Below, one piece after another: positions 1-64,000 of a stretch of DNA of 64,000 nt. Below the pieces are notes generated by a model. It had not been told where the DNA came from, did not search any database, and saw nothing but the letters and a program-made list of their open reading frames with translations. Origin of the DNA: a bacterium (lineage in GTDB: Bacteria > Patescibacteriota > UBA1384 > VFKW01). The first letter of the stretch is position 1, and the number at the start of each line of letters is the position of its first letter. The translations under genes and the position numbers were made by a program. The stretch lies in assembly GCA_030647355.1 (NCBI GenBank), contig JAUSIS010000013.1, positions 48,353 to 112,352 on the forward strand. Direction: 5' to 3'.

Positions 1-855
1 AAAGAAAACGATTCAGTTATTTTCTTCAACTTCAGACCAGATAGAATGCGTCAATTAGTAGAGCTTTTCCTTTTTCCCAGAAGCGATATGCCGGACAAAC
101 TGACTCTTAAAAAACTGCACCCAGTATCTATGACCAACTATAACGAAAGCATGCCGATCGACGTCGCCTTTCCGCTCCAGCACGTAAAATCTACTGTTGC
201 CAAGATAATTAGCGAAAATCATATGACCCAACTCCACATTGCTGAAACGGAAAAATATGCCCATGTTACTTATTTCTTCAATGGCGGCTACCCCCAAATC
301 AACCCTGGTGAAAAATGGCAGCTTATTCCTTCCCCGCCCGTACCAACATTTGATAAAAAACCTGAAATGTCAGCCCAGCAAATAACAGATTATGTTATAG
401 AACAGAACAAAGCTACACCATTTGATTTTATCCTCATTAATTTCGCCAACGCCGATATGGTGGGACACACCGGCAACTACAAAGCGACCGTCAAAGCAAT
501 CGAAGCTATAGACCGCCAACTAGGTTGCCTAACCAAGACCTTTCCGGATAGCTACTTATTAATAGGAGCCGATCACGGCAATGCCGAAGAAATGATTGAT
601 TCGCAAACAGGCGAAACCAATACCGGTCATTCAATAAATCCAGTCCCCTTTATTATCGCCCACCCATCCCTCAAACTCTCCAAACCTCAACCGAAAACTA
701 CCGATCCGGCAGCTATGATTGCCGACATTGCTCCGACTGTTCTCGCCCTCTTAGGGTTAAAACCCTCCGCCGAGATGACTGGCATCAATCTACTTGAAAA
801 CATGGGACCCCAAATATCCCAAAAAATCAACCATCAAATAACGGATAAAGGATAG
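1..855 (+). CDS. gpmI: 2,3-bisphosphoglycerate-independent phosphoglycerate mutase, C-terminal part (5' end outside window)
   Basis: Frame 1 is open from base 1 (KENDSVIFFNFRPDRMRQLVELF...). It carries the iPGM motif FANADMVGHTGN and a C-terminal phosphatase-like domain. Basis is my recall of the family. Confidence 0.8.
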   Translation, partial: KENDSVIFFNFRPDRMRQLVELFLFPRSDMPDKLTLKKLHPVSMTNYNESMPIDVAFPLQHVKSTVAKIISENHMTQLHIAETEKYAHVTYFFNGGYPQINPGEKWQLIPSPPVPTFDKKPEMSAQQITDYVIEQNKATPFDFILINFANADMVGHTGNYKATVKAIEAIDRQLGCLTKTFPDSYLLIGADHGNAEEMIDSQTGETNTGHSINPVPFIIAHPSLKLSKPQPKTTDPAAMIADIAPTVLALLGLKPSAEMTGINLLENMGPQISQKINHQITDKG

Positions 856-864
856 GGCTTCAAA

Positions 865-1659
865 CTAATCGAGTCTAAACAATCTTTCAGCATTTGCTGT
901 TGTTTTTTGAATTACCAATTGGGGATCAATGTGACGAACTTCGGCAATCCTCTCTGCCACATATCTAACATTGTCTGGTTCGTTGCGTCTACCCCGCACT
1001 GGAGCCGGAGCAAGGAACGGACTATCAGTCTCAATAACAATTCTATCCAAATCCGCCTCCCGCACTGCCCGTAGAAGCTCCTCATCTTTTGTATAGGTAA
1101 TAAGTCCCGTAAAACCAATATAAAACCCCAGATCAATTATCCTTCTGGCTTGCGATAAATTACCGGTAAAGCAATGAACCACTCCACATCCCTTGGCTTG
1201 AAGAGTTAAAATCTCAATAACTTCATCAAATGCATCTCGACAGTGAATAATTGCCGGGAGCCCATGGCGACCAGCCAATCGCATAGCTTCAATAAAGAAA
1301 TCAACCTGAAATCGCCGCTCTCCTTTCAACCGAAAAAAATCCAAACCGATTTCCCCTAACGCTACCACCTTTTGCTCACCCATCTGGCAATCAAGCTCTG
1401 TCAATTTATGTTCTAGATCAGTCTTACAGTATTTTTGCACGTTAATTGGGTGAAAACCAACTGCCGCCCATACATTTTTCCATTTATCCGCCATCTCAAC
1501 TGCCTTCTGGTTAGTTTCTAGATCAACACCAACAACTATCATTTTTTTCACGCCAGAATTTACTACTCGCTTAATAACTTCATCTCTGTCCGAGTCGAAG
1601 TCAAGAAAGTTCAGATGGCAGTGTGTATCAATGAGATAAGGAGTCAATATATGAGACAT
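865..1659 (-). CDS. tatD: TatD family metal-dependent hydrolase/DNase
   Basis: N-terminal DTHCHLNF metal-binding motif and a TIM-barrel hydrolase pattern. It lies adjacent to metG as in B. subtilis (yabD). Confidence 0.85.
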   Translation of the reverse strand: MSHILTPYLIDTHCHLNFLDFDSDRDEVIKRVVNSGVKKMIVVGVDLETNQKAVEMADKWKNVWAAVGFHPINVQKYCKTDLEHKLTELDCQMGEQKVVALGEIGLDFFRLKGERRFQVDFFIEAMRLAGRHGLPAIIHCRDAFDEVIEILTLQAKGCGVVHCFTGNLSQARRIIDLGFYIGFTGLITYTKDEELLRAVREADLDRIVIETDSPFLAPAPVRGRRNEPDNVRYVAERIAEVRHIDPQLVIQKTTANAERLFRLD

Positions 1660-2482
1660 AAACGATACATCCTAAAATTATTACTGACGAAAATATTGTT
1701 TTCCAACTCACTCTCTCCTTGAAATACTTCGCCGAGATCATATATAGAATGATAGGCGATGCGATTAAAAACAAGGTAGTTTTTACTATCCCAAAATCCT
1801 TATAACCATAAAACCGAAAAATCATATATGCCGCCCCCATTACCGCAGAGAGTACCGTAAGCTTAACATTTTCCCTGGAAGCTAAATTAAAATGCGGCCG
1901 AAAAACAATCACGTAGCACAAAAAAACAAAACCCGTTCTGAAAGCGTATAAGCTGACCGGCGAATAAACCTTAAGTAGTTCATTGATTACAATTGCCTCA
2001 ACTGCCATTAAAAATACAGCGATTAAGAGATTTACCGAATAACTATTGAATTGAAAATGCCCTTTCTCTATTTTTGCCGCTATAAGGAATATCCCAGCCA
2101 CAATCGCAGCAATAAATACACGAATATCAACTTGAGTCGGAGAGTAAATAGACGCTAATATTATCGTGGCCAATGGCGCAAGCATTATAATCATTTCGTG
2201 CTCATGTAACTTTTCCTTCTGGATACTCACTGACGCCAGATAATTCCAAGTCACAGCTAAAAAAATCATCGTGATGAAGAGTATCAAATATTTTGGCTGA
2301 AATACTAATGCATGATCAACTGCCCCCAGAAAAGGCGTAAGTAGTGCCGATATAAAAAAAATAAATAAGAAAACTAGTGATAGATAAAGACCTATCGACA
2401 TTCGTTTCCTTGCTAAAACAATCTTATCTATAGTAAGACCTAATGTATTAGCTACCATAGCAACTATAGGAATGAGAAACAT
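1628..2482 (-). CDS. integral membrane protein, DMT/EamA-like (about 10 TM)
   Basis: 284 aa, almost entirely hydrophobic helices in a duplicated 5+5 arrangement. No catalytic motif recognised. Confidence 0.4.
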   Translation of the reverse strand: MFLIPIVAMVANTLGLTIDKIVLARKRMSIGLYLSLVFLFIFFISALLTPFLGAVDHALVFQPKYLILFITMIFLAVTWNYLASVSIQKEKLHEHEMIIMLAPLATIILASIYSPTQVDIRVFIAAIVAGIFLIAAKIEKGHFQFNSYSVNLLIAVFLMAVEAIVINELLKVYSPVSLYAFRTGFVFLCYVIVFRPHFNLASRENVKLTVLSAVMGAAYMIFRFYGYKDFGIVKTTLFLIASPIILYMISAKYFKERVSWKTIFSSVIILGCIVYVSYIDSLSH

Positions 2483-2504
2483 TACAGCCCTCCAACTTTA
2501 GTCC

Positions 2505-3923
2505 CTATCCCTTGCCGCCTATTCTCAAAAACAACGGCTTCGGCTCTAAACTCTCCAATTGCCGGTTAATTTCCTTGCTCGTTTCAGGCATAAACGGTAT
2601 CAAACATTTACTTATGACCCTCATATAGTTATGAATAATATTTAATATCTCTGCACATTTTTTCGGATTTTTCTCAGCCAAATCCCACGGCTTATTATTC
2701 TCAATCAACTTATTAAGCCATTGTACTATTGCATTAATTTTAGTAAGCGCTAACACAAAATCCATCTCTTCAATTGCCATATTTACAATCCCGACTAATT
2801 CAATATCTTCATAATCACCTTTTGGTTTAATGTTTACTCTATATTTATTAATCATAGTCAAAGTTCTCTGCAGTAAATTCCCCAGATCATTTGCCAGATC
2901 AGCATTATATGTCTGGGTCATTCTCTCCCAAGAAAAATCACCATCTTTGTCAAAAGACAACTCCTTCAAAAGTAAATAACGAGTCGCCTCTTTGCCATAT
3001 CTCTCAATCATATCCGAAGCCTTTACCACATTTCCCAGCGTCTTAGACATTTTCTGTCCGTCAACTGAAATAAAACCATGCACATAGATTTTCTTTGGCA
3101 ATTGATCATTTTCATAGCCAGCCGCCATCAACATTGCCGGCCACAGCGCCGCATGAAAACGCAAAATATCCTTCCCGATAATATGTAAATCGGCCGGCCA
3201 GTACTTCTTTGGATACAAATAATTAGTTAGGGCGTCAAACCACACATACATCACATGCATTGGATCATTGGGCACTTCGATCCCCCAATTCAGCTTTTCT
3301 TTCGGCCGGGAAATACTAACATCTTCCAATCCGCTTTTCAGCAAACTCTTAACCTCATTGAATCGGAAATCCGGCTGAACAAATGTTGGATTATCTTTAT
3401 ATAATTTCTCTAACTTCTCCTGAAAAGCCGCCAGCTTAAAAAACCAATTCTCTTCTTCGACAATCTCGGGAATTAAATTTGGATGATTGGGACATCGCTC
3501 ATTAACTAACTCGCTTTTGTTCTTCATCATCTCGCAGCCAACGCAGTACACCCCCGAATAAAACTTTTTATATATATAGCCGTTTTCCAATGCCTTAGAC
3601 CAAATTTCTCGCGCGTTCTTCTTGTGCTCCTCGCTGGTCGTTCGAATAAAATAATCATAGGTAAGGTTCAGCTGCACCTTAAGATCCAAATATTTCTCAA
3701 TCAGCTTATCAACAAATTTCTTTGGCTCCATTTTCGCTTTAACGGCATTCATCTGCACACTAAACCCGTGTTCGTCAGCACCCGTCAAGAAAAAAGTATC
3801 ATCTTTCAGCACATCCCGATGATATCTAGCCACTACATCAGTCGCCAAAATCTCCTGACCATACCCGATATGCGGCTCGGCATTGATATAAGCAATTGAA
3901 TTGGTAACATAAAACTTCTTCAT
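2505..3923 (-). CDS. metG: methionyl-tRNA synthetase (short form)
   Basis: Class I synthetase HIGH-type motif (PHIGYGQE) and KMSKS motif (KMSKTLGNVV), with a Cys-rich zinc knuckle CVGCEMMKNK...CPNH. Confidence 0.9.
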   Translation of the reverse strand: MKKFYVTNSIAYINAEPHIGYGQEILATDVVARYHRDVLKDDTFFLTGADEHGFSVQMNAVKAKMEPKKFVDKLIEKYLDLKVQLNLTYDYFIRTTSEEHKKNAREIWSKALENGYIYKKFYSGVYCVGCEMMKNKSELVNERCPNHPNLIPEIVEEENWFFKLAAFQEKLEKLYKDNPTFVQPDFRFNEVKSLLKSGLEDVSISRPKEKLNWGIEVPNDPMHVMYVWFDALTNYLYPKKYWPADLHIIGKDILRFHAALWPAMLMAAGYENDQLPKKIYVHGFISVDGQKMSKTLGNVVKASDMIERYGKEATRYLLLKELSFDKDGDFSWERMTQTYNADLANDLGNLLQRTLTMINKYRVNIKPKGDYEDIELVGIVNMAIEEMDFVLALTKINAIVQWLNKLIENNKPWDLAEKNPKKCAEILNIIHNYMRVISKCLIPFMPETSKEINRQLESLEPKPLFLRIGGKG

Positions 3924-3926
3924 TTA

Positions 3927-4592
3927 TTACTCTCCGGTAACTGGTGGAACCGCAGCCGATTCGTCTTGAGAATTAGTTGTATTGCTTATTTCTCCGCTAT
4001 CCACACGCTCAACAATATTCTTAATTAAATCACTGCCTCGAAGCTTATTCTCTTGATTCTCTCCAAACGCCCGATGCACCTGTGCCGTTCCCGAGGTTGA
4101 AGTAGCCTCTACGGCCCCGCGCACCGTCGGTAAACCTGTCTCATTGCCTGAATTTGGCGTTGCCGATTCCGATATAGCTGGTTGGGTTGGTAAAGATTCA
4201 GTACTTGCAGATGTTTTTATTTGGTTTGCGTCATTTAATATAGACTCTTTGGGCGTTGGCGTTCCCGACGGACTAATGTTTGCCGGTTTGGGCGATTCAA
4301 CCATTGGTGTAATTGGCTGTATCGTCCTATATCTCGATCTCGATGCCTGCCCTAAAATATTTCCTTGATTAGTCTGCAGAAAATCTGCCTTAAATTGCTC
4401 TGATTTTGCTACATTGGCCGTACTCCCCGATATATTTACATTACCATAAGCATCAAGCTTGATATTTTTCGGATCAATCTGTACACCATAATTTCTAGAA
4501 GTATCTCGAGCTAACTTTGATAGCCCCGCCTTATTCAATATTTGTTTTGGATCTTTAGGTTTGAAACTAAAACTTACATTCTGTGAAGGCAT
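3927..4592 (-). CDS. hypothetical Ser/Thr/Pro-rich low-complexity protein
   Basis: 221 aa ORF packed tightly between metG and rsmI. Composition is low-complexity S/T/P/N-rich. No recognisable domain. Confidence 0.4.
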   Translation of the reverse strand: MPSQNVSFSFKPKDPKQILNKAGLSKLARDTSRNYGVQIDPKNIKLDAYGNVNISGSTANVAKSEQFKADFLQTNQGNILGQASRSRYRTIQPITPMVESPKPANISPSGTPTPKESILNDANQIKTSASTESLPTQPAISESATPNSGNETGLPTVRGAVEATSTSGTAQVHRAFGENQENKLRGSDLIKNIVERVDSGEISNTTNSQDESAAVPPVTGE

Positions 4593-5242
4593 ATTACAAA
4601 CTCCCCTCTTTTTTCTATTTGGGGTAAAGAAGCGACTATCTTCTTTAGATCTCCCCGTATAATTGTTTCGTGCATTTTTGTTAATTCCCTACCGATTACC
4701 ACTTGCGCATCCACACCGAAATAATTTAGCAGTTCAATCATTGTTTTCTCAAACCGTTGCGGTGATTCATAAAAAATTATCGGCCTCTTCTCTTTTTGAA
4801 GCGCTTTTAGTAAAGTCTGACGCCCTTTTTTCTTCGGTAAAAAACCCAAAAACAGGAACTCGTCAGAATTAAAACCCAACACAGAAACCAGCGTTGTCAA
4901 AGCCGACGGACCGGGAATCGGAACCACCTTAACACCAGCTTCTATCGCCGCCGCCGCCAACACTCCGCCCGGATCGCTGACCCCTGGTGTACCAGCATCG
5001 CTCACCAGAGCGCAAGATTCACCACTTATTAACCTTCCAATTATCCAATCCACTTTCGAAATTTTGGAATGTTGATGATATGAAACCAATGGCTTGTTAA
5101 CAAAATAGTGTGATAACAAAATTCCTGAATGCCTGGTATCCTCGCAAGCTACAAAATTAACTGATTTTAATATTTCCACCGCCCGATAGGTAATATCCCC
5201 TAAATTACCAATCGGCGTAGCAACTATATAAAGTGTTCCCAT
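4574..5242 (-). CDS. rsmI: 16S rRNA (cytidine1402-2'-O)-methyltransferase
   Basis: N-terminus GTLYIVATPIGNLGDITYRAVEILKSV...EDTR is the tetrapyrrole-methylase-fold RsmI signature. Confidence 0.85.
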   Translation of the reverse strand: MGTLYIVATPIGNLGDITYRAVEILKSVNFVACEDTRHSGILLSHYFVNKPLVSYHQHSKISKVDWIIGRLISGESCALVSDAGTPGVSDPGGVLAAAAIEAGVKVVPIPGPSALTTLVSVLGFNSDEFLFLGFLPKKKGRQTLLKALQKEKRPIIFYESPQRFEKTMIELLNYFGVDAQVVIGRELTKMHETIIRGDLKKIVASLPQIEKRGEFVICLHRM

Positions 5243-5303
5243 CGATTTTAGCTTAACAGATAAGATTTAGCTTGACAATAGTAGGCCTCACGGCAAGTTT
5301 TTC

Positions 5304-6677
5304 CTAGAAAAATGAATATATAGTAGCTACTCCAGCCACTGTCATTAGCCCTGCACACAACCAACCTAATATTTTCGAACCCATACCGCTGGCATGCACA
5401 CCCATAATTTTCTTACTTGAACTAGTAAGCACAATGATGATAAGAAGAAGCGGCGCTGCCAAACCATTAGCCACCGCCGCATAGATTAATGCTTTTATCG
5501 GATCCAGACCAATAAAATTTATCCCTAATCCTACCAGCGTAGCAATTATTATTACCCCGTAGAATGCCGATGCTTTCTTTAATTCATAATGTAAACCTTC
5601 TCTCCATCCAAAACTCTCTGACAAAGCATAGGAAATGCTCCCCGCCAAAACCGGAATCGCTAATAGTCCAATGCCGATGATTCCCACTGCAAATAGTAGA
5701 TAGGCATTGTCTCCGGCAATCGGTCGCAGTGCGTCTGCCGCATCGGAAGCAGTCGCGATATTAGTTATCCCAGCTTTATACAACACTGATGCGCATACCG
5801 AAACGATAAAAAACATCACTGCATTTGAATAAAACATCCCTGACCAGACGTCTGTCCTCATCTTTTTTAGCTTCTCCGGCGTTACACCGTCCTGCCTAAG
5901 TTTTATTGTCACCTCACCCAACAAGGTCTCTTCTTCAACTTCCTGGGAAGCTTGCCAGAAAAATAGATATGGCGAAATAGTCGTTCCTAAAATCCCGCAA
6001 ATCAAAATAATCTGTTCTTTTGATAAACTTAAAGATGGAATCACCGTACTTCGTAGTGCACTCACCCAATCCATCTTCACAGTTGGCAGAAATGCTGTAA
6101 TCACATATGCTATTAGCACAAACGATAGGTACTTTAAATATTTTGAATAAACTTTATAACTAACAAAAATCTGTAAAAATAGCGTTAGGATGGTAAAAAA
6201 TACTGCCAAAAAACCAAATGCAATTGCCGGCGTTAGTAATCTCATCGCCTCGGACATTGCCGCTATATCCGCTCCAATATTAAAAGTATTAGCGGCAAAT
6301 AGTAATAAAGTCGCTGCAATTAACACCCATCTTGGAAAATAATTTTTAATATTCGCCGCCAAACCTCGGCCCGTTACAATCCCGATACGCGCACACATCT
6401 CCTGCACACCGGCCATCAAGGGAAAAGTAAATAACGCTAACCAGTTTAACTGAAATCCGTATTTTGCTCCTTCTTGAGAATATGTAACTATTCCTGAACA
6501 ATCGTCATCGGCCGCCCCAGTCGTCAATCCCGGTCCCAGAGTCTTCCAATATGCCTTCGCTTTTTTAGCCGGCTCATCCATATTTAATTTCTCGCCAATA
6601 GTTTCCGAGACTTCCATCGTTTTTTCCAAAACAAGAGCCGGCGCTTCTACTACTTTTTCAATAATACTCTTACTCAT
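5304..6677 (-). CDS. mntH: Nramp family divalent metal (Mn2+/Fe2+) transporter
   Basis: Conserved Nramp motifs GPGLTTGAADDD and MAGVQEMCARIG. About 11 TM helices. Confidence 0.85.
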   Translation of the reverse strand: MSKSIIEKVVEAPALVLEKTMEVSETIGEKLNMDEPAKKAKAYWKTLGPGLTTGAADDDCSGIVTYSQEGAKYGFQLNWLALFTFPLMAGVQEMCARIGIVTGRGLAANIKNYFPRWVLIAATLLLFAANTFNIGADIAAMSEAMRLLTPAIAFGFLAVFFTILTLFLQIFVSYKVYSKYLKYLSFVLIAYVITAFLPTVKMDWVSALRSTVIPSLSLSKEQIILICGILGTTISPYLFFWQASQEVEEETLLGEVTIKLRQDGVTPEKLKKMRTDVWSGMFYSNAVMFFIVSVCASVLYKAGITNIATASDAADALRPIAGDNAYLLFAVGIIGIGLLAIPVLAGSISYALSESFGWREGLHYELKKASAFYGVIIIATLVGLGINFIGLDPIKALIYAAVANGLAAPLLLIIIVLTSSSKKIMGVHASGMGSKILGWLCAGLMTVAGVATIYSFF

Positions 6678-6695
6678 CGCCCCTCGCTTCTCTTT

Positions 6696-7532
6696 CTAGC
6701 TTAAATCCTTCATAGTATTAGTCAATGATTTCCACTGTATAGTGTCTAAATCCTCTGCTCTGAGCTTCGGATCAATCTGCGCCTTAAATAATATCTCTCG
6801 AATTTTGGCTGGCTCCAAATGCAAACCTCCTGCTAGAGAATTAATTAGCTGCCGTCTTTTTTGAGAAAAACCAGCTTTCACCACTTTTAAGCAAGCTGAC
6901 ACATCAATATCCGTGGGTTGCCTAATATCATCTATTATTAAGATAGCGCTTGCCACTTTTGGCCTCGGAAAAAAATGTTCTGCCGGTATAAAACGTGAAA
7001 TCTGAGCTCTCCCGAACAACTCTACCAGTATAGTTACCCACCCCCTCTTAGCGCTTCCGGGTTTAGCCGACAATCTCTCCGCCACTTCTTTCTGTACCAT
7101 AACTACCATCTTAGAAGGCAACAAACCTGATTCCAAAAATCTCCGAATCGCTGGAGTAGTTATTTGATAGGGCAAATTAGAGACAACCTTGAACAATCCC
7201 CCCAACGGTAGTTCTTCTTTCAGAAAATCGCCCACTATCAATTCTAAATTATTATACTGCGGCAAAATTTTCTCCCTGACCACTTTCGCTACTCGCGCAT
7301 CCATCTCATAGGCAATAACTTTACCTGCCTGCTGGCACAATTCCTGAGTCAGAGTTCCTATCCCTGTGCCAATTTCTACTACCGTGTCTTCGGAGTTTAT
7401 ATCCGCAGCTTCTACCATCGCCACTAAATCTTCCTTATCAACTAAAAAATGCTGGCCAAGCGACTTCTCAAGTCTTAAGCCATACTCATTTAAGATCCTT
7501 GTTAATACTTCTCTCTCTGTAAAATCAATCAT
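6696..7532 (-). CDS. rsmA: 16S rRNA (adenine1518/1519-N6)-dimethyltransferase
   Basis: Motifs LGQHFLVD and the SAM-binding VVEIGTGIGTLT, characteristic of KsgA/Dim1. Confidence 0.9.
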   Translation of the reverse strand: MIDFTEREVLTRILNEYGLRLEKSLGQHFLVDKEDLVAMVEAADINSEDTVVEIGTGIGTLTQELCQQAGKVIAYEMDARVAKVVREKILPQYNNLELIVGDFLKEELPLGGLFKVVSNLPYQITTPAIRRFLESGLLPSKMVVMVQKEVAERLSAKPGSAKRGWVTILVELFGRAQISRFIPAEHFFPRPKVASAILIIDDIRQPTDIDVSACLKVVKAGFSQKRRQLINSLAGGLHLEPAKIREILFKAQIDPKLRAEDLDTIQWKSLTNTMKDLS

Positions 7533-7586
7533 ATAAACTTCAATCCTGCTAATTTTCTATATACCATACTCTTCTTTTTCTTGGTC

Positions 7587-7720
7587 GTTAGGAGATTATT
7601 CATTGAGCACCTATCACAGGCGAGCAAGCTTGGTGTCGCTTCAGTGACTTGCGAGCCGAGGTAGAGAGGCAATTTTCGCTGGAAAAATTGAACGCGTGTG
7701 CTCAAGAATAATCTCCTAAC
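7587..7720. repeat. TIR-flanked dispersed repeat, copy A (about 134 bp) in the ksgA 5' region
   Basis: 23-bp terminal inverted repeats: gttaggagattattcattgagcac at 7587-7610 and gtgctcaagaataatctcctaac at 7698-7720. The core is about 80% identical over about 95 bp to 44374-44507 (shared caattttcgctggaaaa-ttg-acgcgtg). Confidence 0.55.
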
Positions 7721-7726
7721 ATCCCG

Positions 7727-8749
7727 CTATCTCCCTAAATCCCCGCAAATCCGACTCGTATTAGGCCACTTAGTATATCGGCTTGCCCATGCTTTAGCAG
7801 CTGCATTAATTTGAGCATAAGGATCGAAAATATCATGATCACCCCAACCGGATGCTGACCAAGTGCGGTTATCATATTGAAACAGGCCCCTATACTTGCC
7901 ATGGGTTGTCTGAGCATAGGGATAACCCCCCGATTCGCACATCATAACTCGGTACATCGCATCCGGATCCGCTCCATATTTAACCGCGGCTTCATTAATC
8001 CAATCTTTATACGGACCATCGAAACCAACCGGTTTCGTGCCTATTGAAACAAGCTTATCTCTGACCTGACTCACCATCTTATCTTCCAAAAGCTCTCTTT
8101 TAATCTCACCGCCCTGTAGCTTCACCACCCTCCACTTAAGCTGCCTATCGCCTATTATTCCTGCCTCTTTTATTCTGACCTTACCGCTAGGTAGCCATGG
8201 ATCGTCCTTAACTACAACATTAAAAGGAGTATAAAAATGTTCGACTTGTATCCCATCATCCGCCCGAGTAATATTGATAGTCATTCCGGGTTCAATAAGT
8301 GCTGATTTATTGGGCGTAATGACATCATATTCCCCAAGTTCGATTTCCTTCTCGGCTAAAAAATCACCGACTCTCTTTCCCCAGGTTCTATACGTGATAG
8401 ATTGCCCATTATCATTAAGTAATACGGACGATGCCCTCCGCACAGTGATCTGGCTTCCCACACCCAATCTGGGATCGGGAAAGAAATCAACATGATCTTC
8501 CGGAAAAACTAAAATCCTTTCTTCCTCCAGCATCCTGACCGAATCACTAAGTTTACTATTGGAAAAATAGACTTCAATTTTGGCTGGCGCTCGCTTTTCT
8601 ACATAATCAAAATCCGCCCGTCCTTCACGAGAAACAAGGTTTCGAGATATTGCCTTAACCGAAATATCACTAGCTCCCTTAACAATCCCCAATCTCGAAC
8701 TCTTGGGCTGGGTACTTGGGAAACGATTATAAAATCCCACTGCAGGCAC
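7727..8749 (-). CDS. RpfB-like secreted cell-wall protein (DUF348 + G5 + Rpf-type transglycosylase domain)
   Basis: N-terminal TM or signal segment. G5-like repeats are present. The C-terminus CESGGYPYAQ...GLFQYDNRTWSASG matches the Rpf/lytic-transglycosylase-like catalytic Glu region. Confidence 0.7.
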   Translation of the reverse strand: MPAVGFYNRFPSTQPKSSRLGIVKGASDISVKAISRNLVSREGRADFDYVEKRAPAKIEVYFSNSKLSDSVRMLEEERILVFPEDHVDFFPDPRLGVGSQITVRRASSVLLNDNGQSITYRTWGKRVGDFLAEKEIELGEYDVITPNKSALIEPGMTINITRADDGIQVEHFYTPFNVVVKDDPWLPSGKVRIKEAGIIGDRQLKWRVVKLQGGEIKRELLEDKMVSQVRDKLVSIGTKPVGFDGPYKDWINEAAVKYGADPDAMYRVMMCESGGYPYAQTTHGKYRGLFQYDNRTWSASGWGDHDIFDPYAQINAAAKAWASRYTKWPNTSRICGDLGR

Positions 8750-8856
8750 AATACCAAATATTATTACTAAAATAATAAAGTGGCGCTTAAAAATCCTTCC
8801 CTCCCTTTTATTTAATTATAGCAAATAGCAAAAATCTATATAGTGGATAATAAAAA

Positions 8857-9780
8857 CTACAACACTTTCTCTACACGAACCCTTGGAATAAGCCCTTGCG
8901 AAAGAGGAACTCCTAATGCTTCAAATGCTCCGGTAGATAAATCAATTACCCGATCGCCCCTTAACCCTCCACCCGAAGATGTCACTTCAATACTCTTACC
9001 ATTAGCCAAATTTGTAACCCTTAATCGCGTCCCTTTCGGCACCAAATTACAGGCACCGATCATTCGACTGGTTCTCACGTAATAACTCGCTACACCAGTT
9101 GCAACATTAGCAGTCAAGACTTTAGTTCCTCTTATAACCACTGCATCAACTACTTCTTTAATAATCTTATCACTTATCAAATCTTTAGAAACCAGCTTAC
9201 CATTTTCACGTCTTATCTGGTAAATACATTCCCGTAGACCATTCACCCCTGCCGTCTTTACTTTACTTTTACCTTTATCCAAACTAGGATCATTCTCATA
9301 AATCGTTTTGAAAGAAATTTTTGTATTCTCTGTAATTTGACTCTCGGTTACACGAATAATTTTCACTACTAAACTATTGGAAATATTAGTAGCTAAAGAA
9401 GGATTAACCAAATCTTTATCCCCAACCTCGATTGATTTCTCTTGAAATAAACCACCTACCGTGCCCGCCCAAGTCCGATAATTCACTTGTTCATTTCCAT
9501 CATAAACAATAACCGGAGTAGCTCTATGAATACTGATAATACTCCCCATCCCTAGTTCAGGATCGGGAAATAGCTTGACCTTATCTTCCGGATAAACCGT
9601 GACTTGCAAAGCATCGAGCATATCCCCTATTTTCCTGTATCTATCACTGCCCATATATGTTTCTTGGGGATGATTACTATCGCTCGCTGCTACAGCACCC
9701 AAAACAAAGCCCTTACCCGCAACTAAATCAGGCTGCTTTCCCCTATTAACAAAAAATAGAACGGCAAAACTGGCAATCAA
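8857..9780 (-). CDS. YabE-like protein (DUF348 + G5 + RlpA-like double-psi beta-barrel)
   Basis: N-terminal TM segment. The C-terminus ASYYVRTSRMIGACNLVPKGTRLRVTNLANGKSIEVTSSGGG...VIDLS is an RlpA/3D-type DPBB. It is a paralogous arrangement to the preceding gene and sits next to ksgA as yabE does in Bacillus. Confidence 0.65.
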   Translation of the reverse strand: MIASFAVLFFVNRGKQPDLVAGKGFVLGAVAASDSNHPQETYMGSDRYRKIGDMLDALQVTVYPEDKVKLFPDPELGMGSIISIHRATPVIVYDGNEQVNYRTWAGTVGGLFQEKSIEVGDKDLVNPSLATNISNSLVVKIIRVTESQITENTKISFKTIYENDPSLDKGKSKVKTAGVNGLRECIYQIRRENGKLVSKDLISDKIIKEVVDAVVIRGTKVLTANVATGVASYYVRTSRMIGACNLVPKGTRLRVTNLANGKSIEVTSSGGGLRGDRVIDLSTGAFEALGVPLSQGLIPRVRVEKVL

Positions 9781-9915
9781 ACAAAATATTATTATAATTC
9801 GAACTCGGTTTATATACCCTCCGAAAGCTACAAAACCAATATTACCAGTGACTTCAAAATAGTCAATAGTGTACTAGGGTAGTTCGCTAGCCCTCGCCTT
9901 GTTTCAGCATCACCG

Positions 9916-11796
9916 TTAATAATCTAGATTCTCTATCAAATGATTTGGAATATCATCAATAAATCGAGAGCGAAAATTTGTTTGCACCCCGCCATAGACA
10001 ATTCTAGTCAAAGCATAAGTCAGATATAACCGCTTCATCGCCCGGGTAATTCCTACATAACACAGGCGCCTCTCCTCCTCCAACTCATGTTCATCCATTA
10101 AGCTGCGAGAATGCGGAAAAATCCCCTCTTCCATTCCTGCTAAAAATACAGTCGGAAATTCTAAACCCTTTGCTGAATGCATAGTCATCAGAGTCACAGC
10201 ATCCGCACTTTCGTCATAACTGTCAATATCGGAAATGAGCGCCGCTTGCTCTAAAAATTCATCCAAATTATCCAATAAGCTAGCTACATTCATCAGTTCC
10301 TCAATATTTTCCCATCTCCCCTGCCCCTCAATTGTTCCGTCTAAAATAAAATTCTTATATCCTGTCATATCTAGAACTAATCTAATCAATTCGCCAACCT
10401 TCACGCCCTTTGATTTTTCCCGTAACCCTTCAATCATCTTCCAAAATATTTGGATCTTTGGATTTTCACTTTGAGATTTGTCCGCCAGCTGGCGGATTGA
10501 ATTTTGAGCTTTTGGTCCTATTCCTCTGGACGGAACATTAATTATCCGGCGCAGACTTACTTCATCAAGCGGATTGACTATCACCCTTAAGTAAGCCAAG
10601 ATATCCTTTACTTCTTTTCGATCATAAAAGCGAAGCGCCCCGATAACTTTATATGGCACTCGCAGTTTCAACAAACTCTCCTCAAATATGCGTGATTGGG
10701 CATTTGTTCTATATAAAATAGCAAAATCGTTCAAGTTCATACCAGCTTGGCGCAACGCCAACATCTCTGAAATAATAAATTCGCTCTCTTCCTCTCCCGA
10801 TCGCCCCTGAAATACAACAATTGGCACTCCGATAACGTTATCTGTCCATAAGTCTTTAACTGTCCTGTTTCTATTTTTCTCAATGATCATCTGTGCTGCT
10901 TCCAGAATGTTCTTGGTCGATCGGTAATTTTGCTCCAACTTAAATACTTTTGCATCGGGATAATCTTTTTCAAAATTCAAAATATTCTTAAAATTCGCTC
11001 CCCTCCATCCATAGATTGCCTGATAATCATCTCCAACAACACAAATATTATAATGTTTATCGGCTAAAAGTTTTGTTAATTTATACTGCGCCTCATTCGT
11101 ATCCTGGTACTCATCTATCAAGATATATTTGAAAAGGGATTGATATTTTTCCAACACCTCCGGATTATTCTCCAGTAGCAAAACCGTCTGCATGATAAGA
11201 TCATCGAAATCCATTGCCTGCGAAACTCTCAAAGCGCTTTGATACTCTTTGTACACTCGCGTCACTATCTCTTGAAAATGACCATTGGCATACTTCTCAT
11301 ACTCCCCGGGGCCTAAAAGCTCATTTTTCGCTCCTGAAATAAACGAAATAACCGCTTGTGGCGAATATTGCTTTATATCAATCCCTAATTTCTTCATTAC
11401 ATTCTTGGTCAAAACCAATGAGTCTTGGCTATCATATATAGAAAAATTCGAACTGAATCCAATATATTTTGCCTCCCTCCTTAAAATCTTGACGCATATC
11501 GAATGAAAAGTACCCATCCAAGGAAGCTTGGAAATCCCAGATTGCCCCGTACCTGGACGGGAAATCGCAAGCAGCCGATTAACTCGATCAATTAATTCAC
11601 GCGCTGCTTTATTGGTAAAAGTTATAGCTAAAATATGATATGGCGAGACTTTTTTCATTTGTATTAAATATGCCATCCGATGAGCCAAACATCGGGTTTT
11701 ACCACTACCGGCCCCTGCCAATATTAAAATCGGGCCATCCCCGGCAATGACTGCCTCTCGCTGTTTTGTATTCAACTCGTTAAGTAAATCCGACAT
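9916..11796 (-). CDS. pcrA: ATP-dependent DNA helicase PcrA/UvrD (compact form)
   Basis: Walker A motif GAGSGKTR and UvrD helicase motifs I-VI (DEYQDTN, QNYRST, TMHSAKGLEF). It contains the in-frame palindromic-element insertion at 10470-10511. Confidence 0.85.
   Translation of the reverse strand: MSDLLNELNTKQREAVIAGDGPILILAGAGSGKTRCLAHRMAYLIQMKKVSPYHILAITFTNKAARELIDRVNRLLAISRPGTGQSGISKLPWMGTFHSICVKILRREAKYIGFSSNFSIYDSQDSLVLTKNVMKKLGIDIKQYSPQAVISFISGAKNELLGPGEYEKYANGHFQEIVTRVYKEYQSALRVSQAMDFDDLIMQTVLLLENNPEVLEKYQSLFKYILIDEYQDTNEAQYKLTKLLADKHYNICVVGDDYQAIYGWRGANFKNILNFEKDYPDAKVFKLEQNYRSTKNILEAAQMIIEKNRNRTVKDLWTDNVIGVPIVVFQGRSGEEESEFIISEMLALRQAGMNLNDFAILYRTNAQSRIFEESLLKLRVPYKVIGALRFYDRKEVKDILAYLRVIVNPLDEVSLRRIINVPSRGIGPKAQNSIRQLADKSQSENPKIQIFWKMIEGLREKSKGVKVGELIRLVLDMTGYKNFILDGTIEGQGRWENIEELMNVASLLDNLDEFLEQAALISDIDSYDESADAVTLMTMHSAKGLEFPTVFLAGMEEGIFPHSRSLMDEHELEEERRLCYVGITRAMKRLYLTYALTRIVYGGVQTNFRSRFIDDIPNHLIENLDY
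10470..10511. repeat. palindromic element inserted in-frame in pcrA (encodes AQNSIRQLADKSQ)
   Basis: Perfect palindrome tccgccagctggcgga at 10481-10496. The surrounding stretch of about 42 bp is near-identical to 43717-43760 inside nifS. Confidence 0.6.
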
Positions 11797-11975
11797 CTTT
11801 ACCTCATTAACCTAAATATTATAAATCAGCATCCCTAAAATTACCACTAAGATACTATTGTCAATAAAAAATAAGTGTGCTAAGTTGAAAACACTATGAA
11901 TAAAGTAACGACCCTCGGTCTAATTCTATTGCTTAAACTGACTTGCGCCAGGTGATTTTTTCATAGCAACCAAAG

Positions 11976-12007
11976 GAAAAACCGGCTGGCAAGCCGGCTT
12001 TTTGTTT
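11976..12007 (+). terminator. rho-independent terminator
   Basis: Hairpin ccggc-tggcaa-gccgg followed by ctttttgttt. Confidence 0.5.
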
Positions 12008-12075
12008 ATCCGTGGAGATCTCGCCACTATCGGGATCTCAACGAGGTTCACAAAAAAATTCGCCGGAGGGAAAAC

Positions 12076-12408
12076 TTGATAAACCAAAATGGACCATATT
12101 CAGATTTGCCGACCCAGCTTGTCCGCAGCTATCTCTGGATAAAGGGTTGCCGCTTGCCAGAATGGATCACTATCCCCCAACGCTCCAACCCATGTTGTAA
12201 TGGCAACAACTACGGTCATACCAACCTTACAGCCGCCAGCAATGGGGGCATCAAACCCCTAAACCGCGCCTACTGTCCTATCTGTGGTGCGATATACAGT
12301 AGAAGCGGCAAGACGATTCAGATTCATAACCCTAATGGGACAGGTACAAAAATCAAGATTCAAGTATTTGTCCCGACTGGACGAAGCGCTGCCGACAGAG
12401 CAGGCTAA
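12076..12408 (+). CDS. hypothetical Cys-containing small protein (TTG start)
   Basis: TTG start 5 nt downstream of ggaggg. 110 aa with a CPICG / CC motif. GC-rich relative to surroundings, and followed directly by a terminator. No homology recognised. Confidence 0.3.
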   Translation: MINQNGPYSDLPTQLVRSYLWIKGCRLPEWITIPQRSNPCCNGNNYGHTNLTAASNGGIKPLNRAYCPICGAIYSRSGKTIQIHNPNGTGTKIKIQVFVPTGRSAADRAG

Positions 12409-12423
12409 CATCCCAACCTCCAT

Positions 12424-12448
12424 GACGCCTTCGGGCGTCTCTTTTTAT
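12424..12448 (+). terminator. rho-independent terminator
   Basis: Hairpin gacgcc-ttcg-ggcgtc followed by tctttttat. Confidence 0.55.
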
Positions 12449-12591
12449 ACTATTGCATTATTTACGAAAGCTGATAATATATAAACACAATGAAAACTAT
12501 CTTATCAAGCAATTGGTTTTTCGGTTATTGGTTCTTTGGGCGCCACTCGACCAGTTGTCTTTGCATAAGTTAGATTAAATAACAATTCTGC

Positions 12592-12624
12592 AAAAAACTG
12601 GCCGGGCGGCCAGTTTTTATTTAT
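12592..12624 (+). terminator. rho-independent terminator
   Basis: Hairpin ctggccg-ggc-ggccag followed by tttttatttat. Confidence 0.5.
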
Positions 12625-12636
12625 CCATCGGGATCT

Positions 12637-12654
12637 ATCCGCCAGCTAGCGGAT
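12637..12654. repeat. palindrome family member (atccgccagctagcggat)
   Basis: 18-bp perfect palindrome with a gctagc centre, a variant of the ccgccagctggcgg family. It lies inside the 5' leader of the 12708 ORF. Confidence 0.5.
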
Positions 12655-12707
12655 CGGATCTCGACGAGATGAATAACCTTAATAATCAATCCCGCGGAGG
12701 AAAACGA

Positions 12708-13181
12708 ATGTCAACAGCCAGAACCAATACGAATCAGACAATTTTCCAAAAAGACGGGCAAACAGTCGCCGTTCTAGGAGAATTGGATCCAGAAACAACT
12801 CTGATCTACTGCCTTCCGTCTGCCGAATCTGTCCCCGCTCAAGTAGAAGATAACCCGAAGCTAGTTCTCGCCCCTGTCTTCCGCCCCATTCCTCACATCG
12901 AGCCGAAAGCATATGCTCGCCAAACCGAGGGCATAGTTCTTCTCCCTCTCAAAGTCGGCAATTACCAACTCAAAACCGTCGCCATCGAGCTCAGCCCGTC
13001 CTTAACCTCGCTTCCACCCCACCTCATCTTCGATGGCTACGACCACCCCAGGGGTAAAGACGGTCAAGTTTTCCGCCTGACCAGTCAATCAATCACTATT
13101 TTCAGCCTGAGAATCCACTGCGCCGTGGGTGAACGCCCAGTCTACCGACTTGAAGAAAAAAAGGAGGATACATCATGCTAA
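12708..13181 (+). CDS. hypothetical protein (GC-rich island ORF 2)
   Basis: ATG at 12708 preceded by ggagg at 6 nt. The upstream in-frame ATG at 12669 lacks an RBS. About 55% GC codon usage, unlike neighbouring genes. No recognisable domain. Confidence 0.45.
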   Translation: MSTARTNTNQTIFQKDGQTVAVLGELDPETTLIYCLPSAESVPAQVEDNPKLVLAPVFRPIPHIEPKAYARQTEGIVLLPLKVGNYQLKTVAIELSPSLTSLPPHLIFDGYDHPRGKDGQVFRLTSQSITIFSLRIHCAVGERPVYRLEEKKEDTSC

Positions 13182-13429
13182 CCAGTCAGGCAAATACCGA
13201 TACCAGCATTCCCCCCGAGGTCAGCTCCAAAGTCCATGAACTAAGTGTTCAATTCGCTCGTCTCTGCTCTTCCGACGACCCCCAAAGCCCAGCCAAACTA
13301 GTTGAGTCGCTGCGCGAGATAGTCCAGATCGCCGACGAATACCCCCAAGCCACGCCTGCAATCGCCAGGGCTCTCTGGCAATCCTGCCATCGCCCAACTA
13401 GAGCCGGCTGGGGAGGAAGCCCTCGCTGA
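13175..13429 (+). CDS. hypothetical protein (GC-rich island ORF 3)
   Basis: ATG preceded by aaggagga. Overlaps the upstream ORF by 7 nt, suggesting translational coupling. Followed by a terminator. Confidence 0.45.
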   Translation: MLTSQANTDTSIPPEVSSKVHELSVQFARLCSSDDPQSPAKLVESLREIVQIADEYPQATPAIARALWQSCHRPTRAGWGGSPR

Positions 13430-13461
13430 AGTCCTCTATCCAACTAACCCCCGCCCAGCTT

Positions 13462-13496
13462 TTCATCAAAGGGCTGGGCTTTTTTCATACAAAACA
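13462..13496 (+). terminator. rho-independent terminator
   Basis: Hairpin gcccagc-ttttcatcaaagg-gctgggc followed by tttttt. Confidence 0.55.
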
Positions 13497-13790
13497 AAAA
13501 GCGCGAAGTCGAATTGTCAGCCTAATAATATTTTAAATTAATGCTGTTCGTCGCGCTCTTTGTTTAATGAGACTACACTCCCTAGAATAACATGTCGTTA
13601 GCCTAAGAAGTCATCCCCCTCCTTACTTAGTAAGGAAAGGATAAACCAAATCACTTGGACTATCCCTTCATCACTACTTTTGTAAATGTTCCTTTTCAGT
13701 GAATTAAGATATCATATCAATACAGCAACCCCATGTCAACACCACCAGCTAACCAAACATTCAACCTTATAAAAATAAAACCTGCCTAAG

Positions 13791-13828
13791 TTATCCACAG
13801 GCAGTCATTACAGAAATAGTTATCCACA
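13791..13828. promoter_or_regulatory. two consensus DnaA boxes (TTATCCACA) 21 bp apart
   Basis: ttatccaca at 13791-13799 and 13820-13828. They lie in an AT-rich 350-bp spacer just 3' of dnaB. The palindrome tccgccagctggcgga follows at 13835-13850. Confidence 0.4.
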
Positions 13829-13853
13829 GTCAATCCGCCAGCTGGCGGACCGA

Positions 13854-15233
13854 CTATCCGCTTGCTGAAATTTTCCTGTGATCCAAATTGCCAAACTTCG
13901 TCTGTTCAGGAATAAAATAGAGCTTAATATCACCGATCGGACCATTACGATGTTTACGTACTAAAATATCTGCAATATTCTTATTTTCCGTTTCTTTATT
14001 GTAATAATCCTCGCGATAAATGAACATAACCACATCCGCATCCTGCTCGATACTTCCGCTCTCCCGCAAATCGGATAACTGAGGAATCTTTCTATCCCTC
14101 TGCTCCACTGCCCTTGATAACTGCGACAGAGCAACTACCGGAATATTCAATTCTCTGGCTAGTGCCTTCAGTGATCGGGAAATCTCCGATACTTCCTGGA
14201 CACGATTAGCATCATTCCCGTGAGAGCTTCGCCCCTCCATTAGTTGCAAATAATCAATAATTACCAAACCCAACCCGTGCTCAACCTGTAGCCGACGCGC
14301 CTTAGCCCGTATCTCCATAACCGAAAGCATCGGCGAATCATCAATAAATATTGGCGCTTCTGCCAGCTCTCCCATCGCTTCTCCGATTTTTCTAAAATCA
14401 TCCTCTGCTAGCTCCCCTTTTCTAAGCCTCCAGGAATCAACCCCCGCCTGCATACAAAGCAACCGATCCACTATCTGATCTCTTGACTGCTCCAATGAAA
14501 ACAAACCCACTGGCACCTTATGCTTAACCGCCGCATATTCAGCAATATTCAAAACAAAGCTGGTTTTACCCATACTGGGACGAGCAGCAATTATGACTAA
14601 ATCTGATTTTTGTAATCCGGATATCAATCCATCTAACTCCTTAAACCCTGTCGGTACACCCCTTAAAGTACCTTTATTTTTATGCAACTCGTCTATTCTA
14701 TCAAATGACTCCTCGAGTACCGATTTTATAGGAACAAAATTATCACTGGTAAATTTCTGGCTGATTGAAAATATAGTGCTTTCCGCTTTATCCAAAACCT
14801 CGGCAATATCGGCAGTTTCATTAAATCCCAGCTCAATTATTGTCGAAGACGCATGTATTAGTCGTCGAAGTGTTGCTTTATGACGAACGATCTCCGCATA
14901 CTTGGCAACATGCGCCGAAGAAGGTACTCCATTAACCAGCGAGGACAGGTACGCCGCTCCTCCTACTTCTTTCAGTTTTTTTCTTGTCTCCAGTTCATTC
15001 GTCAGAGTTACCAAATCAATTGGCGATCTTTTTTCAAATAAAACCAACATAATTTCATAAATCAACTTATGGTCATCACGGTAAAAATTCTCGCTATTCA
15101 AAATGTCCACTACTTTCAATATAGCGTCTTTGTCCAGTAAGATTGCCCCAAGAACTGACTGTTCTGCCTCAATATTTTGGGGGGGGATTTTAGAAGGCAG
15201 CTCGCTTTTCGCCACTAATCCTCCAAGCGTCAA
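13854..15233 (-). CDS. dnaB: replicative DNA helicase
   Basis: N-terminal PQNIEAEQSVLGAILLD. Walker A ARPSMGKTSF. Motifs typical of DnaB (SLEQSRDQI, GLVIIDYLQLM). Confidence 0.9.
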   Translation of the reverse strand: MTLGGLVAKSELPSKIPPQNIEAEQSVLGAILLDKDAILKVVDILNSENFYRDDHKLIYEIMLVLFEKRSPIDLVTLTNELETRKKLKEVGGAAYLSSLVNGVPSSAHVAKYAEIVRHKATLRRLIHASSTIIELGFNETADIAEVLDKAESTIFSISQKFTSDNFVPIKSVLEESFDRIDELHKNKGTLRGVPTGFKELDGLISGLQKSDLVIIAARPSMGKTSFVLNIAEYAAVKHKVPVGLFSLEQSRDQIVDRLLCMQAGVDSWRLRKGELAEDDFRKIGEAMGELAEAPIFIDDSPMLSVMEIRAKARRLQVEHGLGLVIIDYLQLMEGRSSHGNDANRVQEVSEISRSLKALARELNIPVVALSQLSRAVEQRDRKIPQLSDLRESGSIEQDADVVMFIYREDYYNKETENKNIADILVRKHRNGPIGDIKLYFIPEQTKFGNLDHRKISASG

Positions 15234-15297
15234 TTATTAATTCCACGATAACCATTCAAGCTTACTATGTCAAACATCCTTGCTTGGCCTTCAAGTC

Positions 15298-15326
15298 TTG
15301 ACATAATGTTCCAAAACATGTAATAT
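15298..15326 (+). promoter_or_regulatory. near-consensus sigma70 promoter
   Basis: TTGACA at 15298-15303, a 17-bp spacer, then TAATAT at 15321-15326, with a TG dinucleotide just upstream of the -10. Confidence 0.45.
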
Positions 15327-15333
15327 ATAATAG

Positions 15334-15556
15334 CTTATCTAGCCGGTAATACAGGTTAGGTCGGCACATGCTTGGTGTTAAATCACCAAATCTTCATCTA
15401 CACCCGAGAGATCGAGGTGATGCAACACCAAGCATCTAATACACCCAGCCGAAGGTATATTCTGCACTCATCCCTGCCCCCTTCGGCAAAATCCCCTGCT
15501 CGCCCCGTCTGTGGGGCTGGCCCGGCGCGCAAGCGCGCCGGGCCTCAATTTTTATT
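15334..15556 (+). ncRNA. candidate small structured RNA (about 220 nt; identity unresolved, SRP- or 6S-like possibilities)
   Basis: Bounded by the promoter above and a strong terminator (ggcccggcgcgc-aag-cgcgccgggcc plus T-run at 15519-15556). It contains a long imperfect hairpin atgcttggtgtt...aacaccaagcat (about 15368-15430). No plausible ORF. Convergent with dnaX. Confidence 0.35.
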
Positions 15557-15567
15557 AAAAAGCTTAG

Positions 15568-17166
15568 CTACTCTTCCATACCAAATACCTCAACTGCCGT
15601 TGACATTATCTCTTGCTCCATAACAGGCAACGGCTTCGGTAATTTATCGTCTATTAAACATTCTAATCTTAGCGGCTTTCCGCAAACTTCCAGAATCACC
15701 TTTTCAATCATCTGCTTATTTTTTCTATCATGCATTCTCTCGCTGTGGAATCTAAACCTTACCGCAATCACTACCTTATCACTTTCAAATGATTTCGCAG
15801 TAGCATCTTTCAGAAACGTATGAAGAGTCTGATTGATCGGTTTCATCTTCTCAACTATCGCTTCCCAGGCTCTTCTGTCATTTTCTATAACACTCGGGCT
15901 CTCGCCTTTCTTCTCATCAGACCCCGACACGCTATCAACATTCGCCGCCAAACCACCACTTGGTGTGTCGGATTCCACCCTCACAAGATCTTGGACCTTA
16001 ATCGGCTCGTTCATAACTAGCGTTACCTCTTTATTCCCTTGGTCAATCTTGGAAAATCTCTGCATCCAGTCAATCGCCAAAAGCTCCAGAGGTAATTGAG
16101 GTAAAAATGCCTTTTTAATATCCGGTATTGACCCAACTAGACTGTTCAGTAAAGCCAGCATTTCGCTAGCAGTAAATTGCATGCTGACTTTCGCCCACTC
16201 GCCTAATTCATCTTGAGTCCAATCTGAAGCAACTAATTCTTTTTGAACACCAGATTTTAAAAGGATTAACTTCCTTAGATCTTCAATAAGCTGGTTGGCA
16301 AAATATGCTAAATCCCCTCCCTCATCTTGAATAGTCTTCAACAAATCAACTAGTCCGGAAACATCTCCCGATACCAGCCGTCTCAAGAAATCCTTTACTG
16401 ATTCGCTTCGAGCCAAACCCAGAACCGACCGAACGTCACCCACTGTGATTTCGGCAATATTTGATACTGAAGCAACCTGTTCTAAAAGCGACAGAGCATC
16501 GCGGTAAGATCCATCTGCCATATTCGCCAAAAGCTCAATCGCCTCGTCCTCTATTTTCAGATTCTCGTCATGTATTACCTGCCCAATTTTCTGTTTAACT
16601 TCAGATAGTTGCCCCCGGTGAAAATCAAATCGTTGGCACCTCGAAACAATAGTCGGCAATACTTTATGCGCTTCGGTAGTCGCCAATATAAAAATCGCAT
16701 GCGCCGGGGGCTCCTCCAGCGTTTTCAGAATTGCATTAAATGCTTCCCGCGTTAACATATGAACTTCATCAATAATAAATACCTTAAATGGCGAGCTTGC
16801 CGGAGCAAATTTAATTTTTTCCCGTAGCTCCCTAATCTCTTCTATTCCTCGGTTGGAAGCCGCATCTATTTCTATCACATCCAGACTTTGTCCTGATGCA
16901 ATCTCACGGCAAGAAGTACATTGATTACAAGGTTCACCCAAATTCTTGCCTTTCTTGTCATGTTTATAATCAAGCGTACTGCAATTCAACGACTTCGCCA
17001 GTAGCCGCGCAGTCGTTGTCTTACCGGTTCCCCGAGGACCGGCAAATAGATAAGCATGCCCAACCCGACGAGTTTTCAGGGCATTTTTAAGCGTGCTCTT
17101 TATGTGTTCTTGGCCAACCAGATCGCTAAAAGTCTCTGGCCGCCACTTTCTGTAGAAAGAAGCCAT
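15568..17166 (-). CDS. dnaX: DNA polymerase III subunit gamma/tau
   Basis: Motifs LVGQEH, GPRGTGKTT (Walker A), the clamp-loader CxxC zinc module CNQCTSC, and DEVHML. Confidence 0.9.
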   Translation of the reverse strand: MASFYRKWRPETFSDLVGQEHIKSTLKNALKTRRVGHAYLFAGPRGTGKTTTARLLAKSLNCSTLDYKHDKKGKNLGEPCNQCTSCREIASGQSLDVIEIDAASNRGIEEIRELREKIKFAPASSPFKVFIIDEVHMLTREAFNAILKTLEEPPAHAIFILATTEAHKVLPTIVSRCQRFDFHRGQLSEVKQKIGQVIHDENLKIEDEAIELLANMADGSYRDALSLLEQVASVSNIAEITVGDVRSVLGLARSESVKDFLRRLVSGDVSGLVDLLKTIQDEGGDLAYFANQLIEDLRKLILLKSGVQKELVASDWTQDELGEWAKVSMQFTASEMLALLNSLVGSIPDIKKAFLPQLPLELLAIDWMQRFSKIDQGNKEVTLVMNEPIKVQDLVRVESDTPSGGLAANVDSVSGSDEKKGESPSVIENDRRAWEAIVEKMKPINQTLHTFLKDATAKSFESDKVVIAVRFRFHSERMHDRKNKQMIEKVILEVCGKPLRLECLIDDKLPKPLPVMEQEIMSTAVEVFGMEE

Positions 17167-17311
17167 TTCACCTCAAATTCTATATCCATCTAGCATGCAA
17201 CCAAATAATATAATATCTCACATCAAATAACAAAGATAGCTTTGTGGAAATCTAAGTCTATTGCGAACTTATACCCTACGCGATATACTGGTATTAGATT
17301 TAGGAGGGGCG

Positions 17312-19120
17312 ATGACTAAAGAGGAACTAGCTTCCTCAATTCAAAATCAAAGCCAACTTCCCCTAAGCGTTGTTGAGCGTGGTTTTGTGGCGGTTACAAA
17401 AGTACTTGCTGGCTCACTAAGCACCGGTGAATCATGCACAATACCCAAATTTGGTGAATTCCACTTTAATAAAGACAAAAAGATTGAAGTTACTCTAGAT
17501 CCAAACGCCAGCTCCGAAGAAGAAACCAGTTACGACGAATTGAAAGCCGAGGGAACTAGCGACGATAACAAAGTCGGTCTCTCGGCAATCCCCTACATGG
17601 ATCTCTCGTCTCGAAATATTCCTAAAGAAGTACTCGCATTTATACCGGAACACATTGCTAAACGTTATAAAATAGTGCCTGTGGAAGAAAAAGACGGCAA
17701 CTTGGTCGTTAGTATGATTGACCCGGAAGACCAAGAAACCGTAGAGCTTATCAAGAAACGAACCGGACTCCCGCTAGTGGTAACATTGTGCACCCAGGAC
17801 GATCTCAATCATGTTATAGATCAATATTCTGGAATAAATTCAGACGTCAACGCCCTAGTCCAAACATCCGGCGAAACCCTTGAGACTACCCAAGAAGAAG
17901 AGCCAAAAGAGGAAGTCACCGAAACAAGCGACCACGCGCCGGCAGCCAAGGTAGTAGATTCTCTGTTCAAACGAGCAGTCCGCGAAAAAGCATCAGATAT
18001 TCATATTGAACCGATGGAGACGGAAGTAATAGTCCGCTTTAGGATAGACGGCGTTCTTAGAAAAATCGTCACCTTGCCAAAAATGCTTCATCCTGCCGTA
18101 ATATCGAGAATAAAAATCCTCTCGAACTTAAAAATTGATGAGCTAAGATTACCCCAGGATGGCCGTTTCCAAATTAAGCTTAATCAAAATAAAATTGATT
18201 TTCGTATATCAACCCTTCCCACAGTAAATGGCGAGAAAATAGTCGCCCGTATATTAGATAAAAACGCCGGTGTGCTAACTCTCCCAGATCTTGGACTAAG
18301 AGGAAGTCCTCTGGAAACTATGAAAGATAATCTATCAAAATCTCATGGAATGATTCTGGTAACCGGTCCAACCGGCTCCGGTAAATCCACCACCCTTTAC
18401 GCCGCCCTTGATAAGATAAAAGATATCGCCATAAATATTGTAACTCTTGAGGATCCGGTAGAATATCGCATGCCCGGCATCAATCAATGCCAAATTAATA
18501 GCGAGATTGGCTACACATTTGCCAGTGGTCTTCGAGCAATTCTAAGGCAGGACCCCAATGTTGTAATGGTTGGTGAAATTCGCGACTTCGATACTGCCAA
18601 CATTGCTATCCACGCCGCCCTGACAGGTCATGTTGTCCTGTCAACTCTCCATACAAATAACGCATCCGGCGCCATACCTCGCCTCATTGATATGGACATA
18701 GAACCGTTTCTGATTAGCTCCTCGGTCAACGCCGTTGTCGCCCAAAGACTTTGCCGAAAAATCTGTTCTAAATGCAAGCAAGAGTTTTCCCTTGACGAAG
18801 GTACACTAAAAACCATCCAGGAGGAGATCGAAAAAATCCCCCAAGCCGAGAGAAAATCAATCGCGAAAACTTTGAAATTCTATAAAGGCAAGGGCTGTTC
18901 GGCCTGCAATAATTCAGGCTATCATGGAAGAGTTGGCATCTATGAAGTACTGCCAATCACCGACAAAATAAAAGAGATTCTCTCCAAAGAGGTTTCTGCC
19001 AATATTATAGAACAGGCCGCAATTGAGCAAGGTATGATCAATATGAAACAGGATGGGATTCTCAAAGCCATTGACGGGCTCACCACGATCGAGGAAGTTT
19101 GGCGCGTAACTAAAGATTAA
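17312..19120 (+). CDS. pilB: type IV pilus assembly ATPase PilB/GspE with an N-terminal HU/IHF-like domain
   Basis: AGGAGG RBS 5 nt upstream of ATG 17312; the ORF is open from 17261. Residues 1-55 resemble the HU alpha-helical body (MTKEELASSIQ...GESCTIPKFGEFHF). A T2SSE_N domain follows. Walker A GPTGSGKST. A C-terminal tetracysteine CSKC...CSAC is present. Confidence 0.8.
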   Translation: MTKEELASSIQNQSQLPLSVVERGFVAVTKVLAGSLSTGESCTIPKFGEFHFNKDKKIEVTLDPNASSEEETSYDELKAEGTSDDNKVGLSAIPYMDLSSRNIPKEVLAFIPEHIAKRYKIVPVEEKDGNLVVSMIDPEDQETVELIKKRTGLPLVVTLCTQDDLNHVIDQYSGINSDVNALVQTSGETLETTQEEEPKEEVTETSDHAPAAKVVDSLFKRAVREKASDIHIEPMETEVIVRFRIDGVLRKIVTLPKMLHPAVISRIKILSNLKIDELRLPQDGRFQIKLNQNKIDFRISTLPTVNGEKIVARILDKNAGVLTLPDLGLRGSPLETMKDNLSKSHGMILVTGPTGSGKSTTLYAALDKIKDIAINIVTLEDPVEYRMPGINQCQINSEIGYTFASGLRAILRQDPNVVMVGEIRDFDTANIAIHAALTGHVVLSTLHTNNASGAIPRLIDMDIEPFLISSSVNAVVAQRLCRKICSKCKQEFSLDEGTLKTIQEEIEKIPQAERKSIAKTLKFYKGKGCSACNNSGYHGRVGIYEVLPITDKIKEILSKEVSANIIEQAAIEQGMINMKQDGILKAIDGLTTIEEVWRVTKD

Positions 19121-19128
19121 AGGAAAAT

Positions 19129-20325
19129 ATGCCAGCATTTCAATATACTGCACTAAATAAAGGAAAAAAAGAAACAGGTTCTATCGAGGCCGGCACCGAA
19201 GCCGAAGCCATTAAAATTCTTCGAGAAAAACACCTTCTTATCACCGATATTCACTCCCAAAAATCCGCTGGATTTTCCCTGCATCTCGCTCGATCCGTAC
19301 CAATGAAAGAAAAAATAATTTTTACCAGACAGTTATCTTTTATGATTAAAGCCGGTATGCCTGTCGTACAGGCACTAACTGCCTTAAAAGAACAAACCGA
19401 AAGCCCAATTCTCAAAACCGCTCTAGAGAAAATCATGCAAGAAGTAAAAGGCGGTGAACCTTTATCATCATCACTTGCCAAGTATCCTAAGATTTTTAAC
19501 CCAACCTATATTAGTGTGGTAGCAAGTGGTGAAAAAAGCGGAAAATTAGAAGAAGTCTTAAATAACCTTGCCGATCAACAAGAAAAAGATTTTGATCTTA
19601 TATCAAAAGTAAAAAGCGCCATGATCTATCCCCTAGTCATCCTTATTGCATTATTAGGAGTGATGTTCTTGATAGTCTTCTATATAATGCCTCAACTGGA
19701 ATCGGTCTTTAAAGATTTTGGCGGAGAGCTGCCTGCTTCAACCAAATTTCTCATGTCCCTAAGCAGTAATTTACGCAAATATTTCTATATTTACTTTTCA
19801 ATAATTATTCTCCTAATTGTTTTCTCTAAACAATTTACCAAGTACCCTCGAATTCGTCTCTGGGTAGATAAATTAAGAATTAGTCTGCCGATCTTAGGCA
19901 TGATGAACAAAAAAATATATATGGCGCGTTTCACTCATACCCTATCAATGCTCATCTCCGCGGGCCTCCCCGTGCTAGAAGCAATAAAAATATCAGGTGA
20001 AGTAGTAAATAATTCAGTCTACCAGAAATCATTCAATGATCTATTCAAAGGAGTCGAAGGAGGCGTTCCCTTCTCCGAATTGCTAAAAAAAGACAAAAAT
20101 TTCCCTCCCATGCTCGGTCATATGTGTAGCATTGGCGAGCAATCAGGCAATTTGGATTATGTGCTATCCCAAATTGCCAGCTTCTACGAAAAAGAGGTCG
20201 AAACAATCACCCGCAATCTTTCTACTCTTATTGAACCAATCCTAATGATACTTATGGGTATAGGAGTTGCCTTCGTCGTACTTTCTGTACTTGGACCGAT
20301 AAATAGTATCACAAATAATATTTAA
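19129..20325 (+). CDS. pilC: type IV pilus inner-membrane platform protein PilC/GspF
   Basis: Two T2SSF repeats and three TM helices. Tightly linked to pilB. Confidence 0.85.
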   Translation: MPAFQYTALNKGKKETGSIEAGTEAEAIKILREKHLLITDIHSQKSAGFSLHLARSVPMKEKIIFTRQLSFMIKAGMPVVQALTALKEQTESPILKTALEKIMQEVKGGEPLSSSLAKYPKIFNPTYISVVASGEKSGKLEEVLNNLADQQEKDFDLISKVKSAMIYPLVILIALLGVMFLIVFYIMPQLESVFKDFGGELPASTKFLMSLSSNLRKYFYIYFSIIILLIVFSKQFTKYPRIRLWVDKLRISLPILGMMNKKIYMARFTHTLSMLISAGLPVLEAIKISGEVVNNSVYQKSFNDLFKGVEGGVPFSELLKKDKNFPPMLGHMCSIGEQSGNLDYVLSQIASFYEKEVETITRNLSTLIEPILMILMGIGVAFVVLSVLGPINSITNNI

Positions 20326-20326
20326 T

Positions 20327-20713
20327 ATGATTAAAAAACACCAAAATGGATTCACAATTATGGAAGTGCTTATTGCCATCTTCGTCATTGGAACTGGTCT
20401 GCTTACTGTATACTCAATGTTCATTCTATCAAGCACAATTATTGGACGCTCACATAGGACAAATCAAGCATATTTGGTAGCCAATAGAGCAATCGAGCAG
20501 CTGCGCGCCCAACCATTCAGCTCTCTTGCTAATGGAGTTACGACCGAGACTGTTCCAGAACTGCCTAGTGCCTCGCTCACCAGAACGATCAGTTCCTATA
20601 ACTCCGACTCAAATCTGAAGCAAATAGACATCAGTGTTATCTGGCAGGACAAAGGGCAACCCAAGAATATTGACATAGTATCCCTCGCAACACCGCGGGG
20701 TATAAATAACTAA
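20327..20713 (+). CDS. prepilin-type (class III signal) minor pilin/pseudopilin
   Basis: N-terminus NGFTIMEVLIAIFVIG is a prepilin peptidase cleavage/methylation motif (G-F-T-x-x-E). Confidence 0.7.
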   Translation: MIKKHQNGFTIMEVLIAIFVIGTGLLTVYSMFILSSTIIGRSHRTNQAYLVANRAIEQLRAQPFSSLANGVTTETVPELPSASLTRTISSYNSDSNLKQIDISVIWQDKGQPKNIDIVSLATPRGINN

Positions 20714-20721
20714 GGACTTAA

Positions 20722-21285
20722 ATGTTAAAGAAAAAATCTGGTTTTACTCTAGTTGAAATATTAATAGTCATCGCCTTAACATCCATTCTCATGGGAGTCA
20801 TGTTTACAATTTACCAAAATAACAATCGTTCATATATTATAGTTACAGCGAAAAGTGATCTATATAGAGCAAACCTAAGAACTCTTGATAAAATCAGAGG
20901 AGATATCAAAAAATCAAGCCAACTCCTGGCCAACTACGACACCTACTCAACCAGTACAAACTCAATAATATTACAAATGCCACGGCTTGATGTAAGCCAA
21001 GCTCCCATTGTAAACACTTATAACTACGTTGTATATCGTCTCAACCCGAGCAACTCTCGCAATTTAGAACGAATTGAGATCATTGATTCTGTCACAACAA
21101 CCCAGACATTAAACCAAAAAGTATCCTCGATTAGTTTTACCCCAAAAGACAACCTCAGCAACAATATTACAGCTAATATAGAGAACACCTCGCAAATTGC
21201 CGTCGTCTTAGTGTTAAGCGACATCTCTAGAAACCTCGCCATCAACTCCCAGTTAAGTTCCAACGAAACCATGAGGAATAAATAA
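20722..21285 (+). CDS. prepilin-type minor pilin/pseudopilin
   Basis: N-terminus KKSGFTLVEILIVIAL is a prepilin motif. Confidence 0.7.
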   Translation: MLKKKSGFTLVEILIVIALTSILMGVMFTIYQNNNRSYIIVTAKSDLYRANLRTLDKIRGDIKKSSQLLANYDTYSTSTNSIILQMPRLDVSQAPIVNTYNYVVYRLNPSNSRNLERIEIIDSVTTTQTLNQKVSSISFTPKDNLSNNITANIENTSQIAVVLVLSDISRNLAINSQLSSNETMRNK

Positions 21286-23162
21286 TGACTGCCTTAAAAA
21301 TGATCAGACAGCAAAATCGCCAAAAAGGACAAGCCCTGCTGATGGCTATCACCATTCTCGGCATTATGTTAGTCGTCGCTACTGCCGTTCTTTCCTATAG
21401 CGAACAGAGTATCCGCGAAACCCGCCATAGTTACAGAACCACAATGGCTCTCTCTCTTGCCGAAGCCGGGATAGACTATGGTATAAGACAACTAAACCTG
21501 GACTCTGATTTTACCGGAACATCTACACCAATCCAGCTAGGCGCAGGCGAATTCGAGGTCAGCATCTCTGGTAGCGGAATTACCCGCGAGCTCACCTCGT
21601 CTGCTTACATACCGCAAAAAACGAGTTACCAAGTAAGAAAACGACTTCGCGCTGATATAAATGTCAATAATATTAATATCCACTTTCCATATGGAGTACA
21701 AGCCGGAGAAGGCGGAGTATATATGGCTCCCAATAGTAAAATAATCGGCGATATTTATTCAAACGGTTCGGTCGAGGGTACTACGGGCAACAGCATCACC
21801 GGAACAGCCATCGTTGCCAACGATAGCAATTTACTCACCCCCATAGAGTGGACAACCTATAATAATGACTTCACTTTTGGTCAAACTTCACCAGTAATTG
21901 ACATTGCTCAAAGCTTTACCTCGATAAGCACTGAAACAATAAACAAAATCTCGCTATATCTTAAGAAAGTGGGTAACCCATCAGATATAGCAATCCGTGT
22001 TTTCCCCGATCTTGGCAATCGCCCACTAAGATCTACTTTGGTAGCCAGCGGTACTTTGTCATCTGCTGGGATTACAACAACCTACAGCTGGGCAGAGACA
22101 TCTATTAATAATAATCTCCCCATGGTAGCTGGCTTAAAATACTGGATAGTTATTGATAGCGCATCGGATTCAAATAACTATTGGCAGATCGGCACGGATA
22201 GTAGCGATGGATATATTGGCAACTCTGGCATGACCAGCCCAAACTGGGACAAAAACCCAACGCCAACATGGAATGATCTAAATCAAGATTTTAATTTCCG
22301 AGTTTTTCTTGGCAACTCCGGAACCTACATTAAAAATGTTGATGTCACAGATGATGCTTATGCTCACCTTTTTAGCGATGGTGATGTTGGTAGAGACTTC
22401 TTCGGCTACCAATTCACCGGCGGATCATCGAATCACGATGTCGGCCGCGATGCCCACGCCAAAGAGCTCTCATTGTGTCATGTCAAAGGTGACGCTTATG
22501 CTGATAATAACCTATGCTGGGTAGACGGCAACCTCTATCCCGGCTCCGGAGAACCGGATCGTTCTCCCGCTAACTTCCCGATTACCGCTGCCAACATCGA
22601 AGATTTCAAAACAAATGCATCAGTAGCTACATATAGCGGCAATTATACCCCGCCGACTTCTCCGGCAAACCTCGGACCGATTCGTATCAATGGAGATCTT
22701 AATCTTATTAACAGCCAATACATTAATATCACAGGTACCGTTTACGTCACAGGAAAAATAAATTTTGCCAATAATAATGTGATCGCCCTAGATCCGGGTT
22801 ATGGCACATCGTCGGGAATTATTATCACTGACCAGCCAGCCACCATTGCCAACAATGTCACATTCCAGGGAAGCGGCCAGCCAAATACCTATGTCCTTGT
22901 AATCTCAACCAGTAATTCGACCGATCCGGCTAATCCAGCTTTGGATATAAGACAGAACGTCAATGCAGCCATTCTTTTTGCCCCAACTGGACTTGTATAT
23001 CTGGCAAATAATGTTGAGATTAAAGAGACAACCGGATATAAATTATATCTTAACAACAATGCCAGGGTAACCTACGAATTGGGTCTGGAAAATGTCCTAT
23101 TTTCCACCGGTCCAGCCGGCGGCTGGCGGATGAAACCCGGCACTTGGCGAGAAATAACATGA
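21285..23162 (+). CDS. large PilX-N-like pilus-associated protein (possible tip/adhesin)
   Basis: N-terminal QKGQALLMAITILGIMLVVATAVL resembles the PilX_N pseudopilin-like anchor. 625 aa, Thr/Asn/Gly-rich beta-type extracellular body. Confidence 0.5.
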   Translation: MTALKMIRQQNRQKGQALLMAITILGIMLVVATAVLSYSEQSIRETRHSYRTTMALSLAEAGIDYGIRQLNLDSDFTGTSTPIQLGAGEFEVSISGSGITRELTSSAYIPQKTSYQVRKRLRADINVNNINIHFPYGVQAGEGGVYMAPNSKIIGDIYSNGSVEGTTGNSITGTAIVANDSNLLTPIEWTTYNNDFTFGQTSPVIDIAQSFTSISTETINKISLYLKKVGNPSDIAIRVFPDLGNRPLRSTLVASGTLSSAGITTTYSWAETSINNNLPMVAGLKYWIVIDSASDSNNYWQIGTDSSDGYIGNSGMTSPNWDKNPTPTWNDLNQDFNFRVFLGNSGTYIKNVDVTDDAYAHLFSDGDVGRDFFGYQFTGGSSNHDVGRDAHAKELSLCHVKGDAYADNNLCWVDGNLYPGSGEPDRSPANFPITAANIEDFKTNASVATYSGNYTPPTSPANLGPIRINGDLNLINSQYINITGTVYVTGKINFANNNVIALDPGYGTSSGIIITDQPATIANNVTFQGSGQPNTYVLVISTSNSTDPANPALDIRQNVNAAILFAPTGLVYLANNVEIKETTGYKLYLNNNARVTYELGLENVLFSTGPAGGWRMKPGTWREIT

Positions 23163-23228
23163 CCGATCAATTACTTGATACTCAAGGCATGATACTATAT
23201 ACTAAGTACAGATACAGGAGGAGGGGCT

Positions 23229-24419
23229 TTGTTTTCTAATTTATTCAATAATCCTGCTTTAACTTTCGGCCTTGATATAGGTTACGATTCCTTGAAAGTC
23301 GTCCAGCTCAAAAAAACTGCTGGCGGTATTTGTTTGAAAGGTTTCAATTCTATTCCCCTTCCCTTCAACTCATTTACAAAAGACGGTATCACCAATCCCG
23401 AGCAAATAACCAGAGCCCTGAAGCAAGCTATGGATGAAGCCGAACCTCAAAGTATAAAATCAAAATATGCTATTACCTCACTACAGGAATCCATCGTTTT
23501 TTCTAAGATTGTCAATTTTCCGAAAGTCAAACAAAGCGATCTCGAAAATAGCATCAGGTATGAAATTGGTGAGATATTCCCTGTCCCAGTCGAAGAACTT
23601 TACTATGATTGGCAATTAATCAATGAACATGCCCAGGGTAATATGAAAGCTCCAGACATTACTAAGCAACCGGATGTAGAAAAACAAGAAGAGAAAGAAA
23701 AAGACAAAAAGTCAGAGAATAACAAAGACCAAAAAGAACCTAATCCAACTAATGAAGAGGAAATGGAACCGCAATTAGAAATTTTGGTCGCCGGAACACC
23801 CAAAAATATAGTTGATCAGTATCAAAAGATTTTAAATGAATGCGGCATCACAATATCAGCTCTAGAGACCAAATCAATCTCGTCAGCCAGAGCTACCTTA
23901 GATCCTTTTGAAAAGAAAGGCATATTGATTGTTGATATAGGAGCCGAAAGCACTAATCTCTCTATTTTTGATGAAGGCATCATTCGTTTCACTGGTACGG
24001 TAAAATGTGGCGGCAATGTCACCACGCGAGCTCTTTCGGGACTTGCCACTCTACCCGAAGATAGTAAAGAAAAACATACACTTATCCAAAATATAGATAC
24101 TAACCTAAATAACGAATTTGCCAAGAAAAAAGACCTGATAATCAAAAGTCTTCTGCCAATAACCCAAGAAATTAACCAAGCGATTAAATTTTACCAGAAC
24201 CGAGTCGGTAAAGTGGATAAATTAAACAGAATTACTATAACCGGCGGAGGTGCCAATATTCCCCATATTGCCGATATCATCGAAGAGCATACTGGTTTTA
24301 CCTGTGGAATAGCCAATCCTTTCACCAATATCAAACAGCCAAAAGATCAGTCATTAACTGCCTTCAGTCCATATACTGTAGCAATCGGTTGCGCTTTACG
24401 AAGCTTTATGGAGAACTAA
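23229..24419 (+). CDS. pilM: type IV pilus assembly protein PilM (actin-like ATPase fold)
   Basis: FGLDIGYDSLKVV N-terminus and C-terminal ITGGGANIP are actin-fold motifs. An acidic K/E-rich low-complexity insertion of about 45 aa lies in the middle. Confidence 0.8.
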   Translation: MFSNLFNNPALTFGLDIGYDSLKVVQLKKTAGGICLKGFNSIPLPFNSFTKDGITNPEQITRALKQAMDEAEPQSIKSKYAITSLQESIVFSKIVNFPKVKQSDLENSIRYEIGEIFPVPVEELYYDWQLINEHAQGNMKAPDITKQPDVEKQEEKEKDKKSENNKDQKEPNPTNEEEMEPQLEILVAGTPKNIVDQYQKILNECGITISALETKSISSARATLDPFEKKGILIVDIGAESTNLSIFDEGIIRFTGTVKCGGNVTTRALSGLATLPEDSKEKHTLIQNIDTNLNNEFAKKKDLIIKSLLPITQEINQAIKFYQNRVGKVDKLNRITITGGGANIPHIADIIEEHTGFTCGIANPFTNIKQPKDQSLTAFSPYTVAIGCALRSFMEN

Positions 24420-24976
24420 TGCTAATTACTATCAATCTTCTGCCGCCAGAGCAAAGAAATAAAAAGACAGAGATTAAAAAAGGTGAAAAAATCTTTACCC
24501 TCAGTTTTACTATACTGGCGTGCACCGTAGCACTCTCAATTCTCTTATTTACATACAATACAACGATTAAACAGCAGCTTAACACGATTAACAGCCAAAT
24601 TTCCAGTGAAAATAGCAGACTCAATGATTACAAAGGCCTCCGTACTTCGCTAAATAACATGTCAAATACACTCATTTATATTGATACCATTGAGAAAAAG
24701 AGCATCAATTTAGAGAGTTTCCTGACACAATTCAGCAGTATAATACCTGAAAAAGCCCAAGTTACTTCGTTAGAGATCAGCGCCCTCCCCTCCCCTACCA
24801 TAGATATTTCCGGGAAAGCCGAATCTCGTACTGAAGTAATAAAATTATTTGAAAAAATGAAAACATCGCCTTTCTTCTCCGAACCGGAAATTAAAAGCCT
24901 GGACAAATCTGTAGATAAGGACGTAGCTAGTTTCCAATTTTCTATTTCTGCGAAAATTCTTCTGGAGAAATTATGA
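24419..24976 (+). CDS. pilN: type IV pilus assembly protein PilN
   Basis: MLITINLLPPEQRNKK (INLLP motif) followed by one TM helix. ggag RBS 8 nt upstream. ATG 24389 is the upstream in-frame alternative. Confidence 0.7.
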   Translation: MLITINLLPPEQRNKKTEIKKGEKIFTLSFTILACTVALSILLFTYNTTIKQQLNTINSQISSENSRLNDYKGLRTSLNNMSNTLIYIDTIEKKSINLESFLTQFSSIIPEKAQVTSLEISALPSPTIDISGKAESRTEVIKLFEKMKTSPFFSEPEIKSLDKSVDKDVASFQFSISAKILLEKL

Positions 24977-25674
24977 CTAGTTCAAAAAAATCAACAATTA
25001 TAATATTAACCCTAACCAGTCTAATAATACTGGCTGCCATTTACTTTTTCATTTTACCTACCTGGCAGAATTACACCAAAACCACAAAAGAAATTGCCCA
25101 AAAAGACACCGAGCTTACTCAAATTAAAAGGGAAGTTGTAACTTACTCGAAGCTAGCCAAGCAGAAAGATCAAATAGCGCTTTATTCACAAAAAACCAGT
25201 AATCTGGTACCTGCAGAACCAGAACTGGAAACCTTTATGGTCGAACTAGAAGCGCTAATCGCGCAAAGTAAAATACCTCAAGCAGAGTTCCATTTAGCTA
25301 GTCTAACCGCCGGAACCACAACCACTAACAATCCATCAGTCCTGCAGGATACCAAAAATTACCAGATCATTATAACAGGGACTAGCTCACTAGCCAACAT
25401 TATCAATTTTACTAACCAACTCAAAACCTTATCCCGCTTAACCGAAACGACCGCCCTTGATATAAATACTACAGACAAAAATGATTCTATTGGTTTTTCT
25501 TTAACTGGCAATATCTTTTCCGAGGAAAAAAAGCCATCCGGTAAACTTCTAAATCCTTCCAAGATTCTTAGCGAGGCGATCGCCAAGATAACTGACTATC
25601 AAACATATGGCCAAAATATCGAAGTACAAAAAGAAGAAGGATTCGGCAGACCCAATCCCTTCACCTCATACTAG
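24973..25674 (+). CDS. pilO: PilO-like pilus assembly protein
   Basis: Single N-terminal TM helix, then a coiled coil, then a periplasmic domain. Positional equivalent of pilO after pilMN. Overlaps pilN by 4 nt. Confidence 0.55.
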   Translation: MTSSKKSTIIILTLTSLIILAAIYFFILPTWQNYTKTTKEIAQKDTELTQIKREVVTYSKLAKQKDQIALYSQKTSNLVPAEPELETFMVELEALIAQSKIPQAEFHLASLTAGTTTTNNPSVLQDTKNYQIIITGTSSLANIINFTNQLKTLSRLTETTALDINTTDKNDSIGFSLTGNIFSEEKKPSGKLLNPSKILSEAIAKITDYQTYGQNIEVQKEEGFGRPNPFTSY

Positions 25675-25957
25675 CTATTTAACTATATCAAGCAAACGAA
25701 AAAACCACCCGGAACCTGTTCAGATACTATTCTAGGAGCGAATCGGGACAGTTTAAGCCGAAAACTGTTATAGCAATACTGTCTTGCCTGTTCCACCACA
25801 GGCGTGGGTCATTGCGAGGAGCGTAAGCGACGTGGCAATCTATTTTTCCCATAAAAGATTGCTTCGCGCCATCAACTCGCAATGACTAAAAATAGAAGCC
25901 ATCGAAAACTCCTAAAATCGTCATTCCGGGCTTGATCCGGAATTTATTATATCTATA

Positions 25958-25990
25958 AAGAAAAAACCGCCTACATGGCGGTTTTTTCTA
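25958..25990 (-). terminator. rho-independent terminator (overlaps the stop of the receiver gene)
   Basis: aaaaaaccgcc-tacat-ggcggtttttt. A-run/T-run symmetric, so potentially bidirectional. Confidence 0.5.
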
Positions 25991-26360
25991 AAGCAGCTTT
26001 TATCTTTTCTATTACCTCGCCCGGCATCGTCTCCGATTTCACTATATAATCATCGGCTCCGCTGGAAAGACCCTTCGCCTTATCAATATCTTGAATTAAT
26101 GCCGTGAGCAGCAAGACCGGTATATCCTTTGTTTCCTCATCGCCCTTTAGCATTTTTAACACATCTAACCCGTTTATTTTTGGCATCATAATGTCGAGCA
26201 AAATAACATTTGGATGTTCAGTCTTCGCCTTCTCTATCGCTTCCTCTCCATCTTTCGCCGAATCAACAGTAAATCCCTCCATTTTCAATCTTTCAACATA
26301 CATCTCTCGAAGTGTTAAGTCATCATCTACAATTAAAATTGATTTACCTGAATCCGCCAT
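25971..26360 (-). CDS. single-domain response regulator (CheY-like receiver)
   Basis: ILIVDDD...LLDIMMPKINGLDVLKMLK...LLLTAL are the receiver Asp pocket, phospho-Asp, Thr and Lys motifs. Confidence 0.8.
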   Translation of the reverse strand: MADSGKSILIVDDDLTLREMYVERLKMEGFTVDSAKDGEEAIEKAKTEHPNVILLDIMMPKINGLDVLKMLKGDEETKDIPVLLLTALIQDIDKAKGLSSGADDYIVKSETMPGEVIEKIKAALEKTAM

Positions 26361-26448
26361 GGTTCCTCCATATATTTTTTCGTTACAAACTGATATATAT
26401 ACCCATAAATCAGCCCGAACTTCTTATTACAGTCTCAATGTATCACTT

Positions 26449-26853
26449 TTAAAAATTATGTGCAACACTGGCCGCATCAAGAGCCACTTTCACCTTCTGC
26501 ACAACCTCTTTAGGCATTGTTTCTGATTTTATAATAAAATCATCCGCTCCCGCTTCCAAACCTACTGTACGATCCCTGCCCTGACTCAAAGCCGTCAAGA
26601 TAAAAATGGGAATAGTTCTCGTCTCTTTCTGGTGTCGCAAATATTTCAGCACTTCAATCCCATTCATCTCAGGCATCATAATGTCAAGCAGAATTAGATC
26701 GGGCTTGAATCGCGGAATATCCTCTAGCGCAACTTTCCCGTTTTCCGCCCGCATTACATCAAAATCCTCTGCCTTCAGGCGGATGGCATACATTTCAGCC
26801 AGCGTCTCGTCGTCCTCTACCAACATGACTCTTTTGTGTGCTTGCGGCCTCAT
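26449..26853 (-). CDS. single-domain response regulator (CheY-like receiver)
   Basis: VMLVEDDETL...LLDIMMPEMNGIEVL...ILTAL. Paralogue of the preceding gene. Confidence 0.8.
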   Translation of the reverse strand: MRPQAHKRVMLVEDDETLAEMYAIRLKAEDFDVMRAENGKVALEDIPRFKPDLILLDIMMPEMNGIEVLKYLRHQKETRTIPIFILTALSQGRDRTVGLEAGADDFIIKSETMPKEVVQKVKVALDAASVAHNF

Positions 26854-26866
26854 AATTTCTCCTTTT

Positions 26867-29203
26867 TTATTTTACTTGCTTAAGATAACTTTCCATCGGA
26901 TTCTTCACATCAATCTTATCAGCATCACTTGTCGTCGGCTTGGTTAGAACCGCCCCTTCCCCCTCAAAAGGATCGGCTGGTTTTTGGGAAACTATCGGCA
27001 AAGTGAATTTGAAAATTGCACCCTTACCTCCGCCAGCTGGTGGACTCTCAATCCATATTTTACCACTATGCAGCTCCACCAGTTTCTTGCTGATATAAAG
27101 CCCCAAGCCCGACCCCTGAAATTCGTTTTTTTCGCGATTGAGCTGGCTGAATTTTTTAAATAGTTTATCGGCATCCTCTTGCTTTATCCCCACACCCGTA
27201 TCCGATACTGTAAATTCGAGCGACCTGCCGTCAACCTTCGCCTCAATAGTCACTCCGCCTTTTTCCGTGAACTTGATCGCATTGCCTGCCAAATTAACTA
27301 AAACTTCGCGAATCCTATTTATGTCTATCCAAGTTTGCGGCAATTTATGCTCCGGCTTCTCAAATTTCAAATAAATCTTCTTCGCATTTGATTTTACGCT
27401 CAATTCATCAATAACGCTCTGAACCAATTCCTCCGGACCTATTTCTCCGTACATCAAATGAATTCTCCCCTGCTCGATTCTGGAGACATTTAAAAGATCG
27501 AGTATCAAAACCGCCAACCGTTTGCTGGATGCATAAACTCTATCCAAATATTCTTTGGCCGTAGCGTCAACTTTGCCCATTCCTTCATCCAAAATCATGC
27601 TTAAATAGCCCTGTATTGCCGCCAAAGGCGTATTCATCTCATGACTGGCAACCGAGATAAATTCGTCTTTCATCTGATCCAAATCCTTCAAGTAATCGTT
27701 CGCCTTCTTTAAATTTTCATACGCTATCGCTCTCTGGACAGCCAAGCTTACTTCGTTCGAAATGGCTGCCATCATACTGATCGCTTCGGTGGCAATATCC
27801 TCGATTGGATGTTTCAATCCATAAATGGCCACTCCGAATCTCTCATCCTTAGCTGATAACGGGATGGCAATCAGTCCTTTTATATCACTTTTTGTTTGAA
27901 GTTCCCTAGCTAGAGTCTTATCAAGCGGCGGCGACACAAAATCCGATAGGTTATTCCCCTTCTGTTCCTTTTGACTATGGTACGCCATCATAAGTAAGTT
28001 TTCACGGTTTTTCAGAGGAATGGCAGTCGAACGCACCACTTCCTTCCACTTATCCAAAAGCCCATCAGATAAATTAGTCTCGGACAGGGCATACCCCTTC
28101 ATCTTCTCACTCTCCTGGTCAACCAACGCCACTACCACTCCCATACATTCATCGATCTCCTTAGGAATGGTATTGATAATTTGCTGAATCATCGGCTTCA
28201 TCTCATTATTATCGAGGACTATATCAGAAAATTTCTGCAAAGTTGATAGATTTTTATTTCGCTCGTCAACTTCCTTGAGCGCCCTCTCCCTCTCCTTTGC
28301 CAGCGTCTCCATCTCCTCCCGCTGCTTGATTTCTTTTCTAACACTTCTTATCAACGAAAAACCACCAAATACCGCCAATAACCAGACAATACTCTTAAGC
28401 ATTCCCTCACCAACCGAATTAGATAAAAATACTTCGATCAAAAGACCAAGTGAAAGTAAGATTACTATAGTCTCGGTTGTAACTACTTTAATATCAAACA
28501 AACCTGTTTTTATTATACCGTAAGCTATAAATCCAACGAAAAATATTATTGAATAATTACCAATACGATAGAGCGACTGGTTATCTAGAATAATTGGAAT
28601 AGTGGTATTAAATAAGACCTCAAGAAGAACGAATATCCCAAAACCCAATAATAAGTATTTTAATTGAAGCTTTTTTATACCATAAGTATTAAAATAATTT
28701 CTCACGAAGATTATTAAAGAGGTTAGTAGTAAAATTAGTGAAAAAGGTAGAAATATTTGAAAATAAGCATTACTGGTGATTACATCAAAACCCCATTGAG
28801 TGTGCTTAATCCCCGTTGCAAAAAAAGAAGTAAAAACCGTAACTATAAATAAAATCGTGGCACAAATCAAAATGAATAAATTAAGAAGATTCACATAACG
28901 CGAAAGCTTAATATGAAATGGATAAACTAAAGAAAAGAAGTATAAAGTTATACACATCCCAACAACCGAACCAAAAGTAATTCTACTTAACAATAGCGTT
29001 ACCCACTCGTTTGTATTTACAAAAAACTCAGAAACATAGGCAGAAGAAACTATCAAACATGAAAATAAAGCAAATCCAATAAAATATTTATTAGCAATAT
29101 CTTTGGGATCTTTTAAATATACTACTAATCCTAAAAAGATACATGTGATACAAATAATTAATACACCAATTGATTCCATGTTCAGTAGTAATCCGGAAAT
29201 CAT
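26867..29203 (-). CDS. sensor histidine kinase with a multi-TM N-terminal sensor region
   Basis: About 8 N-terminal TM helices, then a coiled coil and a GAF/PAS-like region. HisKA H-box SHEMNTPLAAIQGY. HATPase_c N, G1 (DTGVGI) and G2 (GSGLGL) boxes. Confidence 0.8.
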   Translation of the reverse strand: MISGLLLNMESIGVLIICITCIFLGLVVYLKDPKDIANKYFIGFALFSCLIVSSAYVSEFFVNTNEWVTLLLSRITFGSVVGMCITLYFFSLVYPFHIKLSRYVNLLNLFILICATILFIVTVFTSFFATGIKHTQWGFDVITSNAYFQIFLPFSLILLLTSLIIFVRNYFNTYGIKKLQLKYLLLGFGIFVLLEVLFNTTIPIILDNQSLYRIGNYSIIFFVGFIAYGIIKTGLFDIKVVTTETIVILLSLGLLIEVFLSNSVGEGMLKSIVWLLAVFGGFSLIRSVRKEIKQREEMETLAKERERALKEVDERNKNLSTLQKFSDIVLDNNEMKPMIQQIINTIPKEIDECMGVVVALVDQESEKMKGYALSETNLSDGLLDKWKEVVRSTAIPLKNRENLLMMAYHSQKEQKGNNLSDFVSPPLDKTLARELQTKSDIKGLIAIPLSAKDERFGVAIYGLKHPIEDIATEAISMMAAISNEVSLAVQRAIAYENLKKANDYLKDLDQMKDEFISVASHEMNTPLAAIQGYLSMILDEGMGKVDATAKEYLDRVYASSKRLAVLILDLLNVSRIEQGRIHLMYGEIGPEELVQSVIDELSVKSNAKKIYLKFEKPEHKLPQTWIDINRIREVLVNLAGNAIKFTEKGGVTIEAKVDGRSLEFTVSDTGVGIKQEDADKLFKKFSQLNREKNEFQGSGLGLYISKKLVELHSGKIWIESPPAGGGKGAIFKFTLPIVSQKPADPFEGEGAVLTKPTTSDADKIDVKNPMESYLKQVK

Positions 29204-29225
29204 TTTCCCCTCGCTTTATTGATTT

Positions 29226-30809
29226 TTAAACAATCAATCTTGGTTTTGTTCTGTTGCTATCTTCTGCAAAAGGGCCATCGCGAAATGGATATATTTTTAC
29301 TATAGGGAGACATGTCGCCAGGTCCTCAATACATGCCTGATTAAAATCCGTATTGACTTTCTTTAAGTGATTCAAGATTGCTAAAACATAGTGCTCTGAT
29401 AGTGTTAATAGTTTTTCATTTTCAATTTTAGCATTTTTCTTTAATTCCAAGTAGATTACAAATTGCGAGTTACCATGTTCGTCTTCTGTTTTGGAAAGTT
29501 TGTACCCATTAAATTGTTCAGCACTTAATACAATCTTTTCGATTTGACTTGGATAAACATTGGCACTCGCAATTGATAGCGCTTGTTGTCTGGAATAAAC
29601 ATATACAAAAGGTAATCTCCAGACTTTATAAGACTTTGGTGTATTGTTTTCAGTCAATAGTTTCTGAATATCATAGCCATTATCATCTAACGCTTTAAGC
29701 ATTTTATTATAAGGAACGATACCGCCAACATCTTCTATATCATACCTAATCAATGGCACACCAGAATAACTGGATAATACTATGTGGTCTTCGTTCAGCA
29801 TCTCAATATAATAAGCGGATGGGTTATACTGCACAATACTTGGTGCATAATCTTCACCAAACAATTGTTTACAAAATTTCTTGTCTTCGCTTGCAATCTT
29901 GCGAATAATATTGGTCAGCAAAGACCCAAACCCTATTCCACCAGCGTCAGCAGTACCATAAACATCCAGCAAGGTATTTATTGAGTCTGAATTTGGTTTT
30001 TTCTGGTCGGTTAACTGGCACATTACTGCACTTTTCCAATTATCTGATACCGCCTCTCCTCCTGTTTGTATTTTTACACTTAATTTTTCCCAATTAATTC
30101 CATTATTCTTACCCTCATTAATAACTAACTTAATAAAAGAAGGATATCCAGCTATTACGATCTGATCATAATCTTCGGCAAGTTTTTTAATACAATATAA
30201 TACATGATCGAGATTTGCCCCAGGAGTTGCTATTGTTAATTGTAACTTTGGATCATCGAGTGATACTTGTTTCATTAACCATGTATTTAACTCTCCCGCT
30301 ATCCATGGTCCCAAAGCATAAGTAACAATCCATAAAGTGGATTTTTTATCAATCTCCCAACAATTCTGATATACAACTCTAACATATTTAGGAAGTATCC
30401 AGTCTTGATTTTTATCTCTAAACCAAAAAACTGGTTCACCTGTGGTGCCAGATGTTGTTGCAAAATTATACATTTCCTGAATGGGAGCAGACAATAATTG
30501 CTCTCTTCGATAACGATTAAAATATTGCTTCTTATTTGTGATAGGTACATATTCCTTGAAATTCTCAATAGTTTTTATTTTTGTATGGTCTTTTAAACCA
30601 TTTTTCTTTAAAAAATCTTTATAGGCCGGCACCTTTTCGGCTGCCTCGTGAAAACTAATTAGTAGTTTCTTTTTACCTTGTTTTTCCCAAAATGAGGCGG
30701 GCATTGTAGATAAAAACCACATTGCTCTTTTGGGATTCGACATAAAAAACTTTTGCATCAAATTACCGATTTTCATTTTCTCCTTGTTATAATTATCCCC
30801 ATGGGTCAA
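29226..30809 (-). CDS. adenylate-forming enzyme, GH3/PaaK-like (ANL superfamily)
   Basis: Motifs FKEYVPITNKKQYF and FATTSGTTGEPVFWF (an SSGTTGxP-type phosphate-binding loop). At 527 aa the length fits bacterial GH3 acyl-acid amido synthetases. The assignment needs HMM confirmation. Confidence 0.5.
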   Translation of the reverse strand: MTHGDNYNKEKMKIGNLMQKFFMSNPKRAMWFLSTMPASFWEKQGKKKLLISFHEAAEKVPAYKDFLKKNGLKDHTKIKTIENFKEYVPITNKKQYFNRYRREQLLSAPIQEMYNFATTSGTTGEPVFWFRDKNQDWILPKYVRVVYQNCWEIDKKSTLWIVTYALGPWIAGELNTWLMKQVSLDDPKLQLTIATPGANLDHVLYCIKKLAEDYDQIVIAGYPSFIKLVINEGKNNGINWEKLSVKIQTGGEAVSDNWKSAVMCQLTDQKKPNSDSINTLLDVYGTADAGGIGFGSLLTNIIRKIASEDKKFCKQLFGEDYAPSIVQYNPSAYYIEMLNEDHIVLSSYSGVPLIRYDIEDVGGIVPYNKMLKALDDNGYDIQKLLTENNTPKSYKVWRLPFVYVYSRQQALSIASANVYPSQIEKIVLSAEQFNGYKLSKTEDEHGNSQFVIYLELKKNAKIENEKLLTLSEHYVLAILNHLKKVNTDFNQACIEDLATCLPIVKIYPFRDGPFAEDSNRTKPRLIV

Positions 30810-31584
30810 TTAGTATTGAATCTGGGGTAAGAGGTATTGGAACGCCTTCAATTAATTTAATAATTGCTCCTACGATAATTGAAGAAGTAATACTAGCGCT
30901 TACCCCAAGCTGTGGCACAAATCCATTATCTTTTATTATCTGTTGGTATGTTTTTACAAAATTTAATTTATTCTTAAAAGGATCTGGCATCCTTTTAATG
31001 CTATTCATGATCAACATAGCAAAGCATTCATCACCATACACTTTTCCTCCTACTATATCTTCAATCGTTGCTGATTGAGGTGAAAATACTAATGCAAAAC
31101 CACCAAACCCGAATGTAAAAGGAAATAATACATATTTATTTTGCTTACGAGCTTCGGCATTAATAATATAGATCACCTCATTGGGGTCAGCCATATTTAC
31201 AACAATATCACTTTTTTTTATCAACATCTCCACCTCTTTTTGATGTTTAACGAATTTCGGATAAACTTCAACTTTACAGTGAGGATTGATTGTAAGGATT
31301 TTTTTCTTTATAGCTTTGGCTTTATTTACTCCAACATCTTTAATATCAAAAGCTTGACGATTTAAATTACTTAATTCAACTTTATCCCCATCGCAAAGGA
31401 TAAAATTTTTAAAACCTTTTCTTGCAGCTGAAATAGCTATTTGACTACCCAGACCGCAACCAATTAAAAGAATTTTAGTTTTTTTTATTTTTTTTTGTGT
31501 ATCGTTAGAAATAAGACCAAAATTACGTCTCAAAAACTCTTCCATAAACCGATCCGGATGTTTAGGTATTTTCTTTGTTATCAT
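30793..31584 (-). CDS. ThiF/MoeB/HesA-family E1-like adenylyltransferase
   Basis: Rossmann motif ILLIGCGLGSQIA and the conserved NLNRQ motif. Overlaps the downstream adenylating-enzyme gene by 17 nt. Confidence 0.75.
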   Translation of the reverse strand: MITKKIPKHPDRFMEEFLRRNFGLISNDTQKKIKKTKILLIGCGLGSQIAISAARKGFKNFILCDGDKVELSNLNRQAFDIKDVGVNKAKAIKKKILTINPHCKVEVYPKFVKHQKEVEMLIKKSDIVVNMADPNEVIYIINAEARKQNKYVLFPFTFGFGGFALVFSPQSATIEDIVGGKVYGDECFAMLIMNSIKRMPDPFKNKLNFVKTYQQIIKDNGFVPQLGVSASITSSIIVGAIIKLIEGVPIPLTPDSILIDPWG

Positions 31585-31594
31585 AAAATCCCAT

Positions 31595-31861
31595 TCAATT
31601 CTTATATTTAAAAAATAAAACAGCCATGATAATTACTCCTGGAATATTTATAGATTCTAGGGCGATAATCGGCCATTCTTTGATTACTATTCCATAATTT
31701 AACCATGCCAATTCGGTTATAACGATTCCTAGAATTAATATAATAGAAAAATCCTTAGCACTTTTCGTTTTCCATATTTTCCACACTTGTGAATAAATGC
31801 CTAAAGTAATGGTAAGGCTGGCTACAAAAGTTACCAGTCGGCTTATATCAACATAACTCAT
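31595..31861 (-). CDS. SemiSWEET / PQ-loop family small membrane transporter (3 TM)
   Basis: 88 aa with 3 TM helices. The motif YSQVWKIWKTKSAKDFS (a PQ-loop-like SQ...KTKS...S pattern) and the later NYG resemble MtN3/SemiSWEET. Confidence 0.55.
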   Translation of the reverse strand: MSYVDISRLVTFVASLTITLGIYSQVWKIWKTKSAKDFSIILILGIVITELAWLNYGIVIKEWPIIALESINIPGVIIMAVLFFKYKN

Positions 31862-32236
31862 ATGAAATAATCCCCGTTATTAATATAAATATATCATTAA
31901 TTATGATCGGATACAATATAATTAAATCATAACTATATCTGAAACCATAAATGTCCTCCTTTATTATTCTAATACAGTATAGCCGCCTACGAAAAACTTC
32001 GGTACTTATCAAAAAAATCAAGATCGCCCTGCCCTACTCTCATTTAACCACAATCGCCAAAAAACCCATATAGTCACATATACAAGGAGAGGTAATCCAA
32101 CTTATCCTAATTCTTCACCACCTGAATAGAGTTCAATATCTTTTTCCCAACCCAACCTATCACGCTCTTCTCACACTCTTCCAACCACAACCACTTCGAC
32201 ACATTCCCCCAACCCCAACCCGATATTACCGACCCA

Positions 32237-32271
32237 CCGTAACCGCTTCTGCGCTATAGCGCATAACTAGT
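32237..32271. repeat. 35-bp direct repeat, copy 1 (3' of the PaaX-like gene)
   Basis: ccgtaaccgcttctgcgctatagcgcataactagt, about 86% identical to 32934-32969. Contains the palindrome gcgctatagcgc. Confidence 0.6.
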
Positions 32272-32325
32272 TACGCTTACAGGAGGTACAATATTTAAAA
32301 AAAATGAAGCTGACTCTGAAATATA

Positions 32326-32913
32326 CTATTCACCTTGGTTTAAATTAAAATATTTTACTAATTTATCCGCGCCCGGCAAAAAATCTGTCTTCAAATACGC
32401 GACAAATGAAGAAATTCCACAAGATTGAGTTAAAATCGCAATCTCTTCTTTACATTCGTAAGGAATAACCCATAAACTATCCTGAACCTGAAAAAACCCA
32501 AAATTAATCAATTTCCGCCTGAAGTAATCTCTTTCCTTCTTTTTACTTTCTGGAATATCATAGCTCACCAGATGCCAAATCCCATCCCAATATTCGAATT
32601 TACTAATCACAAGCTCATCAATTTTAAATCTTTCCAATAATTCCAATCCCTTCTCTGTCAATTTGACTTTCTCGCCAGCTAAATAGATAATCCCCTTTTC
32701 TTCCAGCAATTTCAAATTTTTCTTATATCTATATTTTTGCTGACGATTTTGCAACATCAAAACCTGAGCCACATTCGGTGCCACAAATGCCGAGGCCAAG
32801 ATCAACCCTGTCTCCACCATCTTCAAAATTTCCTTTTGCTTTTTCGATATTCTCATAGTTAAATTATAACAAAATACAACTATATTCGTACTACCCAAAT
32901 TTATGCTACCCAA
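32326..32913 (-). CDS. putative transcriptional regulator, wHTH + Cas2/VapD-like C-terminal fold (PaaX-like)
   Basis: Central KKNLKLLEEKGIIYLAGEKVKLTEKGLELLE looks like a winged helix. The C-terminus WHLVSYDIPESKKKERDYFRRKLINFGFFQVQDSLWVIPY resembles the Cas2/PaaX_C beta-alpha-beta pattern. The real start may be the internal M at about 32856. Confidence 0.4.
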   Translation of the reverse strand: MGSINLGSTNIVVFCYNLTMRISKKQKEILKMVETGLILASAFVAPNVAQVLMLQNRQQKYRYKKNLKLLEEKGIIYLAGEKVKLTEKGLELLERFKIDELVISKFEYWDGIWHLVSYDIPESKKKERDYFRRKLINFGFFQVQDSLWVIPYECKEEIAILTQSCGISSFVAYLKTDFLPGADKLVKYFNLNQGE

Positions 32914-32933
32914 CTAAATACCTGATCAACCTA

Positions 32934-32969
32934 TCGTAACCACCTCTGCGCTATAGCGTATAACTAGTG
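32934..32969. repeat. 35-bp direct repeat, copy 2 (5' of the PaaX-like gene)
   Basis: tcgtaaccacctctgcgctatagcgtataactagtg. Confidence 0.6.
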
Positions 32970-33188
32970 ACATATTAATGTGGCAAAAAGCGACATTTCT
33001 ATTTTACATTGACAGAACCGCCATGGAGCCACCAACGAATCTATGACAGTCCGTTGTGGTCCCAAATGGTAAGATAAGACTAGCTGATCAATAGCACGAT
33101 CTAATTCAGGCGATGTGCACGCTCGCTATTGAGGAACTTGCAGACAAGAATGTGCTGCCAGAACCAATAAAGAGAGCTATTATAGCAA

Positions 33189-33237
33189 GAGGGGTCGGCA
33201 ATGCCTAGGGAAACGCCGACCCCCTTTTATTTTTTAT
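33189..33237 (+). terminator. rho-independent terminator (plus-strand orientation), overlapping the Nudix gene stop
   Basis: ggggtcggc-aatgcctagggaaac-gccgacccc followed by ttttattttttat. Confidence 0.5.
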
Positions 33238-33670
33238 ACAGATTGATGAGAAAATTATTAGCTGTTTTAAGTATCTGGGCACTTGAATTGTGTGATATTT
33301 TCTTACTTGCCTGATCAAAATCAAGCCATAAGTAATCAACGATTTCTTCCGGCCTCATGATCTTAGCATCGGTATTAAGTACTTTACCTAGATAATATGT
33401 AACAGTCTTATCGAGAATCTTTCCATCCTTTTCAAATATGTATTTATCCGATAACCCTTGATCGGATATAATTTCAAACTCTGTAATACCGGTTTCTTCA
33501 TATATTTCCCGTTTAATTGTCTCAAATATAGTCTCATCTTTTTCCGGATGCCCCTTGGGAAATGCCCAGTGGCCTGTTCTATGATGGATTAATAGATATA
33601 AATAACGGCCATCTTCTTTATAAAATGGTATGAGTCCATAAGATTGATCTTTAATTATTTCTTTTCCCAT
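33227..33670 (-). CDS. NUDIX hydrolase
   Basis: Nudix box GHWAFPKGHPEKDETIFETIKREIYEETGI (GX5EX7REUXEEXGU). Confidence 0.85.
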   Translation of the reverse strand: MGKEIIKDQSYGLIPFYKEDGRYLYLLIHHRTGHWAFPKGHPEKDETIFETIKREIYEETGITEFEIISDQGLSDKYIFEKDGKILDKTVTYYLGKVLNTDAKIMRPEEIVDYLWLDFDQASKKISHNSSAQILKTANNFLINLYKK

Positions 33671-33808
33671 GGTTTTACTTTACCACATTTTTTGTATTAA
33701 AAATGAAGTACCGCCAGCAATAGCTGGCGGTAAAAAAATTATCGAGAATGCTCATAGAAATTAATAATTTCTGTAGTATAATGTAGAAAAATATAATAAG
33801 AAGGTGCC

Positions 33809-34615
33809 ATGCATCAAATAATCAACTGGTGTGCAAAAGGTTCCCGTAAAACGGGCGCGAAATTTATTGAAGATACATTAGCAATCGCTGAAGTAGCTCA
33901 GGCAATTGAAATCCATTACAACTATCCACAAGATAGAAATTTTGATAATGAACTGAATTTCCTAAAGAAATTGTCGCAGGAGAAAGGAATTAAATACGCT
34001 GTCCACGCACCTTACTTAAATAATGGTCTGAATGATTTTAATGAAAAAATCAGACAAGCCACCTTGGAAGAAATGTTTGCATCAATCGACCGGGCCGAAT
34101 TTTTGGGAGCCCAAGTCGTTACGATTCATCCGCCATTTGAGCCCTATGGATTAAAATTTCCCGAGAGAATTTCATTGGAACATGATTCTTATTCCCAAAT
34201 CGCTAAATATGCCACAAAAAAAGAAATTAAAATAGGTCTGGAGAATGAGGCAAAGACCTGCTTTTTCTTTCCCGACCGAGCGTGTTTGTTTTTGGAAATC
34301 AAAAAAATTATTGAATCAATCGACAGTGAGTTTTTTGGCTATACATTGGACTTCGGACATGGCAATATCTCAGGGATTAATTTAAAAGAGGCGATTGAAC
34401 TGGCCGGATCGAAACTTTTTCACATCCATGCCCATGATAATCTGGGGACTAAGGATCCAAAAATAGATCCTCATTTACCGCCTGGTAATGGAAATATCAA
34501 TTGGAAGATAATCCTCAATACCCTGCAAAACATCAAGTACAATCAATATTTTGAAATCGAATCCTCTCTGGAAAATTTTACAAAAGGCAAGGATTATCTC
34601 ACCTCCCTAAAATAA
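33809..34615 (+). CDS. sugar phosphate isomerase/epimerase (xylose-isomerase-like TIM barrel)
   Basis: Pattern of conserved metal-binding residues HAPY...E...TIHPP...GLENE...D...HIHAHDN typical of the AP-endonuclease-2 / TIM-barrel family. Confidence 0.65.
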   Translation: MHQIINWCAKGSRKTGAKFIEDTLAIAEVAQAIEIHYNYPQDRNFDNELNFLKKLSQEKGIKYAVHAPYLNNGLNDFNEKIRQATLEEMFASIDRAEFLGAQVVTIHPPFEPYGLKFPERISLEHDSYSQIAKYATKKEIKIGLENEAKTCFFFPDRACLFLEIKKIIESIDSEFFGYTLDFGHGNISGINLKEAIELAGSKLFHIHAHDNLGTKDPKIDPHLPPGNGNINWKIILNTLQNIKYNQYFEIESSLENFTKGKDYLTSLK

Positions 34616-34628
34616 AAGAGGGCACAGT

Positions 34629-36032
34629 GTGACCTGCACCCATTATAGCGGCAACAGAAGGCCAATAATAATCCTCTTTAGAAAATTCCCTACTGCAGTA
34701 TTTTATTATTATGCTACAATTAAACGGATGGAAACAAACAAACACACTCTAAAATCCCAAATAAATATCGAACGCATCGGCTGGCTTATCGGTCTGGCGC
34801 TTTTACTGTACCTACCCAACCTGTACCCGGCGCAATTCTCCAAAATGACTGAACTTGCCTACACGGGATTAATACTTTCAACTGCCCTGCTTTATTATTA
34901 CCTCGCCTACAATCTTCTTCGCATAACAAAAAGTTGCTACGCCAAAAATATCGGCGACATCCTGTTCCTAAATTCGCTCCTCTTCCTTGCAATCCAAACA
35001 AAATCCTATATCGCGCTCATCCTCATAATTCCTATCGCCGGTTCGTTATTGATCCTAAACAGAATCAACGGTTTGATCGTCGCCGCCTCTGCCATAATCC
35101 TGGTTGGGCTGGAAATTTTTGTTGAAAATAATAACAACATTACACTCTACTTCGACCCGGTCTATGTTCTGATTGTTTTGGCAGTTATTATCACTTTCTA
35201 TATGAGAATACTTGCCCAAAAAGCGCATTATGAACACCTCGTGAGACAGGAGGAAGAAAGTAAATTAGCCGAAATCAACATAAAATTATCCAACTTAGAA
35301 CACCAAGGCAAAGAATTCACGACTTTGGCAGCCAGACAAATCTCAACACCGCTTGCCACTATCCAAAGCTTCGTCCAAACACTTTCAAGCGAGAAAGACG
35401 GACATCTAAACGACAAACAAAAAGTATTTATCAAAGAGACTGCCAATTACATCGAAAAAATGCATGGTCTGATATCCGAACTGCTTTATATAACAAAGGT
35501 CGAATTCAGCCCACCCCCCGAGCTTCGACCAATGGACATTTTAGACACCACCAAAGAGGTCATCAAGAAATTTGAACCCTATCTTAAAGAAAAAAACACC
35601 GAGATAAAACTAAAATATCCTAACAATGACATGCCTAACATAAAAGCCGATAAGAATTACCTGCCGGAAATACTCAATAGATTAATTGACAACGCTATAA
35701 AATATTCACCCGATAAATCACCGATAGAAATCGTCCTGCAAATCGTTCACAAAGACAATAAACCGTACCTAAGTCTAGACATCTCCGATCGTGGACTTGG
35801 CATTCCCAATGAAGAGCAAAAATATTTGTTTCACAAATTCTTTCGCGGTAGCAATATAATTGATACTGAAATACCCGGCAACGGACTAAGTTTGTATGTA
35901 GTAAAGCTCTTAGCCGACAAACAAAACTGTAAAATTGATTTTAAATCAAAAACTGATGAAGGGACATCGTTTCTATTAGATTTCCCGCTGGAAAAAAGTG
36001 ACGCAAAAAAAGGCGGCTCCAGCCGCCAATAA
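34629..36032 (+). CDS. membrane sensor histidine kinase
   Basis: About 6 N-terminal TM helices. HisKA H-box region, then HATPase_c N and G boxes (DRGLGIP, GNGLSLYVVK). The start codon is uncertain; the alternative is M at about 34728. Confidence 0.75.
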   Translation: MTCTHYSGNRRPIIILFRKFPTAVFYYYATIKRMETNKHTLKSQINIERIGWLIGLALLLYLPNLYPAQFSKMTELAYTGLILSTALLYYYLAYNLLRITKSCYAKNIGDILFLNSLLFLAIQTKSYIALILIIPIAGSLLILNRINGLIVAASAIILVGLEIFVENNNNITLYFDPVYVLIVLAVIITFYMRILAQKAHYEHLVRQEEESKLAEINIKLSNLEHQGKEFTTLAARQISTPLATIQSFVQTLSSEKDGHLNDKQKVFIKETANYIEKMHGLISELLYITKVEFSPPPELRPMDILDTTKEVIKKFEPYLKEKNTEIKLKYPNNDMPNIKADKNYLPEILNRLIDNAIKYSPDKSPIEIVLQIVHKDNKPYLSLDISDRGLGIPNEEQKYLFHKFFRGSNIIDTEIPGNGLSLYVVKLLADKQNCKIDFKSKTDEGTSFLLDFPLEKSDAKKGGSSRQ

Positions 36033-36039
36033 GCATTGA

Positions 36040-36327
36040 TCATTCCAGCACATAGTCGGGACTCGGGTCTTCTATCAGACCCATTCGCCTAGCCTGGTTA
36101 CCAGTTTGCTCAAAGCGCTGTTTGGCAAACTCGTCACACTTAGGACATACTTTGAGATGCTCCTCAACTATCTCATAGTGATTGCGAGGAATTTGCTGGC
36201 CCTTTGCCATGTCAGCAATTACCTCTCGCACCTGTTGGCACGATATCGCAGCGACGTCGGGCAAATCCTGGCTCGGAGCATAACATTGAGGATACTTATG
36301 ATCCCCATCATGCTGTCTTGTACTCAT
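36040..36327 (-). CDS. small zf-HC2 (anti-sigma-factor-like zinc finger) protein
   Basis: ISCQQVREVIADMA...EEHLKVCPKCDEF contains the H-x3-C-x2-C motif of ZAS-type anti-sigma factors. No cognate ECF sigma gene nearby. Confidence 0.45.
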   Translation of the reverse strand: MSTRQHDGDHKYPQCYAPSQDLPDVAAISCQQVREVIADMAKGQQIPRNHYEIVEEHLKVCPKCDEFAKQRFEQTGNQARRMGLIEDPSPDYVLE

Positions 36328-36411
36328 GGCACCCCCTTCTTCACGAGTATTCGGACGAATAATTATTCCCTATCATACATCGAACAGCCAAAAAGTCAAG
36401 TACTCCAGCTA

Positions 36412-37707
36412 TCAAAAGTTTACTTCATACTGTCGTCGTATACAAAGCAATGAAAAAATCACCGCAAGAAACGCAAATATATTTCCCAGATAAAAACCGG
36501 CTGATGTCTCATTAATATTACTGACACCCGCCACTGTGGGAGCAACCTCGCTACCTTCTGTACCACTATCATTAGTCAGAGAATCACCTCGCGGTAACTC
36601 GGACGTAATCGCCCCATTCGCTCTTGACACAATTACTCTACCCTCTAAATTTGGCGACTTTGACGACCGTGTTGCTCGTTTTACAGCCCCCGAACCGGAA
36701 CCCGTACCTTGAGACATACCGACTATAGTGTCTTGATCGCTGCTATCTAGCTTCTCCTGAAGCGCCTTTACCCCGGCAATAAATGCCGCTTGAGATGTAG
36801 CGCTGGAATCAATCCTCCAGTCTGTCTCTTTGTTCATATTAAACCAGGTAAAACCGGAAACTCTGGTATATTTTGAAGCTAGTTTATCAAACATGTCCAA
36901 AATCCAACTCGCCTTGTCACCCCCCAATTCTGTCGAGCCGATTTCCGTAATAAAAATATTTTTACTAGAAAGTGCTACTAAATCATTATAAGAAGAGTCA
37001 AAAACCTCCTCAAAAGTTTGCCATACAGACTGCCATTCCTCCGTCTTTTGGCTCGTCCCCCAGTTATAGCCCTCTAGTCCAACATAATCAACATAATCGT
37101 CACCCGGATAAAGTTCGCCATAGGAATATCTTTCAAGCGAATGATGAACATTAGGCGCCCAAATCCATTGTACTTGATTGGCGCCAATAGCATCAAATTT
37201 TTCGATAACATAGCGCCAAAACAACTTATGATTTTCCGGGGTATTACCATTTTTACCAATTTCCCAAGACGGCCATCCATAACCGTTCATTTCTGGAGCG
37301 AGAGAAATGCGGATAGGAAAATTAAGGGCTTTGACGCTCAGGGCAAAATTATTAATATAAGTATCATATTTACCAGATGTAACGTCGGTATTAATAACAC
37401 CGGTGCCATTTATTTGCGGCTGCCATGTCAAATCGGGAATAGCCCCATGATCATGAAACCGTCCGACAATTCCCATATCCAAACTATCCGACCAATCCAA
37501 ATAAAATCGAGTTGATATAAATTTTATACCCAAATCCTTCTCGAAATTATCCAATACCGCAATATCATCGGTAGACCCGGGCATAAAAATATTCAGTTCC
37601 ACTTTCCGTTTCTCCTCGGCCTTCGAAATACCAATCGAACACCCGGCCACCAGCAGTATACTTAGAGCAACAACCCTCCATTTTGACATTAAACCCTCCA
37701 AAGTCAT
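36412..37707 (-). CDS. GH26-family (beta-mannanase-like) glycoside hydrolase lipoprotein with a C-terminal TM anchor
   Basis: Signal peptide plus lipobox LLVAGCS. Catalytic-region motifs LAPEMNGYGWPSW and WIWAPN resemble GH26 (HEMN...W). An S/G-rich linker and a C-terminal hydrophobic helix follow. Confidence 0.55.
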   Translation of the reverse strand: MTLEGLMSKWRVVALSILLVAGCSIGISKAEEKRKVELNIFMPGSTDDIAVLDNFEKDLGIKFISTRFYLDWSDSLDMGIVGRFHDHGAIPDLTWQPQINGTGVINTDVTSGKYDTYINNFALSVKALNFPIRISLAPEMNGYGWPSWEIGKNGNTPENHKLFWRYVIEKFDAIGANQVQWIWAPNVHHSLERYSYGELYPGDDYVDYVGLEGYNWGTSQKTEEWQSVWQTFEEVFDSSYNDLVALSSKNIFITEIGSTELGGDKASWILDMFDKLASKYTRVSGFTWFNMNKETDWRIDSSATSQAAFIAGVKALQEKLDSSDQDTIVGMSQGTGSGSGAVKRATRSSKSPNLEGRVIVSRANGAITSELPRGDSLTNDSGTEGSEVAPTVAGVSNINETSAGFYLGNIFAFLAVIFSLLCIRRQYEVNF

Positions 37708-37761
37708 TTCCCCTAATACTGCTGATATATAGGAAATGCCTCACTTTGTCAAATTTACAAT

Positions 37762-38802
37762 CTATGTGTCAACTTGATAACGGGTAACACTCTGCCAATC
37801 TAACTCTTTTTTAGCAAAAACAGACCGGAAAAACCCTAGGAGATTCATTGATAAATTTATCAAATACAATAAAGGGAATAGCGGAATATAAAGCATCGCC
37901 CAAAATTGGCGCTCAAGACTTATCATTATTGACGAAGTAATAATCAGCGAAACATACATCCAAAGCAAAACTCGAAGCACCATTTGAGGATAAACAATAA
38001 TTAAGGCGATGGACAAAGCAAGAGCAATATAATCCGAGAGCATAATATACAATTCGAGACCTATTCGCGAATATGATCTGTATAGTTTATGAAGAACTAC
38101 ATTCTGCCAAAACCCGGTGTACCAACGGAGGACCTGTCGGCAATAATCCCTTAAGGTTAATGGATCTTGCGTAACCACCTTGGCCTTAGGAGCATATATC
38201 ACCTTTCCTAACTTCTTTGTGTGGATTTGAAGAGTCAAATCAAAATCCTCCGTCAGAGTGCGTCCGGAAAAATCGAGGTTCGATAATACATCACTTCTGT
38301 ATAAAGATGCGCAACCAGGCGCTACCAATATAGTTCCCATTTTATCCTGAGCATTTTTAAAAACCCTATGTGTAAAACTATATTCATAAGTTCTAAAAGC
38401 ACTTACCAAACCCTTGCGATCACTCGTTACCGTTCCTACTATACAGGCCGGTTTCAAGTCAATAAACTTTTTTATTTCTTCGTAAAAATTACTCGACAAA
38501 CGACTATCGGCATCGGAAAACAGAATATACCGATATCGTTCGAGTAATTTTTTTGATTTTATCAGCCGATCAAGCGCCCGCGCCTTGCCTACCCTTCCCG
38601 TTAAGCTAAGGACATTTACATTTTGTGATTTTGCCAAGCTGGCAGTCCTATCAGTAGAACCATCGCTAACAACGTAAATGTGTTCTTTGCGCACGATGCG
38701 CTTCAATGCGCAGATAGATGAATCAATGACCTTCTCTTCGTTAAGGGCAGGGATGGCAACGCAGAAATCTGCTCTAGGCATTATGTCGTAGAACGCGCGC
38801 AA
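37762..38802 (-). CDS. family 2 glycosyltransferase with C-terminal TM helices (processive synthase-like)
   Basis: GT-A motifs VSDGSTDRT and FSDADSRL (DxD). 3-4 C-terminal TM helices, as in IcaA/PgaC-type synthases. Confidence 0.75.
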   Translation of the reverse strand: MRAFYDIMPRADFCVAIPALNEEKVIDSSICALKRIVRKEHIYVVSDGSTDRTASLAKSQNVNVLSLTGRVGKARALDRLIKSKKLLERYRYILFSDADSRLSSNFYEEIKKFIDLKPACIVGTVTSDRKGLVSAFRTYEYSFTHRVFKNAQDKMGTILVAPGCASLYRSDVLSNLDFSGRTLTEDFDLTLQIHTKKLGKVIYAPKAKVVTQDPLTLRDYCRQVLRWYTGFWQNVVLHKLYRSYSRIGLELYIMLSDYIALALSIALIIVYPQMVLRVLLWMYVSLIITSSIMISLERQFWAMLYIPLFPLLYLINLSMNLLGFFRSVFAKKELDWQSVTRYQVDT

Positions 38803-39076
38803 ATCGAACAGCTAAGCTGACAACATACAATGCAGCTACCACTAGTAAGTGGATGACAAAACTTGGACCGGCAACTGGTAGAGTATACATACCTATTCCT
38901 TTCTATAAAAAATAAGGAGGCGTTAGTCCTCCTTACTGGGTTGGCAACAGTATAAAACAATACCTGCCACAAGTCAACAGTTAATATCTACAAAAAAATT
39001 CATAATATATTAAATTAATGCCGATTATAAACTAATACCAATTGACTAATCTACCAAAATAAGGTAGCATCTGGTT

Positions 39077-40759
39077 ATGAAAAAAATTTCTTTAATTCTA
39101 ATTCCAGTATTAATCCTCATATTGTTGGCAAGTCGCCATGACAGCAAAGTTAGCCCGGATTCCTCCAACTTAATCAACAATCCCTCAGTCGAATCGATTA
39201 ACAAAATCACCAATAAACCAAATAATTGGAGTTCCGATAGCTGGGGCGAGAATCAGACAAAATTTACTTACGACAAAAAGAAATCCCAAGACGGGAAGAA
39301 TAGTCTTAAGGTAGAGATCGCTAAATACACAGACGGAGATGCAAAATGGCTATCCAAACCAATTCCGGTATTTTCGGATAAAGAATATAATTTTTCAAAT
39401 TATTACAAAAGTTCTGTTCCTACCGACACGGTAGTAAGATTTACCGATGACCATAATCAGATCACTTACAAAACCTTGGGAACTAACCCTCCCTCAAACA
39501 GCTGGAAGAAAATAAATTATACAATTAAAACGCCTCTGAATACTACTGAATTGACAGTCTTTCAAATAATAGGGTCTGTCGGATTCCTTCAAACTGATAG
39601 CTACAGTTTGAAGTATGCAACTGTTCCAATTATCACTAACAACATACCTAACAACTCTTTAGAACAAGCTTCTAATGAAAATAGCAATCTGCCCCTCGCA
39701 TGGCAGACAAATAATAATGGAGCTAACTCTGCCAAATTCACTTATCTAAAAGACGGCCATAATGGAGGCCGTAGCGTCAAAACACAAATCACCGGCTACA
39801 CAGGCGGAGACGCCAAATGGCACTATACACCTCAACCAATAGAGCCGGAAGCATCTTACCGATTTACAGACCTTTATAAGTCAAATATACAAAGCGAAGT
39901 CATCGTCGCTTTTACCCAAGACGATGAATCAACGATCTATCAATCATTAAAAAATGCCCCTGCCTCCTCTAGCTGGAATGAATATTCAGATATGATTACC
40001 ACTCCGGTCGGCAGTCAAGAAGTTACTGTCTATCATCTCATTGCTGGTATAGGATATCTCATTACGGATGATTATTCGTTAATCCCTGTATCCGTCCCGG
40101 GATTCAATCGAGCAATAGTGACGCTTACCTTTGATGACGGTTTCGAATCGGTCTACAAGAACGGTCTGCCGCTCATGAAAAAGTATGACATATCATCCAC
40201 TCAATATATAATTTCAAATATGATAAACGAACCGAATTATATGAGTAAAAGCCAAATAGCTAGATTGCAATCTAATGGTCATGAGATAGGTTCTCATACC
40301 AAAAGCCACGCTGATCTTACCAGCTTAACACTAAATGATCTGAAAAATGAACTGGCTCAGTCCAAAATCGATTTAGAAAGAAAATTCAACTCAATTACTA
40401 ATCTTGCCATTCCCTATGGAGCTCATAACGACCAAGTCATAACCCAGACCAAACAATATTATCGCTCAGCGAGAACAACGGACACCGGTTATAATTCAAT
40501 CACTACTTTCAATCCCTATCAACTTAGAATCCAGGAGGTCAACAACTCCACAACTCCTCAAGAGATCGCAAGCTGGGTTGATAAGGCGATACAAGATAAA
40601 GTTTGGCTAATCATCCTATACCACAGAATAGAAGACAAAGGTGGCCTATTTAGCACAACCCCTAAAATCTTCGAAGAAAATCTAAGTTATATAAAAACAA
40701 GCGATGTAAAAACAGCTACTCTCAACCAAGCACTAGATGAGCTGACACCCCAACTTTAA
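39077..40759 (+). CDS. secreted polysaccharide deacetylase (CE4/NodB) with two N-terminal carbohydrate-binding-like repeats
   Basis: Signal peptide. Two repeats of about 170 aa (WSSDSWGENQTKFTY.. and WQTNNNGANSAKFTY..). NodB motifs TFDDGFES and HEIGSHTKSH. Confidence 0.8.
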   Translation: MKKISLILIPVLILILLASRHDSKVSPDSSNLINNPSVESINKITNKPNNWSSDSWGENQTKFTYDKKKSQDGKNSLKVEIAKYTDGDAKWLSKPIPVFSDKEYNFSNYYKSSVPTDTVVRFTDDHNQITYKTLGTNPPSNSWKKINYTIKTPLNTTELTVFQIIGSVGFLQTDSYSLKYATVPIITNNIPNNSLEQASNENSNLPLAWQTNNNGANSAKFTYLKDGHNGGRSVKTQITGYTGGDAKWHYTPQPIEPEASYRFTDLYKSNIQSEVIVAFTQDDESTIYQSLKNAPASSSWNEYSDMITTPVGSQEVTVYHLIAGIGYLITDDYSLIPVSVPGFNRAIVTLTFDDGFESVYKNGLPLMKKYDISSTQYIISNMINEPNYMSKSQIARLQSNGHEIGSHTKSHADLTSLTLNDLKNELAQSKIDLERKFNSITNLAIPYGAHNDQVITQTKQYYRSARTTDTGYNSITTFNPYQLRIQEVNNSTTPQEIASWVDKAIQDKVWLIILYHRIEDKGGLFSTTPKIFEENLSYIKTSDVKTATLNQALDELTPQL

Positions 40760-40771
40760 AGAAGTTATAAA

Positions 40772-40801
40772 CAAAAAAACGCCTGCCAGGCGTTTTTTTG
40801 A
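40772..40801. terminator. bidirectional rho-independent terminator
   Basis: aaaaaaacgcctg-cca-ggcgtttttttg, a symmetric A-run/T-run hairpin. Confidence 0.6.
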
Positions 40802-41089
40802 TCTGGCACCGCCAACGGGAGTCCTCCTCACCTGTCATTCCACTGTGCTGCGGCACCCCGGGCGTTCACATCTCACGCCCGTCGCATATGTGCTCGTTAT
40901 TCCTCGCATACGACCCTTCGGAGACTGGGTTCCTCGCTTACGCTCCGCTAAAATCACTCGCCTTTGTCGGCCGTCTCCAGCTTTGCCGGAGAATCAGGGC
41001 GGCCTGACGTAAGATGAATTCGGCTCCGCCGATCTATATAAATGACGAACATCCACTGGATGCGTTCGGGTTCGCTTCGACTCCCGGAT
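40802..41089 (-). other. GC-rich (about 60%) 290-bp segment between the tRNA-Glu terminator and a duplicated tRNA 3' fragment; candidate ncRNA or integration scar
   Basis: 40808-40823 (accgccaacgggagtc) duplicates the T-stem and acceptor 3' strand of tRNA-Glu at 41126-41197. On the minus strand the segment ends ...ctcccgttggcggtGCCA, an encoded CCA, directly before the terminator. No convincing ORF. Confidence 0.3.
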
Positions 41090-41122
41090 AAATATAAAAT
41101 GACCACACGGGTCATTTTATAT
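41090..41122 (-). terminator. rho-independent terminator following tRNA-Glu
   Basis: aaaatgacc-acacg-ggtcatttt. Confidence 0.5.
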
Positions 41123-41125
41123 TTG

Positions 41126-41197
41126 TACCGCCAACGGGAGTCGAACCCGTATTACAAGGTTGAGAACCTTGCGTCCTAACCGCTAGACGATGGCGGC
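41126..41197 (-). tRNA. tRNA-Glu (anticodon CUC)
   Basis: Manual fold: acceptor GCCGCCA/TGGCGGT, D-arm GTCT-AGCGGTTA-GGAC, anticodon arm CAAGG-TTCTCAA-CCTTG, T-arm ACGGG-TTCGACT-CCCGT, discriminator A. CCA is not encoded. Confidence 0.75.
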
Positions 41198-41253
41198 ATA
41201 AAATCCTCGGCTGTTTCAGCCGATTAAAAACCAACATTCCCTAAACTGAAAAT

Positions 41254-41634
41254 CTAGCTCTTAACAGAAAAATATTCATCAATTATCTCAATAATCTTTT
41301 GAGGAGTAACTTCTGTCTTTAAAAGAAAATCAATAACATGCGGTTGAGCGTCTTTGCGGTAATTGAAATGATCATAAGCAGTTAATACCAGTATAGGAAT
41401 CTCCTTCAGCATCGGGTTGCTCTTCAATATCCTGATAACCTGTATCCCGCCTTGCTTAGGGAGCATCAAATCTAAAAGTATCAGATCCGGCGTTTCCCCT
41501 ATTGCTTTCACAACTGCCTTTTCCCCGTCCTCTGCCGTTACAACCTTATATCCAGCTTTTTCTAACCTTATTTTATATAATCGAAGCAACTCGCTGTCAT
41601 CTTCGACAACTAATATTTTCCGGAAGAATTTCAT
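41254..41634 (-). CDS. single-domain response regulator (CheY-like receiver)
   Basis: ILVVEDDSELL...LLDLMLPKQGG...VLTAY. Confidence 0.8.
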   Translation of the reverse strand: MKFFRKILVVEDDSELLRLYKIRLEKAGYKVVTAEDGEKAVVKAIGETPDLILLDLMLPKQGGIQVIRILKSNPMLKEIPILVLTAYDHFNYRKDAQPHVIDFLLKTEVTPQKIIEIIDEYFSVKS

Positions 41635-41700
41635 ATTCCTCCTTAATTGAGCACATTGTATCAGAAATGCCCGGTAATTTCAAATATTATAGAAAGCGGA

Positions 41701-41892
41701 CTACTTCTTGGATTCGGTAAGAATGGGATAGATCAAATAAAGGAAACGCTTCATACCCTTATCTTTCTCCAAGTACTCCTGCTTAATAGCAGAATCGGCA
41801 TCATAGAGCACATCCGCAAACCAACCGGCGCTGTGCTCCATAACATCCCCTACCGTGACAAATTCCCTGATTGCTTTTCTCGTCATGGTCAA
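41701..41892 (-). CDS. possible small hypothetical protein
   Basis: 63-aa ORF that fills the gap between the receiver gene and sodA. No homology. May be spurious. Confidence 0.2.
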   Translation of the reverse strand: MTMTRKAIREFVTVGDVMEHSAGWFADVLYDADSAIKQEYLEKDKGMKRFLYLIYPILTESKK

Positions 41893-41985
41893 CTCCTTTA
41901 TTTAACAATAGACTAGTGAATACGAGAAATATTTAGAATTTATATTAATTATTAATCAATATTAGAGCAATGTTTGACATTTTAA

Positions 41986-42576
41986 CTAAACAGCTGAAAG
42001 AAACCTCTTATTAACCATATCCCAGTCAATATTTTTCCAAAAAGCTTCGATATAGCCCTTCCTATCGCTGCCATAATCTATAAAATAGGCATGCTCATAG
42101 ACATCCAGCACCAAAATTGGAATCGCTCCCCATATTCCTCCTTGGTTGTGGGCGTCGCAGGCATAGCAGTGTAACTTGGCATCCAACGGATTTACTGCCA
42201 ATACAACCCACCCTCTTGCGCCCATGCCGGAAGCCGTTAGAACCCCTTTAAAACCATCCATTGAACCAAACTGGTCAATTATGGCTCTTCCGACTTCCAA
42301 GCCCCTAGGCAAGCCCTTACCACCCAAATTATCAAAATACAGCTCGTGAAGAATAATCCCATCGCAAGTAAAGGTTTCGCCTTGTTGTAAATCTCGCCAC
42401 TCACTTTGCGACGCGTTAGCTTCTGCTTGATTGACTGACTCCAATTTCTCCTGTATTTCGTTATATTTCTTAACATAACCCTGATAGAGTTTGCCCCAAT
42501 GGGTTTCCAGAGTCTTACTCGAGATACCCTCGAGAGACTTCATGTCAAATTTTAATGGTTTAGGTTCATACGCCAT
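41986..42576 (-). CDS. sodA: Fe/Mn superoxide dismutase
   Basis: Metal ligands and the DVYEHAYFIDY motif. N-terminal H..H region. RBS ggaga upstream of the ATG at 42576. Confidence 0.85.
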   Translation of the reverse strand: MAYEPKPLKFDMKSLEGISSKTLETHWGKLYQGYVKKYNEIQEKLESVNQAEANASQSEWRDLQQGETFTCDGIILHELYFDNLGGKGLPRGLEVGRAIIDQFGSMDGFKGVLTASGMGARGWVVLAVNPLDAKLHCYACDAHNQGGIWGAIPILVLDVYEHAYFIDYGSDRKGYIEAFWKNIDWDMVNKRFLSAV

Positions 42577-42603
42577 ACATTCTCCAATCTCTACCACTAT
42601 ACC

Positions 42604-43047
42604 TTAAATATTTTCCTGTTCATTATCAATTCTTCTAGATTTATAGTTCACAATCGCCGCTCGAAGGGCTTGATCGCCCAAAACCGAACAGTGTATTTTG
42701 CGAGCGGGCAGCCCGTCTAGCTTCGACACTATATCCTGGGGACGGATCTTCCCGGCCTCCTCAAGGGTCATTCCGGTTACCATCTCCGACATAACAGAAG
42801 TAGAGGCAATAGCTGAAGCGCACCCAAAGGTCTGCCATTTGCACTCGGTTATCCTATCTTTGGCTACTTTGATAAAAACTCTCATAAGATCGCCGCAAGC
42901 CGGGCTTCCAACCTCTCCCACACCATCAAACTGGTGAATATCAATTTTACCCGAAATAAAATTGCGGGGATTTAAAAAGTGATCCTTAACCTTATCCGAA
43001 TAGACCCAACCCGCACCATCCTGAGAAATGTCAGGTAATTTACTCAT
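42604..43047 (-). CDS. iscU: Fe-S cluster assembly scaffold (NifU/IscU/SufU-type)
   Basis: Conserved Cys triad context GSPACGDLMRVF ... CASAIAS ... HCSVLGDQA. Confidence 0.8.
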   Translation of the reverse strand: MSKLPDISQDGAGWVYSDKVKDHFLNPRNFISGKIDIHQFDGVGEVGSPACGDLMRVFIKVAKDRITECKWQTFGCASAIASTSVMSEMVTGMTLEEAGKIRPQDIVSKLDGLPARKIHCSVLGDQALRAAIVNYKSRRIDNEQENI

Positions 43048-44372
43048 ATTTTCTCCTTATCGCTTCTAATTGCCGAGATACTCCTTAGACGTGAAACGAC
43101 AGATGGCAGTACCGCCAAGACATAATCTATATCTTGTTTAGTTGTCCTGCGGCCAAGACTAAACCTTAAACTACCATGCGCTCCCTCATGTGACAAACCA
43201 ATTGCCTTCAAGACATGAGATGGCTCCAAACTATCAGAATTGCACGCCGAACCCGTTGAAACAGCTATCCCTTCCTCGTCAAGCATCAGCACCATCGCCT
43301 CCCCTTCTACACCATAAAAACTAAAATTAGCATTTCCCGGCAATCTATTAACCTTTGAGCCATTTAAACCGGTGTTGCTTATCCGAGTCAATACCCCATC
43401 AATCAGATAATCACGTAATTTTGCTAATCGGGCAGACTCCCCTGTCCTCTCTCTGTCAGCTATCTTGAGCGCTTCCGTAAACCCGACAATCCCTAGAATA
43501 TTCTCTGTTCCACTTCTTAATCCACCTTGCTGACCACCGCCAAAGATAACAGGTTGTATCTTTACCCCATTTCGCACATACAAAATCCCTATACCCGTCG
43601 GGCCATAAATCTTCGTGCCATTCGAGGTTAACAAATCAACATTTAACCTGTTAACATCCAAATCTAAATATCCAGCGGCTTGACAAGCATCGGTATGAAA
43701 ATATATCTTTCCATTATTTTGAGATTTGTCCGCCAGCTGGCGGATTGATTTTTGAGTTTTCAGCCAATTACCAATTTCGGCGATTGGCTGTACTGTTCCT
43801 ATCTCATTATTGGCATACATTATCGAAATTAAGATGGTTTCAGGTCGAATAGCCTGCTTTATATCTTCTAATTTAACCAGCCCATCCTTATCCACCGGTA
43901 GATATGTAACTTCAAACCCCTCTGATTCTAACTGTTTACAGGCGTTAAGCACAGCATGATGCTCAAATTGAGTAGTAATAATATGCCCTTTACATCTAGA
44001 TTCTGAATTCTGGAACATGGAATTAAGTTTGGAATTTTGAACATCAGAATTTTGGATTTGTTTAGAATTTAGAATTTCGGATTTAGAGTTTGCTCTGGCC
44101 ACCCCCAAAATTGCCAGATTATCACTCTCAGTCCCTCCGGAAGTAAAAACTATCTCATCGCTTTGGCAGTGGAGTATCCAGGAAATTTCCGTCCTGCAGT
44201 CACCTATTTTATCCCTTGTCGCCCTTCCTCTTGTATAAATACTAGACGGATTACCGTAACCTCCCTTTAAATAAGGTTCCATCGCCAAAAATACTCTCTT
44301 ATCGAGAGGTGCCAAAGCCGCATGATCTAAATAAACTTCTCTTCTTTCCATCTTTCCCTCATCATTACTCAA
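43044..44372 (-). CDS. nifS: cysteine desulfurase (NifS/IscS) with two in-frame insertions
   Basis: PLP-dependent class V fold. The active-site loop SGSACNS (catalytic Cys) is present. TTG start with an open frame. Contains a low-complexity insertion (43995-44095) and the palindromic element (43717-43760). Confidence 0.85.
   Translation of the reverse strand: MSNDEGKMERREVYLDHAALAPLDKRVFLAMEPYLKGGYGNPSSIYTRGRATRDKIGDCRTEISWILHCQSDEIVFTSGGTESDNLAILGVARANSKSEILNSKQIQNSDVQNSKLNSMFQNSESRCKGHIITTQFEHHAVLNACKQLESEGFEVTYLPVDKDGLVKLEDIKQAIRPETILISIMYANNEIGTVQPIAEIGNWLKTQKSIRQLADKSQNNGKIYFHTDACQAAGYLDLDVNRLNVDLLTSNGTKIYGPTGIGILYVRNGVKIQPVIFGGGQQGGLRSGTENILGIVGFTEALKIADRERTGESARLAKLRDYLIDGVLTRISNTGLNGSKVNRLPGNANFSFYGVEGEAMVLMLDEEGIAVSTGSACNSDSLEPSHVLKAIGLSHEGAHGSLRFSLGRRTTKQDIDYVLAVLPSVVSRLRSISAIRSDKEKI
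43717..43760. repeat. palindromic element inserted in-frame in nifS (encodes TQKSIRQLADKSQ)
   Basis: tccgccagctggcgga at 43729-43744. Near-identical to 10470-10511. Confidence 0.6.
43995..44095. repeat. degenerate GAATTT-type microsatellite-like tract inside nifS
   Basis: Repeats of gaatt(t)tgga / agaattt. It encodes the low-complexity peptide SKSEILNSKQIQNSDVQNSKLNSMFQNSESR inside the NifS fold. Confidence 0.5.
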
Positions 44373-44373
44373 A

Positions 44374-44507
44374 GGTGAACTGTTTTATCGAAAGGTCTTT
44401 CGCAGGTGAGCAAGCATGGTTCCGCCAACTGGCGGATTGCGAACCGAGAATGAGCGACAATTTTCGCTGGAAAATTGTACGCGTGCCTTGAGATAAAATA
44501 TTTCACC
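44374..44507. repeat. TIR-flanked dispersed repeat, copy B, filling the nfu-nifS intergenic space
   Basis: Inverted repeats of about 22 bp: ggtgaactgttttatcgaaagg and ccttgagataaaatatttcacc. Core about 80% identical to copy A (7587-7720). Carries the palindrome variant tccgccaactggcgga at 44421-44436. Confidence 0.55.
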
Positions 44508-44726
44508 CTACACCGCCCTCAACTCCTTAAATCCCTTCATCTTCTCAGTCAAAAGTTTCTCAACCCCCATTTTAAGAGTTATAGAAGCCATCGGACAACC
44601 ATTACATGCTCCAATCAAATGAACCTTAACAACCCCGTCTTTTAGCTCAACTAATTCAACATCTCCTCCATCGGCCTGCAAACTCGGCCTTATCTCATCT
44701 AATATCTTTTCCACATCTTCATGCAT
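44508..44726 (-). CDS. NifU C-terminal-domain (Nfu-type) Fe-S carrier protein
   Basis: CxxC motif GACNGCPMASITLKMGVE. Confidence 0.7.
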   Translation of the reverse strand: MHEDVEKILDEIRPSLQADGGDVELVELKDGVVKVHLIGACNGCPMASITLKMGVEKLLTEKMKGFKELRAV

Positions 44727-45130
44727 GACGCATCTCCTTTCACTAACTTTCCTAATGTTAAATCACCAATAATACCATCTATCGCTCCCTGTAAAGAAAT
44801 AAGAATCGAATTCCTCGGACAAACTGACGAACCTGCGCACTCCTTTTCCCCTCCACAACAGGGACAGTGGATAATCGGCTCGCCGATCGCCTCCAAGACC
44901 TCCCTTAAAACTATCCTATCTGCAGGCTTGGCTAGCCGATAACCGCCGGATTTACCTTCTTCACCCGCAACTAACCCTGCTTTTGATAGTAAAAAAGCTA
45001 CATTTCGCAGCAATCCATAAGAAACCTGACATTTTTTCGCCAGTTGAGATAAGGACACTAGTCCGGTGCCCTCAAGCGCCAGTTCGCTGGCTAGTATCAC
45101 AGAATATTCTGCTTTTTTAGTAAATTTCAT
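44699..45130 (-). CDS. Rrf2-family transcriptional regulator (IscR-like)
   Basis: N-terminal wHTH (KAEYSVILASELA...LSQLAKKCQVSYGLL) and a C-terminal Cys cluster CPCCGGEKECAGSSVC. Confidence 0.75.
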   Translation of the reverse strand: MKFTKKAEYSVILASELALEGTGLVSLSQLAKKCQVSYGLLRNVAFLLSKAGLVAGEEGKSGGYRLAKPADRIVLREVLEAIGEPIIHCPCCGGEKECAGSSVCPRNSILISLQGAIDGIIGDLTLGKLVKGDASCMKMWKRY

Positions 45131-45224
45131 CTTATACCTTACTGTTACTATTCTAGTTACAGTTTAGCACATTCAAAATGACAGTCAAGCATAAATTCAA
45201 CTCTAAAGTCATAAAAAGTCCGTT

Positions 45225-45485
45225 TTATTTTAGCTCAAGTATTTTATCAATTTTTTCCCTGTCAAAACCTATGATAATTTCATCCCCGACCCATATCTGC
45301 GGTACGCTTGTCTGACCGGACTTCCCCACCATCTTTTCAGATTGATAAGGATCTATCAAAACATCAATCGCTTTATATCTAACTTTCTTTTCGTCCAAAT
45401 ATTGCTTCAATCGTAAACACCATGGACATTGGGGTGTTGAATATACAATAACATTTTTATCCATAATCCCCCTAAATGGCGTCAA
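45225..45485 (-). CDS. glutaredoxin-like protein
   Basis: CPWC active site in a thioredoxin fold. 86 aa. Confidence 0.7.
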   Translation of the reverse strand: MTPFRGIMDKNVIVYSTPQCPWCLRLKQYLDEKKVRYKAIDVLIDPYQSEKMVGKSGQTSVPQIWVGDEIIIGFDREKIDKILELK

Positions 45486-45771
45486 CCATCTTCAAAATAG
45501 CTTCAACTTCCGCTTTCTTGACTGACTTTATCTTGTAATGCTTCTTTTTACCGCATTTCTTTTCACTCACATACCCCGCCTCGACTAAATATTTCATATG
45601 ATATGACAATAAATTCTTTGGCATCTTGAGCAGATTCACCAGATCGCAGCCGCAGTAAGTGTCCTCACATTTAAATAGAGCTGAGAGTAAAAGAATTTTG
45701 CTGTCATTAAAGATTCGCAACTTATCTAAAGTGGGTTTATTTAGTCTCATCTGTCCTCCTAAGTTCAACAT
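45472..45771 (-). CDS. ArsR/SmtB-family metalloregulator
   Basis: HTH region plus the CGC metal-site motif (EDTYCGCDLVNLLKMPKNLLSYHMKYLVEAGYV). Confidence 0.7.
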   Translation of the reverse strand: MLNLGGQMRLNKPTLDKLRIFNDSKILLLSALFKCEDTYCGCDLVNLLKMPKNLLSYHMKYLVEAGYVSEKKCGKKKHYKIKSVKKAEVEAILKMVDAI

Positions 45772-46055
45772 TACTTGTACAATATATTAATATAAACTCT
45801 ATGTCAATACCAAAGATAACTGCGCATCAATAGACTGAAAGTCCATCCATACACAGTCATCTTAATTGTGGACCAATATGCGATTCTACCCCCTGCTTTT
45901 CCTCGCTTCTATTTCTGCTGTGGCAACATAGATACCATAGCAGTATGGCCCTATTCTCTAACATTTATCGAAGCGCCGAAAGATGATTAATTAAGAAAAT
46001 AAAGTTGAAAGATACTAAAAAATTGTAAAAATATATAAAAATAATTTACATGCCT

Positions 46056-46439
46056 CTATTTTTTAACCAGATTTACCCGCTTCGGCAATATTCTTACCGA
46101 CAAGATAAATTTTCTCGACTGCCCTTGGGCATCTTCAATTTCATTGGTCTTTTTCTTTTGATAAACTTCCATAAGCTCAGTTGCTAAAATCTCTTTTAGA
46201 ATGGCGATCTCTTCATTGTTTGCCTTAATCTCATCCAAAAGACCGCGACAAGAATCACTGGCAAATACTATTTCCTTCGCCTGTTTCTTTCGCGCCATCG
46301 TTTCTTTTGTTTGAAGCGACACCTCGACATACTGCTGATCATTATCTAGTTCGGCTTTAAGAGCACTTTTAGCAATCTTAACCTCTTGCTCTAATTTTTC
46401 CAGCAAACTAATGCGATTTTGGATTGTGGTCTCTTCCAT
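46056..46439 (-). CDS. hypothetical coiled-coil protein
   Basis: 127 aa with heptad-rich charged sequence. No domain recognised. Confidence 0.35.
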   Translation of the reverse strand: MEETTIQNRISLLEKLEQEVKIAKSALKAELDNDQQYVEVSLQTKETMARKKQAKEIVFASDSCRGLLDEIKANNEEIAILKEILATELMEVYQKKKTNEIEDAQGQSRKFILSVRILPKRVNLVKK

Positions 46440-46511
46440 ATTCTCTCCTATTATTCTAACTTAAAAATGATAACACAAAAATAACTCCCGGCAAACTACC
46501 ACTAAATATAG

Positions 46512-47726
46512 TTATTCGTATCTTAGAGCATCCAAAGGTTTCGTCTTAATCGCTCGATAAGCAGGGTAAAATCCTGTAAAAAATCCAATTACTATTGCGC
46601 CTAGAATCACAAACAGAACGAAAAGAGGTGTATAGGCATAAATAACCACCACATCGGCATGAGCCCGAATGGCTAAATACCTAAGAAAAATATTCAAACC
46701 ATGGCCAATCACCATACTAAGTAGAACCCCGAAAATTCCTCCCATAAAACCGATAGTAAGCGACTCCACAATAAAAAGCTTAAATATCTCTTTCTTCTTC
46801 ATTCCCAAAGTCTTCAGAAGCCCTACCTCTCTAATTCTCTCCATCAAGGAAATCGTTAAAGTATTAAAGGCACCCAGAGCCGCAACCACCAAAGCAACAA
46901 GCCCGAATCCACCTAAAACTAAGCGGAAAAGAGCAAAGACTTGTTCGATTTGCTTCACCGTGTCACCAACATACTCTGTAGAAAACCCAATGTTCTCTAT
47001 TGATTTCCTGACAGTCTCTTCTGATTCCCGATAGTCAATTTTAAGCTTCAAGGAAGTTCGGTTAACCACACCATAGCTATCAGCTAAACTCAGTGGAATA
47101 TAAATCATAGGATTCAAGTTATCATTAATTAATCCCACAACTGTCAAACGTTCAATAGTTTTGACAGTCGGACCATCAATTGCATCATAAGCTCGTAAGT
47201 CGCGCGGGATAATCAAGTCCAGCACCAATGGTTTCTGTGACAACGATTCCAGCTTCGGAGTTAAACCGAGAAATTTTACCAGTGCTTTATTTACTACCAC
47301 TTGATTCTTTGAAGTCTTCTCAAAGCTGTGACCTTCATTTATTAGCAAGTCAGCAACCCGGAAATAGTTCGGTTCGACTGCTTCAACAATTGTCTCTGTT
47401 GTTGATTTTTGGTTACTCATACGTATTCTACCAGCTAAATCAACAATTTGATCAACGGAAACCACATGGTTAACTTCTCGTATTCTTGCAATCGCTTCTG
47501 CATTTATCTTCCCAGTTTTCAAATTAGCCGACGGGATATCCATTGTAGTGTAAGCATCAAAATTTGCCACTTGGTTGGTAACCAGCTGCTGCAAACCAAA
47601 AGCGATTGAAACTAGAAAAACTATCGAAGCAATTCCAATCGTGACAGCGCCGATGGTTAAAAATGCTCTCATCCGATGCGACCACAAATTCTTCCAGGCA
47701 AATATAATAATGCTGTAGTTTCTCAT
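46512..47726 (-). CDS. ABC transporter permease, FtsX/MacB type
   Basis: N-terminal TM helix, an extracytoplasmic domain of about 230 aa, then a C-terminal 3-TM FtsX domain. Confidence 0.75.
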   Translation of the reverse strand: MRNYSIIIFAWKNLWSHRMRAFLTIGAVTIGIASIVFLVSIAFGLQQLVTNQVANFDAYTTMDIPSANLKTGKINAEAIARIREVNHVVSVDQIVDLAGRIRMSNQKSTTETIVEAVEPNYFRVADLLINEGHSFEKTSKNQVVVNKALVKFLGLTPKLESLSQKPLVLDLIIPRDLRAYDAIDGPTVKTIERLTVVGLINDNLNPMIYIPLSLADSYGVVNRTSLKLKIDYRESEETVRKSIENIGFSTEYVGDTVKQIEQVFALFRLVLGGFGLVALVVAALGAFNTLTISLMERIREVGLLKTLGMKKKEIFKLFIVESLTIGFMGGIFGVLLSMVIGHGLNIFLRYLAIRAHADVVVIYAYTPLFVLFVILGAIVIGFFTGFYPAYRAIKTKPLDALRYE

Positions 47727-48457
47727 GATTTCGTTCCTTCCAGGATAGAAGTTAAACGTTGGGTCTGGCTGTCTTGATTGATCAAACCGTCCTTCATGTC
47801 AATAGTTTGGCTGGCATACGGCAGGTAAATCAGGTTATGAGTTACCATGATAATCGTCCGCTTTTCCTGAATATTCAAACTCTGAAGCAAACCCATTACC
47901 TCATCGGCAGAGTGAGTATCAAGATTACCGGTAGGCTCATCCAAAACTAATATCTTCGGATCATGTATCAGCGCTCTTGCTAGACTTACGCGCTGCTGCT
48001 CGCCTCCCGATATTTCAGTTGGCCTGCGTTTAGCATATTTATCCATCCCAACTTGCTTCAGAAACTGCATAGCTCTTCCACTAGCCTCTTTATTAGATGA
48101 TCCTTGTATCATAAGCGGCAATGCCACATTCTCAACAACCGACAGTGACTTTACCCAAATCGGTTGCTGGTGAACGACTCCAAAAAATTCTGATCGTACC
48201 TTAGATCGCTCGTCCTCATTCATTTGATCAAGTCTTGAACCAAAAACCGAAATTTTGCCTTTACTAATCGTATCCAAACCGATTAAGCAATTCAAAAACG
48301 TTGACTTACCTGAACCCGAAGGTCCATATATGATAATAAAACTTCCCGGTACGATATCTACACTTATACCATGAAGTACTTCATAATCGGCCTCGCCTAT
48401 ATGGAAAGATTTTACAACTGACTCCGCCTTAATTATTGGTTTTTCTCCCTCCGCCAT
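47723..48457 (-). CDS. ABC transporter ATP-binding protein (MacB/LolD type)
   Basis: Walker A GPSGSGKST, Q-loop, signature LSGGEQQRVSLAR, Walker B ILVLDEPT. Confidence 0.85.
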   Translation of the reverse strand: MAEGEKPIIKAESVVKSFHIGEADYEVLHGISVDIVPGSFIIIYGPSGSGKSTFLNCLIGLDTISKGKISVFGSRLDQMNEDERSKVRSEFFGVVHQQPIWVKSLSVVENVALPLMIQGSSNKEASGRAMQFLKQVGMDKYAKRRPTEISGGEQQRVSLARALIHDPKILVLDEPTGNLDTHSADEVMGLLQSLNIQEKRTIIMVTHNLIYLPYASQTIDMKDGLINQDSQTQRLTSILEGTKS

Positions 48458-48459
48458 TA

Positions 48460-51400
48460 CTATTTACTCCCAAAGAAAGGAACTCTCATTAGAAAACTCA
48501 ATGATCTCTCAAGTGAGTTCATGATCAAATCTAAAATTGAATTTTGCATCTTGCCAGTAATTGCTGTGGTATCCGCTGACATTGCCTGGTTGCCCGCCCT
48601 ATCTGCCGACAGCGCCCGTAGATGATAGAGTTGCGATGGCTTGAGATCAGAAACAATCACTACATGGTTCTTCGTCAATGTCCCGTCTTCCTGACTCCAA
48701 CCCCCATAACTATCAGAGGATATGCCAACTCCAAACTTGACTTGACTAGTAGCAACTTCATCGGTCTCCCAACTAACCACCATTTGTGCCTTCTGTCCCT
48801 GACCAGTGCCGCTCGCCCTGATCTCAACTGTCAAACTACTGATCTTCGGTGCCCTTGTATCCTCCGGTGTATCAAAGGTGTCCACAGCCGATATCACCGA
48901 ATTACCATACCGGTCCACACCCTCCACCTGGAATGTATAGGTGGTTTGATCAACCAGCTCCGATATAATCACCTCGTGATCAGTTTTATACTCGGCATCT
49001 GCCTTCGAAAGCGATCCGACTTTAGCAGCGCTATAACGCACAATCGATGTCGTTGGAACATTCGTGCTCCAAGTCATCTTCATTGACGAACTCACCGCAT
49101 CCCTAACCGATTCCTTAGTTACATGATTATCTAATATTCGTGGCCTGGTCAAAGTATCGAACTTATAATCATCGCTTAACAAAACATTGCCGTCGGCGTC
49201 TGTACCGCTGATTTGAATATGATAAGTTGAGGAATCGGTTAGATCAGTCAAATTAATTGAATGCCTTGTAGTTTGCGATCCCGACCGATCAGACACTATA
49301 CCTCCATAAGCAGTCGTCTTTCCAAAATAAATGGAAGATGTCGAAATCGTCGTTGACTGCCAACTTACCGTGGCCGAGCTCAAAGTAATATTAGAAATCT
49401 TCACATCGGATATTTTCGGTCTGGCGCTAGTAATGAAGGACATTGTCCCGCTTCTTCCCTGATTACCGTCTGAATCCACCCAAACCGCCTGATAATAGTA
49501 AGTCGTCTCCGGAAACAATCCTCTAAGCGTCACGCTATGCTTCTCCACGCTGTTGAGAAGCCCAACTGTATCTCCGCCCAACTCTTCACCCAATCTACTT
49601 GCGCTTGTGCCGTATTCAATAAAACTCGAGGAGCTCCTATCGGTTTCCCAAGCAATTGTCGCTGAAAAAGACTTGACATCAACACTCGGCCCATCGGTCA
49701 AATTTGGCGGCTGAGTATATCTGCCGGTTGGTGTTATCGTGAGAGGAGGGCTGGTGGGAGCTGACAACTGTCCCGCGTTATCTTTTGATTTGACATAATA
49801 GTAATAGAGGCGCGATTCCAATCCGGTATCGGCATAGCTGATACCGGCATCTGATCCATTGTTGCTTCCGATTGCAGTAAAACTCGTACCGTTTATTGAG
49901 CGGTAAATAGTGTAACCGTCGAAACCGGCACCTTTATCGGTGGGAGCGGTCCATTTTAAGCTAATTGCATACTCTTGCGTGTCGCGGTTGGAAATGTCAA
50001 AAATCTGCAAAGCCGTAGGAGCGCCGGGCGCGGATGTATTGGCAGTAAATGTAACTTTCGCGCAACCGTCAACATCCGGATTTCCTGAAATACTCTGGCA
50101 GGAGGTAAAGTCAGGCGCGCCTGCCATGTCATCGGCGATAACATAGAATATATTTTCACCCTGCTGGGTGGCAAAGGCATCCGGACCGACCGTTTCCACA
50201 TTGCCCGCTACCCAGTTGGAACTGATTATGGGGTAGGTGTTAACCGAGTAATAATAGCGTTCAATTGAGTCGCTGTAAGTGGTTGGCGGATCCCAAGTAA
50301 AGGTAAATAAGTTTGTGGCTGATGAATCAGGACTTGCATCCAAGGTGTTCGGTGCGGATGGCGCGTTGGCGTTGAAGAAAAAGTTCACCTGCACCGGCGA
50401 TTCATCGTAATTGCCCAGATCGGGCGTATTACCGTTATTGGCATCATCAACCGCCCGAAGATAAAAGATGTTAATTCCCGTTGTGGCCGCATTAGTCAGT
50501 TCGATACTTCCGCTGGATATAATTGATGACCATGCGCCCGAGTTGACTTTGTATTGATAACCGCGCAAACCTGCTCCGCCCGTATCGGTTGCCGCATTCA
50601 CTCCCGTTGTCGGCCACAAGAAGGTAAAGTTATTCGTTCGCGAATAGTTGGGGGGCGTTGCGGTGACATACACCGGGGATGTCGGGTCAACGTTGTCAAA
50701 ATGGTATGTGAAAATGGTTGTTCCCGCGGCGGTTTCTCCGGCATAATCCTGAGTGGATATGCGCAGATAATATGTGCCCGCGGTAGTCAGCGATCCGGTA
50801 TAATTGGTATTTGCCGCTCCGGCCTGATATGTGCCCGCGATAGTCGGGTCGGCCGTATTCGATGTGCCGAAATACAGCCAGTAACCGGCAATGCCCGATG
50901 TATCCGGCCCGCCATTATCAATTGGTTGCGTCCATTCAAAATAAGGAGTGGCATAGTTATAATGATCTGTCGCCAGCTGGCTTAGTGAATTCACCTTTCC
51001 GCTTGTATCCCACCCGCTGGCGGAATCAACTGCTGGATTATTCGGATCGGCGGTATCAACAATGTAGGTTAAAGTCACTGAAGTTAATGTTGATTGCCCT
51101 GTGCCGGTAGAATGCAAAAACGCCTTCCATTTGAAAGTCCGCTGATTTGTTCCGGCTGTAAAGTTAAAAAGGGCAAACTGGGTATTTAATTCCGCCGCCG
51201 TGTTGCTGTTGCCGTATGTTTCACCGGTTGTCGCCCAAGCGCTGCCGTTATGCCAATACCACGTTGTGCCGCCGTCCGGGGAAACTTGAAATTCTACCGT
51301 GCCGGTTGTCACTGCAGAAAAACCTTGCGCCACGCTATAACTGACAGTCGCATTCGGGTAAATAGTTGGGTTATCGGTCGCATAGGCCCCGGCTACTGCT

Positions 51401-52611
51401 CCCATAGTTATTGTCAAATTAGTTGCGTTTTGGACATAAGAGAATAATGCATCAACTATTCCATAACCTTGTATCATAAATCCTAAGCCATACACACTAT
51501 AGATTGGAAAGTTTGACCCATTTGTTTCGTCATAATCAACCGTACCCAGTAAATCGCCGTCGCGGTAAAATTTTAGTGCCCCCAACTCAGCCCCACCAAC
51601 AATTTTATAAATATGGAAATAATCGTCCGTGTCTGGATCACCGGAAAGGGCATATGGCCCATAATCAACCCACGCTTCCCCGGAACCTGTATCCGCTGTT
51701 ATAGTTCCACCCGGACCATTATTTAAGTTAATATCAATACAGCCATTCCCAAAAGTGCACGTTGTTGTTGGTGGATTTATCGGCCAAGCTGTCTCATCAT
51801 AATCCAATACTCCTAACTTAAAGGTTTGTCCACTGGTAGCGGTCGGTCTCGCCTTAAATACCCAAGCCCGCTCTGTAGTATAATAATATCCTAATGGACC
51901 ATATAAATGATCACCGCCGGCATCAAGCGTCGCCAGATCGCCCTCGGTTCCACTAAATACCACCCCGGTTTTATAACCGACCGGGTAAGGATCCCAAGTG
52001 CTGCCTAAACCTTCCCAGCCGTTGCCATTAAAAGTCGTGGAAATATTGCTCGTAGTTGACACCCCTGTCTTGCCGTAATACATATAAATTGTTGTTGTTG
52101 TATAACCTGCTATAACGACCGGCACTTCCACATAAATTGTTGCTTCCGTTGATGGGCGATAGTCGGCAATATAGTAAGAAATTTCTTCCCCGCCATTGCT
52201 TTTAGTAAATCTGATATCCGAACCGTCAGCTTGTGCATAAGTAAAAACACTGCTAAAACCGGTTGTGTCCTCGTTAATCTCAATAACTTGGTTAGCGGCA
52301 ATATCTACCCCGGCATTGTTAATGGTGATTGGCTGCCGATAAGTCCAGCCGGACAGCCAGGCTAGTCCTCCTCCCGCCTTCAACTGCGCCGTGCCGGTTA
52401 CGATCTCGATTTTATCTGAATCATAATTATAAATGCCGGAACCCAGAGTCCAGCTATTGGTTGAAGCCCTTGCTCTCTGAAAAGGCACTACCAAATTAGC
52501 AGCAACAAAACTAAGCATCGTCACAATCGTAATAAACAAAACCCCTGCGTGCACATTTTTGTGGTGTTTATTGTGATGCCATCTGTGATAATACGAAGAC
52601 TTAGAACACAA
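48460..52611 (-). CDS. giant (1383 aa) membrane-anchored surface protein with FN3-like/beta-rich repeats
   Basis: N-terminal TM anchor (VHAGVLFITIVTMLSFVAANLVV). The rest is T/S/G/Y/W-rich beta-type repeats with fibronectin-III-like periodicity. Only a 2-nt gap separates it from the downstream ABC ATPase gene. Confidence 0.6.
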   Translation of the reverse strand: MCSKSSYYHRWHHNKHHKNVHAGVLFITIVTMLSFVAANLVVPFQRARASTNSWTLGSGIYNYDSDKIEIVTGTAQLKAGGGLAWLSGWTYRQPITINNAGVDIAANQVIEINEDTTGFSSVFTYAQADGSDIRFTKSNGGEEISYYIADYRPSTEATIYVEVPVVIAGYTTTTIYMYYGKTGVSTTSNISTTFNGNGWEGLGSTWDPYPVGYKTGVVFSGTEGDLATLDAGGDHLYGPLGYYYTTERAWVFKARPTATSGQTFKLGVLDYDETAWPINPPTTTCTFGNGCIDINLNNGPGGTITADTGSGEAWVDYGPYALSGDPDTDDYFHIYKIVGGAELGALKFYRDGDLLGTVDYDETNGSNFPIYSVYGLGFMIQGYGIVDALFSYVQNATNLTITMGAVAGAYATDNPTIYPNATVSYSVAQGFSAVTTGTVEFQVSPDGGTTWYWHNGSAWATTGETYGNSNTAAELNTQFALFNFTAGTNQRTFKWKAFLHSTGTGQSTLTSVTLTYIVDTADPNNPAVDSASGWDTSGKVNSLSQLATDHYNYATPYFEWTQPIDNGGPDTSGIAGYWLYFGTSNTADPTIAGTYQAGAANTNYTGSLTTAGTYYLRISTQDYAGETAAGTTIFTYHFDNVDPTSPVYVTATPPNYSRTNNFTFLWPTTGVNAATDTGGAGLRGYQYKVNSGAWSSIISSGSIELTNAATTGINIFYLRAVDDANNGNTPDLGNYDESPVQVNFFFNANAPSAPNTLDASPDSSATNLFTFTWDPPTTYSDSIERYYYSVNTYPIISSNWVAGNVETVGPDAFATQQGENIFYVIADDMAGAPDFTSCQSISGNPDVDGCAKVTFTANTSAPGAPTALQIFDISNRDTQEYAISLKWTAPTDKGAGFDGYTIYRSINGTSFTAIGSNNGSDAGISYADTGLESRLYYYYVKSKDNAGQLSAPTSPPLTITPTGRYTQPPNLTDGPSVDVKSFSATIAWETDRSSSSFIEYGTSASRLGEELGGDTVGLLNSVEKHSVTLRGLFPETTYYYQAVWVDSDGNQGRSGTMSFITSARPKISDVKISNITLSSATVSWQSTTISTSSIYFGKTTAYGGIVSDRSGSQTTRHSINLTDLTDSSTYHIQISGTDADGNVLLSDDYKFDTLTRPRILDNHVTKESVRDAVSSSMKMTWSTNVPTTSIVRYSAAKVGSLSKADAEYKTDHEVIISELVDQTTYTFQVEGVDRYGNSVISAVDTFDTPEDTRAPKISSLTVEIRASGTGQGQKAQMVVSWETDEVATSQVKFGVGISSDSYGGWSQEDGTLTKNHVVIVSDLKPSQLYHLRALSADRAGNQAMSADTTAITGKMQNSILDLIMNSLERSLSFLMRVPFFGSK

Positions 52612-52817
52612 AAAACTATGTGCCTTATGGAGATGCTTTATCTTAGGTGTTGAGCAATCCTGGTGCTCGCAGTATGCCAGCTTTCCCTCCTTTGCTATTC
52701 TATCTTACAGAAGTTAATTCTGCCCGTCAACTGTTGAAAACCTGAAGGCAAACCGACGAAAACGGCCTTTCCTCCAATCAAGAATCAACAAGATAGCTGA
52801 AAAACTGCAAAAAGCTT

Positions 52818-53040
52818 CTAAATTTATTCTTCGAGTGTCGAACCGTGCGGAACAAAACTTATTCTTCGAGCGATCGGACTGTGCGGAAACTAAATTTATT
52901 CACCGAGCAGTCGAACACTACGGAAACTAAATTTATTCTTCGAGCGATCCGCCAACTGGCGGAAACTAAATTTATTCACCGAGCAGTCGAACACTACGGA
53001 AACTAAATTTATTCTTCGAGCGATCCGCCAACTGGCGGAG
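52818..53040. repeat. degenerate 37-38 bp tandem repeat array (about 6 units) upstream of the giant surface protein gene
   Basis: Units share the core aaactaaatttattc(tt/ac)cgag plus a 22-nt variable part. Two alternating unit types give a 76-bp super-period. Two units carry tccgccaactggcgga (52948-52963 and 53024-53039). Confidence 0.7.
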
Positions 53041-53147
53041 AGTCGAGAAGTTACAATCATCAGTTCTCAACCCTTCGACCATACTCGGGGTAAACAAGCT
53101 CGAACAATAAGAATATTCCGGATTCTTCGGGGCATCGATAGGAAGTC

Positions 53148-53699
53148 CTATTTTATTGCATTAAGAAACTCATTCCGAGTCGAAGCAGATGTCAGGAAAA
53201 ATCCTCGAAGTGAAGTAGTAACTAGAGTTGAGTGTTGTTTACTCACCCCCCTCATCCGCATACAAAAATGTTCCGCCTCTATCTGCACCGCCACACCTAG
53301 CGGCTTGAGAATATCTTCTAAAGAATCGGCAATCTCATCCGTCAATCTCTCTTGTATCTGTGCCCTTCTGGCATAGATCTCCATGAGTCTGGCAAGTTTT
53401 GAAATCCCGATCACTTTCTTATCCGGTAAATATGCAATATGACACTTTCCAACAAAAGGTAAAAGATGATGTTCGCACATCGAATACAGCTCAACATCCT
53501 TCAGTAAAACCATGCCCGTATAACCCGCGTGATCAAAAACTGTCAAAACCTTCTTCGGGTCTTTACCATACCCGCTGTACAGCTCCTTCCAACTATTAAT
53601 TATTCGCTTCGGCGTATACCGTAACCCCTCTCTGTCTGGATCTTCACCAATGTGCTTAAGTATCTCCTTAATCATTTTTTCGTATTTATTCTCATCCAT
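53148..53699 (-). CDS. folE: GTP cyclohydrolase I
   Basis: Conserved CEHHLLPF zinc site and [13 protein letters not shown]. Confidence 0.9.
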
Positions 53700-53846
53700 A
53701 TTTTCCTTTCCTGCCGACTATACCATAATTGAAAATAGAATTTAACATAAAACACAATACTAACCGCAAATTGAAAGAGAAACCATACACTTGGCCTACT
53801 TGTAATACAAACTATAACAAGATAAAATAATATAAAAGGAGATCTT

Positions 53847-54236
53847 GTGACTGAAAATCCGGCCTCAGCCCCAAAAACAAAACCGGAAGAACCCAAGAAG
53901 ACACTAGCCCCCAAACCAACTACTGGCTCCAGCGATGTCGAGGAAAACAAAGCCCTAGCGGCGATCAGTTATATCGGCATCCTGTTTATCATCCCCATGG
54001 CAATTAAAAAAGACTCTGCCTTTGCCATGTACCACGCCAAGCAGGGAATGATCCTGTTCATATTTGAAGTCATTATCTATGCCCTAAATTGGATGCCATT
54101 CTTCGGAGATTTCCTCTATTGGATCGGTGGCCTTCTCGCCTTCGTCCTATTTATCATCGGCTTAATTAATGCCCTCAATGGCCAAACCAAACCACTGCCT
54201 GTCATCGGCTCTTTTGCCGGCAAAATTAACGTCTAG
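53847..54236 (+). CDS. small membrane protein (DUF4870-like)
   Basis: Pro-rich N-terminus, then two TM helices with an AAISYIGILFIIP...HAKQG pattern. Confidence 0.4.
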   Translation: MTENPASAPKTKPEEPKKTLAPKPTTGSSDVEENKALAAISYIGILFIIPMAIKKDSAFAMYHAKQGMILFIFEVIIYALNWMPFFGDFLYWIGGLLAFVLFIIGLINALNGQTKPLPVIGSFAGKINV

Positions 54237-54511
54237 TAACTCAAAACAAATTACCAAGTAGCCGTAACTAGATGATTTCAAATTTGTGGTTTTGACAGTG
54301 AGAGCGAAAAAGCGCCAACCTTATCGCCAGTTACAAGTAAAAAGCGACATTAAATGTAATCCGTCAGCCAGAAAAGAAAAACTACTACTTTTTTTTATTT
54401 ACTTTTGTTTCATACTTTTGTTTTATTTCAACTAATGTATACTAATAATATATAATGTACAACGTATACTGATAATATAATTTATTTTCGCCAATGAAAG
54501 AGGGGAATTAT

Positions 54512-57500
54512 ATGTTCAATTTTAACCGGCACTTTTCTTTAAAAAGTAAAACTCGGCTGATTCTTTCCTTGATTTTAGTAATAGTCTGTCTCTGGAGCAT
54601 TAATCAGCTTTTTTTTAAGGCGGATGAGATTGGTCATCCCTCGATACTCCTCCCAGTCAATAATTCCTATCTTACATATGTTAATAACCCTCTCATTCAA
54701 GGCACCGCCACCGCTGGTGCTAATCTTTCTGTTTTGGACAATGATACCGCTATTGGCAGTATAACTACCGAAGCCAGCGGCCATTTTTATTATAAACCAA
54801 CAGCCGGTTTTACTGAAGGCGTTCATAAATTGCAAGTTCGAGATAACACCCTCGGTTTAAACTCTGACGCTATTTATATAAAAATTAACACAGCCGATCC
54901 CGGTAAGGCGATCCTAAAAGCCCAGGGTACGCAAATTATTGAAAATGATCATCCTTATTACGGTAACGGTATAAATCAATATAACGCAATTGTAAAAATG
55001 ATGGGTGATCCGGCTGGGGTGGAAGCTGATTTTGCCAAAGCGGAAAAAGCTGGCGTCAAGATGGTAAGGATTATTAACTATACTCTTGACGATATGGTGT
55101 TACCAAATCCAACCAGCGCTCCCACGGCGATAGTTGGGTCAGGCGGGACTATGGCTGCAGGCAATTATGTTTATCGCTATACCTGTGCAAATTTAAGCAA
55201 AGATGTATTTGCCTATAATACGGCCGAGACACTGCCCAGCCCCGCCACATCATCCATTGCTGTTGGCAGTGGGCAAAAAGTCACTCTTTCGCTGGCACCA
55301 TGTGCTAAATCTTATCGCTATGAAGTTTATCGTCGGTTGGCATCTGGTGCGTCAAACACCGAAGCTTTTCTTGGAGAGGCCTCGCAGATCGCCGGCCAAC
55401 AAGCCACTTATACAGACGATGGAAGCAAAACCCCTTCGCACGGACTACCCGCCAGCAACCAAACCCAAAATAATCCAAGATCAACCTGGCCGACCAACCA
55501 AAGTAAAGCTTTTATGACCGGTTTTGGCAACTGGAACGAAGATGCGCTGGTTGCCTCTGACAAGACAATGGCTTTGGCAAAAAAGTATAATATTCGTATT
55601 CTTTTTACCTTTATTGATCAGCATGATAATAATACCGGCGGCGTCAGGGACATTGCCCGAAACTGCGCCGTGGGAAATAGCGAATTTTTTGCCAATGATT
55701 GCTCAAAAAACATGAATAAAGAAATTATTAGTAAGTTTCTAAACAGGACTAACACCATAACAGGGATAAACTACAAAGATGACCCGGCAATTTTTTCTTG
55801 GGAATTAATCAACGAACCATGGGAAACTAATGGCGGAAATGGTTTTAGGTGGTGGATAAATGAAATTGGGGGTTATCTTAAAACAATCGATTCAAAACAC
55901 ATGCTGTCTTCAGGAGACGACGGCAGCGTCTGGTTTACTCACAATGAAGAGGCTGCATATAATACAAATAATGCTCATGATTTTGTTTTGGATGGGACAC
56001 CTAGCGTTATAGATCTTTTAACATTTCACGGTTATCCGGAATCAAACGGATTTGTATTTAATCACGGATCTTATGGTACATTTACTCCTACCGCTGAATG
56101 GTTGGATAAATGGGGGCCGGTTTCAGGGCCAATTGATATTGCCGGCTCAATCAAAGAAATGCAAAGACGGGCTCATTACGCTAATTTATTAAATAAACCA
56201 GTGGTTTTTGGGGAATGGGGGCTTAACCAATCGCCGGAAAATAATTGGTTGAAGCCTGAAGCAAATGATTGGATTAATGGTATTTCCAATGCCATATTAA
56301 CCATCAAACCCGACTTAGTAAGGGGAAACGATGCCTTCTCTGATGGTAACTTTAGCCGGCCAATAAGTGATACGTGGAATGTTGGAGATTATACGGCAAG
56401 TCTGGCTATTGATAACACCGTAACCAATAATAATCATCCGACATTAAAAATTACTACTAAAGCAGACCCAAGGGGCGGTTCGGCAAGTAGAGTATCTAGT
56501 AAAATATTTCCCATAAAACCAAATACAAAATATTGGTATGAGTTTACCGGCAAAAATCCCTCCTCCAGAACATTAGAATTCAATCTCCAATATTATAACG
56601 GCAGTGTCGCCAAAGATTTAATTTGGGGATATGGTGGTAGTATTGCCAGCGGTACCAATAGCTGGAGAACACTTACCCGGTTTGATAATAGTTTATGCGA
56701 ATTTACTACTCCCGCAGATGTGGATGGGGCAGTTATTTTACTGAATATGATTAATGGAATACCTGGCGATACGGCTTGGATAGGGCAGTTGAGGTTGTAC
56801 GAATTAACAGAACCAACGGCAAGCAATAATTCCACTTTTGCCTCAACCGGCTGGTGGGGTGTTGATTTGGATTATTCAATGGATGCATTAGCGATGGCGG
56901 CTAGGAATTTTGAAATAGCCAGCTATGCCGGATTACCTCCTATTTCTCCCCCCACACCTGATACTACGGCTCCCACTACCGCCATTACCACCCCGACTAA
57001 CAACGCTTCTGTCTCGAGTACGGCGACGATTATGGCTTCCGCGTCCGATGCTGTTGGAGTAACGAAAGTAGAGTTTTATGAAAACAATAATCTGATCTCT
57101 TCTAAGACGACCTCTCCATTCTCGGTTACATGGGACACTACCAAAGTCACCAATGGCTCACATGTCTTAAATACTAAGGCCTACGATGGGGCTAATAATG
57201 TTGGCACTTCGCCGACTGTTGCTGTTACAGTAGCCAATACTACCAATCCTACCGATACTACTCCTCCGACAGTTTCTATTACGTCTCCCTTAAACAATGC
57301 TACGATTACAATAAGGACCAAAATCAATATTACGGCTTCTGCTACCGATAATGTACAAGTCACCAAAGTCGAGTTTTACATCAATGGTTCTCTTAAAACC
57401 ACCAATACGATTTCTCCTTACTCATACTCCTGGAACACCAGAGGCAAACGTATCTCTGCCGGTACTTACACTATCATTGCTAAGGCCTATGATGCCGCCG

Positions 57501-57544
57501 GTAATGTTGGCCAAAAATCCATCGTTGTTACCTTGACTAAATAA
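54512..57544 (+). CDS. secreted GH5-family glycoside hydrolase with two C-terminal bacterial Ig-like domains
   Basis: RBS agagggg upstream of ATG 54512. Signal/TM segment. WELINEPW (acid/base Glu in NEP) and VVFGEWG (nucleophile Glu). Two Ig-like repeats of about 90 aa (TKVEFY...) at the C-terminus. Confidence 0.65.
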   Translation: MFNFNRHFSLKSKTRLILSLILVIVCLWSINQLFFKADEIGHPSILLPVNNSYLTYVNNPLIQGTATAGANLSVLDNDTAIGSITTEASGHFYYKPTAGFTEGVHKLQVRDNTLGLNSDAIYIKINTADPGKAILKAQGTQIIENDHPYYGNGINQYNAIVKMMGDPAGVEADFAKAEKAGVKMVRIINYTLDDMVLPNPTSAPTAIVGSGGTMAAGNYVYRYTCANLSKDVFAYNTAETLPSPATSSIAVGSGQKVTLSLAPCAKSYRYEVYRRLASGASNTEAFLGEASQIAGQQATYTDDGSKTPSHGLPASNQTQNNPRSTWPTNQSKAFMTGFGNWNEDALVASDKTMALAKKYNIRILFTFIDQHDNNTGGVRDIARNCAVGNSEFFANDCSKNMNKEIISKFLNRTNTITGINYKDDPAIFSWELINEPWETNGGNGFRWWINEIGGYLKTIDSKHMLSSGDDGSVWFTHNEEAAYNTNNAHDFVLDGTPSVIDLLTFHGYPESNGFVFNHGSYGTFTPTAEWLDKWGPVSGPIDIAGSIKEMQRRAHYANLLNKPVVFGEWGLNQSPENNWLKPEANDWINGISNAILTIKPDLVRGNDAFSDGNFSRPISDTWNVGDYTASLAIDNTVTNNNHPTLKITTKADPRGGSASRVSSKIFPIKPNTKYWYEFTGKNPSSRTLEFNLQYYNGSVAKDLIWGYGGSIASGTNSWRTLTRFDNSLCEFTTPADVDGAVILLNMINGIPGDTAWIGQLRLYELTEPTASNNSTFASTGWWGVDLDYSMDALAMAARNFEIASYAGLPPISPPTPDTTAPTTAITTPTNNASVSSTATIMASASDAVGVTKVEFYENNNLISSKTTSPFSVTWDTTKVTNGSHVLNTKAYDGANNVGTSPTVAVTVANTTNPTDTTPPTVSITSPLNNATITIRTKINITASATDNVQVTKVEFYINGSLKTTNTISPYSYSWNTRGKRISAGTYTIIAKAYDAAGNVGQKSIVVTLTK

Positions 57545-57679
57545 ACCGATAAACCGACCCTCACTATTAGACTCATTTCGAACCGCTAAAAAAATAGCAA
57601 TTCACAGATTGGAAGTACGCAAAATCGGACTTATCGTCCAACTTGGCTCCGAGACTAGGATTTTCACCCCTCACTTTCA

Positions 57680-57753
57680 TGGCTGCCGGACTAGGACTCG
57701 AACCTAGATTAACAGGACCAGAACCTGTCGTCCTACCGTTAGACGATCCGGCA
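57680..57753 (-). tRNA. tRNA-Gln (anticodon CUG), CCA encoded
   Basis: Manual fold: U1:A72 acceptor UGCCGGA/UCCGGCA, G73 discriminator, D-arm GTCT-AACGGTA-GGAC, anticodon loop TTCTGGT, T-arm CTAGG-TTCGAGT-CCTAG. U1:A72 plus G73 are classic Gln identity features. Confidence 0.8.
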
Positions 57754-57773
57754 AAATATAAAGTGAGGGGCAG

Positions 57774-57824
57774 ACCTAGGTTCCAAGGTCCAGAACCTTG
57801 TGTCCTACCGCTAGACGATCCCGG
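57774..57824 (-). pseudogene. truncated tRNA-Gln(CUG) duplicate (5' two-thirds only)
   Basis: CCGGGATCGTCTAGCGGTAGGACACAAGGTTCTGGACCTTGGAACCTAGGT matches the acceptor 5' strand, D-arm and anticodon arm of the adjacent tRNA-Gln, then diverges with no T-arm or acceptor 3' strand. Confidence 0.45.
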
Positions 57825-57886
57825 ATTACATTAATTATTATACCTGCAAATCAGATAACTGTAAATAATAATAAATGAGATACGGG

Positions 57887-58984
57887 TTAAGCCAACCTAA
57901 ATTCTTCAGGAATTGAAGGCATCCCGTGAATAGCTCCGGGCGCCGGGCCATCGCTTTTCATGAGTCCGCCTTTCTCCAGATTAATCAAATGCGACACAAT
58001 TTCACTCTGAGGCACATTTTTACCCGAGATATATTGATATTGCTTGCCAAGATGCTCTTCAATCCAATACTTATATGTCGGATGATCGGCTAATATTATT
58101 ATCGGCACGCTACCAGATTTCTTATCTTCAACCAAAGCGGAGAAAAAATCTTCCCCCATCATGCCAGCCAAACCATAATCAACAACAATTCCATTAATAG
58201 GAAACTTTGCTATATACGAGTGAAATTCATCCACGCTCGTCAATGAAACTACATTCCACTTTCGCTTAAAAAATTCCTTATTTAAATATTCCCTCGTGCC
58301 ATCGCCTACATTAACAAATACTACTTTACCAAATATCCTATTCCTGCCCCTGGCCAGTAACAATAAAATTAGGGCAAGAAACATTCCAAATATTATCCCC
58401 GAAACATGCGCCAAATACGCCACACCGCTCGATCTTGCAGAACTTACACTCAAGATATTAACCACTAAATAGTATCCTACAGCAATCCAAGCAGGAAGCT
58501 GAAAAACATAATAACGGATAAAAAGCCAAGTAAAAAACTTAATATCGTCCTTAGGCAAGATAATCATATAAGCGCCCATTGCTCCTGAAATTGCACCAGA
58601 AGCGCCCAGTAAGCCGAGAAACTGGCCACCGGATGCAAGATCGAAAGCCAAAGTACTCATAATCCCTGAAACAAAGTAAATTAATACAAAACGCCATATG
58701 CCAACCATTCTTTCCAAACGACTTCCAAAAAGCCATAAGAAAAACATATTGCTAAAAATATGCATAAAGCTGGCATGAGTAAACATAGCCGTGATTAAGG
58801 TTTGATAATTCCCGCCTAATCGATCCGTGGGACGGTAAATCAACGTTTCAATATTAAAACCAGGAATTAATTTTAGATTATAAATAAGATATACAGCGAT
58901 ATTAATTAATATTATTGTCACTACTGCCCATGGAAATCTATAACTCAGAAGTTTAGAAACTGCCTTCAGCGGAAGAAAAAACAC
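57887..58984 (-). CDS. rhomboid family intramembrane serine protease fused to a C-terminal receiver-like (pseudo-REC) domain
   Basis: 6 TM helices carrying the rhomboid motifs HASFMHIFSNM and GASGAISG (catalytic Ser), with His in TM6. The C-terminal 150 aa (IVVDYGLAGMMGEDF...PIIILADH) resemble a CheY receiver with a degenerate acidic pocket. Confidence 0.7.
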   Translation of the reverse strand: MFFLPLKAVSKLLSYRFPWAVVTIILINIAVYLIYNLKLIPGFNIETLIYRPTDRLGGNYQTLITAMFTHASFMHIFSNMFFLWLFGSRLERMVGIWRFVLIYFVSGIMSTLAFDLASGGQFLGLLGASGAISGAMGAYMIILPKDDIKFFTWLFIRYYVFQLPAWIAVGYYLVVNILSVSSARSSGVAYLAHVSGIIFGMFLALILLLLARGRNRIFGKVVFVNVGDGTREYLNKEFFKRKWNVVSLTSVDEFHSYIAKFPINGIVVDYGLAGMMGEDFFSALVEDKKSGSVPIIILADHPTYKYWIEEHLGKQYQYISGKNVPQSEIVSHLINLEKGGLMKSDGPAPGAIHGMPSIPEEFRLA

Positions 58985-59001
58985 ACACCCTCCTACTCAA
59001 A

Positions 59002-60474
59002 TCACTTCTCCAGCTTCGTAATCGCGTCTTGAATACGTTTAAGAGACCTCTCCTTACCCAGCACGCTCAAGAGCTCAAAAACCCCGGGCGACGCTTTCTC
59101 GCCGGTCAAGGCCACTCTAATCGGCCACAGAAGTTCCCCATTGGTAATTTTCAACTTTGCAACTGTACCAATCAAGGTTTTTTCCAGATTATCAGGTCCG
59201 AATATTTCAATCTCTTGGAGTTCGGCTAGCCCCGCCTTTAAATAATTGGCAATATCGCTTTTTTTAGCATTCTTAGGAACCAAGAGTTCAGCGTCATAAT
59301 TTAAATCATTACCAAAAAAGTAATGTGTCAGTTCGCAAATCTCATCTAATCTTTTCATTCTCTCTTGAACCATACTTACTGCCTGCAATAAATATTCCGG
59401 CTTTGCTTGTGCTTCGATAAATGCGGCAGGATTGCATTTTTCCATAAATGGCAAACATAAGTTTGCTAAATCGCCAATCTTCTTCTGTCTTATATAATAA
59501 CCATTGATATAATCGAGTCTTTGAATATCAAATATTGCCGGACTCTTACTTACCTTATCCAGCGAAAATTCTGTCTCTAAATCCCCTAAACTAAAAATCT
59601 CTTTATCATTTGCCGGATGCCATCCTAAAAGCGCCATAAAGTTAATCATTGCCTCGGGTAGATACCCTTTATCGCGGAAATCTTCTGTTAGCGACGCCGG
59701 ATTTTTTCTTTTTGAAATCTTAGATTTATCAGGATTCAAAATTAATGGTAGATGCCCATACTCAGGAGCCATAAGACCAAGCGCCTTAAACAAAAGCAAC
59801 TGCTTAGGAGTATTAGATAAATGATCTTCAGCCCTAAGCACGTGAGAAATTTTCATTAAACTGTCATCAATTAAATTTGTCAGTAAAAATAATGGATTAC
59901 CATCTGATCCGACGATGACAAAATCACCGAATAAGGACATATCAAACTTCATTGGTCCTTTTATCAAGTCATCAAACTCAATAACTTCATCGCTTACTTT
60001 GAACCGTATAGCTGGCTTCTTCCCCTCCTTTGTCAATCCGGCAATATCGCTTTCACTAAGGCCGCGGCATTTGCCCGAATACTTCGGCATCTGGTGAGCT
60101 TTTTCCTGCTTTTCTCGCTCCTCTGCCAGCTCTTCTTGACTGCAGAAACAATAATATGCATCTTTGCTCTCCGCCATCCGATCAATAAATTCCTTATAAA
60201 TCTCGGCTCGTTCGCTTTGACGATAAGGTCCATACCGGCCATCGCTCATCGGTCCCTCATCCCAAGAAAGCCCAAGCCAAGATAAGCCCTCTAGAATATC
60301 AATTTCCGATTCCGGAGTTGACCTGACTTTATCAGAATCTTCTATGCGCAAAACAAATTTACCACCAAATTTCTTAGCAAAAAGATAATTAAAAAGAGCT
60401 GTCCTAGCCGATCCGAAATGTAATTTTCCGGTTGGAGAAGGCGCAAACCTCACTCTTACTAACTCGTCCATCAA
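59002..60474 (-). CDS. gltX: glutamyl-tRNA synthetase
   Basis: RFAPSPTGKLHFGSART (HIGH-type) and KISKR (KMSKS-type) motifs. Confidence 0.9.
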   Translation of the reverse strand: MMDELVRVRFAPSPTGKLHFGSARTALFNYLFAKKFGGKFVLRIEDSDKVRSTPESEIDILEGLSWLGLSWDEGPMSDGRYGPYRQSERAEIYKEFIDRMAESKDAYYCFCSQEELAEEREKQEKAHQMPKYSGKCRGLSESDIAGLTKEGKKPAIRFKVSDEVIEFDDLIKGPMKFDMSLFGDFVIVGSDGNPLFLLTNLIDDSLMKISHVLRAEDHLSNTPKQLLLFKALGLMAPEYGHLPLILNPDKSKISKRKNPASLTEDFRDKGYLPEAMINFMALLGWHPANDKEIFSLGDLETEFSLDKVSKSPAIFDIQRLDYINGYYIRQKKIGDLANLCLPFMEKCNPAAFIEAQAKPEYLLQAVSMVQERMKRLDEICELTHYFFGNDLNYDAELLVPKNAKKSDIANYLKAGLAELQEIEIFGPDNLEKTLIGTVAKLKITNGELLWPIRVALTGEKASPGVFELLSVLGKERSLKRIQDAITKLEK

Positions 60475-60488
60475 AACTCCATCTTTAC

Positions 60489-60845
60489 TTAGCCCTCAAC
60501 TGCACTATAAATATAATTAATCCGTGGCAATCCACCAAAATCATTAATCGCCACCACATCTATGCGAAGCTGCGAATCAGGGTATTGCTTACTCAATTCG
60601 CGCGCCAGCAATCGTAGTTTCTTCTGCTTGGCCAAATCAACTTTCTCCTCGGCAATCCCATAACCACCGCTAGCTCTTGTCTTAACCTCTACAATAACTA
60701 TCGTATCTGCATCTTGAGCTAGAATGTCAATCTCGCCTACAGTCATTCTAACATTAGTTTCTAAAATTTTCATCCCTTTTTGAGCCAAAAAATGGCAAGC
60801 CATAGACTCGCCACTTTTACCTGTCTCTTTTCTTTGAAATGTCAT
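60489..60845 (-). CDS. yraN: YraN-family (UPF0102) endonuclease-like protein
   Basis: GEIDILA...VIVEVKTR is the PD-(D/E)xK-like YraN pattern. Confidence 0.8.
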   Translation of the reverse strand: MTFQRKETGKSGESMACHFLAQKGMKILETNVRMTVGEIDILAQDADTIVIVEVKTRASGGYGIAEEKVDLAKQKKLRLLARELSKQYPDSQLRIDVVAINDFGGLPRINYIYSAVEG

Positions 60846-60854
60846 TACCTGTCC

Positions 60855-61433
60855 TTATTCTTTGGAGTTCTCTGGTTTGTCCTGTACTTCTGAGGAATTT
60901 TCATCAGATTCAATACTGACTTCAGGTGCTTGAACTGGCTCATCAACAGCCTCTTCTATAGTCTCAAAATCTTCTGCTTGCGGTGCTTCTGCTTCCCCCG
61001 ATTCCTCAACCACCTCATTTACTTCATCTTCTTGAGCTGGCTTACTTGGAACCACTAGCTCTTCCCAAGATTCCGCTTTCACCGAATCAGATCGAAGCCG
61101 GGCTTTGCGCCCTGTCAACTGACGAATATAATAAAGTTTAGCTTTACGCACCTTACTGGCTTTTACTCTTTCAATTTTAGCAATCTTTGGTGAATGTAAA
61201 GGAAAAGTCCTCTCCACACCAACTCCGGAAGCAATACGCCTAACAGTAAATGAGCCATCCATGCCCCGACTGCCGGAGACTGAAATCACCAGACCTTCAA
61301 AAACCTGTATACGCTCTTTACCGGCTTCGACAATCCTCTGGTGTACTCGAACAACATCACCGGAACGCAAAACTGGCACTTTTTTCTTTAAATGTTTCGA
61401 CTCAACCAATGCAATTAACGGATGTTTACCCAT
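60855..61433 (-). CDS. rplS: 50S ribosomal protein L19 with an acidic C-terminal extension of about 75 aa
   Basis: MGKHPLIALVE...VRVHQRIVEAGKERIQVFEGLVI...TVRRI matches L19. RBS aagga upstream. The tail after about residue 115 is E/D/P-rich low complexity. Confidence 0.8.
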   Translation of the reverse strand: MGKHPLIALVESKHLKKKVPVLRSGDVVRVHQRIVEAGKERIQVFEGLVISVSGSRGMDGSFTVRRIASGVGVERTFPLHSPKIAKIERVKASKVRKAKLYYIRQLTGRKARLRSDSVKAESWEELVVPSKPAQEDEVNEVVEESGEAEAPQAEDFETIEEAVDEPVQAPEVSIESDENSSEVQDKPENSKE

Positions 61434-61589
61434 ATCAAAATCCTTTCCATAAGCAAAGATATAATAGCATAAAAAAATCCTTGAGACAAGACCGGCTACA
61501 TAAGTGAGCCAACCTCTTCTCAAGGATATAATTCAGAACTTCAGAATCATAAATAATCGCTTGGCTGAGATACCAGTCAGACTTCTGAC

Positions 61590-61870
61590 GATTTACCCCC
61601 CTCCCTTACCACTTATACTTGGCTTGCGGTGGTTACGGCAGCGACTGCCGTCTCCACGATCTTTATCACGTGACCCATATTGCCTCTGATCTTGGGCCCG
61701 ATTCCAAACGTTCGCTCGGCCGCTGTGCTCAGATGCACTTCCACCTCCCCTGTCCGGCCACTCACCAGACGCACCGCTTTGCACACCCCGCCACTGCCAA
61801 GCTCTTTTCCTAACCGTGACCTCAGAATCGCCAAGTCTACTTGTCTCAATCCATGCCTCCCTGCGCGAGT
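61590..61870. other. GC-rich (about 55%) island between rpmA and rplS; candidate structured RNA or foreign/KH-like small ORF
   Basis: Open frames in 5 of 6 frames, typical of GC-rich RNA genes in AT-rich genomes. The 93-aa minus ORF (61613-61894) has a weak KhpA/KH-like pattern (HLSTAAERTFGIGPKIRG). Unresolved. Confidence 0.2.
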
Positions 61871-62063
61871 AATCTCTATTGCTGTCTTATGCAATAGGCA
61901 AAAGAAGCTAAAACTAGCATCTTTTGTCTAATGCAAAAGCAGATTCAATGTACAACAAAATAATGTTCCCATAATATCCCGAAATACGCTTCTTGTCAAT
62001 ATCGTTACCCTCTAAAACCAAAAAATCCCTCTCAGGATTTTTTGTGCTAGAAATTCAAAATAT

Positions 62064-62345
62064 TTATTTTACAATCTCGACCGCAACAACTTGAGTTTTC
62101 TCCAGCGAGCCGTCGAATTTCTTTATACTCTTGAGCTGAAACTTGACTACTCCGTCAACCTTGGCATAAATAGTATCGTCCGTTCCCATTGCCGTATTCT
62201 CACCAGCATAAAACTTACTGCCTCTCTGTCGTATAATAATGTCGCCGGTCTTTGCCTTCATACCGCCAAAAATCTTCACACCAAGTCTCTTTGATATTGA
62301 ATCGCGTCCTAATTTGCTTGTACCCTTCGCCTTTGTATGCGCCAT
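62064..62345 (-). CDS. rpmA: 50S ribosomal protein L27 with a short C-terminal extension
   Basis: [16 protein letters not shown]...KRLGVK..GG matches L27. Confidence 0.8.
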
Positions 62346-62460
62346 AATTAACTCCTTAACTACCCGTCCATTATATATCAACTATTCCGTTTGGTCAATA
62401 AGTTTGCTAATGTGAAAACGGCATCAGTCCAACAATGATAATAACAAACTAGGGTAAAAA

Positions 62461-64000
62461 ATGGCTAAATTCGTCCACTTACATACCCATAGCCACTACT
62501 CCTTGCTCGATGGATTGGGAAAAATCCCCGAACTTGTTAAACGTGCCAAAGAATTAGATATGACAGCTCTTGCTCTAACTGATCATGGAGTAATGTACGG
62601 AGCAATCGAGTTTTATCAAGAATGTATAAAAGCCGGCATTAAACCGATAATCGGCGCCGAATTATACCTTGCCCAGCGTACCCTGAAAGACAAAACCCCA
62701 AAAATAGACAGTTCACCCTATCATCAAATCTTACTGGCTAAAAACTTTGCAGGATATCAAAATTTAATGAAACTGACATCCATCGGTTACTTACAAGGCT
62801 TTTACTACAAACCACGTATTGACCTCGAAACTCTGGCAAAATACTCGGAAGGTCTCATAGGAACTTCCGCCTGTTTAGCTGGAATAATCCCCCAAAAAGC
62901 CCTAAGCGGCGACATGGCAGGCGCCAAGAAAGCTGCCAAACAATTATCGGACATCTTCGGAAAGGACAACTTCTACCTCGAACTCCAGTATCATCCCAAT
63001 CTGGACGGACAAAAAAAAGCTAATGAACTGCTGATAAAAATAGCTCGCGAACTCTCATTACCCCTCGTTGCTACCAATGATATCCACTATGTTAGGGCAA
63101 AAGACAAAGAAACCCACGAAGTCCTTCTTGCAGTCAATACTGGCAAAGATTTGGATGACAAGGATCGTATGACCCTAAGCGATATTGACCTGTATATGGA
63201 AGACGAAGAATTTTTTAAAACTAATTTCAAAAATGTACCGGAAGTTATCGAAAATACAGCCAGAATCGCCAACGCCTGCAACCTCGAGATTCCCCTAGAT
63301 CAGAAACTCCTTCCGCATTTCAAAGTCCCGACAAATCAGACTGATGCAGAATACCTGCGCGATCTATGTGAAGAAGGATTGAAAAAACGCTATAGCATAA
63401 TTACTTCTGAAATAGAAAAACGGCTTGACTACGAACTAGATACCATCAACCAAATGGGATTTGCCTCCTACTTTTTGATAGTCGCCGATATCGTATCATG
63501 GGCGAAAAATCAAGGCATTCTGTGCGGACCCAGAGGATCAGCCGCCAGCGCCCTGGTCGCTTATGTTCTAAACATTGCCGATATTGACCCCTTGAAATAT
63601 AATATGCCTTTTGAAAGATTCCTCAATCCGGACCGCATTTCCATGCCGGATATAGACATGGACTTTCCCGATGACCGCCGGGCAGAAATTATCCAATACG
63701 TCCGCGACAAATACGGAGACGACCATGTTGCCGGAATAATTACCTACGGAACTATGATGTCGCGCGCTGCCGTGCGCGACGTTGGCCGCGCCCTTGGCAT
63801 CCCATATGGCGAAGTTGATACTATAGCGAAATTGGTTCCTCCGCCAATTCAAGGACGCTACACGCCCCTGCAAGAATCCATCAAAAATTCGCCCGAGCTA
63901 AAATCAATTTACGAATCTAATCCACAAACTAAACGTCTTCTTGATTTAGCGTCAAATATCGAGGGTACAGTCCGGCATGCCTCACAGCACGCCTGTGCAG
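62461..64000 (+). CDS. dnaE: DNA polymerase III alpha subunit, N-terminal part (3' end outside window)
   Basis: PHP domain start FVHLHTHSHYSLLDG. The frame is open to the window end. It is absent from the ORF table because no stop codon falls in the window. Confidence 0.85.
   Translation, partial: MAKFVHLHTHSHYSLLDGLGKIPELVKRAKELDMTALALTDHGVMYGAIEFYQECIKAGIKPIIGAELYLAQRTLKDKTPKIDSSPYHQILLAKNFAGYQNLMKLTSIGYLQGFYYKPRIDLETLAKYSEGLIGTSACLAGIIPQKALSGDMAGAKKAAKQLSDIFGKDNFYLELQYHPNLDGQKKANELLIKIARELSLPLVATNDIHYVRAKDKETHEVLLAVNTGKDLDDKDRMTLSDIDLYMEDEEFFKTNFKNVPEVIENTARIANACNLEIPLDQKLLPHFKVPTNQTDAEYLRDLCEEGLKKRYSIITSEIEKRLDYELDTINQMGFASYFLIVADIVSWAKNQGILCGPRGSAASALVAYVLNIADIDPLKYNMPFERFLNPDRISMPDIDMDFPDDRRAEIIQYVRDKYGDDHVAGIITYGTMMSRAAVRDVGRALGIPYGEVDTIAKLVPPPIQGRYTPLQESIKNSPELKSIYESNPQTKRLLDLASNIEGTVRHASQHACA

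Follow-up and report, generated by a model that had tools for sequence, protein, structure and literature searches.

Gene content and organization of the locus

The window, that is, the whole stretch of 64,000 nucleotides analysed here, belongs to a tiny uncultivated bacterium of the Patescibacteria and carries a cassette of six tightly packed genes, all on the minus strand, encoding a small transporter, a ThiF-like enzyme, an adenylate-forming ligase, a sensor histidine kinase and two receivers (Table 1). With the exception of the GH3 label attached to the ligase, the six co-oriented genes and their families are as proposed in the initial annotation. From the SemiSWEET gene to that of RR_B, the genes are separated by 10, 16, 22, 13 and 88 nt, and transcription as a single operon is plausible, given the shared strand, the short gaps and the lack of a convincing terminator inside the six-gene array. 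The 17-nt overlap previously reported between the ThiF and ligase genes is erroneous and resulted from taking the first TTG as the start of the latter; the ligase gene starts at the ATG at 30776 (public annotation P0001, 516 aa; sequence AAGGAGaaaATG), which is preceded by an AAGGAG ribosome-binding site and lies 16 nt from the ThiF gene. The GC hairpin in the convergent spacer likely marks the end of the operon, but this is weak evidence, as terminator-like sites show no enrichment compared to shuffled sequence. The PaaX-like protein encoded upstream can be tentatively considered a transcriptional regulator of the operon, of which it is an uncertain member, and hints at an aryl-acyl-CoA ligand. 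A PaaX_M/PaaX_C gene adjoins the SemiSWEET gene, in divergent orientation, in the related locus L002; the PaaX-like gene is present in just 2–3 loci and is not conserved in the others.

Table 1. Features of the six-gene cassette and its immediate flanks (positions in the window)
Feature	Coordinates	Strand	Evidence or context
SemiSWEET-type 3-TM transporter, 88 aa	31595..31861	-	Pfam MtN3_slv
Short stand-alone ThiF-like adenylating enzyme, 263 aa	30793..31584	-	Pfam ThiF, E=1.5e-36
PaaK-family adenylate-forming ligase, 516 aa	29226..30776	-	ANL motifs, PaaK profile match, AlphaFold/Foldseek
Sensor histidine kinase, 778 aa (HisKA_7TM, GAF-like middle, HisKA, HATPase_c)	26867..29203	-	Pfam
Stand-alone CheY-like receiver RR_A, 134 aa	26449..26853	-	Pfam Response_reg, E=2.6e-25
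Stand-alone CheY-like receiver RR_B, 129 aa	25971..26360	-	Pfam Response_reg, E=1e-26
Terminator-like GC hairpin	25923..25943	.	Convergent spacer pilO / RR_B
PaaX-like protein, winged helix + Cas2-like PaaX_M	32326..32913	-	Pfam PaaX_M, E=1.4e-21

The SemiSWEET protein displays the hallmarks of its family (~90 aa, three transmembrane segments and an MtN3/PQ-loop repeat) and scores above the gathering threshold of MtN3_slv (33 versus 23.7 bits) and below the cut-off of the NCBIfam model SemiSWEET_2 (48.5 versus 80 bits). Its homologues recur within the cassette in varying gene orders, namely, in loci L002 (83% identity), L085 (39%), L086 (61%), where the gene stands between those for the ligase and ThiF, L096 and L125. 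In the kinase, the H, N, G1, F and G2 boxes are legible in the translation, and the middle domain is considered GAF-like because it is homologous to that of the L085 kinase, in which GAF_2 spans residues 324–480. The two receivers are 50% identical to each other and, as read by eye in their translations, retain the acidic pocket, Thr and Lys; Response_reg is the sole Pfam domain detected in either, confirming that both are stand-alone receivers devoid of a DNA-binding or other output domain. Small size is common among their counterparts, with 73 of the 92 receiver ORFs in ligase loci and ThiF-based metagenome loci not exceeding 160 aa. The cassette adjoins a pilus operon, and a second kinase, a PilS-like orphan, is encoded at 34629–36032. 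Across the related loci, pilus genes are only modestly enriched near the cassette (8/79 loci), and receiver–PilB fusions are found in some lineages.

The ligase and the ThiF-like enzyme

Profile searches, structural modelling and motif analysis all identify the ligase, initially described as a 527-aa protein, as an adenylate-forming enzyme, with its true length being 516 aa. For the ORF at 29226–30809, the Pfam GH3 match was below threshold (19.6 bits, gathering 23.6) and covered 60 residues only, and the matches to the NCBIfam PaaK and FlxY models were weak, whereas a profile of the ligase family matched PaaK structures (4r1l, E=3e-21). The AlphaFold model (pLDDT 90) has the PaaK-type two-domain fold with the ANL adenylation core, and its Foldseek matches are headed by PaaK/BT_0428, followed by HCL, then AjiA1, NatL2 and ClxA, with the McbA amide synthetase and the GH3 structures further down the list, the latter with TMq of ~0.6. 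Thus, GH3 is but a distant fold relative, and the protein is assigned to the PaaK family. The SSG(S/T)TG, YGT(A/S)D and RY..D.G motifs and the C-terminal Lys are conserved. The score against the PaaK equivalog TIGR02155 is 42.6 bits, compared to a cut-off of 646, and the ligase gene has no paaABCDE-type neighbours. Among the fold matches are ANL enzymes, of the PaaK family or related to it, that catalyse CoA-independent ester or amide formation, namely, NatL2, AjiA1, McbA and GH3, and we infer that the ligase forms an N-acyl amino acid; it could also be an ordinary CoA ligase.

In the ThiF-like enzyme, the ATP-site residues are invariant. Its AlphaFold model (pLDDT 90.7) is most similar, among solved structures, to AclA of Tenacibaculum discolor (9egb; TMq 0.85, rmsd 2.2; phmmer E=7e-25). 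Compared to AclA-like ThiFs, it has a median score of 119 bits, and compared to the TrzS-like ThiFs of Patescibacteria, one of 57 bits; the ~34% identity to AclA-like genes demonstrates homology without establishing orthology. Assignment to the TrzS/TyzB/OxzB subfamily was considered and rejected: the Rv1355c/TrzS family model NF005901 matches the Rossmann part only and, at 68.6 bits, does not reach its cut-off of 476, and there is no N-terminal extension of the TrzS type, whereas the ThiF from locus L019 scores 298 bits over positions 5–347. The enzyme belongs to a separate, short lineage, with AclA as its closest solved relative, and we propose that it uses ATP to cyclize a small molecule through its carboxylate.

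Conservation of the cassette in Patescibacteria

Synteny was assessed in 80 GTDB species loci, of which the 59 from Patescibacteria with sufficient flanking sequence were used for counting. A ThiF gene lies on the ligase strand in 56 of these 59 loci, within two genes of the ligase in 55, and a HisKA_7TM kinase gene is found on that strand in 55; all three occur together in 52 of the 59 species-level loci. The linkage is far above chance, and the arrangement first noticed in the window, being syntenic in dozens of genomes, is not refuted on this count. Many loci encode further enzymes: a nitroreductase/Acg-type protein, at times fused to ThiF (37/59), and an ELFV dehydrogenase or an aromatic ammonia-lyase (32/59), nearest, respectively, to the tryptophan dehydrogenase ScyB (8e-82) and the tyrosine ammonia-lyase FlxA (9e-181), with a divergent class I/II aminotransferase encoded in other loci. 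Thus, most relatives combine a TrzS/OxzB-type ThiF, a nitroreductase-family partner of the oxazolone synthetase type and an amino-acid-deaminating enzyme; the long ThiF and its partner, whether split or fused, match NF005901 (1.3e-88 and 2.8e-56). The window region encodes no flavin oxidase, deaminating enzyme or TrzS-type N-terminal extension, the features that anchor the analogy to oxazolone synthesis elsewhere, and is best explained as a pared-down form, specific to its lineage, of a cassette conserved throughout Patescibacteria (CPR).

In loci L090/L091 and L123, a FeeM/autoinducer-synthase-like N-acyl amino acid synthase (NAS) occupies the place of the ligase, directly before a short ThiF, a 7TM kinase and a receiver. 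Next to ThiF and the kinase, the two acylating enzymes are mutually exclusive: only 1 of 128 loci encodes both, in two modules that are arranged in tandem and equipped with separate kinases. This non-orthologous replacement points to a role of the ligase in the formation of N-acyl amino acids. AclA-like genes, for their part, have as neighbours, in at least 27 metagenome loci, genes encoding a FeeM-type NAS and a regulator of the LuxR family.

A proposed pathway and its alternatives

The comparative genomic evidence points, by context rather than proof, in the direction anticipated in the initial annotation, that is, to a small conjugated metabolite or signal sensed by the kinase. We propose, with belief and doubt in about equal measure, that the six genes make and sense a cyclized N-acyl amino acid. 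The PaaK-family ligase would adenylate a carboxylic acid and use it to acylate an amino acid at its amino group. Most relatives would obtain the acid from the neighbouring amino-acid dehydrogenase, ammonia-lyase or aminotransferase, and in the window, it would presumably be imported or drawn from the cell pool. The AclA-like ThiF would then adenylate the free carboxylate of the resulting N-acyl amino acid, so that ring closure by an internal nucleophile would yield a small, neutral compound, be it a lactam, a lactone or an oxazolone. The SemiSWEET protein is proposed to bring a precursor in or the product out across the membrane, although the family is known for sugars, which counts against such a role. 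The 7TM-GAF kinase, the putative receptor for the product, would detect the molecule and phosphorylate both CheY-like receivers, whose output would run through contacts with other proteins, the neighbouring type IV pilus machinery being one possible target. However, co-transcription of a kinase with enzymes can also have other causes.

The same chemical argument would apply to a bioactive metabolite, such as an antimicrobial or a membrane lipid of the acyl-tyrosine or oxazolone kind, directed at the host or competitors, with the kinase sensing an unrelated cue for production or self-protection. This possibility, which we regard as unlikely, is in line with the attachment of Patescibacteria to host cells, with the antimicrobial activity of N-acyl tyrosine derivatives and with the physiological role of oxazolones being described as unresolved (PMC12856293). 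However, with no DNA-binding output in either receiver, there is no obvious means of regulating production at the level of transcription; the nearest ThiF relatives, the AclA-like proteins, are paired with a dedicated LuxR-family receptor; and the persistence of the kinase linkage across very divergent lineages suggests co-evolution of receptor and ligand.

Alternatively, the cassette might serve catabolism or salvage, with an aryl-acid CoA ligase feeding imported aromatic acids, the PaaX-like protein acting as repressor and the kinase sensing the substrate. Phenylacetate-CoA ligases are indeed the nearest relatives of the ligase in both sequence and fold, a PaaX_M protein is encoded upstream in the window as well as in L002, and the amino-acid dehydrogenases, lyases and aminotransferases of the relatives could all be catabolic. 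Nevertheless, such a pathway is unlikely: neither ThiF, linked almost without exception, nor the nitroreductase partner would have a role in it, no paa or oxidoreductase genes follow downstream, the ligase falls far short of the PaaK equivalog cut-off, the PaaX-like gene is sporadic and, in L090/L091 and L123, it is a biosynthetic enzyme that replaces the ligase.

An improbable alternative is that the ligase and ThiF attach or cyclize a group on a protein, such as the kinase, a pilin or an envelope protein. LuxE-like and PaaK-like enzymes can acylate proteins, two ThiF homologues carry a three-TM anchor that would tether the enzyme to the membrane, an apparent ThiF–7TM fusion is encoded in locus L036, and the pilus operon is adjacent. 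However, the L036 kinase is fragmented and the fusion may be an assembly error; the closest characterized ThiF relatives act on small molecules, and no conserved target ORF is evident.

Classical E1 activity on a ubiquitin-like or sulfur-carrier protein, or membership in a Cap2-type anti-phage module, is very improbable and largely refuted: despite ThiF family membership, with the Rossmann part matching ThiF/MoeB/UbaA models and the E1 half of CBASS E1–E2 models, every equivalog score is far under its cut-off, the PADLOC matches span just the E1 Rossmann segment, the CxxC zinc motifs are absent, no E2, JAB, CD-NTase or rhodanese partner was found with the cassette, and no small ORF ending in GG was detected in the window or among the 422 ORFs of 45–130 aa in related loci. 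Accordingly, the early remark that no ThiS/MoaD-like carrier is visible holds, and the designation of ThiF as a protein-activating ‘E1’ does not; the other five proteins yielded only weak, domain-level PADLOC matches and none to an E2, CD-NTase or effector model. Hardly credible is a RiPP pathway, in which ThiF would modify a ribosomal precursor peptide as in the case of MccB, PaaA and GrcB: such ThiF enzymes are common (PMC12596934), and both sequence and fold comparisons recovered MccB and PaaA, but with much weaker matches than AclA, the window ThiF starts at the Rossmann core, with no N-terminal RRE or peptide-clamp domain, and neither a precursor peptide nor a conserved small ORF was found in the window and related loci.

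Returning to the cyclized N-acyl amino acid, ACL-like in the window and oxazolone-like in most lineages, we tentatively raise the possibility that the cassette represents the first autoinducer-type signalling system of Patescibacteria, with an ANL ligase making the signal, the 7TM-GAF kinase sensing it and the receivers acting on type IV pili. If so, the receivers or, in some lineages, the receiver–PilB fusions would carry the signal to the pili and hence to host-cell attachment, and oxazolone-type metabolites would gain a receptor that mycobacterial and proteobacterial studies have not found.

Comparison with known systems

The ligase shares the fold and the adenylation motifs with PaaK and the PaaK-like enzymes NatL2, AjiA1 and ClxA, its best PDB matches, but is ~80 residues longer, only 14%–16% identical to them and scores far under the family cut-offs; unlike PaaK, it is not part of a paa operon.

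LuxM/LuxN, CqsA/CqsS, LqsA/LqsS and PhcB/PhcS are pairs of an autoinducer synthase and a polytopic histidine-kinase receptor. The window likewise places a candidate signal-producing enzyme beside a multi-TM kinase that would bind a hydrophobic small molecule, with phosphotransfer to a receiver, a functional resemblance only, and its receivers, by contrast, have no DNA-binding output.

The pairing of an acylating enzyme with a ThiF cyclase is familiar from the oxazolone pathways OxzAB (Pseudoalteromonas rubra), TyzACB and TrzAS (Mycobacterium tuberculosis), for which experiments have shown that TrzS, TyzB/C and OxzB are oxazolone synthetases composed of a ThiF and a flavin oxidase, with N-acyl aromatic amino acids as substrates (PMC12856293; PMC10404671; bioRxiv 10.1101/2020.06.11.147165). 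These pathways employ a ThiF-like ATP-dependent cyclase, and the ThiF and nitroreductase/Acg-type partner of most Patescibacteria relatives match the TrzS model, whereas the window ThiF comes from a different lineage and lacks a flavin oxidase partner. Furthermore, the acyl donor enzyme is an acyl-CoA-dependent NAS rather than an ANL ligase, and the known oxazolone pathways have no linked sensor kinase, in contrast to the window. Thus, the initial view that the arrangement is not a described system needs qualification: the acylation–cyclization logic has been described, in these pathways and in the ACL system, but the literature searched contained no description of a Patescibacteria system in which it is coupled to a ligase of the PaaK type and to a 7TM kinase.

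N-acyl-cyclolysines (ACLs) are reported as a signalling family of Bacteroidota (Linares-Otoya et al., Nature 2025, as cited in PMC13419125), and AclA, judging from its PDB title, name and gene context, is probably the cyclase of that pathway. The ACL loci combine a FeeM-type NAS with a cytoplasmic LuxR/GerE-family regulator, whereas the window encodes a PaaK-family ligase and no NAS, a 7TM-GAF kinase with two CheY-like receivers and no GerE protein and, as a further difference, a SemiSWEET protein. Nevertheless, to the extent that the ACL system is described in the citing work, the two have much in common: AclA is the closest solved relative of the short stand-alone ThiF; in both, the ThiF gene adjoins those for an acylating enzyme and a dedicated receptor; and both would follow the same proposed logic, in which an amino acid is acylated, cyclized via an ATP-activated carboxylate and the product sensed. 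The cassette thus resembles recently discovered bacterial chemical signalling pathways, and versions of it recur across a whole bacterial group.

Organization and conservation of the cassette

The initial annotation placed six minus-strand ORFs at exactly the coordinates at which we find them (see the table), and these genes very probably represent a conserved functional module. Intergenic gaps within the operon are 10, 16, 22, 13 and 88 nt. A 17-nt overlap originally reported between the ThiF and ligase genes proved wrong, because an in-frame TTG further upstream had been taken as the start codon; the minus-strand sequence at the junction, ...CCATGGGGATAA (ThiF stop) TTATAAC AAGGAG AAA ATG, and the 516-aa public annotation of the identical ligase (P0001) place the ligase start 16 nt past the ThiF stop. 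Scans for consensus promoters and terminators performed no better than on shuffled sequence and are, therefore, uninformative on transcription units. GC content is 0.32-0.34 across positions 28001-32000, compared with 0.39-0.43 in most flanking 2-kb windows; this stretch, which spans the 5' half of the kinase gene and the ligase, ThiF and SemiSWEET genes, with the receiver genes lying outside it, may reflect either a different origin or the composition of membrane proteins.

Features of the cassette and its surroundings in the window
Feature	Position (nt)	Strand	Profile matches or content
Type IV pilus operon	17261-25674	plus	PilB, PilC, two N_methyl pilins, 625-aa protein without Pfam match, PilM, PilN, PilO
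Six-gene operon	25971-31861	minus	
Two receiver genes	25971-26853	minus	Receiver domain, nothing else (Pfam, NCBIfam)
Sensor kinase gene		minus	HisKA_7TM-HisKA-HATPase_c
Ligase gene	start at 30776	minus	GH3 sub-threshold (Pfam); PaaK/FlxY weak (NCBIfam)
ThiF gene		minus	Pfam ThiF, E=1.5e-36
SemiSWEET gene		minus	Pfam MtN3_slv, above the gathering score
Spacer between SemiSWEET and PaaX-like genes	31862-32325		464 nt
G/T-rich run in the spacer	~32100-32240	minus	ggttggggttggggg...ggttgggttggg
PaaX-like gene	32326-32913	minus	PaaX_M; central domain also matches Cas2 models
NUDIX gene		minus	
Orphan histidine kinase gene	34629-36032	plus	PilS-like 6TM domain

Among GTDB species, each represented by one genome, 204 loci with a relative of the ligase were detected, of which the best 80 were analysed; neighbours were labelled by tblastn and with HMMs built from the loci, and the counts refer to 59 loci whose flanks reach no less than 3 kb upstream and 5 kb downstream. 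ThiF is encoded on the ligase strand in 56 of the 59 (within two genes in 55), a HisKA_7TM kinase on that strand in 55, and a receiver nearby in 36. The possibility, raised at the outset, that the genes would not be syntenic in related genomes is decisively contradicted by the linkage of both ThiF and the 7TM kinase to the ligase in 52/59 loci. Every ligase relative comes from Patescibacteria/CPR lineages; the labelling of some TPA assemblies as, for example, 'uncultured Gammaproteobacteria' was not counted as spread beyond Patescibacteria. The modal cassette consists of a deaminating enzyme, the ligase, a ThiF with an N-terminal extension of ~105 aa, a nitroreductase-like gene, an optional alpha/beta hydrolase and the 7TM kinase, with the receiver located either downstream or divergently upstream.

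The window cassette has neither the deaminating enzyme nor the oxidase, and its ThiF is not extended at the N terminus; around the nearest relatives of this ThiF, the same cassette recurs in shuffled order: SemiSWEET-ThiF-ligase-kinase-receiver-receiver with a divergent PaaX gene (L002), SemiSWEET-ThiF-ligase-GAF kinase-receiver (L085), methyltransferase-ligase-SemiSWEET-ThiF-kinase followed, past several unrelated genes, by two receivers and pilO (L086), and ThiF-ligase-7TM kinase-receiver (L088). SemiSWEET is found in 1 of the 59 loci of the wider family, and its recurrence among these shuffled cassettes identifies it as a conserved member within the sub-clade. In L002, the closest relative of the window operon, the kinase and receiver genes are separated by an inserted gene (11439-11786) whose product is a 23S rRNA intervening-sequence protein (PF05635).

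Upstream of the operon, on the same strand, are genes for a PaaX_M-type protein, publicly called at 164 aa (the longest ORF being 195 aa), and a NUDIX protein. The PaaX-like protein, whose PaaX_M domain is Cas2-like, is not a CRISPR component. The spacer that separates its gene from the SemiSWEET gene is unusually long and includes a G/T-rich run; no Rfam riboswitch or small RNA was matched in this spacer or in the rest of positions 25500-33300, except for one chance-level hit.

The proposed acylating enzyme

The ligase had initially been described as a GH3/PaaK-like adenylating enzyme. Adenylate formation and membership in the PaaK family are borne out, and the GH3 label is not, GH3 being sub-threshold in Pfam and a distant fold match. 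Pfam alone could not assign the family, which required a family profile searched against the PDB together with structure prediction: the ANL motifs and C-terminal lysine are kept in an alignment of 30 homologues, the profile retrieves PaaK structures at E=3e-21, and the AlphaFold model (pLDDT 90.4) most closely matches PaaK/BT_0428, followed by the PaaK-like bond-forming enzymes AjiA1, NatL2 and ClxA, with McbA and GH3 more distant. The top NCBIfam match is FlxY, the partner ligase of FlxA in flexirubin synthesis.

The main argument on its function comes from non-orthologous replacement. In a complete Candidatus Nomurabacteria genome (L091), a FeeM/autoinducer-synthase-like N-acyl amino acid synthase (NAS; Pfam FeeM, 1.2e-15) and a methyltransferase precede a short ThiF, after which come a 7TM-GAF kinase and a receiver, and another locus (L123) has the order NAS-ThiF-kinase-receiver. 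Across all fetched loci, NAS is present in 34 and the ligase in 95, and the two occur together in L009 only, as two tandem modules with one kinase each. Because NAS and the ligase replace each other, we infer that the ligase would take over the role of NAS, namely, the formation of an N-acyl amino acid, with the amide formed directly from the acyl-adenylate, by analogy with GH3, McbA and the PaaK-like NatL2 and AjiA1, which make amide or ester bonds; CoA-ligase activity is a possible alternative. In three loci with ligase homologues of 37-45% identity (L003, L006 and L008), one or two SAM methyltransferases are encoded before the ligase, and no labelled ThiF is among the neighbours; the carboxylate may there be masked by methylation, in place of cyclization.

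Two lineages of ThiF

In most lineages, the gene upstream of the ligase encodes one of three non-homologous amino-acid-deaminating enzymes: an ELFV dehydrogenase nearest to the tryptophan dehydrogenase ScyB, an aromatic ammonia-lyase nearest to the tyrosine ammonia-lyase FlxA, or a class I/II aminotransferase. The long ThiF of these cassettes matches positions 5-347 of the NCBIfam Rv1355c-family model (1.3e-88), and the product of the next gene, which is fused to it in some loci, matches positions 377-718 of the same model as well as an Acg-family FMN oxidoreductase model. Rv1355c is TrzS. Experiments have demonstrated that TrzS, TyzB/TyzC and OxzB convert N-acyl aromatic amino acids to oxazolones, the ThiF part cyclizing with ATP and the flavin part desaturating with O2 (PMC12856293; PMC10404671; bioRxiv 10.1101/2020.06.11.147165). 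Taken together, the deaminating partners, the TrzS-type ThiF/oxidase and the FlxY match suggest that, in most lineages, the ligase activates an acid derived from an aromatic amino acid.

The window ThiF falls in a small clade whose members are short and stand alone; its ATP-site residues are intact and it has no zinc CxxC motifs. The top solved match of its model (pLDDT 90.7) is 9egb (TMq 0.85, rmsd 2.2), titled 'AclA from Tenacibaculum discolor in complex with substrate' and also recovered by sequence (phmmer E=7e-25). Against AclA-like genes, the median score of the window ThiF is 119 bits, compared with 57 bits against the TrzS-like ThiFs found in other Patescibacteria cassettes; therefore, two distinct ThiF lineages have come to be partnered with the same families of ligase and kinase. 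In a metagenome scan with the ThiF alignment, AclA-like genes nearly always had a FeeM-type NAS and a convergent regulator of the GerE/LuxR family as neighbours, and at least 27 loci within L122-L174 (e.g. L139, 8001-10976) combine an AclA-like ThiF, such a regulator and one or two NAS genes. This recurrent cassette is presumably the published Bacteroidota locus for signalling by N-acyl-cyclolysines (ACLs), a signalling family that, according to a 2026 review (PMC13419125), was discovered by Linares-Otoya et al. (Nature 2025) and is widespread in that phylum. From its name, PDB title and gene context, we infer that AclA is the cyclizing enzyme of the ACL pathway. Two close homologues of the window ThiF, P0127 and P0134 (L085, 2393-3463), are extended at the N terminus by ~95 aa, where three transmembrane helices are predicted, which suggests that the enzyme works at the membrane. 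The kinase of L036 is fragmented, and an apparent ThiF-7TM fusion at that locus was, therefore, disregarded.

Sensor kinase, receivers and type IV pili

The middle region of the window kinase (residues ~291-500) aligns to the L085 kinase, in which Pfam detects GAF_2 at 324-480, and the sensor is, therefore, of the 7TM-GAF type. Both window receivers are CheY-like, 50% identical to each other and devoid of an output domain; of the 92 receiver ORFs from the ligase loci and the ThiF-based metagenome loci, 73 are stand-alone. The orphan histidine kinase encoded on the plus strand has no adjacent response regulator; with two kinases encoded no more than 10 kb from two receivers, each of the latter may have a kinase partner of its own. 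In Candidatus Nomurabacteria CP060223.1 (L090/L091, 1685-5703), six tandem genes encoding ~220-aa stand-alone homologues of the kinase 7TM domain are located directly upstream of the NAS-methyltransferase-ThiF-7TM kinase-receiver genes.

In the window, the last receiver gene faces a complete, convergent type IV pilus operon; the pilus operon or pilMNO also adjoins the cassette in L002, L003, L008 and L086, and the cassette is directly followed by a receiver-PilB fusion in two loci (L011, L076), one from Saccharibacteria and one from Paceibacterota. Only 8 of 79 species loci have pilus genes no more than 10 kb from the cassette, a share not clearly higher than expected, so that the type IV pilus as a possible output of the receivers is a lead rather than a finding.

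Proposed pathway and alternative readings

In the mechanism that we propose, the ligase would condense an acid and an amino acid, with ATP, into an N-acyl amino acid, and ThiF would adenylate the free carboxylate for intramolecular attack, yielding, by analogy with AclA, TcdA and OxzB (PMC12596934), a lactam or an oxazolone. SemiSWEET would import the precursor or release the product, whereas the 7TM-GAF kinase would sense the molecule and transfer phosphate to both CheY-like receivers. For this scheme in full, we consider the chances to be even.

Two other readings are harder to dismiss than the remainder: that the product is a metabolite directed at a host or competitor while the kinase senses something else, which we regard as unlikely, and that the enzymes modify a protein, which appears very improbable. 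An aromatic-acid catabolic operon under PaaX control is quite unlikely, as it would leave unexplained both the linkage of ThiF and the oxidase to the ligase and the replacement of the ligase by NAS. A classical E1 role with a ubiquitin-like or sulfur-carrier protein was rejected because its defining partners are missing and, in agreement with the initial annotation, none of the ORFs of at least 20 aa in 25600-32400 is a GG-terminated carrier, nor do any of 422 small ORFs from 82 loci end in GG; likewise rejected were a RiPP pathway (ORF clustering gave no conserved small-ORF family and an N-terminal domain resembling an RRE is absent from the window ThiF) and an anti-phage module (the PADLOC match covers the E1 Rossmann segment only and the defining partners are missing).

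Implications and relation to known systems

Patescibacteria make up a big part of bacterial diversity and live as reduced epibionts; their means of perceiving one another or their hosts are, to our knowledge, almost entirely uncharacterized. By coupling small-molecule synthesis to a membrane kinase, the cassette, found in 204 or more species-level genomes, offers a concrete, testable candidate for communication in this group. It also bears on the question, left open in the oxazolone literature, of what purpose ThiF-made cyclized acyl-amino acids serve (PMC12856293; de Rond et al.), since biosynthetic genes and a receptor-like kinase here share one operon; the authors of the oxazolone work leave the physiological role open and note a resemblance to signalling molecules (PMC12856293).

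In full-text literature searches, we found no paper that connects a histidine kinase or Patescibacteria with the chemistry of ThiF, oxazolones or ACLs, nor any account of a PaaK-family ligase in this chemistry, of its almost invariable association with HisKA_7TM kinases and receivers of the CheY type, of SemiSWEET in the cassette of this sub-clade or of the occurrence of the cassette across Patescibacteria. Already known is the underlying chemical logic, in which an acylating enzyme is paired with a ThiF-like cyclase and, in some cases, a flavin oxidase. The modularity can serve as a guide in the search for other signalling systems, whereby the acylating enzyme is either a ligase or a NAS, the cyclase is either AclA-like or TrzS-like with an oxidase, and the receptor is either a kinase or a LuxR-type regulator.

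Follow-up and report, generated by a model that had tools for sequence, protein, structure and literature searches.

Cis-mobilizable and miniature integrative elements are att-flanked remnants without a recombinase of their own, and the 3′ external transcribed spacers of tRNA operons, for example 3′ETS-leuZ in E. coli, act as regulatory RNAs or sponges. Integration into tRNA genes as a rule leaves the entire gene on one side and a partial copy on the other (PMC9897764), and attB cores in the T-loop are documented for phage Ms6 (PMC1762012). In the attL/attR pairs of tyrosine integrases, represented by Ms6 in tRNA-Ala and by genomic islands, an intact tRNA gene is accompanied by a direct partial copy of its 3′ part, the repeat runs from the T-loop to the gene end, the incoming DNA replaces the 3′ end, and relatives carry empty sites. 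The locus described here resembles these systems in each of these points. In comparison to them, the repeats are only about 300 bp apart and enclose neither an integrase nor any ORF, and an internal inverted copy of the T-arm is present together with a core that is conserved across genomes at the same locus. While the Ms6 core spans 26 bp, the identity block found here starts at nt 57 and does not comprise the whole T-arm. Att-like direct repeats at a tRNA gene and the absence of a recombinase are also shared with the cis-mobilizable and miniature integrative elements, the described examples of which are, however, far larger. As an att-like partial tRNA duplication the arrangement, referred to as the module in the following, is new in being tiny and ORF-less, in its pairing ends and in its conserved block.

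The locus is part of a stretch of 64,000 nucleotides that was analyzed as a whole (the window). Read along the minus strand, a response-regulator (RR) gene is followed by the intact tRNA-Glu gene, a palindrome (T1), a GC-rich core, a distal copy of the last part of the tRNA, G-CCA and a second palindrome (T2); a convergent polysaccharide deacetylase gene ends beyond T2 (Table 1).

Table 1. Coordinates of the features at the tRNA-Glu locus, in positions of the window.
Feature	Position	Strand	Basis or remark
Response-regulator (RR) gene	41254-41634	minus	
Intact tRNA-Glu(CUC) gene	41125-41197 (start 41125/6 by tool)	minus	ARAGORN; Rfam tRNA 64.8 bits
Proximal 16-nt repeat copy GACUCCCGUUGGCGGU	41127-41142	minus	inside tRNA-Glu
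T1, perfect 15-bp AT-rich palindrome directly 3′ of tRNA-Glu	41090-41124 (arms 41090-41104/41110-41124)	unstranded	repeat search
Inverted T-arm-like piece CGGGAGUCGAAGCGAACCCG	41067-41086	minus	inverted-repeat search; MFE fold; pair counts in three genomes
P1a, first 8 nt of the inverted T-arm piece, CGGGAGUC	41079-41086	minus	complementary to GACUCCCG in both repeat copies
Block 1, 37 nt	41050-41086	minus	32/37 identical to L025 956-992
GC-rich core without ORF and without Rfam match	40824-41078	minus	profile search and six-frame translation
Distal 16-nt repeat copy	40808-40823	minus	exact repeat of the tRNA-Glu 3′ end
G-CCA (discriminator and encoded CCA) directly after the distal copy	40804-40807	minus	sequence
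T2, 14-bp GC-cored palindrome with A- and T-run flanks	40772-40800 (arms 40772-40785/40787-40800)	unstranded	repeat search

The first-pass annotation had reported a 16-nt repeat of the tRNA-Glu 3′ end, and this repeat proved to be exact: the 16-mer GACTCCCGTTGGCGGT (minus strand) occurs exactly twice in the window, at 41127-41142 and 40808-40823. The distal copy is located 319 nt downstream of the copy in the intact gene, the intervening gene-free stretch measures about 320 bp, and in shuffles of the window 0.18 matches to the 16-mer with up to three mismatches are expected by chance. The two copies differ in their 3′ flanks. The distal one is followed by G-CCA, confirming the encoded CCA noted earlier, and the intact tRNA-Glu by A-CAA. 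The intervening DNA is GC-rich, as had been described, with a GC content of 0.569 at 40824-41083 and of 0.60 at 40800-40999 compared to a window mean of 0.412 (sd 0.052, 260-nt windows), and the segment ranks second by GC among the 260-nt stretches of the window. The background of 38% GC given in the first pass has to be corrected to 41% for this window. Two independent Logan contigs of the source sample, SRR13727527, cover one junction each and the layout recurs in two unrelated samples, which shows that it is not an assembly artefact. Further copies of the segment were not found in the window or in the fetched loci by blastn, tblastx and nhmmer.

The intact tRNA-Glu (41125-41197) has an acceptor designated type A (GCCGCCA/UGGCGGU) with A as discriminator, and no CCA is encoded, the gene being followed by CAAAUAU. 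Its repeat copy spans T-loop nt 57-60, the 3′ strand of the T-stem and the 3′ strand of the acceptor up to nt 72. T1 is a hairpin or weak terminator. T2 is a canonical bidirectional intrinsic terminator common to the module strand and the convergent deacetylase gene. Two flanking terminators had been proposed in the first pass; both palindromes are present, but a simple terminator scan listed neither T1 nor T2. An 11-nt inverted copy of the T-loop and T-stem at 41076-41086 had been overlooked there. With this copy the two ends of the segment are mutually complementary. P1a pairs with P1b, the part of the distal copy at 40816-40823, and the remaining part (40808-40815) is the copy of the acceptor 3′ strand. 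Block 1, with the sequence CGGGA...GAAGCGAACCCGARCGCRUCCAGUGGAUG, contains the hairpin CAUCC-AGU-GGAUG. About 90-150 nt of the core are specific to the window, including an internal 13-nt near-repeat (40900-40912/40930-40942).

A credible protein frame does not exist in any of the six frames of 40800-41130, where the open frames are driven by composition. Neither between the repeats nor among about 50 ORFs of the window scanned with Pfam could an integrase, transposase or homing endonuclease be detected. The check with covariance models (tmRNA, RNase P and other Rfam families) that had been recommended for the segment was run: apart from tRNAs no Rfam family reached the gathering threshold, none was found at E≤10 on the 800-nt slice 40600-41400, and the loci of relatives gave no match but tRNAs at E≤1. 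ARAGORN called only two tRNAs and no tmRNA, and a match to the tmRNA clan is absent at E≤10 in 40600-41400, in agreement with the first-pass statement on tmRNA.

Similar to tmRNA (ssrA), the segment is a GC-rich stretch of about 300 nt that ends with the 3′ strands of T-stem and acceptor, one base, CCA and a terminator. In contrast to tmRNA, it lacks a 5′ acceptor strand, a T-arm, G3·U70 and a tag frame, and its 3′ end is that of tRNA-Glu. The copied 3′ strand UGGCGGU carries G at position 70 and finds no tRNA-like 5′ partner; pairing with the sole near-complement inside the segment (GCCGCC, about 40999-41004) would run across P1. Seven nucleotides upstream of CCCGU in the distal copy the 5′ strand of the T-stem is absent, and there is no T-arm. 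tmRNA was rejected on these grounds. The small RNA with a tRNA-like acceptor end, which the first-pass annotation had offered as an alternative, could likewise not be upheld, since the 3′ strand is unpartnered, a T-arm is missing and CCA is absent in one of the relatives (L025). Further, the segment is missing from six of ten related syntenic loci, and tmRNA or another housekeeping RNA was rejected on this basis as well.

Group I introns have a minimum size of about 200 nt, are preceded by U (rarely C) at position −1 and end with G. In the two relatives that carry the module (L025 and L015) the repeat copies are separated by about 150-190 nt, which is too short for a group I core. If the segment were an intron, its beginning would also duplicate its 3′ exon. 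The window and L025 have C at position −1 and G as the last base, the latter being U in L015. From the T-loop of tmRNA group I introns have been described, some of them with C at position −1 (bioRxiv 10.1101/2020.01.27.920355). In the present case an Intron_gpI-type match was not obtained at E≤10, size and boundaries are also unfit, and the T-loop intron was rejected. The guide RNAs of IscB/TnpB (omega RNA/reRNA) and of CRISPR-associated transposons were rejected as well: nuclease or transposon genes are not found nearby, the neighbours of the module being the polysaccharide deacetylase and the response regulator, and the Rfam model (HEARO) gave no match.

Taken as a class, a divergent form of a known structured RNA (tmRNA, RNase P RNA, SRP RNA, 6S RNA, a T-loop group I intron or an IscB/TnpB guide RNA) is extremely unlikely. 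The high GC content in an AT-rich genome, the end made of a tRNA 3′ strand and CCA before a terminator, and the length of the repeat, which with 16 nt equals that of an IscB/TnpB guide, would be in accordance with it. Within the limits of Rfam 15 and ARAGORN it is nevertheless refuted by the negative results at E≤10, by the missing tmRNA call and by the lack of an adjacent nuclease gene; the absence of the segment in most relatives excludes a housekeeping RNA.

To compare the locus with related genomes, several queries were used. The deacetylase returned no relatives from the genome collection, and its best other homologue is only 49% identical. The 5′ half of tRNA-Glu has exact matches in MAGs of Peregrinibacteria/Patescibacteria, and the segment is absent from all loci found in this way. 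The comparison set refers to the contigs of ten RR orthologues with 63-81% identity, on which the order IscS-NifU-SOD-60aa-RR-tRNA-Glu is kept and whose hosts are Patescibacteria-like bacteria. Besides the window, two of these ten loci (L025 and L015) show the module layout with shorter homologous cores, of about 110 nt compared to 255 nt in the window, and six are module-free (L019, L020, L021, L022, L016-18 and L024). The modules comprise 40804-41089 (minus strand) in the window, 953-1091 in L025 and 4585-4698 in L015. The RR proteins of the three carriers are only 68-74% identical.

In L025 (RR 76%) the tRNA ends with ...GAGUCCCGUUGAGGCU-A-CAAU and is followed by a long hairpin, by CGGGACGAGAAGCGAACCCGAGCGCGUCCAGUGGAUG... 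in a core of about 110 nt, by a second GAGUCCCGUUGAGGCUACAAU and by a terminator. This second GAGUCCCGUUGAGGCUACAAU is identical to the first over 21 nt, without CCA and with an A-CAA flank. In L015 (RR 70%) the tRNA is followed by ACAAAUAU and a hairpin ending with UUUUAUAUUU, as in the window, then by GGGAUUCGAACC, about 90 nt of further core and GAAUCCCGUUGAGGCC-A-CCA. The distal copy follows the acceptor of the local tRNA in all cases, with type A (UGGCGGU) in the window and type B (UGAGGCU/C) in L025 and L015; type A (GCCGCCA/UGGCGGU) and type B (GGCCUCA/UGAGGCU) are three base-pair flips apart.

Among the module-free loci, L019, L020 and L021 show tRNA-Glu directly followed by A-CAA and a terminator. 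An empty tRNA-Glu site had been proposed as a point of comparison, and L022 looks like one by its sequence, the same type-A tRNA as in the window leading there to A-CCA and a T2-like terminator. tRNA-Glu ends with G-CCA in L016-18 and with A-CCA in L024. Remnants of the core could not be detected in the module-free loci by blastn. Encoded CCA is usual in this bacterial group: it is found at tRNA-Gln in the window and at tRNA-Glu in L011, L013, L016-18, L022 and L024. The contig of L026 stops before the tRNA. In L023 a decayed tRNA-Glu is followed by a GIY-YIG gene and an intact tRNA-Glu, and in L016 an rve transposase is inserted beside the RR gene; in relatives the locus is a hotspot for mobile DNA. 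In a neighbour-joining tree of the RR proteins, L015 and L025 are placed at the base of the ingroup and the window beside L022, with low resolution due to the short protein. This topology fits one old insertion followed by losses.

The cores of the carriers are homologous. Block 1 is identical to L025 in 32 of 37 positions, while the adjacent intergenic DNA is unalignable, and the hairpin CAUCC/GGAUG becomes CGUCC..GGAUG in L025, by which one A-U pair turns into G·U on the tRNA strand. The 5′ half of the window core aligns with the core of L015, and parts are homologous to L025. T1 of the window resembles the hairpin that follows tRNA-Glu in L015, the T1 of which aligns with the terminator of L019. 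T2 is similar to the terminator after the distal copy of L025 and to the tRNA-Glu terminator of L022. In all three carriers the module opens with an inverted copy of T-loop and T-stem that pairs with the distal copy. Over the three genomes 22 of 24 cells of this P1a pairing are paired, and for the pair at T-loop nt 59 the window shows G-C, L025 C-G and L015 U-A. The covariation score of P1 was reached in 96 of 500 shuffles and the measures as a whole were matched or exceeded in 96-179 of 500 with only three sequences, so the covariation is suggestive only. P1 is the closing helix of the predicted MFE fold in all three carriers. For the window an MFE of −104.9 kcal/mol was obtained on the minus strand (z = −1.3 vs shuffles) and of −96.2 kcal/mol on the plus strand; for L025 the values are −50.3 kcal/mol sense and −41.7 kcal/mol antisense. 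With z of −1.15 for L025 and −2.3 for L015, the folds are weakly better than shuffled ones, and a reliable alignment of the internal helices of the three cores was not obtained.

These features may be explained by a functional noncoding RNA made from the trailer of tRNA-Glu, a possibility that we regard with some doubt. Transcription of such an RNA together with the tRNA would run through T1 as far as T2, and P1 would close the molecule. Its 3′ tail would be the acceptor 3′ strand of the tRNA and its 5′ end would be complementary to the T-loop and T-stem, and by analogy to the 3′ETS sponges it could act on (pre-)tRNA-Glu, or on a factor binding the 3′ end of tRNA, by pairing, competition or titration. 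3′ETS-leuZ is similar in being noncoding, in following a tRNA immediately on its strand and in ending at an intrinsic terminator, with release by processing being possible. In contrast, the module holds a copy of the tRNA's own 3′ end together with its complement and is far longer (about 290 nt). The maintenance of layout and locus in three genomes with such divergent RR proteins points towards a retained function, as do the identity of block 1 amid unalignable DNA, the closing helix with three different Watson-Crick pairs at one position, the sense strand folding 8-9 kcal/mol more stably than the antisense strand in the window and L025 with a hairpin change giving G·U on the sense strand, the distal copy following the local acceptor type, and the small, gene-dense host genomes. 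On the other hand, the module is lost in most relatives, the closest included, and the cores diverge greatly in length and sequence. The z values of the folds (−1.15 to −2.3) are weak, the covariation measures are equalled or beaten by many shuffles, and a consensus scan found no promoter-like site for an independent transcript. The pairing of inverted and direct T-arm pieces could, moreover, be a product of DNA-level events alone.

A decayed tandem duplicate of tRNA-Glu, that is a pseudo-tRNA with expansions whose 3′ end is kept identical by gene conversion, is very unlikely. A short likeness to the D-arm (CGUCCAGUGGAU-GGA vs CGUCUAGUGGUUAGGA) and one to the anticodon arm in L025, both assigned partly by eye, would support it, as would the GC content of the segment, which equals that of tRNA genes. 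In the collinear alignment test, by which this explanation is weakly refuted, tRNA nt 1-56 aligned to the three cores no better than to shuffled sequences (z = −0.5, +1.1 and −1.6). Additionally, the core gave no tRNA match at E≤10 on either strand, forward and inverted alignments were shuffle-like, and the inverted T-arm piece occupies the place where the 5′ strand of the acceptor would be expected.

Other tRNA genes of the window and of related genomes show irregularities as well. A tRNA-Gln(CUG) at 57680-57753 is nested in the T-loop of a second tRNA-Gln(CUG) with 12-bp inverted repeats as flanks, and in silico removal of the insert gives a normal tRNA-Gln call. In L012 the anticodon loop of another tRNA harbours a tRNA-Glu flanked by 10-bp inverted repeats, and in L010 a lone tRNA 3′ piece follows tRNA-Glu. 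Small insertions evidently hit the tRNA genes of this group often, and we place the module in this context.

An active or recently active non-autonomous element that targets the tRNA T-loop, with P1a as guide or recognition arm matching the target, appears unlikely. With every insertion event the stretch between nt 57 and the end of the target gene would be doubled, and an enzyme encoded elsewhere would provide the mobility. Perfect direct repeats that match the local tRNA type (16 nt in the window, 21 nt in L025), their occurrence in both type-A and type-B hosts, and the agreement of P1a with the local T-loop nt 59 are in line with recent activity. The same holds for the foreign T-loop insert in tRNA-Gln of the window, with its inverted repeats and a purine-rich right end of similar sequence (AAAGTGAGGGGT|GA vs ACAGGTGAGGAG|GA), and for the nested or fragmented tRNA genes in L012, L010 and L023. 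Against mobility, each sampled genome holds one copy, always at the same syntenic locus. A recombinase was not detected in the window, and viral, phage and plasmid collections yielded no copies: the phage and plasmid searches, which need near-exact matches and are a weak test, gave no match to the segment, and pattern scans of IMG/VR for the 16-mer and block 1, again requiring near-exact matches, gave chance-level matches only, in unrelated coding DNA. A metagenome scan with a 20-mer beside the distal repeat gave one chance match in a coding region. Known transposition mechanisms do not give target duplications of 16-21 bp, and the features shared by window and L015 (T1 and the 5′ half of the core) and by window and L025 (block 1 and T2) fit common descent.

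As best explanation we propose, with about even confidence, that an insertion module without ORFs, either a remnant or a non-autonomous element, occupies the 3′ part of tRNA-Glu(CUC), and that it is old, was resized and has mostly been lost; it does not represent a gene of any RNA described so far. DNA would have entered the gene at T-loop position 56/57 and contributed a further copy of nt 57-72 (followed by A73, no CCA) together with the hairpin T1, by which the tRNA gene stayed whole. The original 3′ end (nt 57-72, G73, CCA and T2) would have been pushed about 320 bp downstream, resulting in the attL/attR layout of a T-loop-type site-specific integration with a remnant, or an element without recombinase, between the repeats. 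Most simply, the distal copy is the original 3′ end of the tRNA, because encoded CCA is usual in the group and the distal copy carries G-CCA and an L022-like terminator in comparison to A-CAA at the working gene. The event would be old and the module inherited in a small clade of uncultured Patescibacteria-like bacteria, resized by lineage and lost in most of them. Loss may have followed two routes, either precisely through the repeats, giving the state of L022, or by deletion of everything right of T1, giving the state of L019-L021 with A-CAA. For an integration of this kind the precise empty-site junction would read ...GGGTTC joined directly to GACTCCCGTTGGCGGTGCCAGATC, and the circle junction ...GGTGAGGAG-GACTCCCGTTGGCGGT-ACAAATAT. 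If transcribed, the module would form a read-through trailer of tRNA-Glu that ends at T2 and whose two ends are paired by P1.

The comparison supports an origin by integration, and signs of selection or mobility exist besides. The integration into a tRNA 3′ end suggested in the first-pass annotation is retained in its geometry, with three loci carrying the module and six of ten without it, whereas a fresh, featureless scar is not. Conserved structure in relatives had been named as an argument against a scar, and the homologous module in two of them, with the 37-nt block and the pairing helix, counts in this direction; from sequence comparison, the conservation of block 1 and the P1 pairing suggest selection, unlike in a dead scar. 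Several observations speak against integration in its simple form. A single ancient event needs gene conversion, selection or repeated insertion to account for a distal copy that tracks the local acceptor type, and gene conversion would have to work here on 16 nt that are flanked by hardly any homology. The proximal flank may be native, not foreign, since A-CAA and a T1-like terminator also occur in the module-free L019-L021, where A-CAA is unpredicted by the simple integration model, and since T1 of L015 aligns with the L019 terminator. In L025 the distal copy is followed by A-CAA and not by CCA. Finally, the absence of a recombinase from the module and from the scanned ORFs of the window, and of a parent element with integrase or a free, episomal, viral or attP copy from any collection searched, is against integration.

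If the module is only a remnant, 3′ fragments of tRNAs and tRNA genes without CCA are traces of old insertions in Patescibacteria, and GC-rich intergenic islands adjacent to tRNA genes need comparative support before they are annotated as RNA genes. If block 1 and the pairing ends are functional, they would represent either a new tRNA-linked RNA or a new mode of T-loop targeting by tiny mobile DNA, the T-loop region being the most conserved part of tRNA genes. It is improbable, but conceivable, that the module belongs to a so far undescribed class of Patescibacteria (CPR) elements, small and without ORFs, that home to tRNA T-loops with P1a as guide and repair the interrupted gene by bringing along or copying its 3′ end; the nesting of tRNA-Gln in the window would then be another product of the same T-loop-directed mechanism. 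In a related reading, the RNA with paired ends would be a functional trailer that binds tRNA-Glu. Together with the nested tRNAs, a functional module would raise the question of how reduced bacteria keep interrupted tRNA genes working.

The tRNA-Gln region on the minus strand of the window contains one tRNA gene nested in another (see the table). The inner tRNA-Gln(CUG) gene, located at 57680-57753 with an encoded G-CCA end, is housed in the T-loop of a second, distinct tRNA-Gln(CUG). The outer gene is in two pieces, a 5' part at about 57826-57774 and a 3' part, GAAAAUCCUAGUCUCGGAGCCA, at about 57665-57644, and a 12-bp inverted repeat (GCCCCTCACTTT / AAAGTGAGGGGT) is present on both sides of the inner gene. 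In the native window sequence the inner tRNA-Gln alone was called by ARAGORN and Rfam. After removal of the insert in silico, the outer gene was called as tRNA-Gln(ctg) by ARAGORN.

Features of the window and of fetched loci with their coordinates
Feature	Location	Strand	Remarks
Nested tRNA-Gln pair	window 57645-57826	minus	ARAGORN, Rfam, in silico insert removal
tRNA-in-tRNA nest	L012 3132-3320		JAHIMV010000045.1, Patescibacteria MAG
Decayed tRNA-Glu, GIY-YIG ORF and intact tRNA-Glu	L023 2776-3147		Logan SRR22387951; syntenic spot of the GC-rich segment
Two ORFs in the 12620-13860 patch	window 12669-13181 and 13175-13429		no Pfam match
Polysaccharide block	window 36040-40759		GH26, GT2, deacetylase, 95-aa ORF

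In locus L012, a different Glu/Gln-like tRNA holds a complete tRNA-Glu(CUC) in its anticodon loop. There the inner gene is bounded by 10-bp inverted repeats, CCCCGTATAC / GTATACGGGG, and the outer tRNA becomes callable once the insert is removed. In the fetched locus L010, a tRNA 3' half on its own (4583-4608) lies directly downstream of tRNA-Glu.

L001 and L002, two Logan contigs derived from the same sample as the window, each stop within the ORF-less GC-rich segment 3' of tRNA-Glu(CUC), leaving 26 nt uncovered (compared with window 40986-41013), and L002 differs from the window in one base close to its end. Gap and mismatch may be due to differences between strains or to poor coverage of the GC-rich core. 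The histidine kinase gene of the window (34629-36032) has orthologues that are convergent and located just past tRNA-Glu in the relative contigs L017, L019 and L020. In the window, about 4.7 kb of polysaccharide genes, lying beyond the distal 16-nt copy of the tRNA-Glu 3' end, separate it from tRNA-Glu. No additional copy of this repeat was found at the edges of the polysaccharide block.

The highest GC content of the window, up to 0.60, is reached at 12620-13860. This patch is enclosed by the near-identical palindromes ATCCGCCAGCTAGCGGAT (around 12637) and ATCCGCCAGCTGGCGGAC (around 13834) and may represent a small foreign island adjoining dnaB. A third GC-rich patch (61613-61894, minus strand), non-coding at first look, contains a 93-aa ORF. 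Judging from ORF translations, it lies between the genes for ribosomal proteins L19 and L27 and may itself encode Prp, the protease processing L27.

Among the relative contigs carrying the response regulator gene, L016 (GCA_964482785.1) harbours an inserted rve-family (IS481-like) transposase gene at 2886-3929, which separates the 60-aa ORF from the response regulator gene; L018 is without it and otherwise identical. In L022 (Logan SRR30230058), read as the empty site, the T-loop of tRNA-Glu (1640-1650) is UCCGACU, with C at position 55 compared to the near-universal U; this change falls exactly in the region where the window insert starts. In the relative contig L023 the decayed tRNA-Glu consists of GGCCTCATCGT, a 29-nt GC-rich insertion and then remnants of the D-loop and T-loop. 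Next comes the GIY-YIG endonuclease ORF (2841-3095), and after it the intact tRNA-Glu, an arrangement that looks like a tRNA gene replacement linked to the endonuclease.

Follow-up and report, generated by a model that had tools for sequence, protein, structure and literature searches.

A nested tandem-repeat array between folE and a giant surface-protein gene in a Patescibacteriota genome

Does a tandem array in front of a gene for a giant surface protein serve the regulation of this gene, or is it repetitive DNA without dedicated function? The question arises at 52815-53038 of the window, by which we mean the whole stretch of 64,000 nucleotides analysed here (GC content, 41%), where a 224-bp head-to-tail tandem repeat separates folE from a gene for a giant membrane-anchored protein of an uncultured Patescibacteria (CPR) bacterium. 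The front of giant surface-protein genes is a classical place for regulatory repeats, and to our knowledge gene regulation in CPR organisms is almost unstudied. A literature search found no description of such arrays in CPR organisms; the nearest homologs of the window proteins come from Saccharibacteria, Uhrbacteria, Nealsonbacteria and 'Patescibacteria group' MAGs. Our best explanation, which we hold with moderate confidence, is that the array is a lineage-specific intergenic minisatellite (VNTR-type) that arose through nested duplications, may vary in copy number and has no dedicated function.

Structure of the array

The array consists of six units of 35-39 bp (typically ~37 bp), all in direct orientation, which pair up as three dimers of ~76 bp (u1+u2, u3+u4 and u5+u6). 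Tandem Repeats Finder reported it with a period of 37 at 52818-53025 (5.6 copies, 75% matches, score 235) and with a period of 76 at 52818-53039 (3.0 copies, 90% matches, score 337). By either count (5.6 or 3.0) there are at least three head-to-tail copies of a unit of 10-100 bp, as in a minisatellite. The unit borders were set by hand and with MAFFT, and this alignment agrees with Tandem Repeats Finder on what the preliminary description had proposed, a degenerate 37-38-bp array of about six units with a 76-bp super-period. The parts of the array are as follows.

52815-53038, no strand assigned: whole array, delimited by Tandem Repeats Finder periods 37 and 76, the repeat family and an nhmmer unit profile
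52815-52851, forward: u1, old type-A-like unit with intact core CTAAATTTATTC and a short TTCGA/TCGAA hairpin
52852-52886, forward: u2, old type-B-like unit with degenerate core (CAAAACTTATTC), without the palindrome
52887-52923, forward: u3, type A, ...CACCGAGCAGTCGAACACTACGG
52924-52962, forward: u4, type B, bearing the palindrome
52887-52962, forward: dimer u3+u4, 76 bp
52963-52999, forward: u5, copy of u3
53000-53038, forward: u6, copy of u4
52963-53038, forward: dimer u5+u6, exact copy of u3+u4 (100% identity)
52949-52962, no strand assigned: CCGCCAACTGGCGG palindrome in u4 (5-bp stem, 4-nt loop, -8 to -9 kcal/mol)
53025-53038, no strand assigned: CCGCCAACTGGCGG palindrome in u6, as in u4
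53098-53131, reverse: weak inverted unit-like stretch in the folE-proximal flank, GCTCGAACAATAAGAATATTCCGGATTCTTCG, aligned locally with the reverse complement of the unit

Each unit is laid out as a core, (AAA)CTAAATTTATTC-NN-CGAG, followed by a more variable part that ends in CGG. The exact core AAACTAAATTTATTC is present in four of the six units, and u1 and u2 are each three mismatches away from it. Units u3 and u5 are the same letter for letter, as are u4 and u6, and a repeat search of the window accordingly returned 100% identity between 52883-52958 and 52959-53034; this exact identity of the two dimers indicates a recent duplication. The u1+u2 dimer has diverged from this identical pair. 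An alternation of two unit types had been described for the array as a whole; it is exact across u3-u6, whereas the dimer of u1 and u2 is older and has diverged, and its halves are more alike than u3 and u4. The palindrome had been said to be embedded in one unit variant, and indeed CCGCCAACTGGCGG stands at 52949 and 53025. In the flanks, the GCTCGAACAATAAGAATATTCCGGATTCTTCG stretch is the sole match to a degenerate unit, and a marginal one (score 22 versus a shuffle mean of 13.5, p about 0.013).

Flanking genes and homologous loci

The array lies upstream of the giant gene, as first described, and it is also the 3' flank of folE, starting 109 nt past the folE stop (53148). Both genes are on the same strand. 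A gene for a DUF4870 protein is also among the neighbours, and MacB-type ABC transporter genes follow the giant gene in conserved synteny. The features around the array are listed below.

53148-53699, reverse: folE for GTP cyclohydrolase I (Pfam, E=1e-72), the gene immediately upstream of the giant gene
52702-52730, reverse: predicted sigma-70-type promoter, TTGACG-17-TAAGAT, outside the array, between array and giant gene
52678-52691, reverse: Shine-Dalgarno sequence AGGAGGG (52691-52685) and probable CTG start (52680-52678), from N-terminal conservation with locus L082
48460-52680, reverse: gene for the giant DUF2341/fibronectin-III/Pur_ac_phosph_N-like membrane-anchored protein, from Pfam, homologs and synteny in loci L082 and L086

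The giant protein has 1383-1406 aa depending on the start chosen; the mechanical open reading frame gives 1383 aa, and the NCBI protein P0001 (1359 aa) starts still further downstream than TTG 52611. The probable start codon is CTG 52680, which precedes the first ATG, GTG or TTG by ~70 nt, and not TTG 52611, because AGGAGGG lies upstream of the CTG and the sequence in frame upstream of TTG 52611 is conserved as protein with the 46%-identical ortholog in L082. The N-terminal motif reads AYCEHQDCS..KAHSFLCSKS..YH.WHH here and GYCDDEKCS..KAHGFLCSKS..YH.WHH in L082, so that a Cys/His-rich segment (YCxxxxCS...C...H.WHH..HH) is common to both proteins. AGGAGGG precedes both starts, and L082 has TTG where CTG 52680 stands here. 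The ortholog also carries a -10-like hexamer, TAAGTT, at an equal position relative to the Shine-Dalgarno sequence. The earlier distance of 200-430 bp between array and giant gene holds for TTG 52611 (207-429 bp), while for the likely start it becomes ~138-360 bp. The array is ~90-310 bp upstream of the predicted -35 element, its nearest unit ending 88 bp away from this element, and the predicted promoter is not within it.

Close homologs of the giant protein are scarce, and only one of 5.8 billion proteins is related to it at more than 40% identity. We compared three homologous giant-gene loci, in which the upstream gaps are 3-85 nt and could hardly accommodate an array. In L082 (46% identity, ABC/FtsX synteny kept), ~70 nt separate the upstream gene from the Shine-Dalgarno sequence and start, and Tandem Repeats Finder finds no repeat there. 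In L086 and L087 (35% identity, matching synteny) the upstream gap is 85 nt and the array is absent, and it is likewise absent from L088, where tandem paralogs stand 3-4 nt apart. On the folE side, the closest folE (L005, 80% identity) has another gene directly downstream and no array. These absences suggest that the array is lineage-specific and that the giant gene family is expressed without it. The preliminary description had named, among what would speak against its proposals, a lack of conservation upstream of orthologous genes, and at all three homologous loci this lack was found. Moreover, an array of such kind is not unusual, since unrelated bacterial loci totalling 1.17 Mb contain ~15 arrays according to Tandem Repeats Finder (period at least 20, score at least 100), of which several exceed a score of 200.

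Nature of the array

Recognisable signals are absent from the array. No sigma-70-type promoter was found inside the units on either strand, while the organism does use the canonical consensus (TTTACA-17-TATAAT upstream of tRNA-Gln), and tandem promoters were therefore rejected. Tandem terminators or attenuators were rejected as well, as no unit has an intrinsic terminator (a hairpin with a trailing T-run). When single units were folded, only u4 and u6 beat their shuffles (-8.4 to -9.4 kcal/mol), the others forming different weak hairpins; stable folding is thus limited to the units with the palindrome, no hairpin is common to all units, and a repeated RNA hairpin was dismissed. A known RNA family was set aside on Rfam 15, in which nothing reached the gathering score and the only match had 14.3 bits (gathering score, 58). 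A replication origin or DnaA cluster was considered on account of TTATTCACC in u3 and u5, but the GC skew is negative across the entire window without a sign change and no DnaA box TTATCCACA was found inside the array within one mismatch; thus the array is not an origin. A coding repeat fails too, since periods of 37, 39 and 76 bp are not divisible by three and the 53- and 54-aa open reading frames shift frame from copy to copy, so that no repeat peptide is encoded.

Searches for the unit and its parts beyond the array gave a similar picture. An nhmmer profile of the six units found no copy outside the array in the 64-kb window, the 12-nt and 15-nt cores are not enriched there, and a regulon-type distribution of the core in the window was thus discarded. 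With up to four substitutions allowed, nothing else in the window matches the variable halves, which leaves them without antisense or target sites in it. In JGI metagenome contigs the pattern AAACTAAATTTATTCNNCGAG gave two singletons, on unrelated AT-rich contigs and neither in a repeat array, which we regard as chance, and it had no match in viral contigs. The other arrays with this core that had been suggested as a search target were therefore encountered in none of these collections.

The statement that the array is not CRISPR-like stands. CRISPR arrays have near-identical direct repeats of ~23-55 nt and unique spacers of ~20 nt or more, and CPR type V CRISPR systems include short-spacer arrays. 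A likeness exists in that a conserved block alternates with a more variable one in a CPR host. However, the conserved block here has ~21-25 nt and varies at two positions. The variable parts are short (12-16 nt), share homology among themselves and are duplicated, and a Pfam scan of the window open reading frames of at least 150 aa found no Cas or transposase domains in the 64 kb. These reading frames belong to housekeeping, type IV pilus, Fe-S cluster and ABC transporter genes. A CRISPR-like mini-array was rejected on these grounds.

We come back to the minisatellite, for which the nested, partly diverged copies speak, as slippage or unequal recombination classically leaves such a pattern. 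Between u1 and u2 the variable halves differ at 6 of 18 positions and those of u3 and u4 at 10 of 18, and from this closer likeness of the older pair we propose an order of events: dimer, dimer duplication, divergence and recent re-duplication. An ancestral intergenic segment of ~37 bp would have doubled head to tail into a dimer of ~75 bp, and this dimer would itself have been duplicated. One dimer may then have diverged, its type-B half changing from GATCGGACTGTGCGG to GATCCGCCAACTGGCGG, the genome's common palindrome, and the diverged dimer would very recently have been duplicated again to give the two identical 76-bp copies. Slipped-strand mispairing or unequal recombination between direct repeats would be the mechanism. 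The array would then occupy the spacer from the end of folE to the giant gene's own proximal promoter and be dispensable for expression of the gene family, its most likely consequences being added length in the intergenic spacer and a tendency of the locus to change in copy number. The anatomy of the array, its absence at homologous loci and the lack of recognisable signals are observations; we infer both the duplication mechanism and the lack of function, and neutrality is argued here from absence.

MIRU-VNTRs of mycobacteria are a dispersed minisatellite family with many loci and documented copy-number polymorphism. The array resembles them in its intergenic head-to-tail units of tens of bp, the co-directional genes around it and the nested, partly diverged copies; its youngest copies are identical, which would imply ongoing gain and loss. 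On the other hand, the unit here is confined to a single locus in 64 kb, with none of the dispersal of MIRUs, and it is for MIRUs that polymorphism is documented. A recent paper deals with phase-variable tandem-repeat copy number in M. tuberculosis (PMC12817950). Three points speak against a minisatellite, namely the conservation of the core, the dyad of u3-u6 and the position before a giant surface-protein gene. As it stands the array matters little, because intergenic minisatellites are common and this one is not conserved, but it might be of use in this lineage as a marker for strain typing or copy number.

The main rival, which we consider unlikely yet worth weighing, is an operator- or iteron-like array of protein-binding sites. 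Its site would be the ~22-25-bp block CGGAAACTAAATTTATTCNNCG, centred on the palindrome TAAATTTA, and six such sites 37-39 bp apart upstream of the promoter would repress, activate or insulate the giant gene. The position ~90-310 bp upstream of the predicted -35 suits this proposal, and so does the core, which is less variable than the rest of the unit: in the four distinct units, 4 of 18 columns vary in the 18-nt core (CTAAATTTATTC-NN-CGAG) versus 12 of the other 18 (Fisher p=0.018, post hoc), and every unit pair has 0-4 differences in the core versus 6-10 elsewhere. This lower variation is the sole hint of constraint, a weak one, that uniform neutral decay would not predict. In a genome of 41% GC, the AT-rich core may simply be closer to mutational equilibrium than the GC-rich half, or have a lower mutation rate. 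Because the partition was chosen post hoc and base composition is confounded with it, we count the core as weak support for binding.

In addition, CGGAAACTAAATTTATTCNNCG forms in the four units u3-u6 an imperfect 22-bp dyad of 8/11 pairs that resembles an operator, and 0.15% of the 22-mers in the window reach 8/11. Tandem units with a short inverted repeat may also be likened to centromere-like and iteron arrays. F-plasmid sopC consists of 43-bp tandem units, each with a short inverted repeat. The array shares with sopC and iterons its tandem units of ~40 bp with a short AT-rich dyad (TAAATTTA within the 8/11 dyad of 22 bp). Against such a role, the dyad is missing from u1 and u2, the core is at chance level elsewhere in the window, the three homologous loci lack the array, no regulator, rep or par gene is adjacent (the neighbours are folE, the DUF4870 protein gene and ABC transporter genes), and the context is chromosomal and housekeeping, with no plasmid or phage. 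Regulator genes of this genome lie further away, at 45472-45750 (ArsR-type), 44699-45130 (Rrf2) and 32326-32913 (PaaX-like). A bolder form of the proposal, which we think rather improbable, is that the 22-25-bp block is the operator of an undescribed DNA-binding protein, that the array is a copy-number-variable, iteron-like control of the giant gene and that its palindrome units were recruited from a genome-wide element that also inserts in frame into genes.

A phase-variable or graded switch seems less probable again. The gain or loss of 37- or 76-bp units would shift the distance or helical phase between the giant-gene promoter and an upstream element, or folE read-through, and the population would become heterogeneous for the surface protein. 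Slippage or recombination could readily act on the perfect 2 x 76-bp duplication, the graph of the k=31 assembly described below has the cycle expected of repeated dimers, and the target is a giant surface protein. Yet the repeats lie neither between -35 and -10 nor in the reading frame, no upstream spacing-dependent element was identified, orthologs do without the array, and no copy-number variant was seen in the single sample carrying the organism. The SSR phase-variable promoters of Neisseria and Haemophilus have units of 1-7 bp in the promoter spacer, 5' UTR or open reading frame, where length acts directly. Like them, the array is a repeat tract upstream of a surface-protein gene; in contrast, its units are 37-76 bp long and lie upstream of the predicted -35, outside the -35/-10 spacer, the 5' UTR and any open reading frame. 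The two roles first suggested for the array, a set of binding sites or a phase-variable promoter element, are unsupported by these analyses: the predicted promoter is outside the array, and the core is at chance level elsewhere. If a regulator were truly to bind, or if copy number did affect the giant protein, the locus would be a rare case of cis-regulatory variation in CPR organisms.

No more probable than the switch is a REP/BIME-like cluster, in which the dispersed palindrome TCCGCCAGCTGGCGGA would be selfish or repair-driven and would have been amplified locally along with its flanks to form the array. The palindrome is certainly frequent, with eight CCGCCAACTGGCGG sites within two mismatches in the window versus 0.18 expected (about 40-fold over-represented by our estimate), and the identical 14-mer is also found at 44422. 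It occurs in intergenic DNA, in frame in two genes (as part of a ~43-nt segment) and in a hairpin slot of a conserved motif upstream of genes. Among the type-B units it is missing from the older u2 but present in u4 and u6, which gives the impression that the unit acquired it. The palindrome string appeared in no indexed paper. In BIMEs of enterobacteria every unit is palindromic and successive units alternate in orientation. The array is similar to these in its over-represented GC-rich palindrome in intergenic DNA past a gene 3' end and in its two alternating unit types with a super-period, but its units are all direct, only every second young unit (two of the six units) is palindromic, and the others have no stable stem-loop. 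Dispersal and over-representation apply to the 14-nt palindrome only and not to the whole unit, the remainder of which is outside the dispersed family, and no RAYT or IS200-like transposase is among the window open reading frames of at least 150 aa.

A structured RNA repeat, acting for example as a stabiliser or protein sponge in the folE 3' UTR or in a long 5' UTR of the giant gene, is very unlikely. The flanking genes are co-directional, no convincing terminator follows folE, and the region taken as a whole has a somewhat more stable predicted fold than its shuffles (z about -2.7 and -3.0). However, this modest gain is equal on both strands and is expected of repeats with two palindromes, single units apart from the palindrome units fold no better than shuffles and have no common hairpin, Rfam gives nothing at E up to 1 and a lone hit of E=5.6 when E up to 10 is allowed, and the predicted promoter is downstream of the array.

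Finally, a mis-assembled repeat is hardly credible, even though MAG assemblies are prone to errors at perfect short repeats and the dimer count comes from the MAG only, because an independent k=31 assembly has both flanks and junctions and stops only where the recurring dimer makes k-mers ambiguous. In this Logan assembly of run SRR13727527, the flanks of the array are found on two contigs, L001 (at its end) and L085 (at its start). One of them ends exactly at the k-mer that is shared if a second type-B unit exists, and the other begins exactly at the first k-mer unique to the junction from type A to u2, so that the flank-to-B and A-to-u2 junctions are both reproduced. The breaks at k=31 fall on k-mers that branch if two or more dimers are present, which makes a pure assembly artefact unlikely; the repeat is real and not an invention of the assembler, its exact number of dimers being that of the MAG assembly. 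Exact look-ups of folE and of the ABC protein matched only Logan contigs of this one run, so that the organism is represented by a single sample and a single MAG, and those of P0001 and two proteins at the window edges gave no matches. Public assemblies with short k will systematically split the locus at the branch k-mers and so hide the array.

The palindrome and other elements in the window

Three by-products of this analysis may deserve more attention than the array itself, namely the corrected start of the giant gene, an in-frame palindromic segment in UvrD and IscS, and an unannotated motif of ~90 nt. The palindrome-containing segment TTTGAGATTTGTCCGCCAGCTGGCGGATTGAWTTTTGAG of ~43 nt is 95% identical at 10470-10512 and 43718-43760. 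It lies in frame in two unrelated minus-strand genes, for a UvrD/PcrA-type helicase (9916-11796) and for the cysteine desulfurase IscS (43044-44372), and each copy yields the peptide SIRQLADKSQ. Against solved IscS structures, the IscS copy belongs to an insertion of 15 residues; against CPR IscS homologs it falls in a variable loop, at which other lineages carry insertions of their own. Some of these homologs have one peptide at two sites of a single protein (e.g. P0025). In the helicase the segment makes no net insertion relative to PcrA. The segments resemble in-frame insertions of palindromic elements such as the Rickettsia RPEs.

IscS contains a further insertion at residues ~98-126 (43983-44090, reverse), a 29-residue low-complexity stretch SEILNSKQIQNSDVQNSKLNSMFQNSESR whose DNA consists of AAATTC/CAAAATTC-like repeats. 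At the two matching loop positions, IscS homologs of other CPR organisms have unrelated insertions. A one-mismatch palindrome, CCGCCAGCTGGTGG, is located at 27030-27043 inside a histidine kinase gene (26867-29203), where it is read in a different frame and encodes PPAGG.

Two 43-nt copies at 32232-32274 and 32929-32971, 86% identical and each with the palindrome GCGCTATAGCGC, flank a PaaX-like gene with a Cas2-like middle domain (32326-32913). They could be operators or terminators. Another copy of the genome palindrome, at 13835, is adjoined by two perfect DnaA boxes TTATCCACA (13791 and 13820; whole span, 13791-13848), just beyond the 3' end of dnaB (13854-15233, reverse). This site is probably not an origin, because the GC skew does not change sign there.

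A truncated tRNA-Gln-like copy (~57775-57822, reverse), uncalled by ARAGORN and Rfam, comprises the 5' ~50 nt with the anticodon region CTG and is placed between the TTTACA-17-TATAAT promoter mentioned above and the intact tRNA-Gln (57680-57753).

The ~90-nt motif is present upstream of ksgA (7596-7695, reverse) and upstream of iscS (44386-44485, reverse), with about 80% identity between the two copies and no Rfam match. RNAalifold predicts three stems, with a hairpin CAATTTTC/GAAAATTG and a stem enclosing a variable hairpin, and there are four compensatory pairs, counted from two sequences. In one copy the genome palindrome forms this central hairpin, whereas the other copy has a different one there. 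The motif is a candidate for an undescribed cis-regulatory RNA or DNA element.
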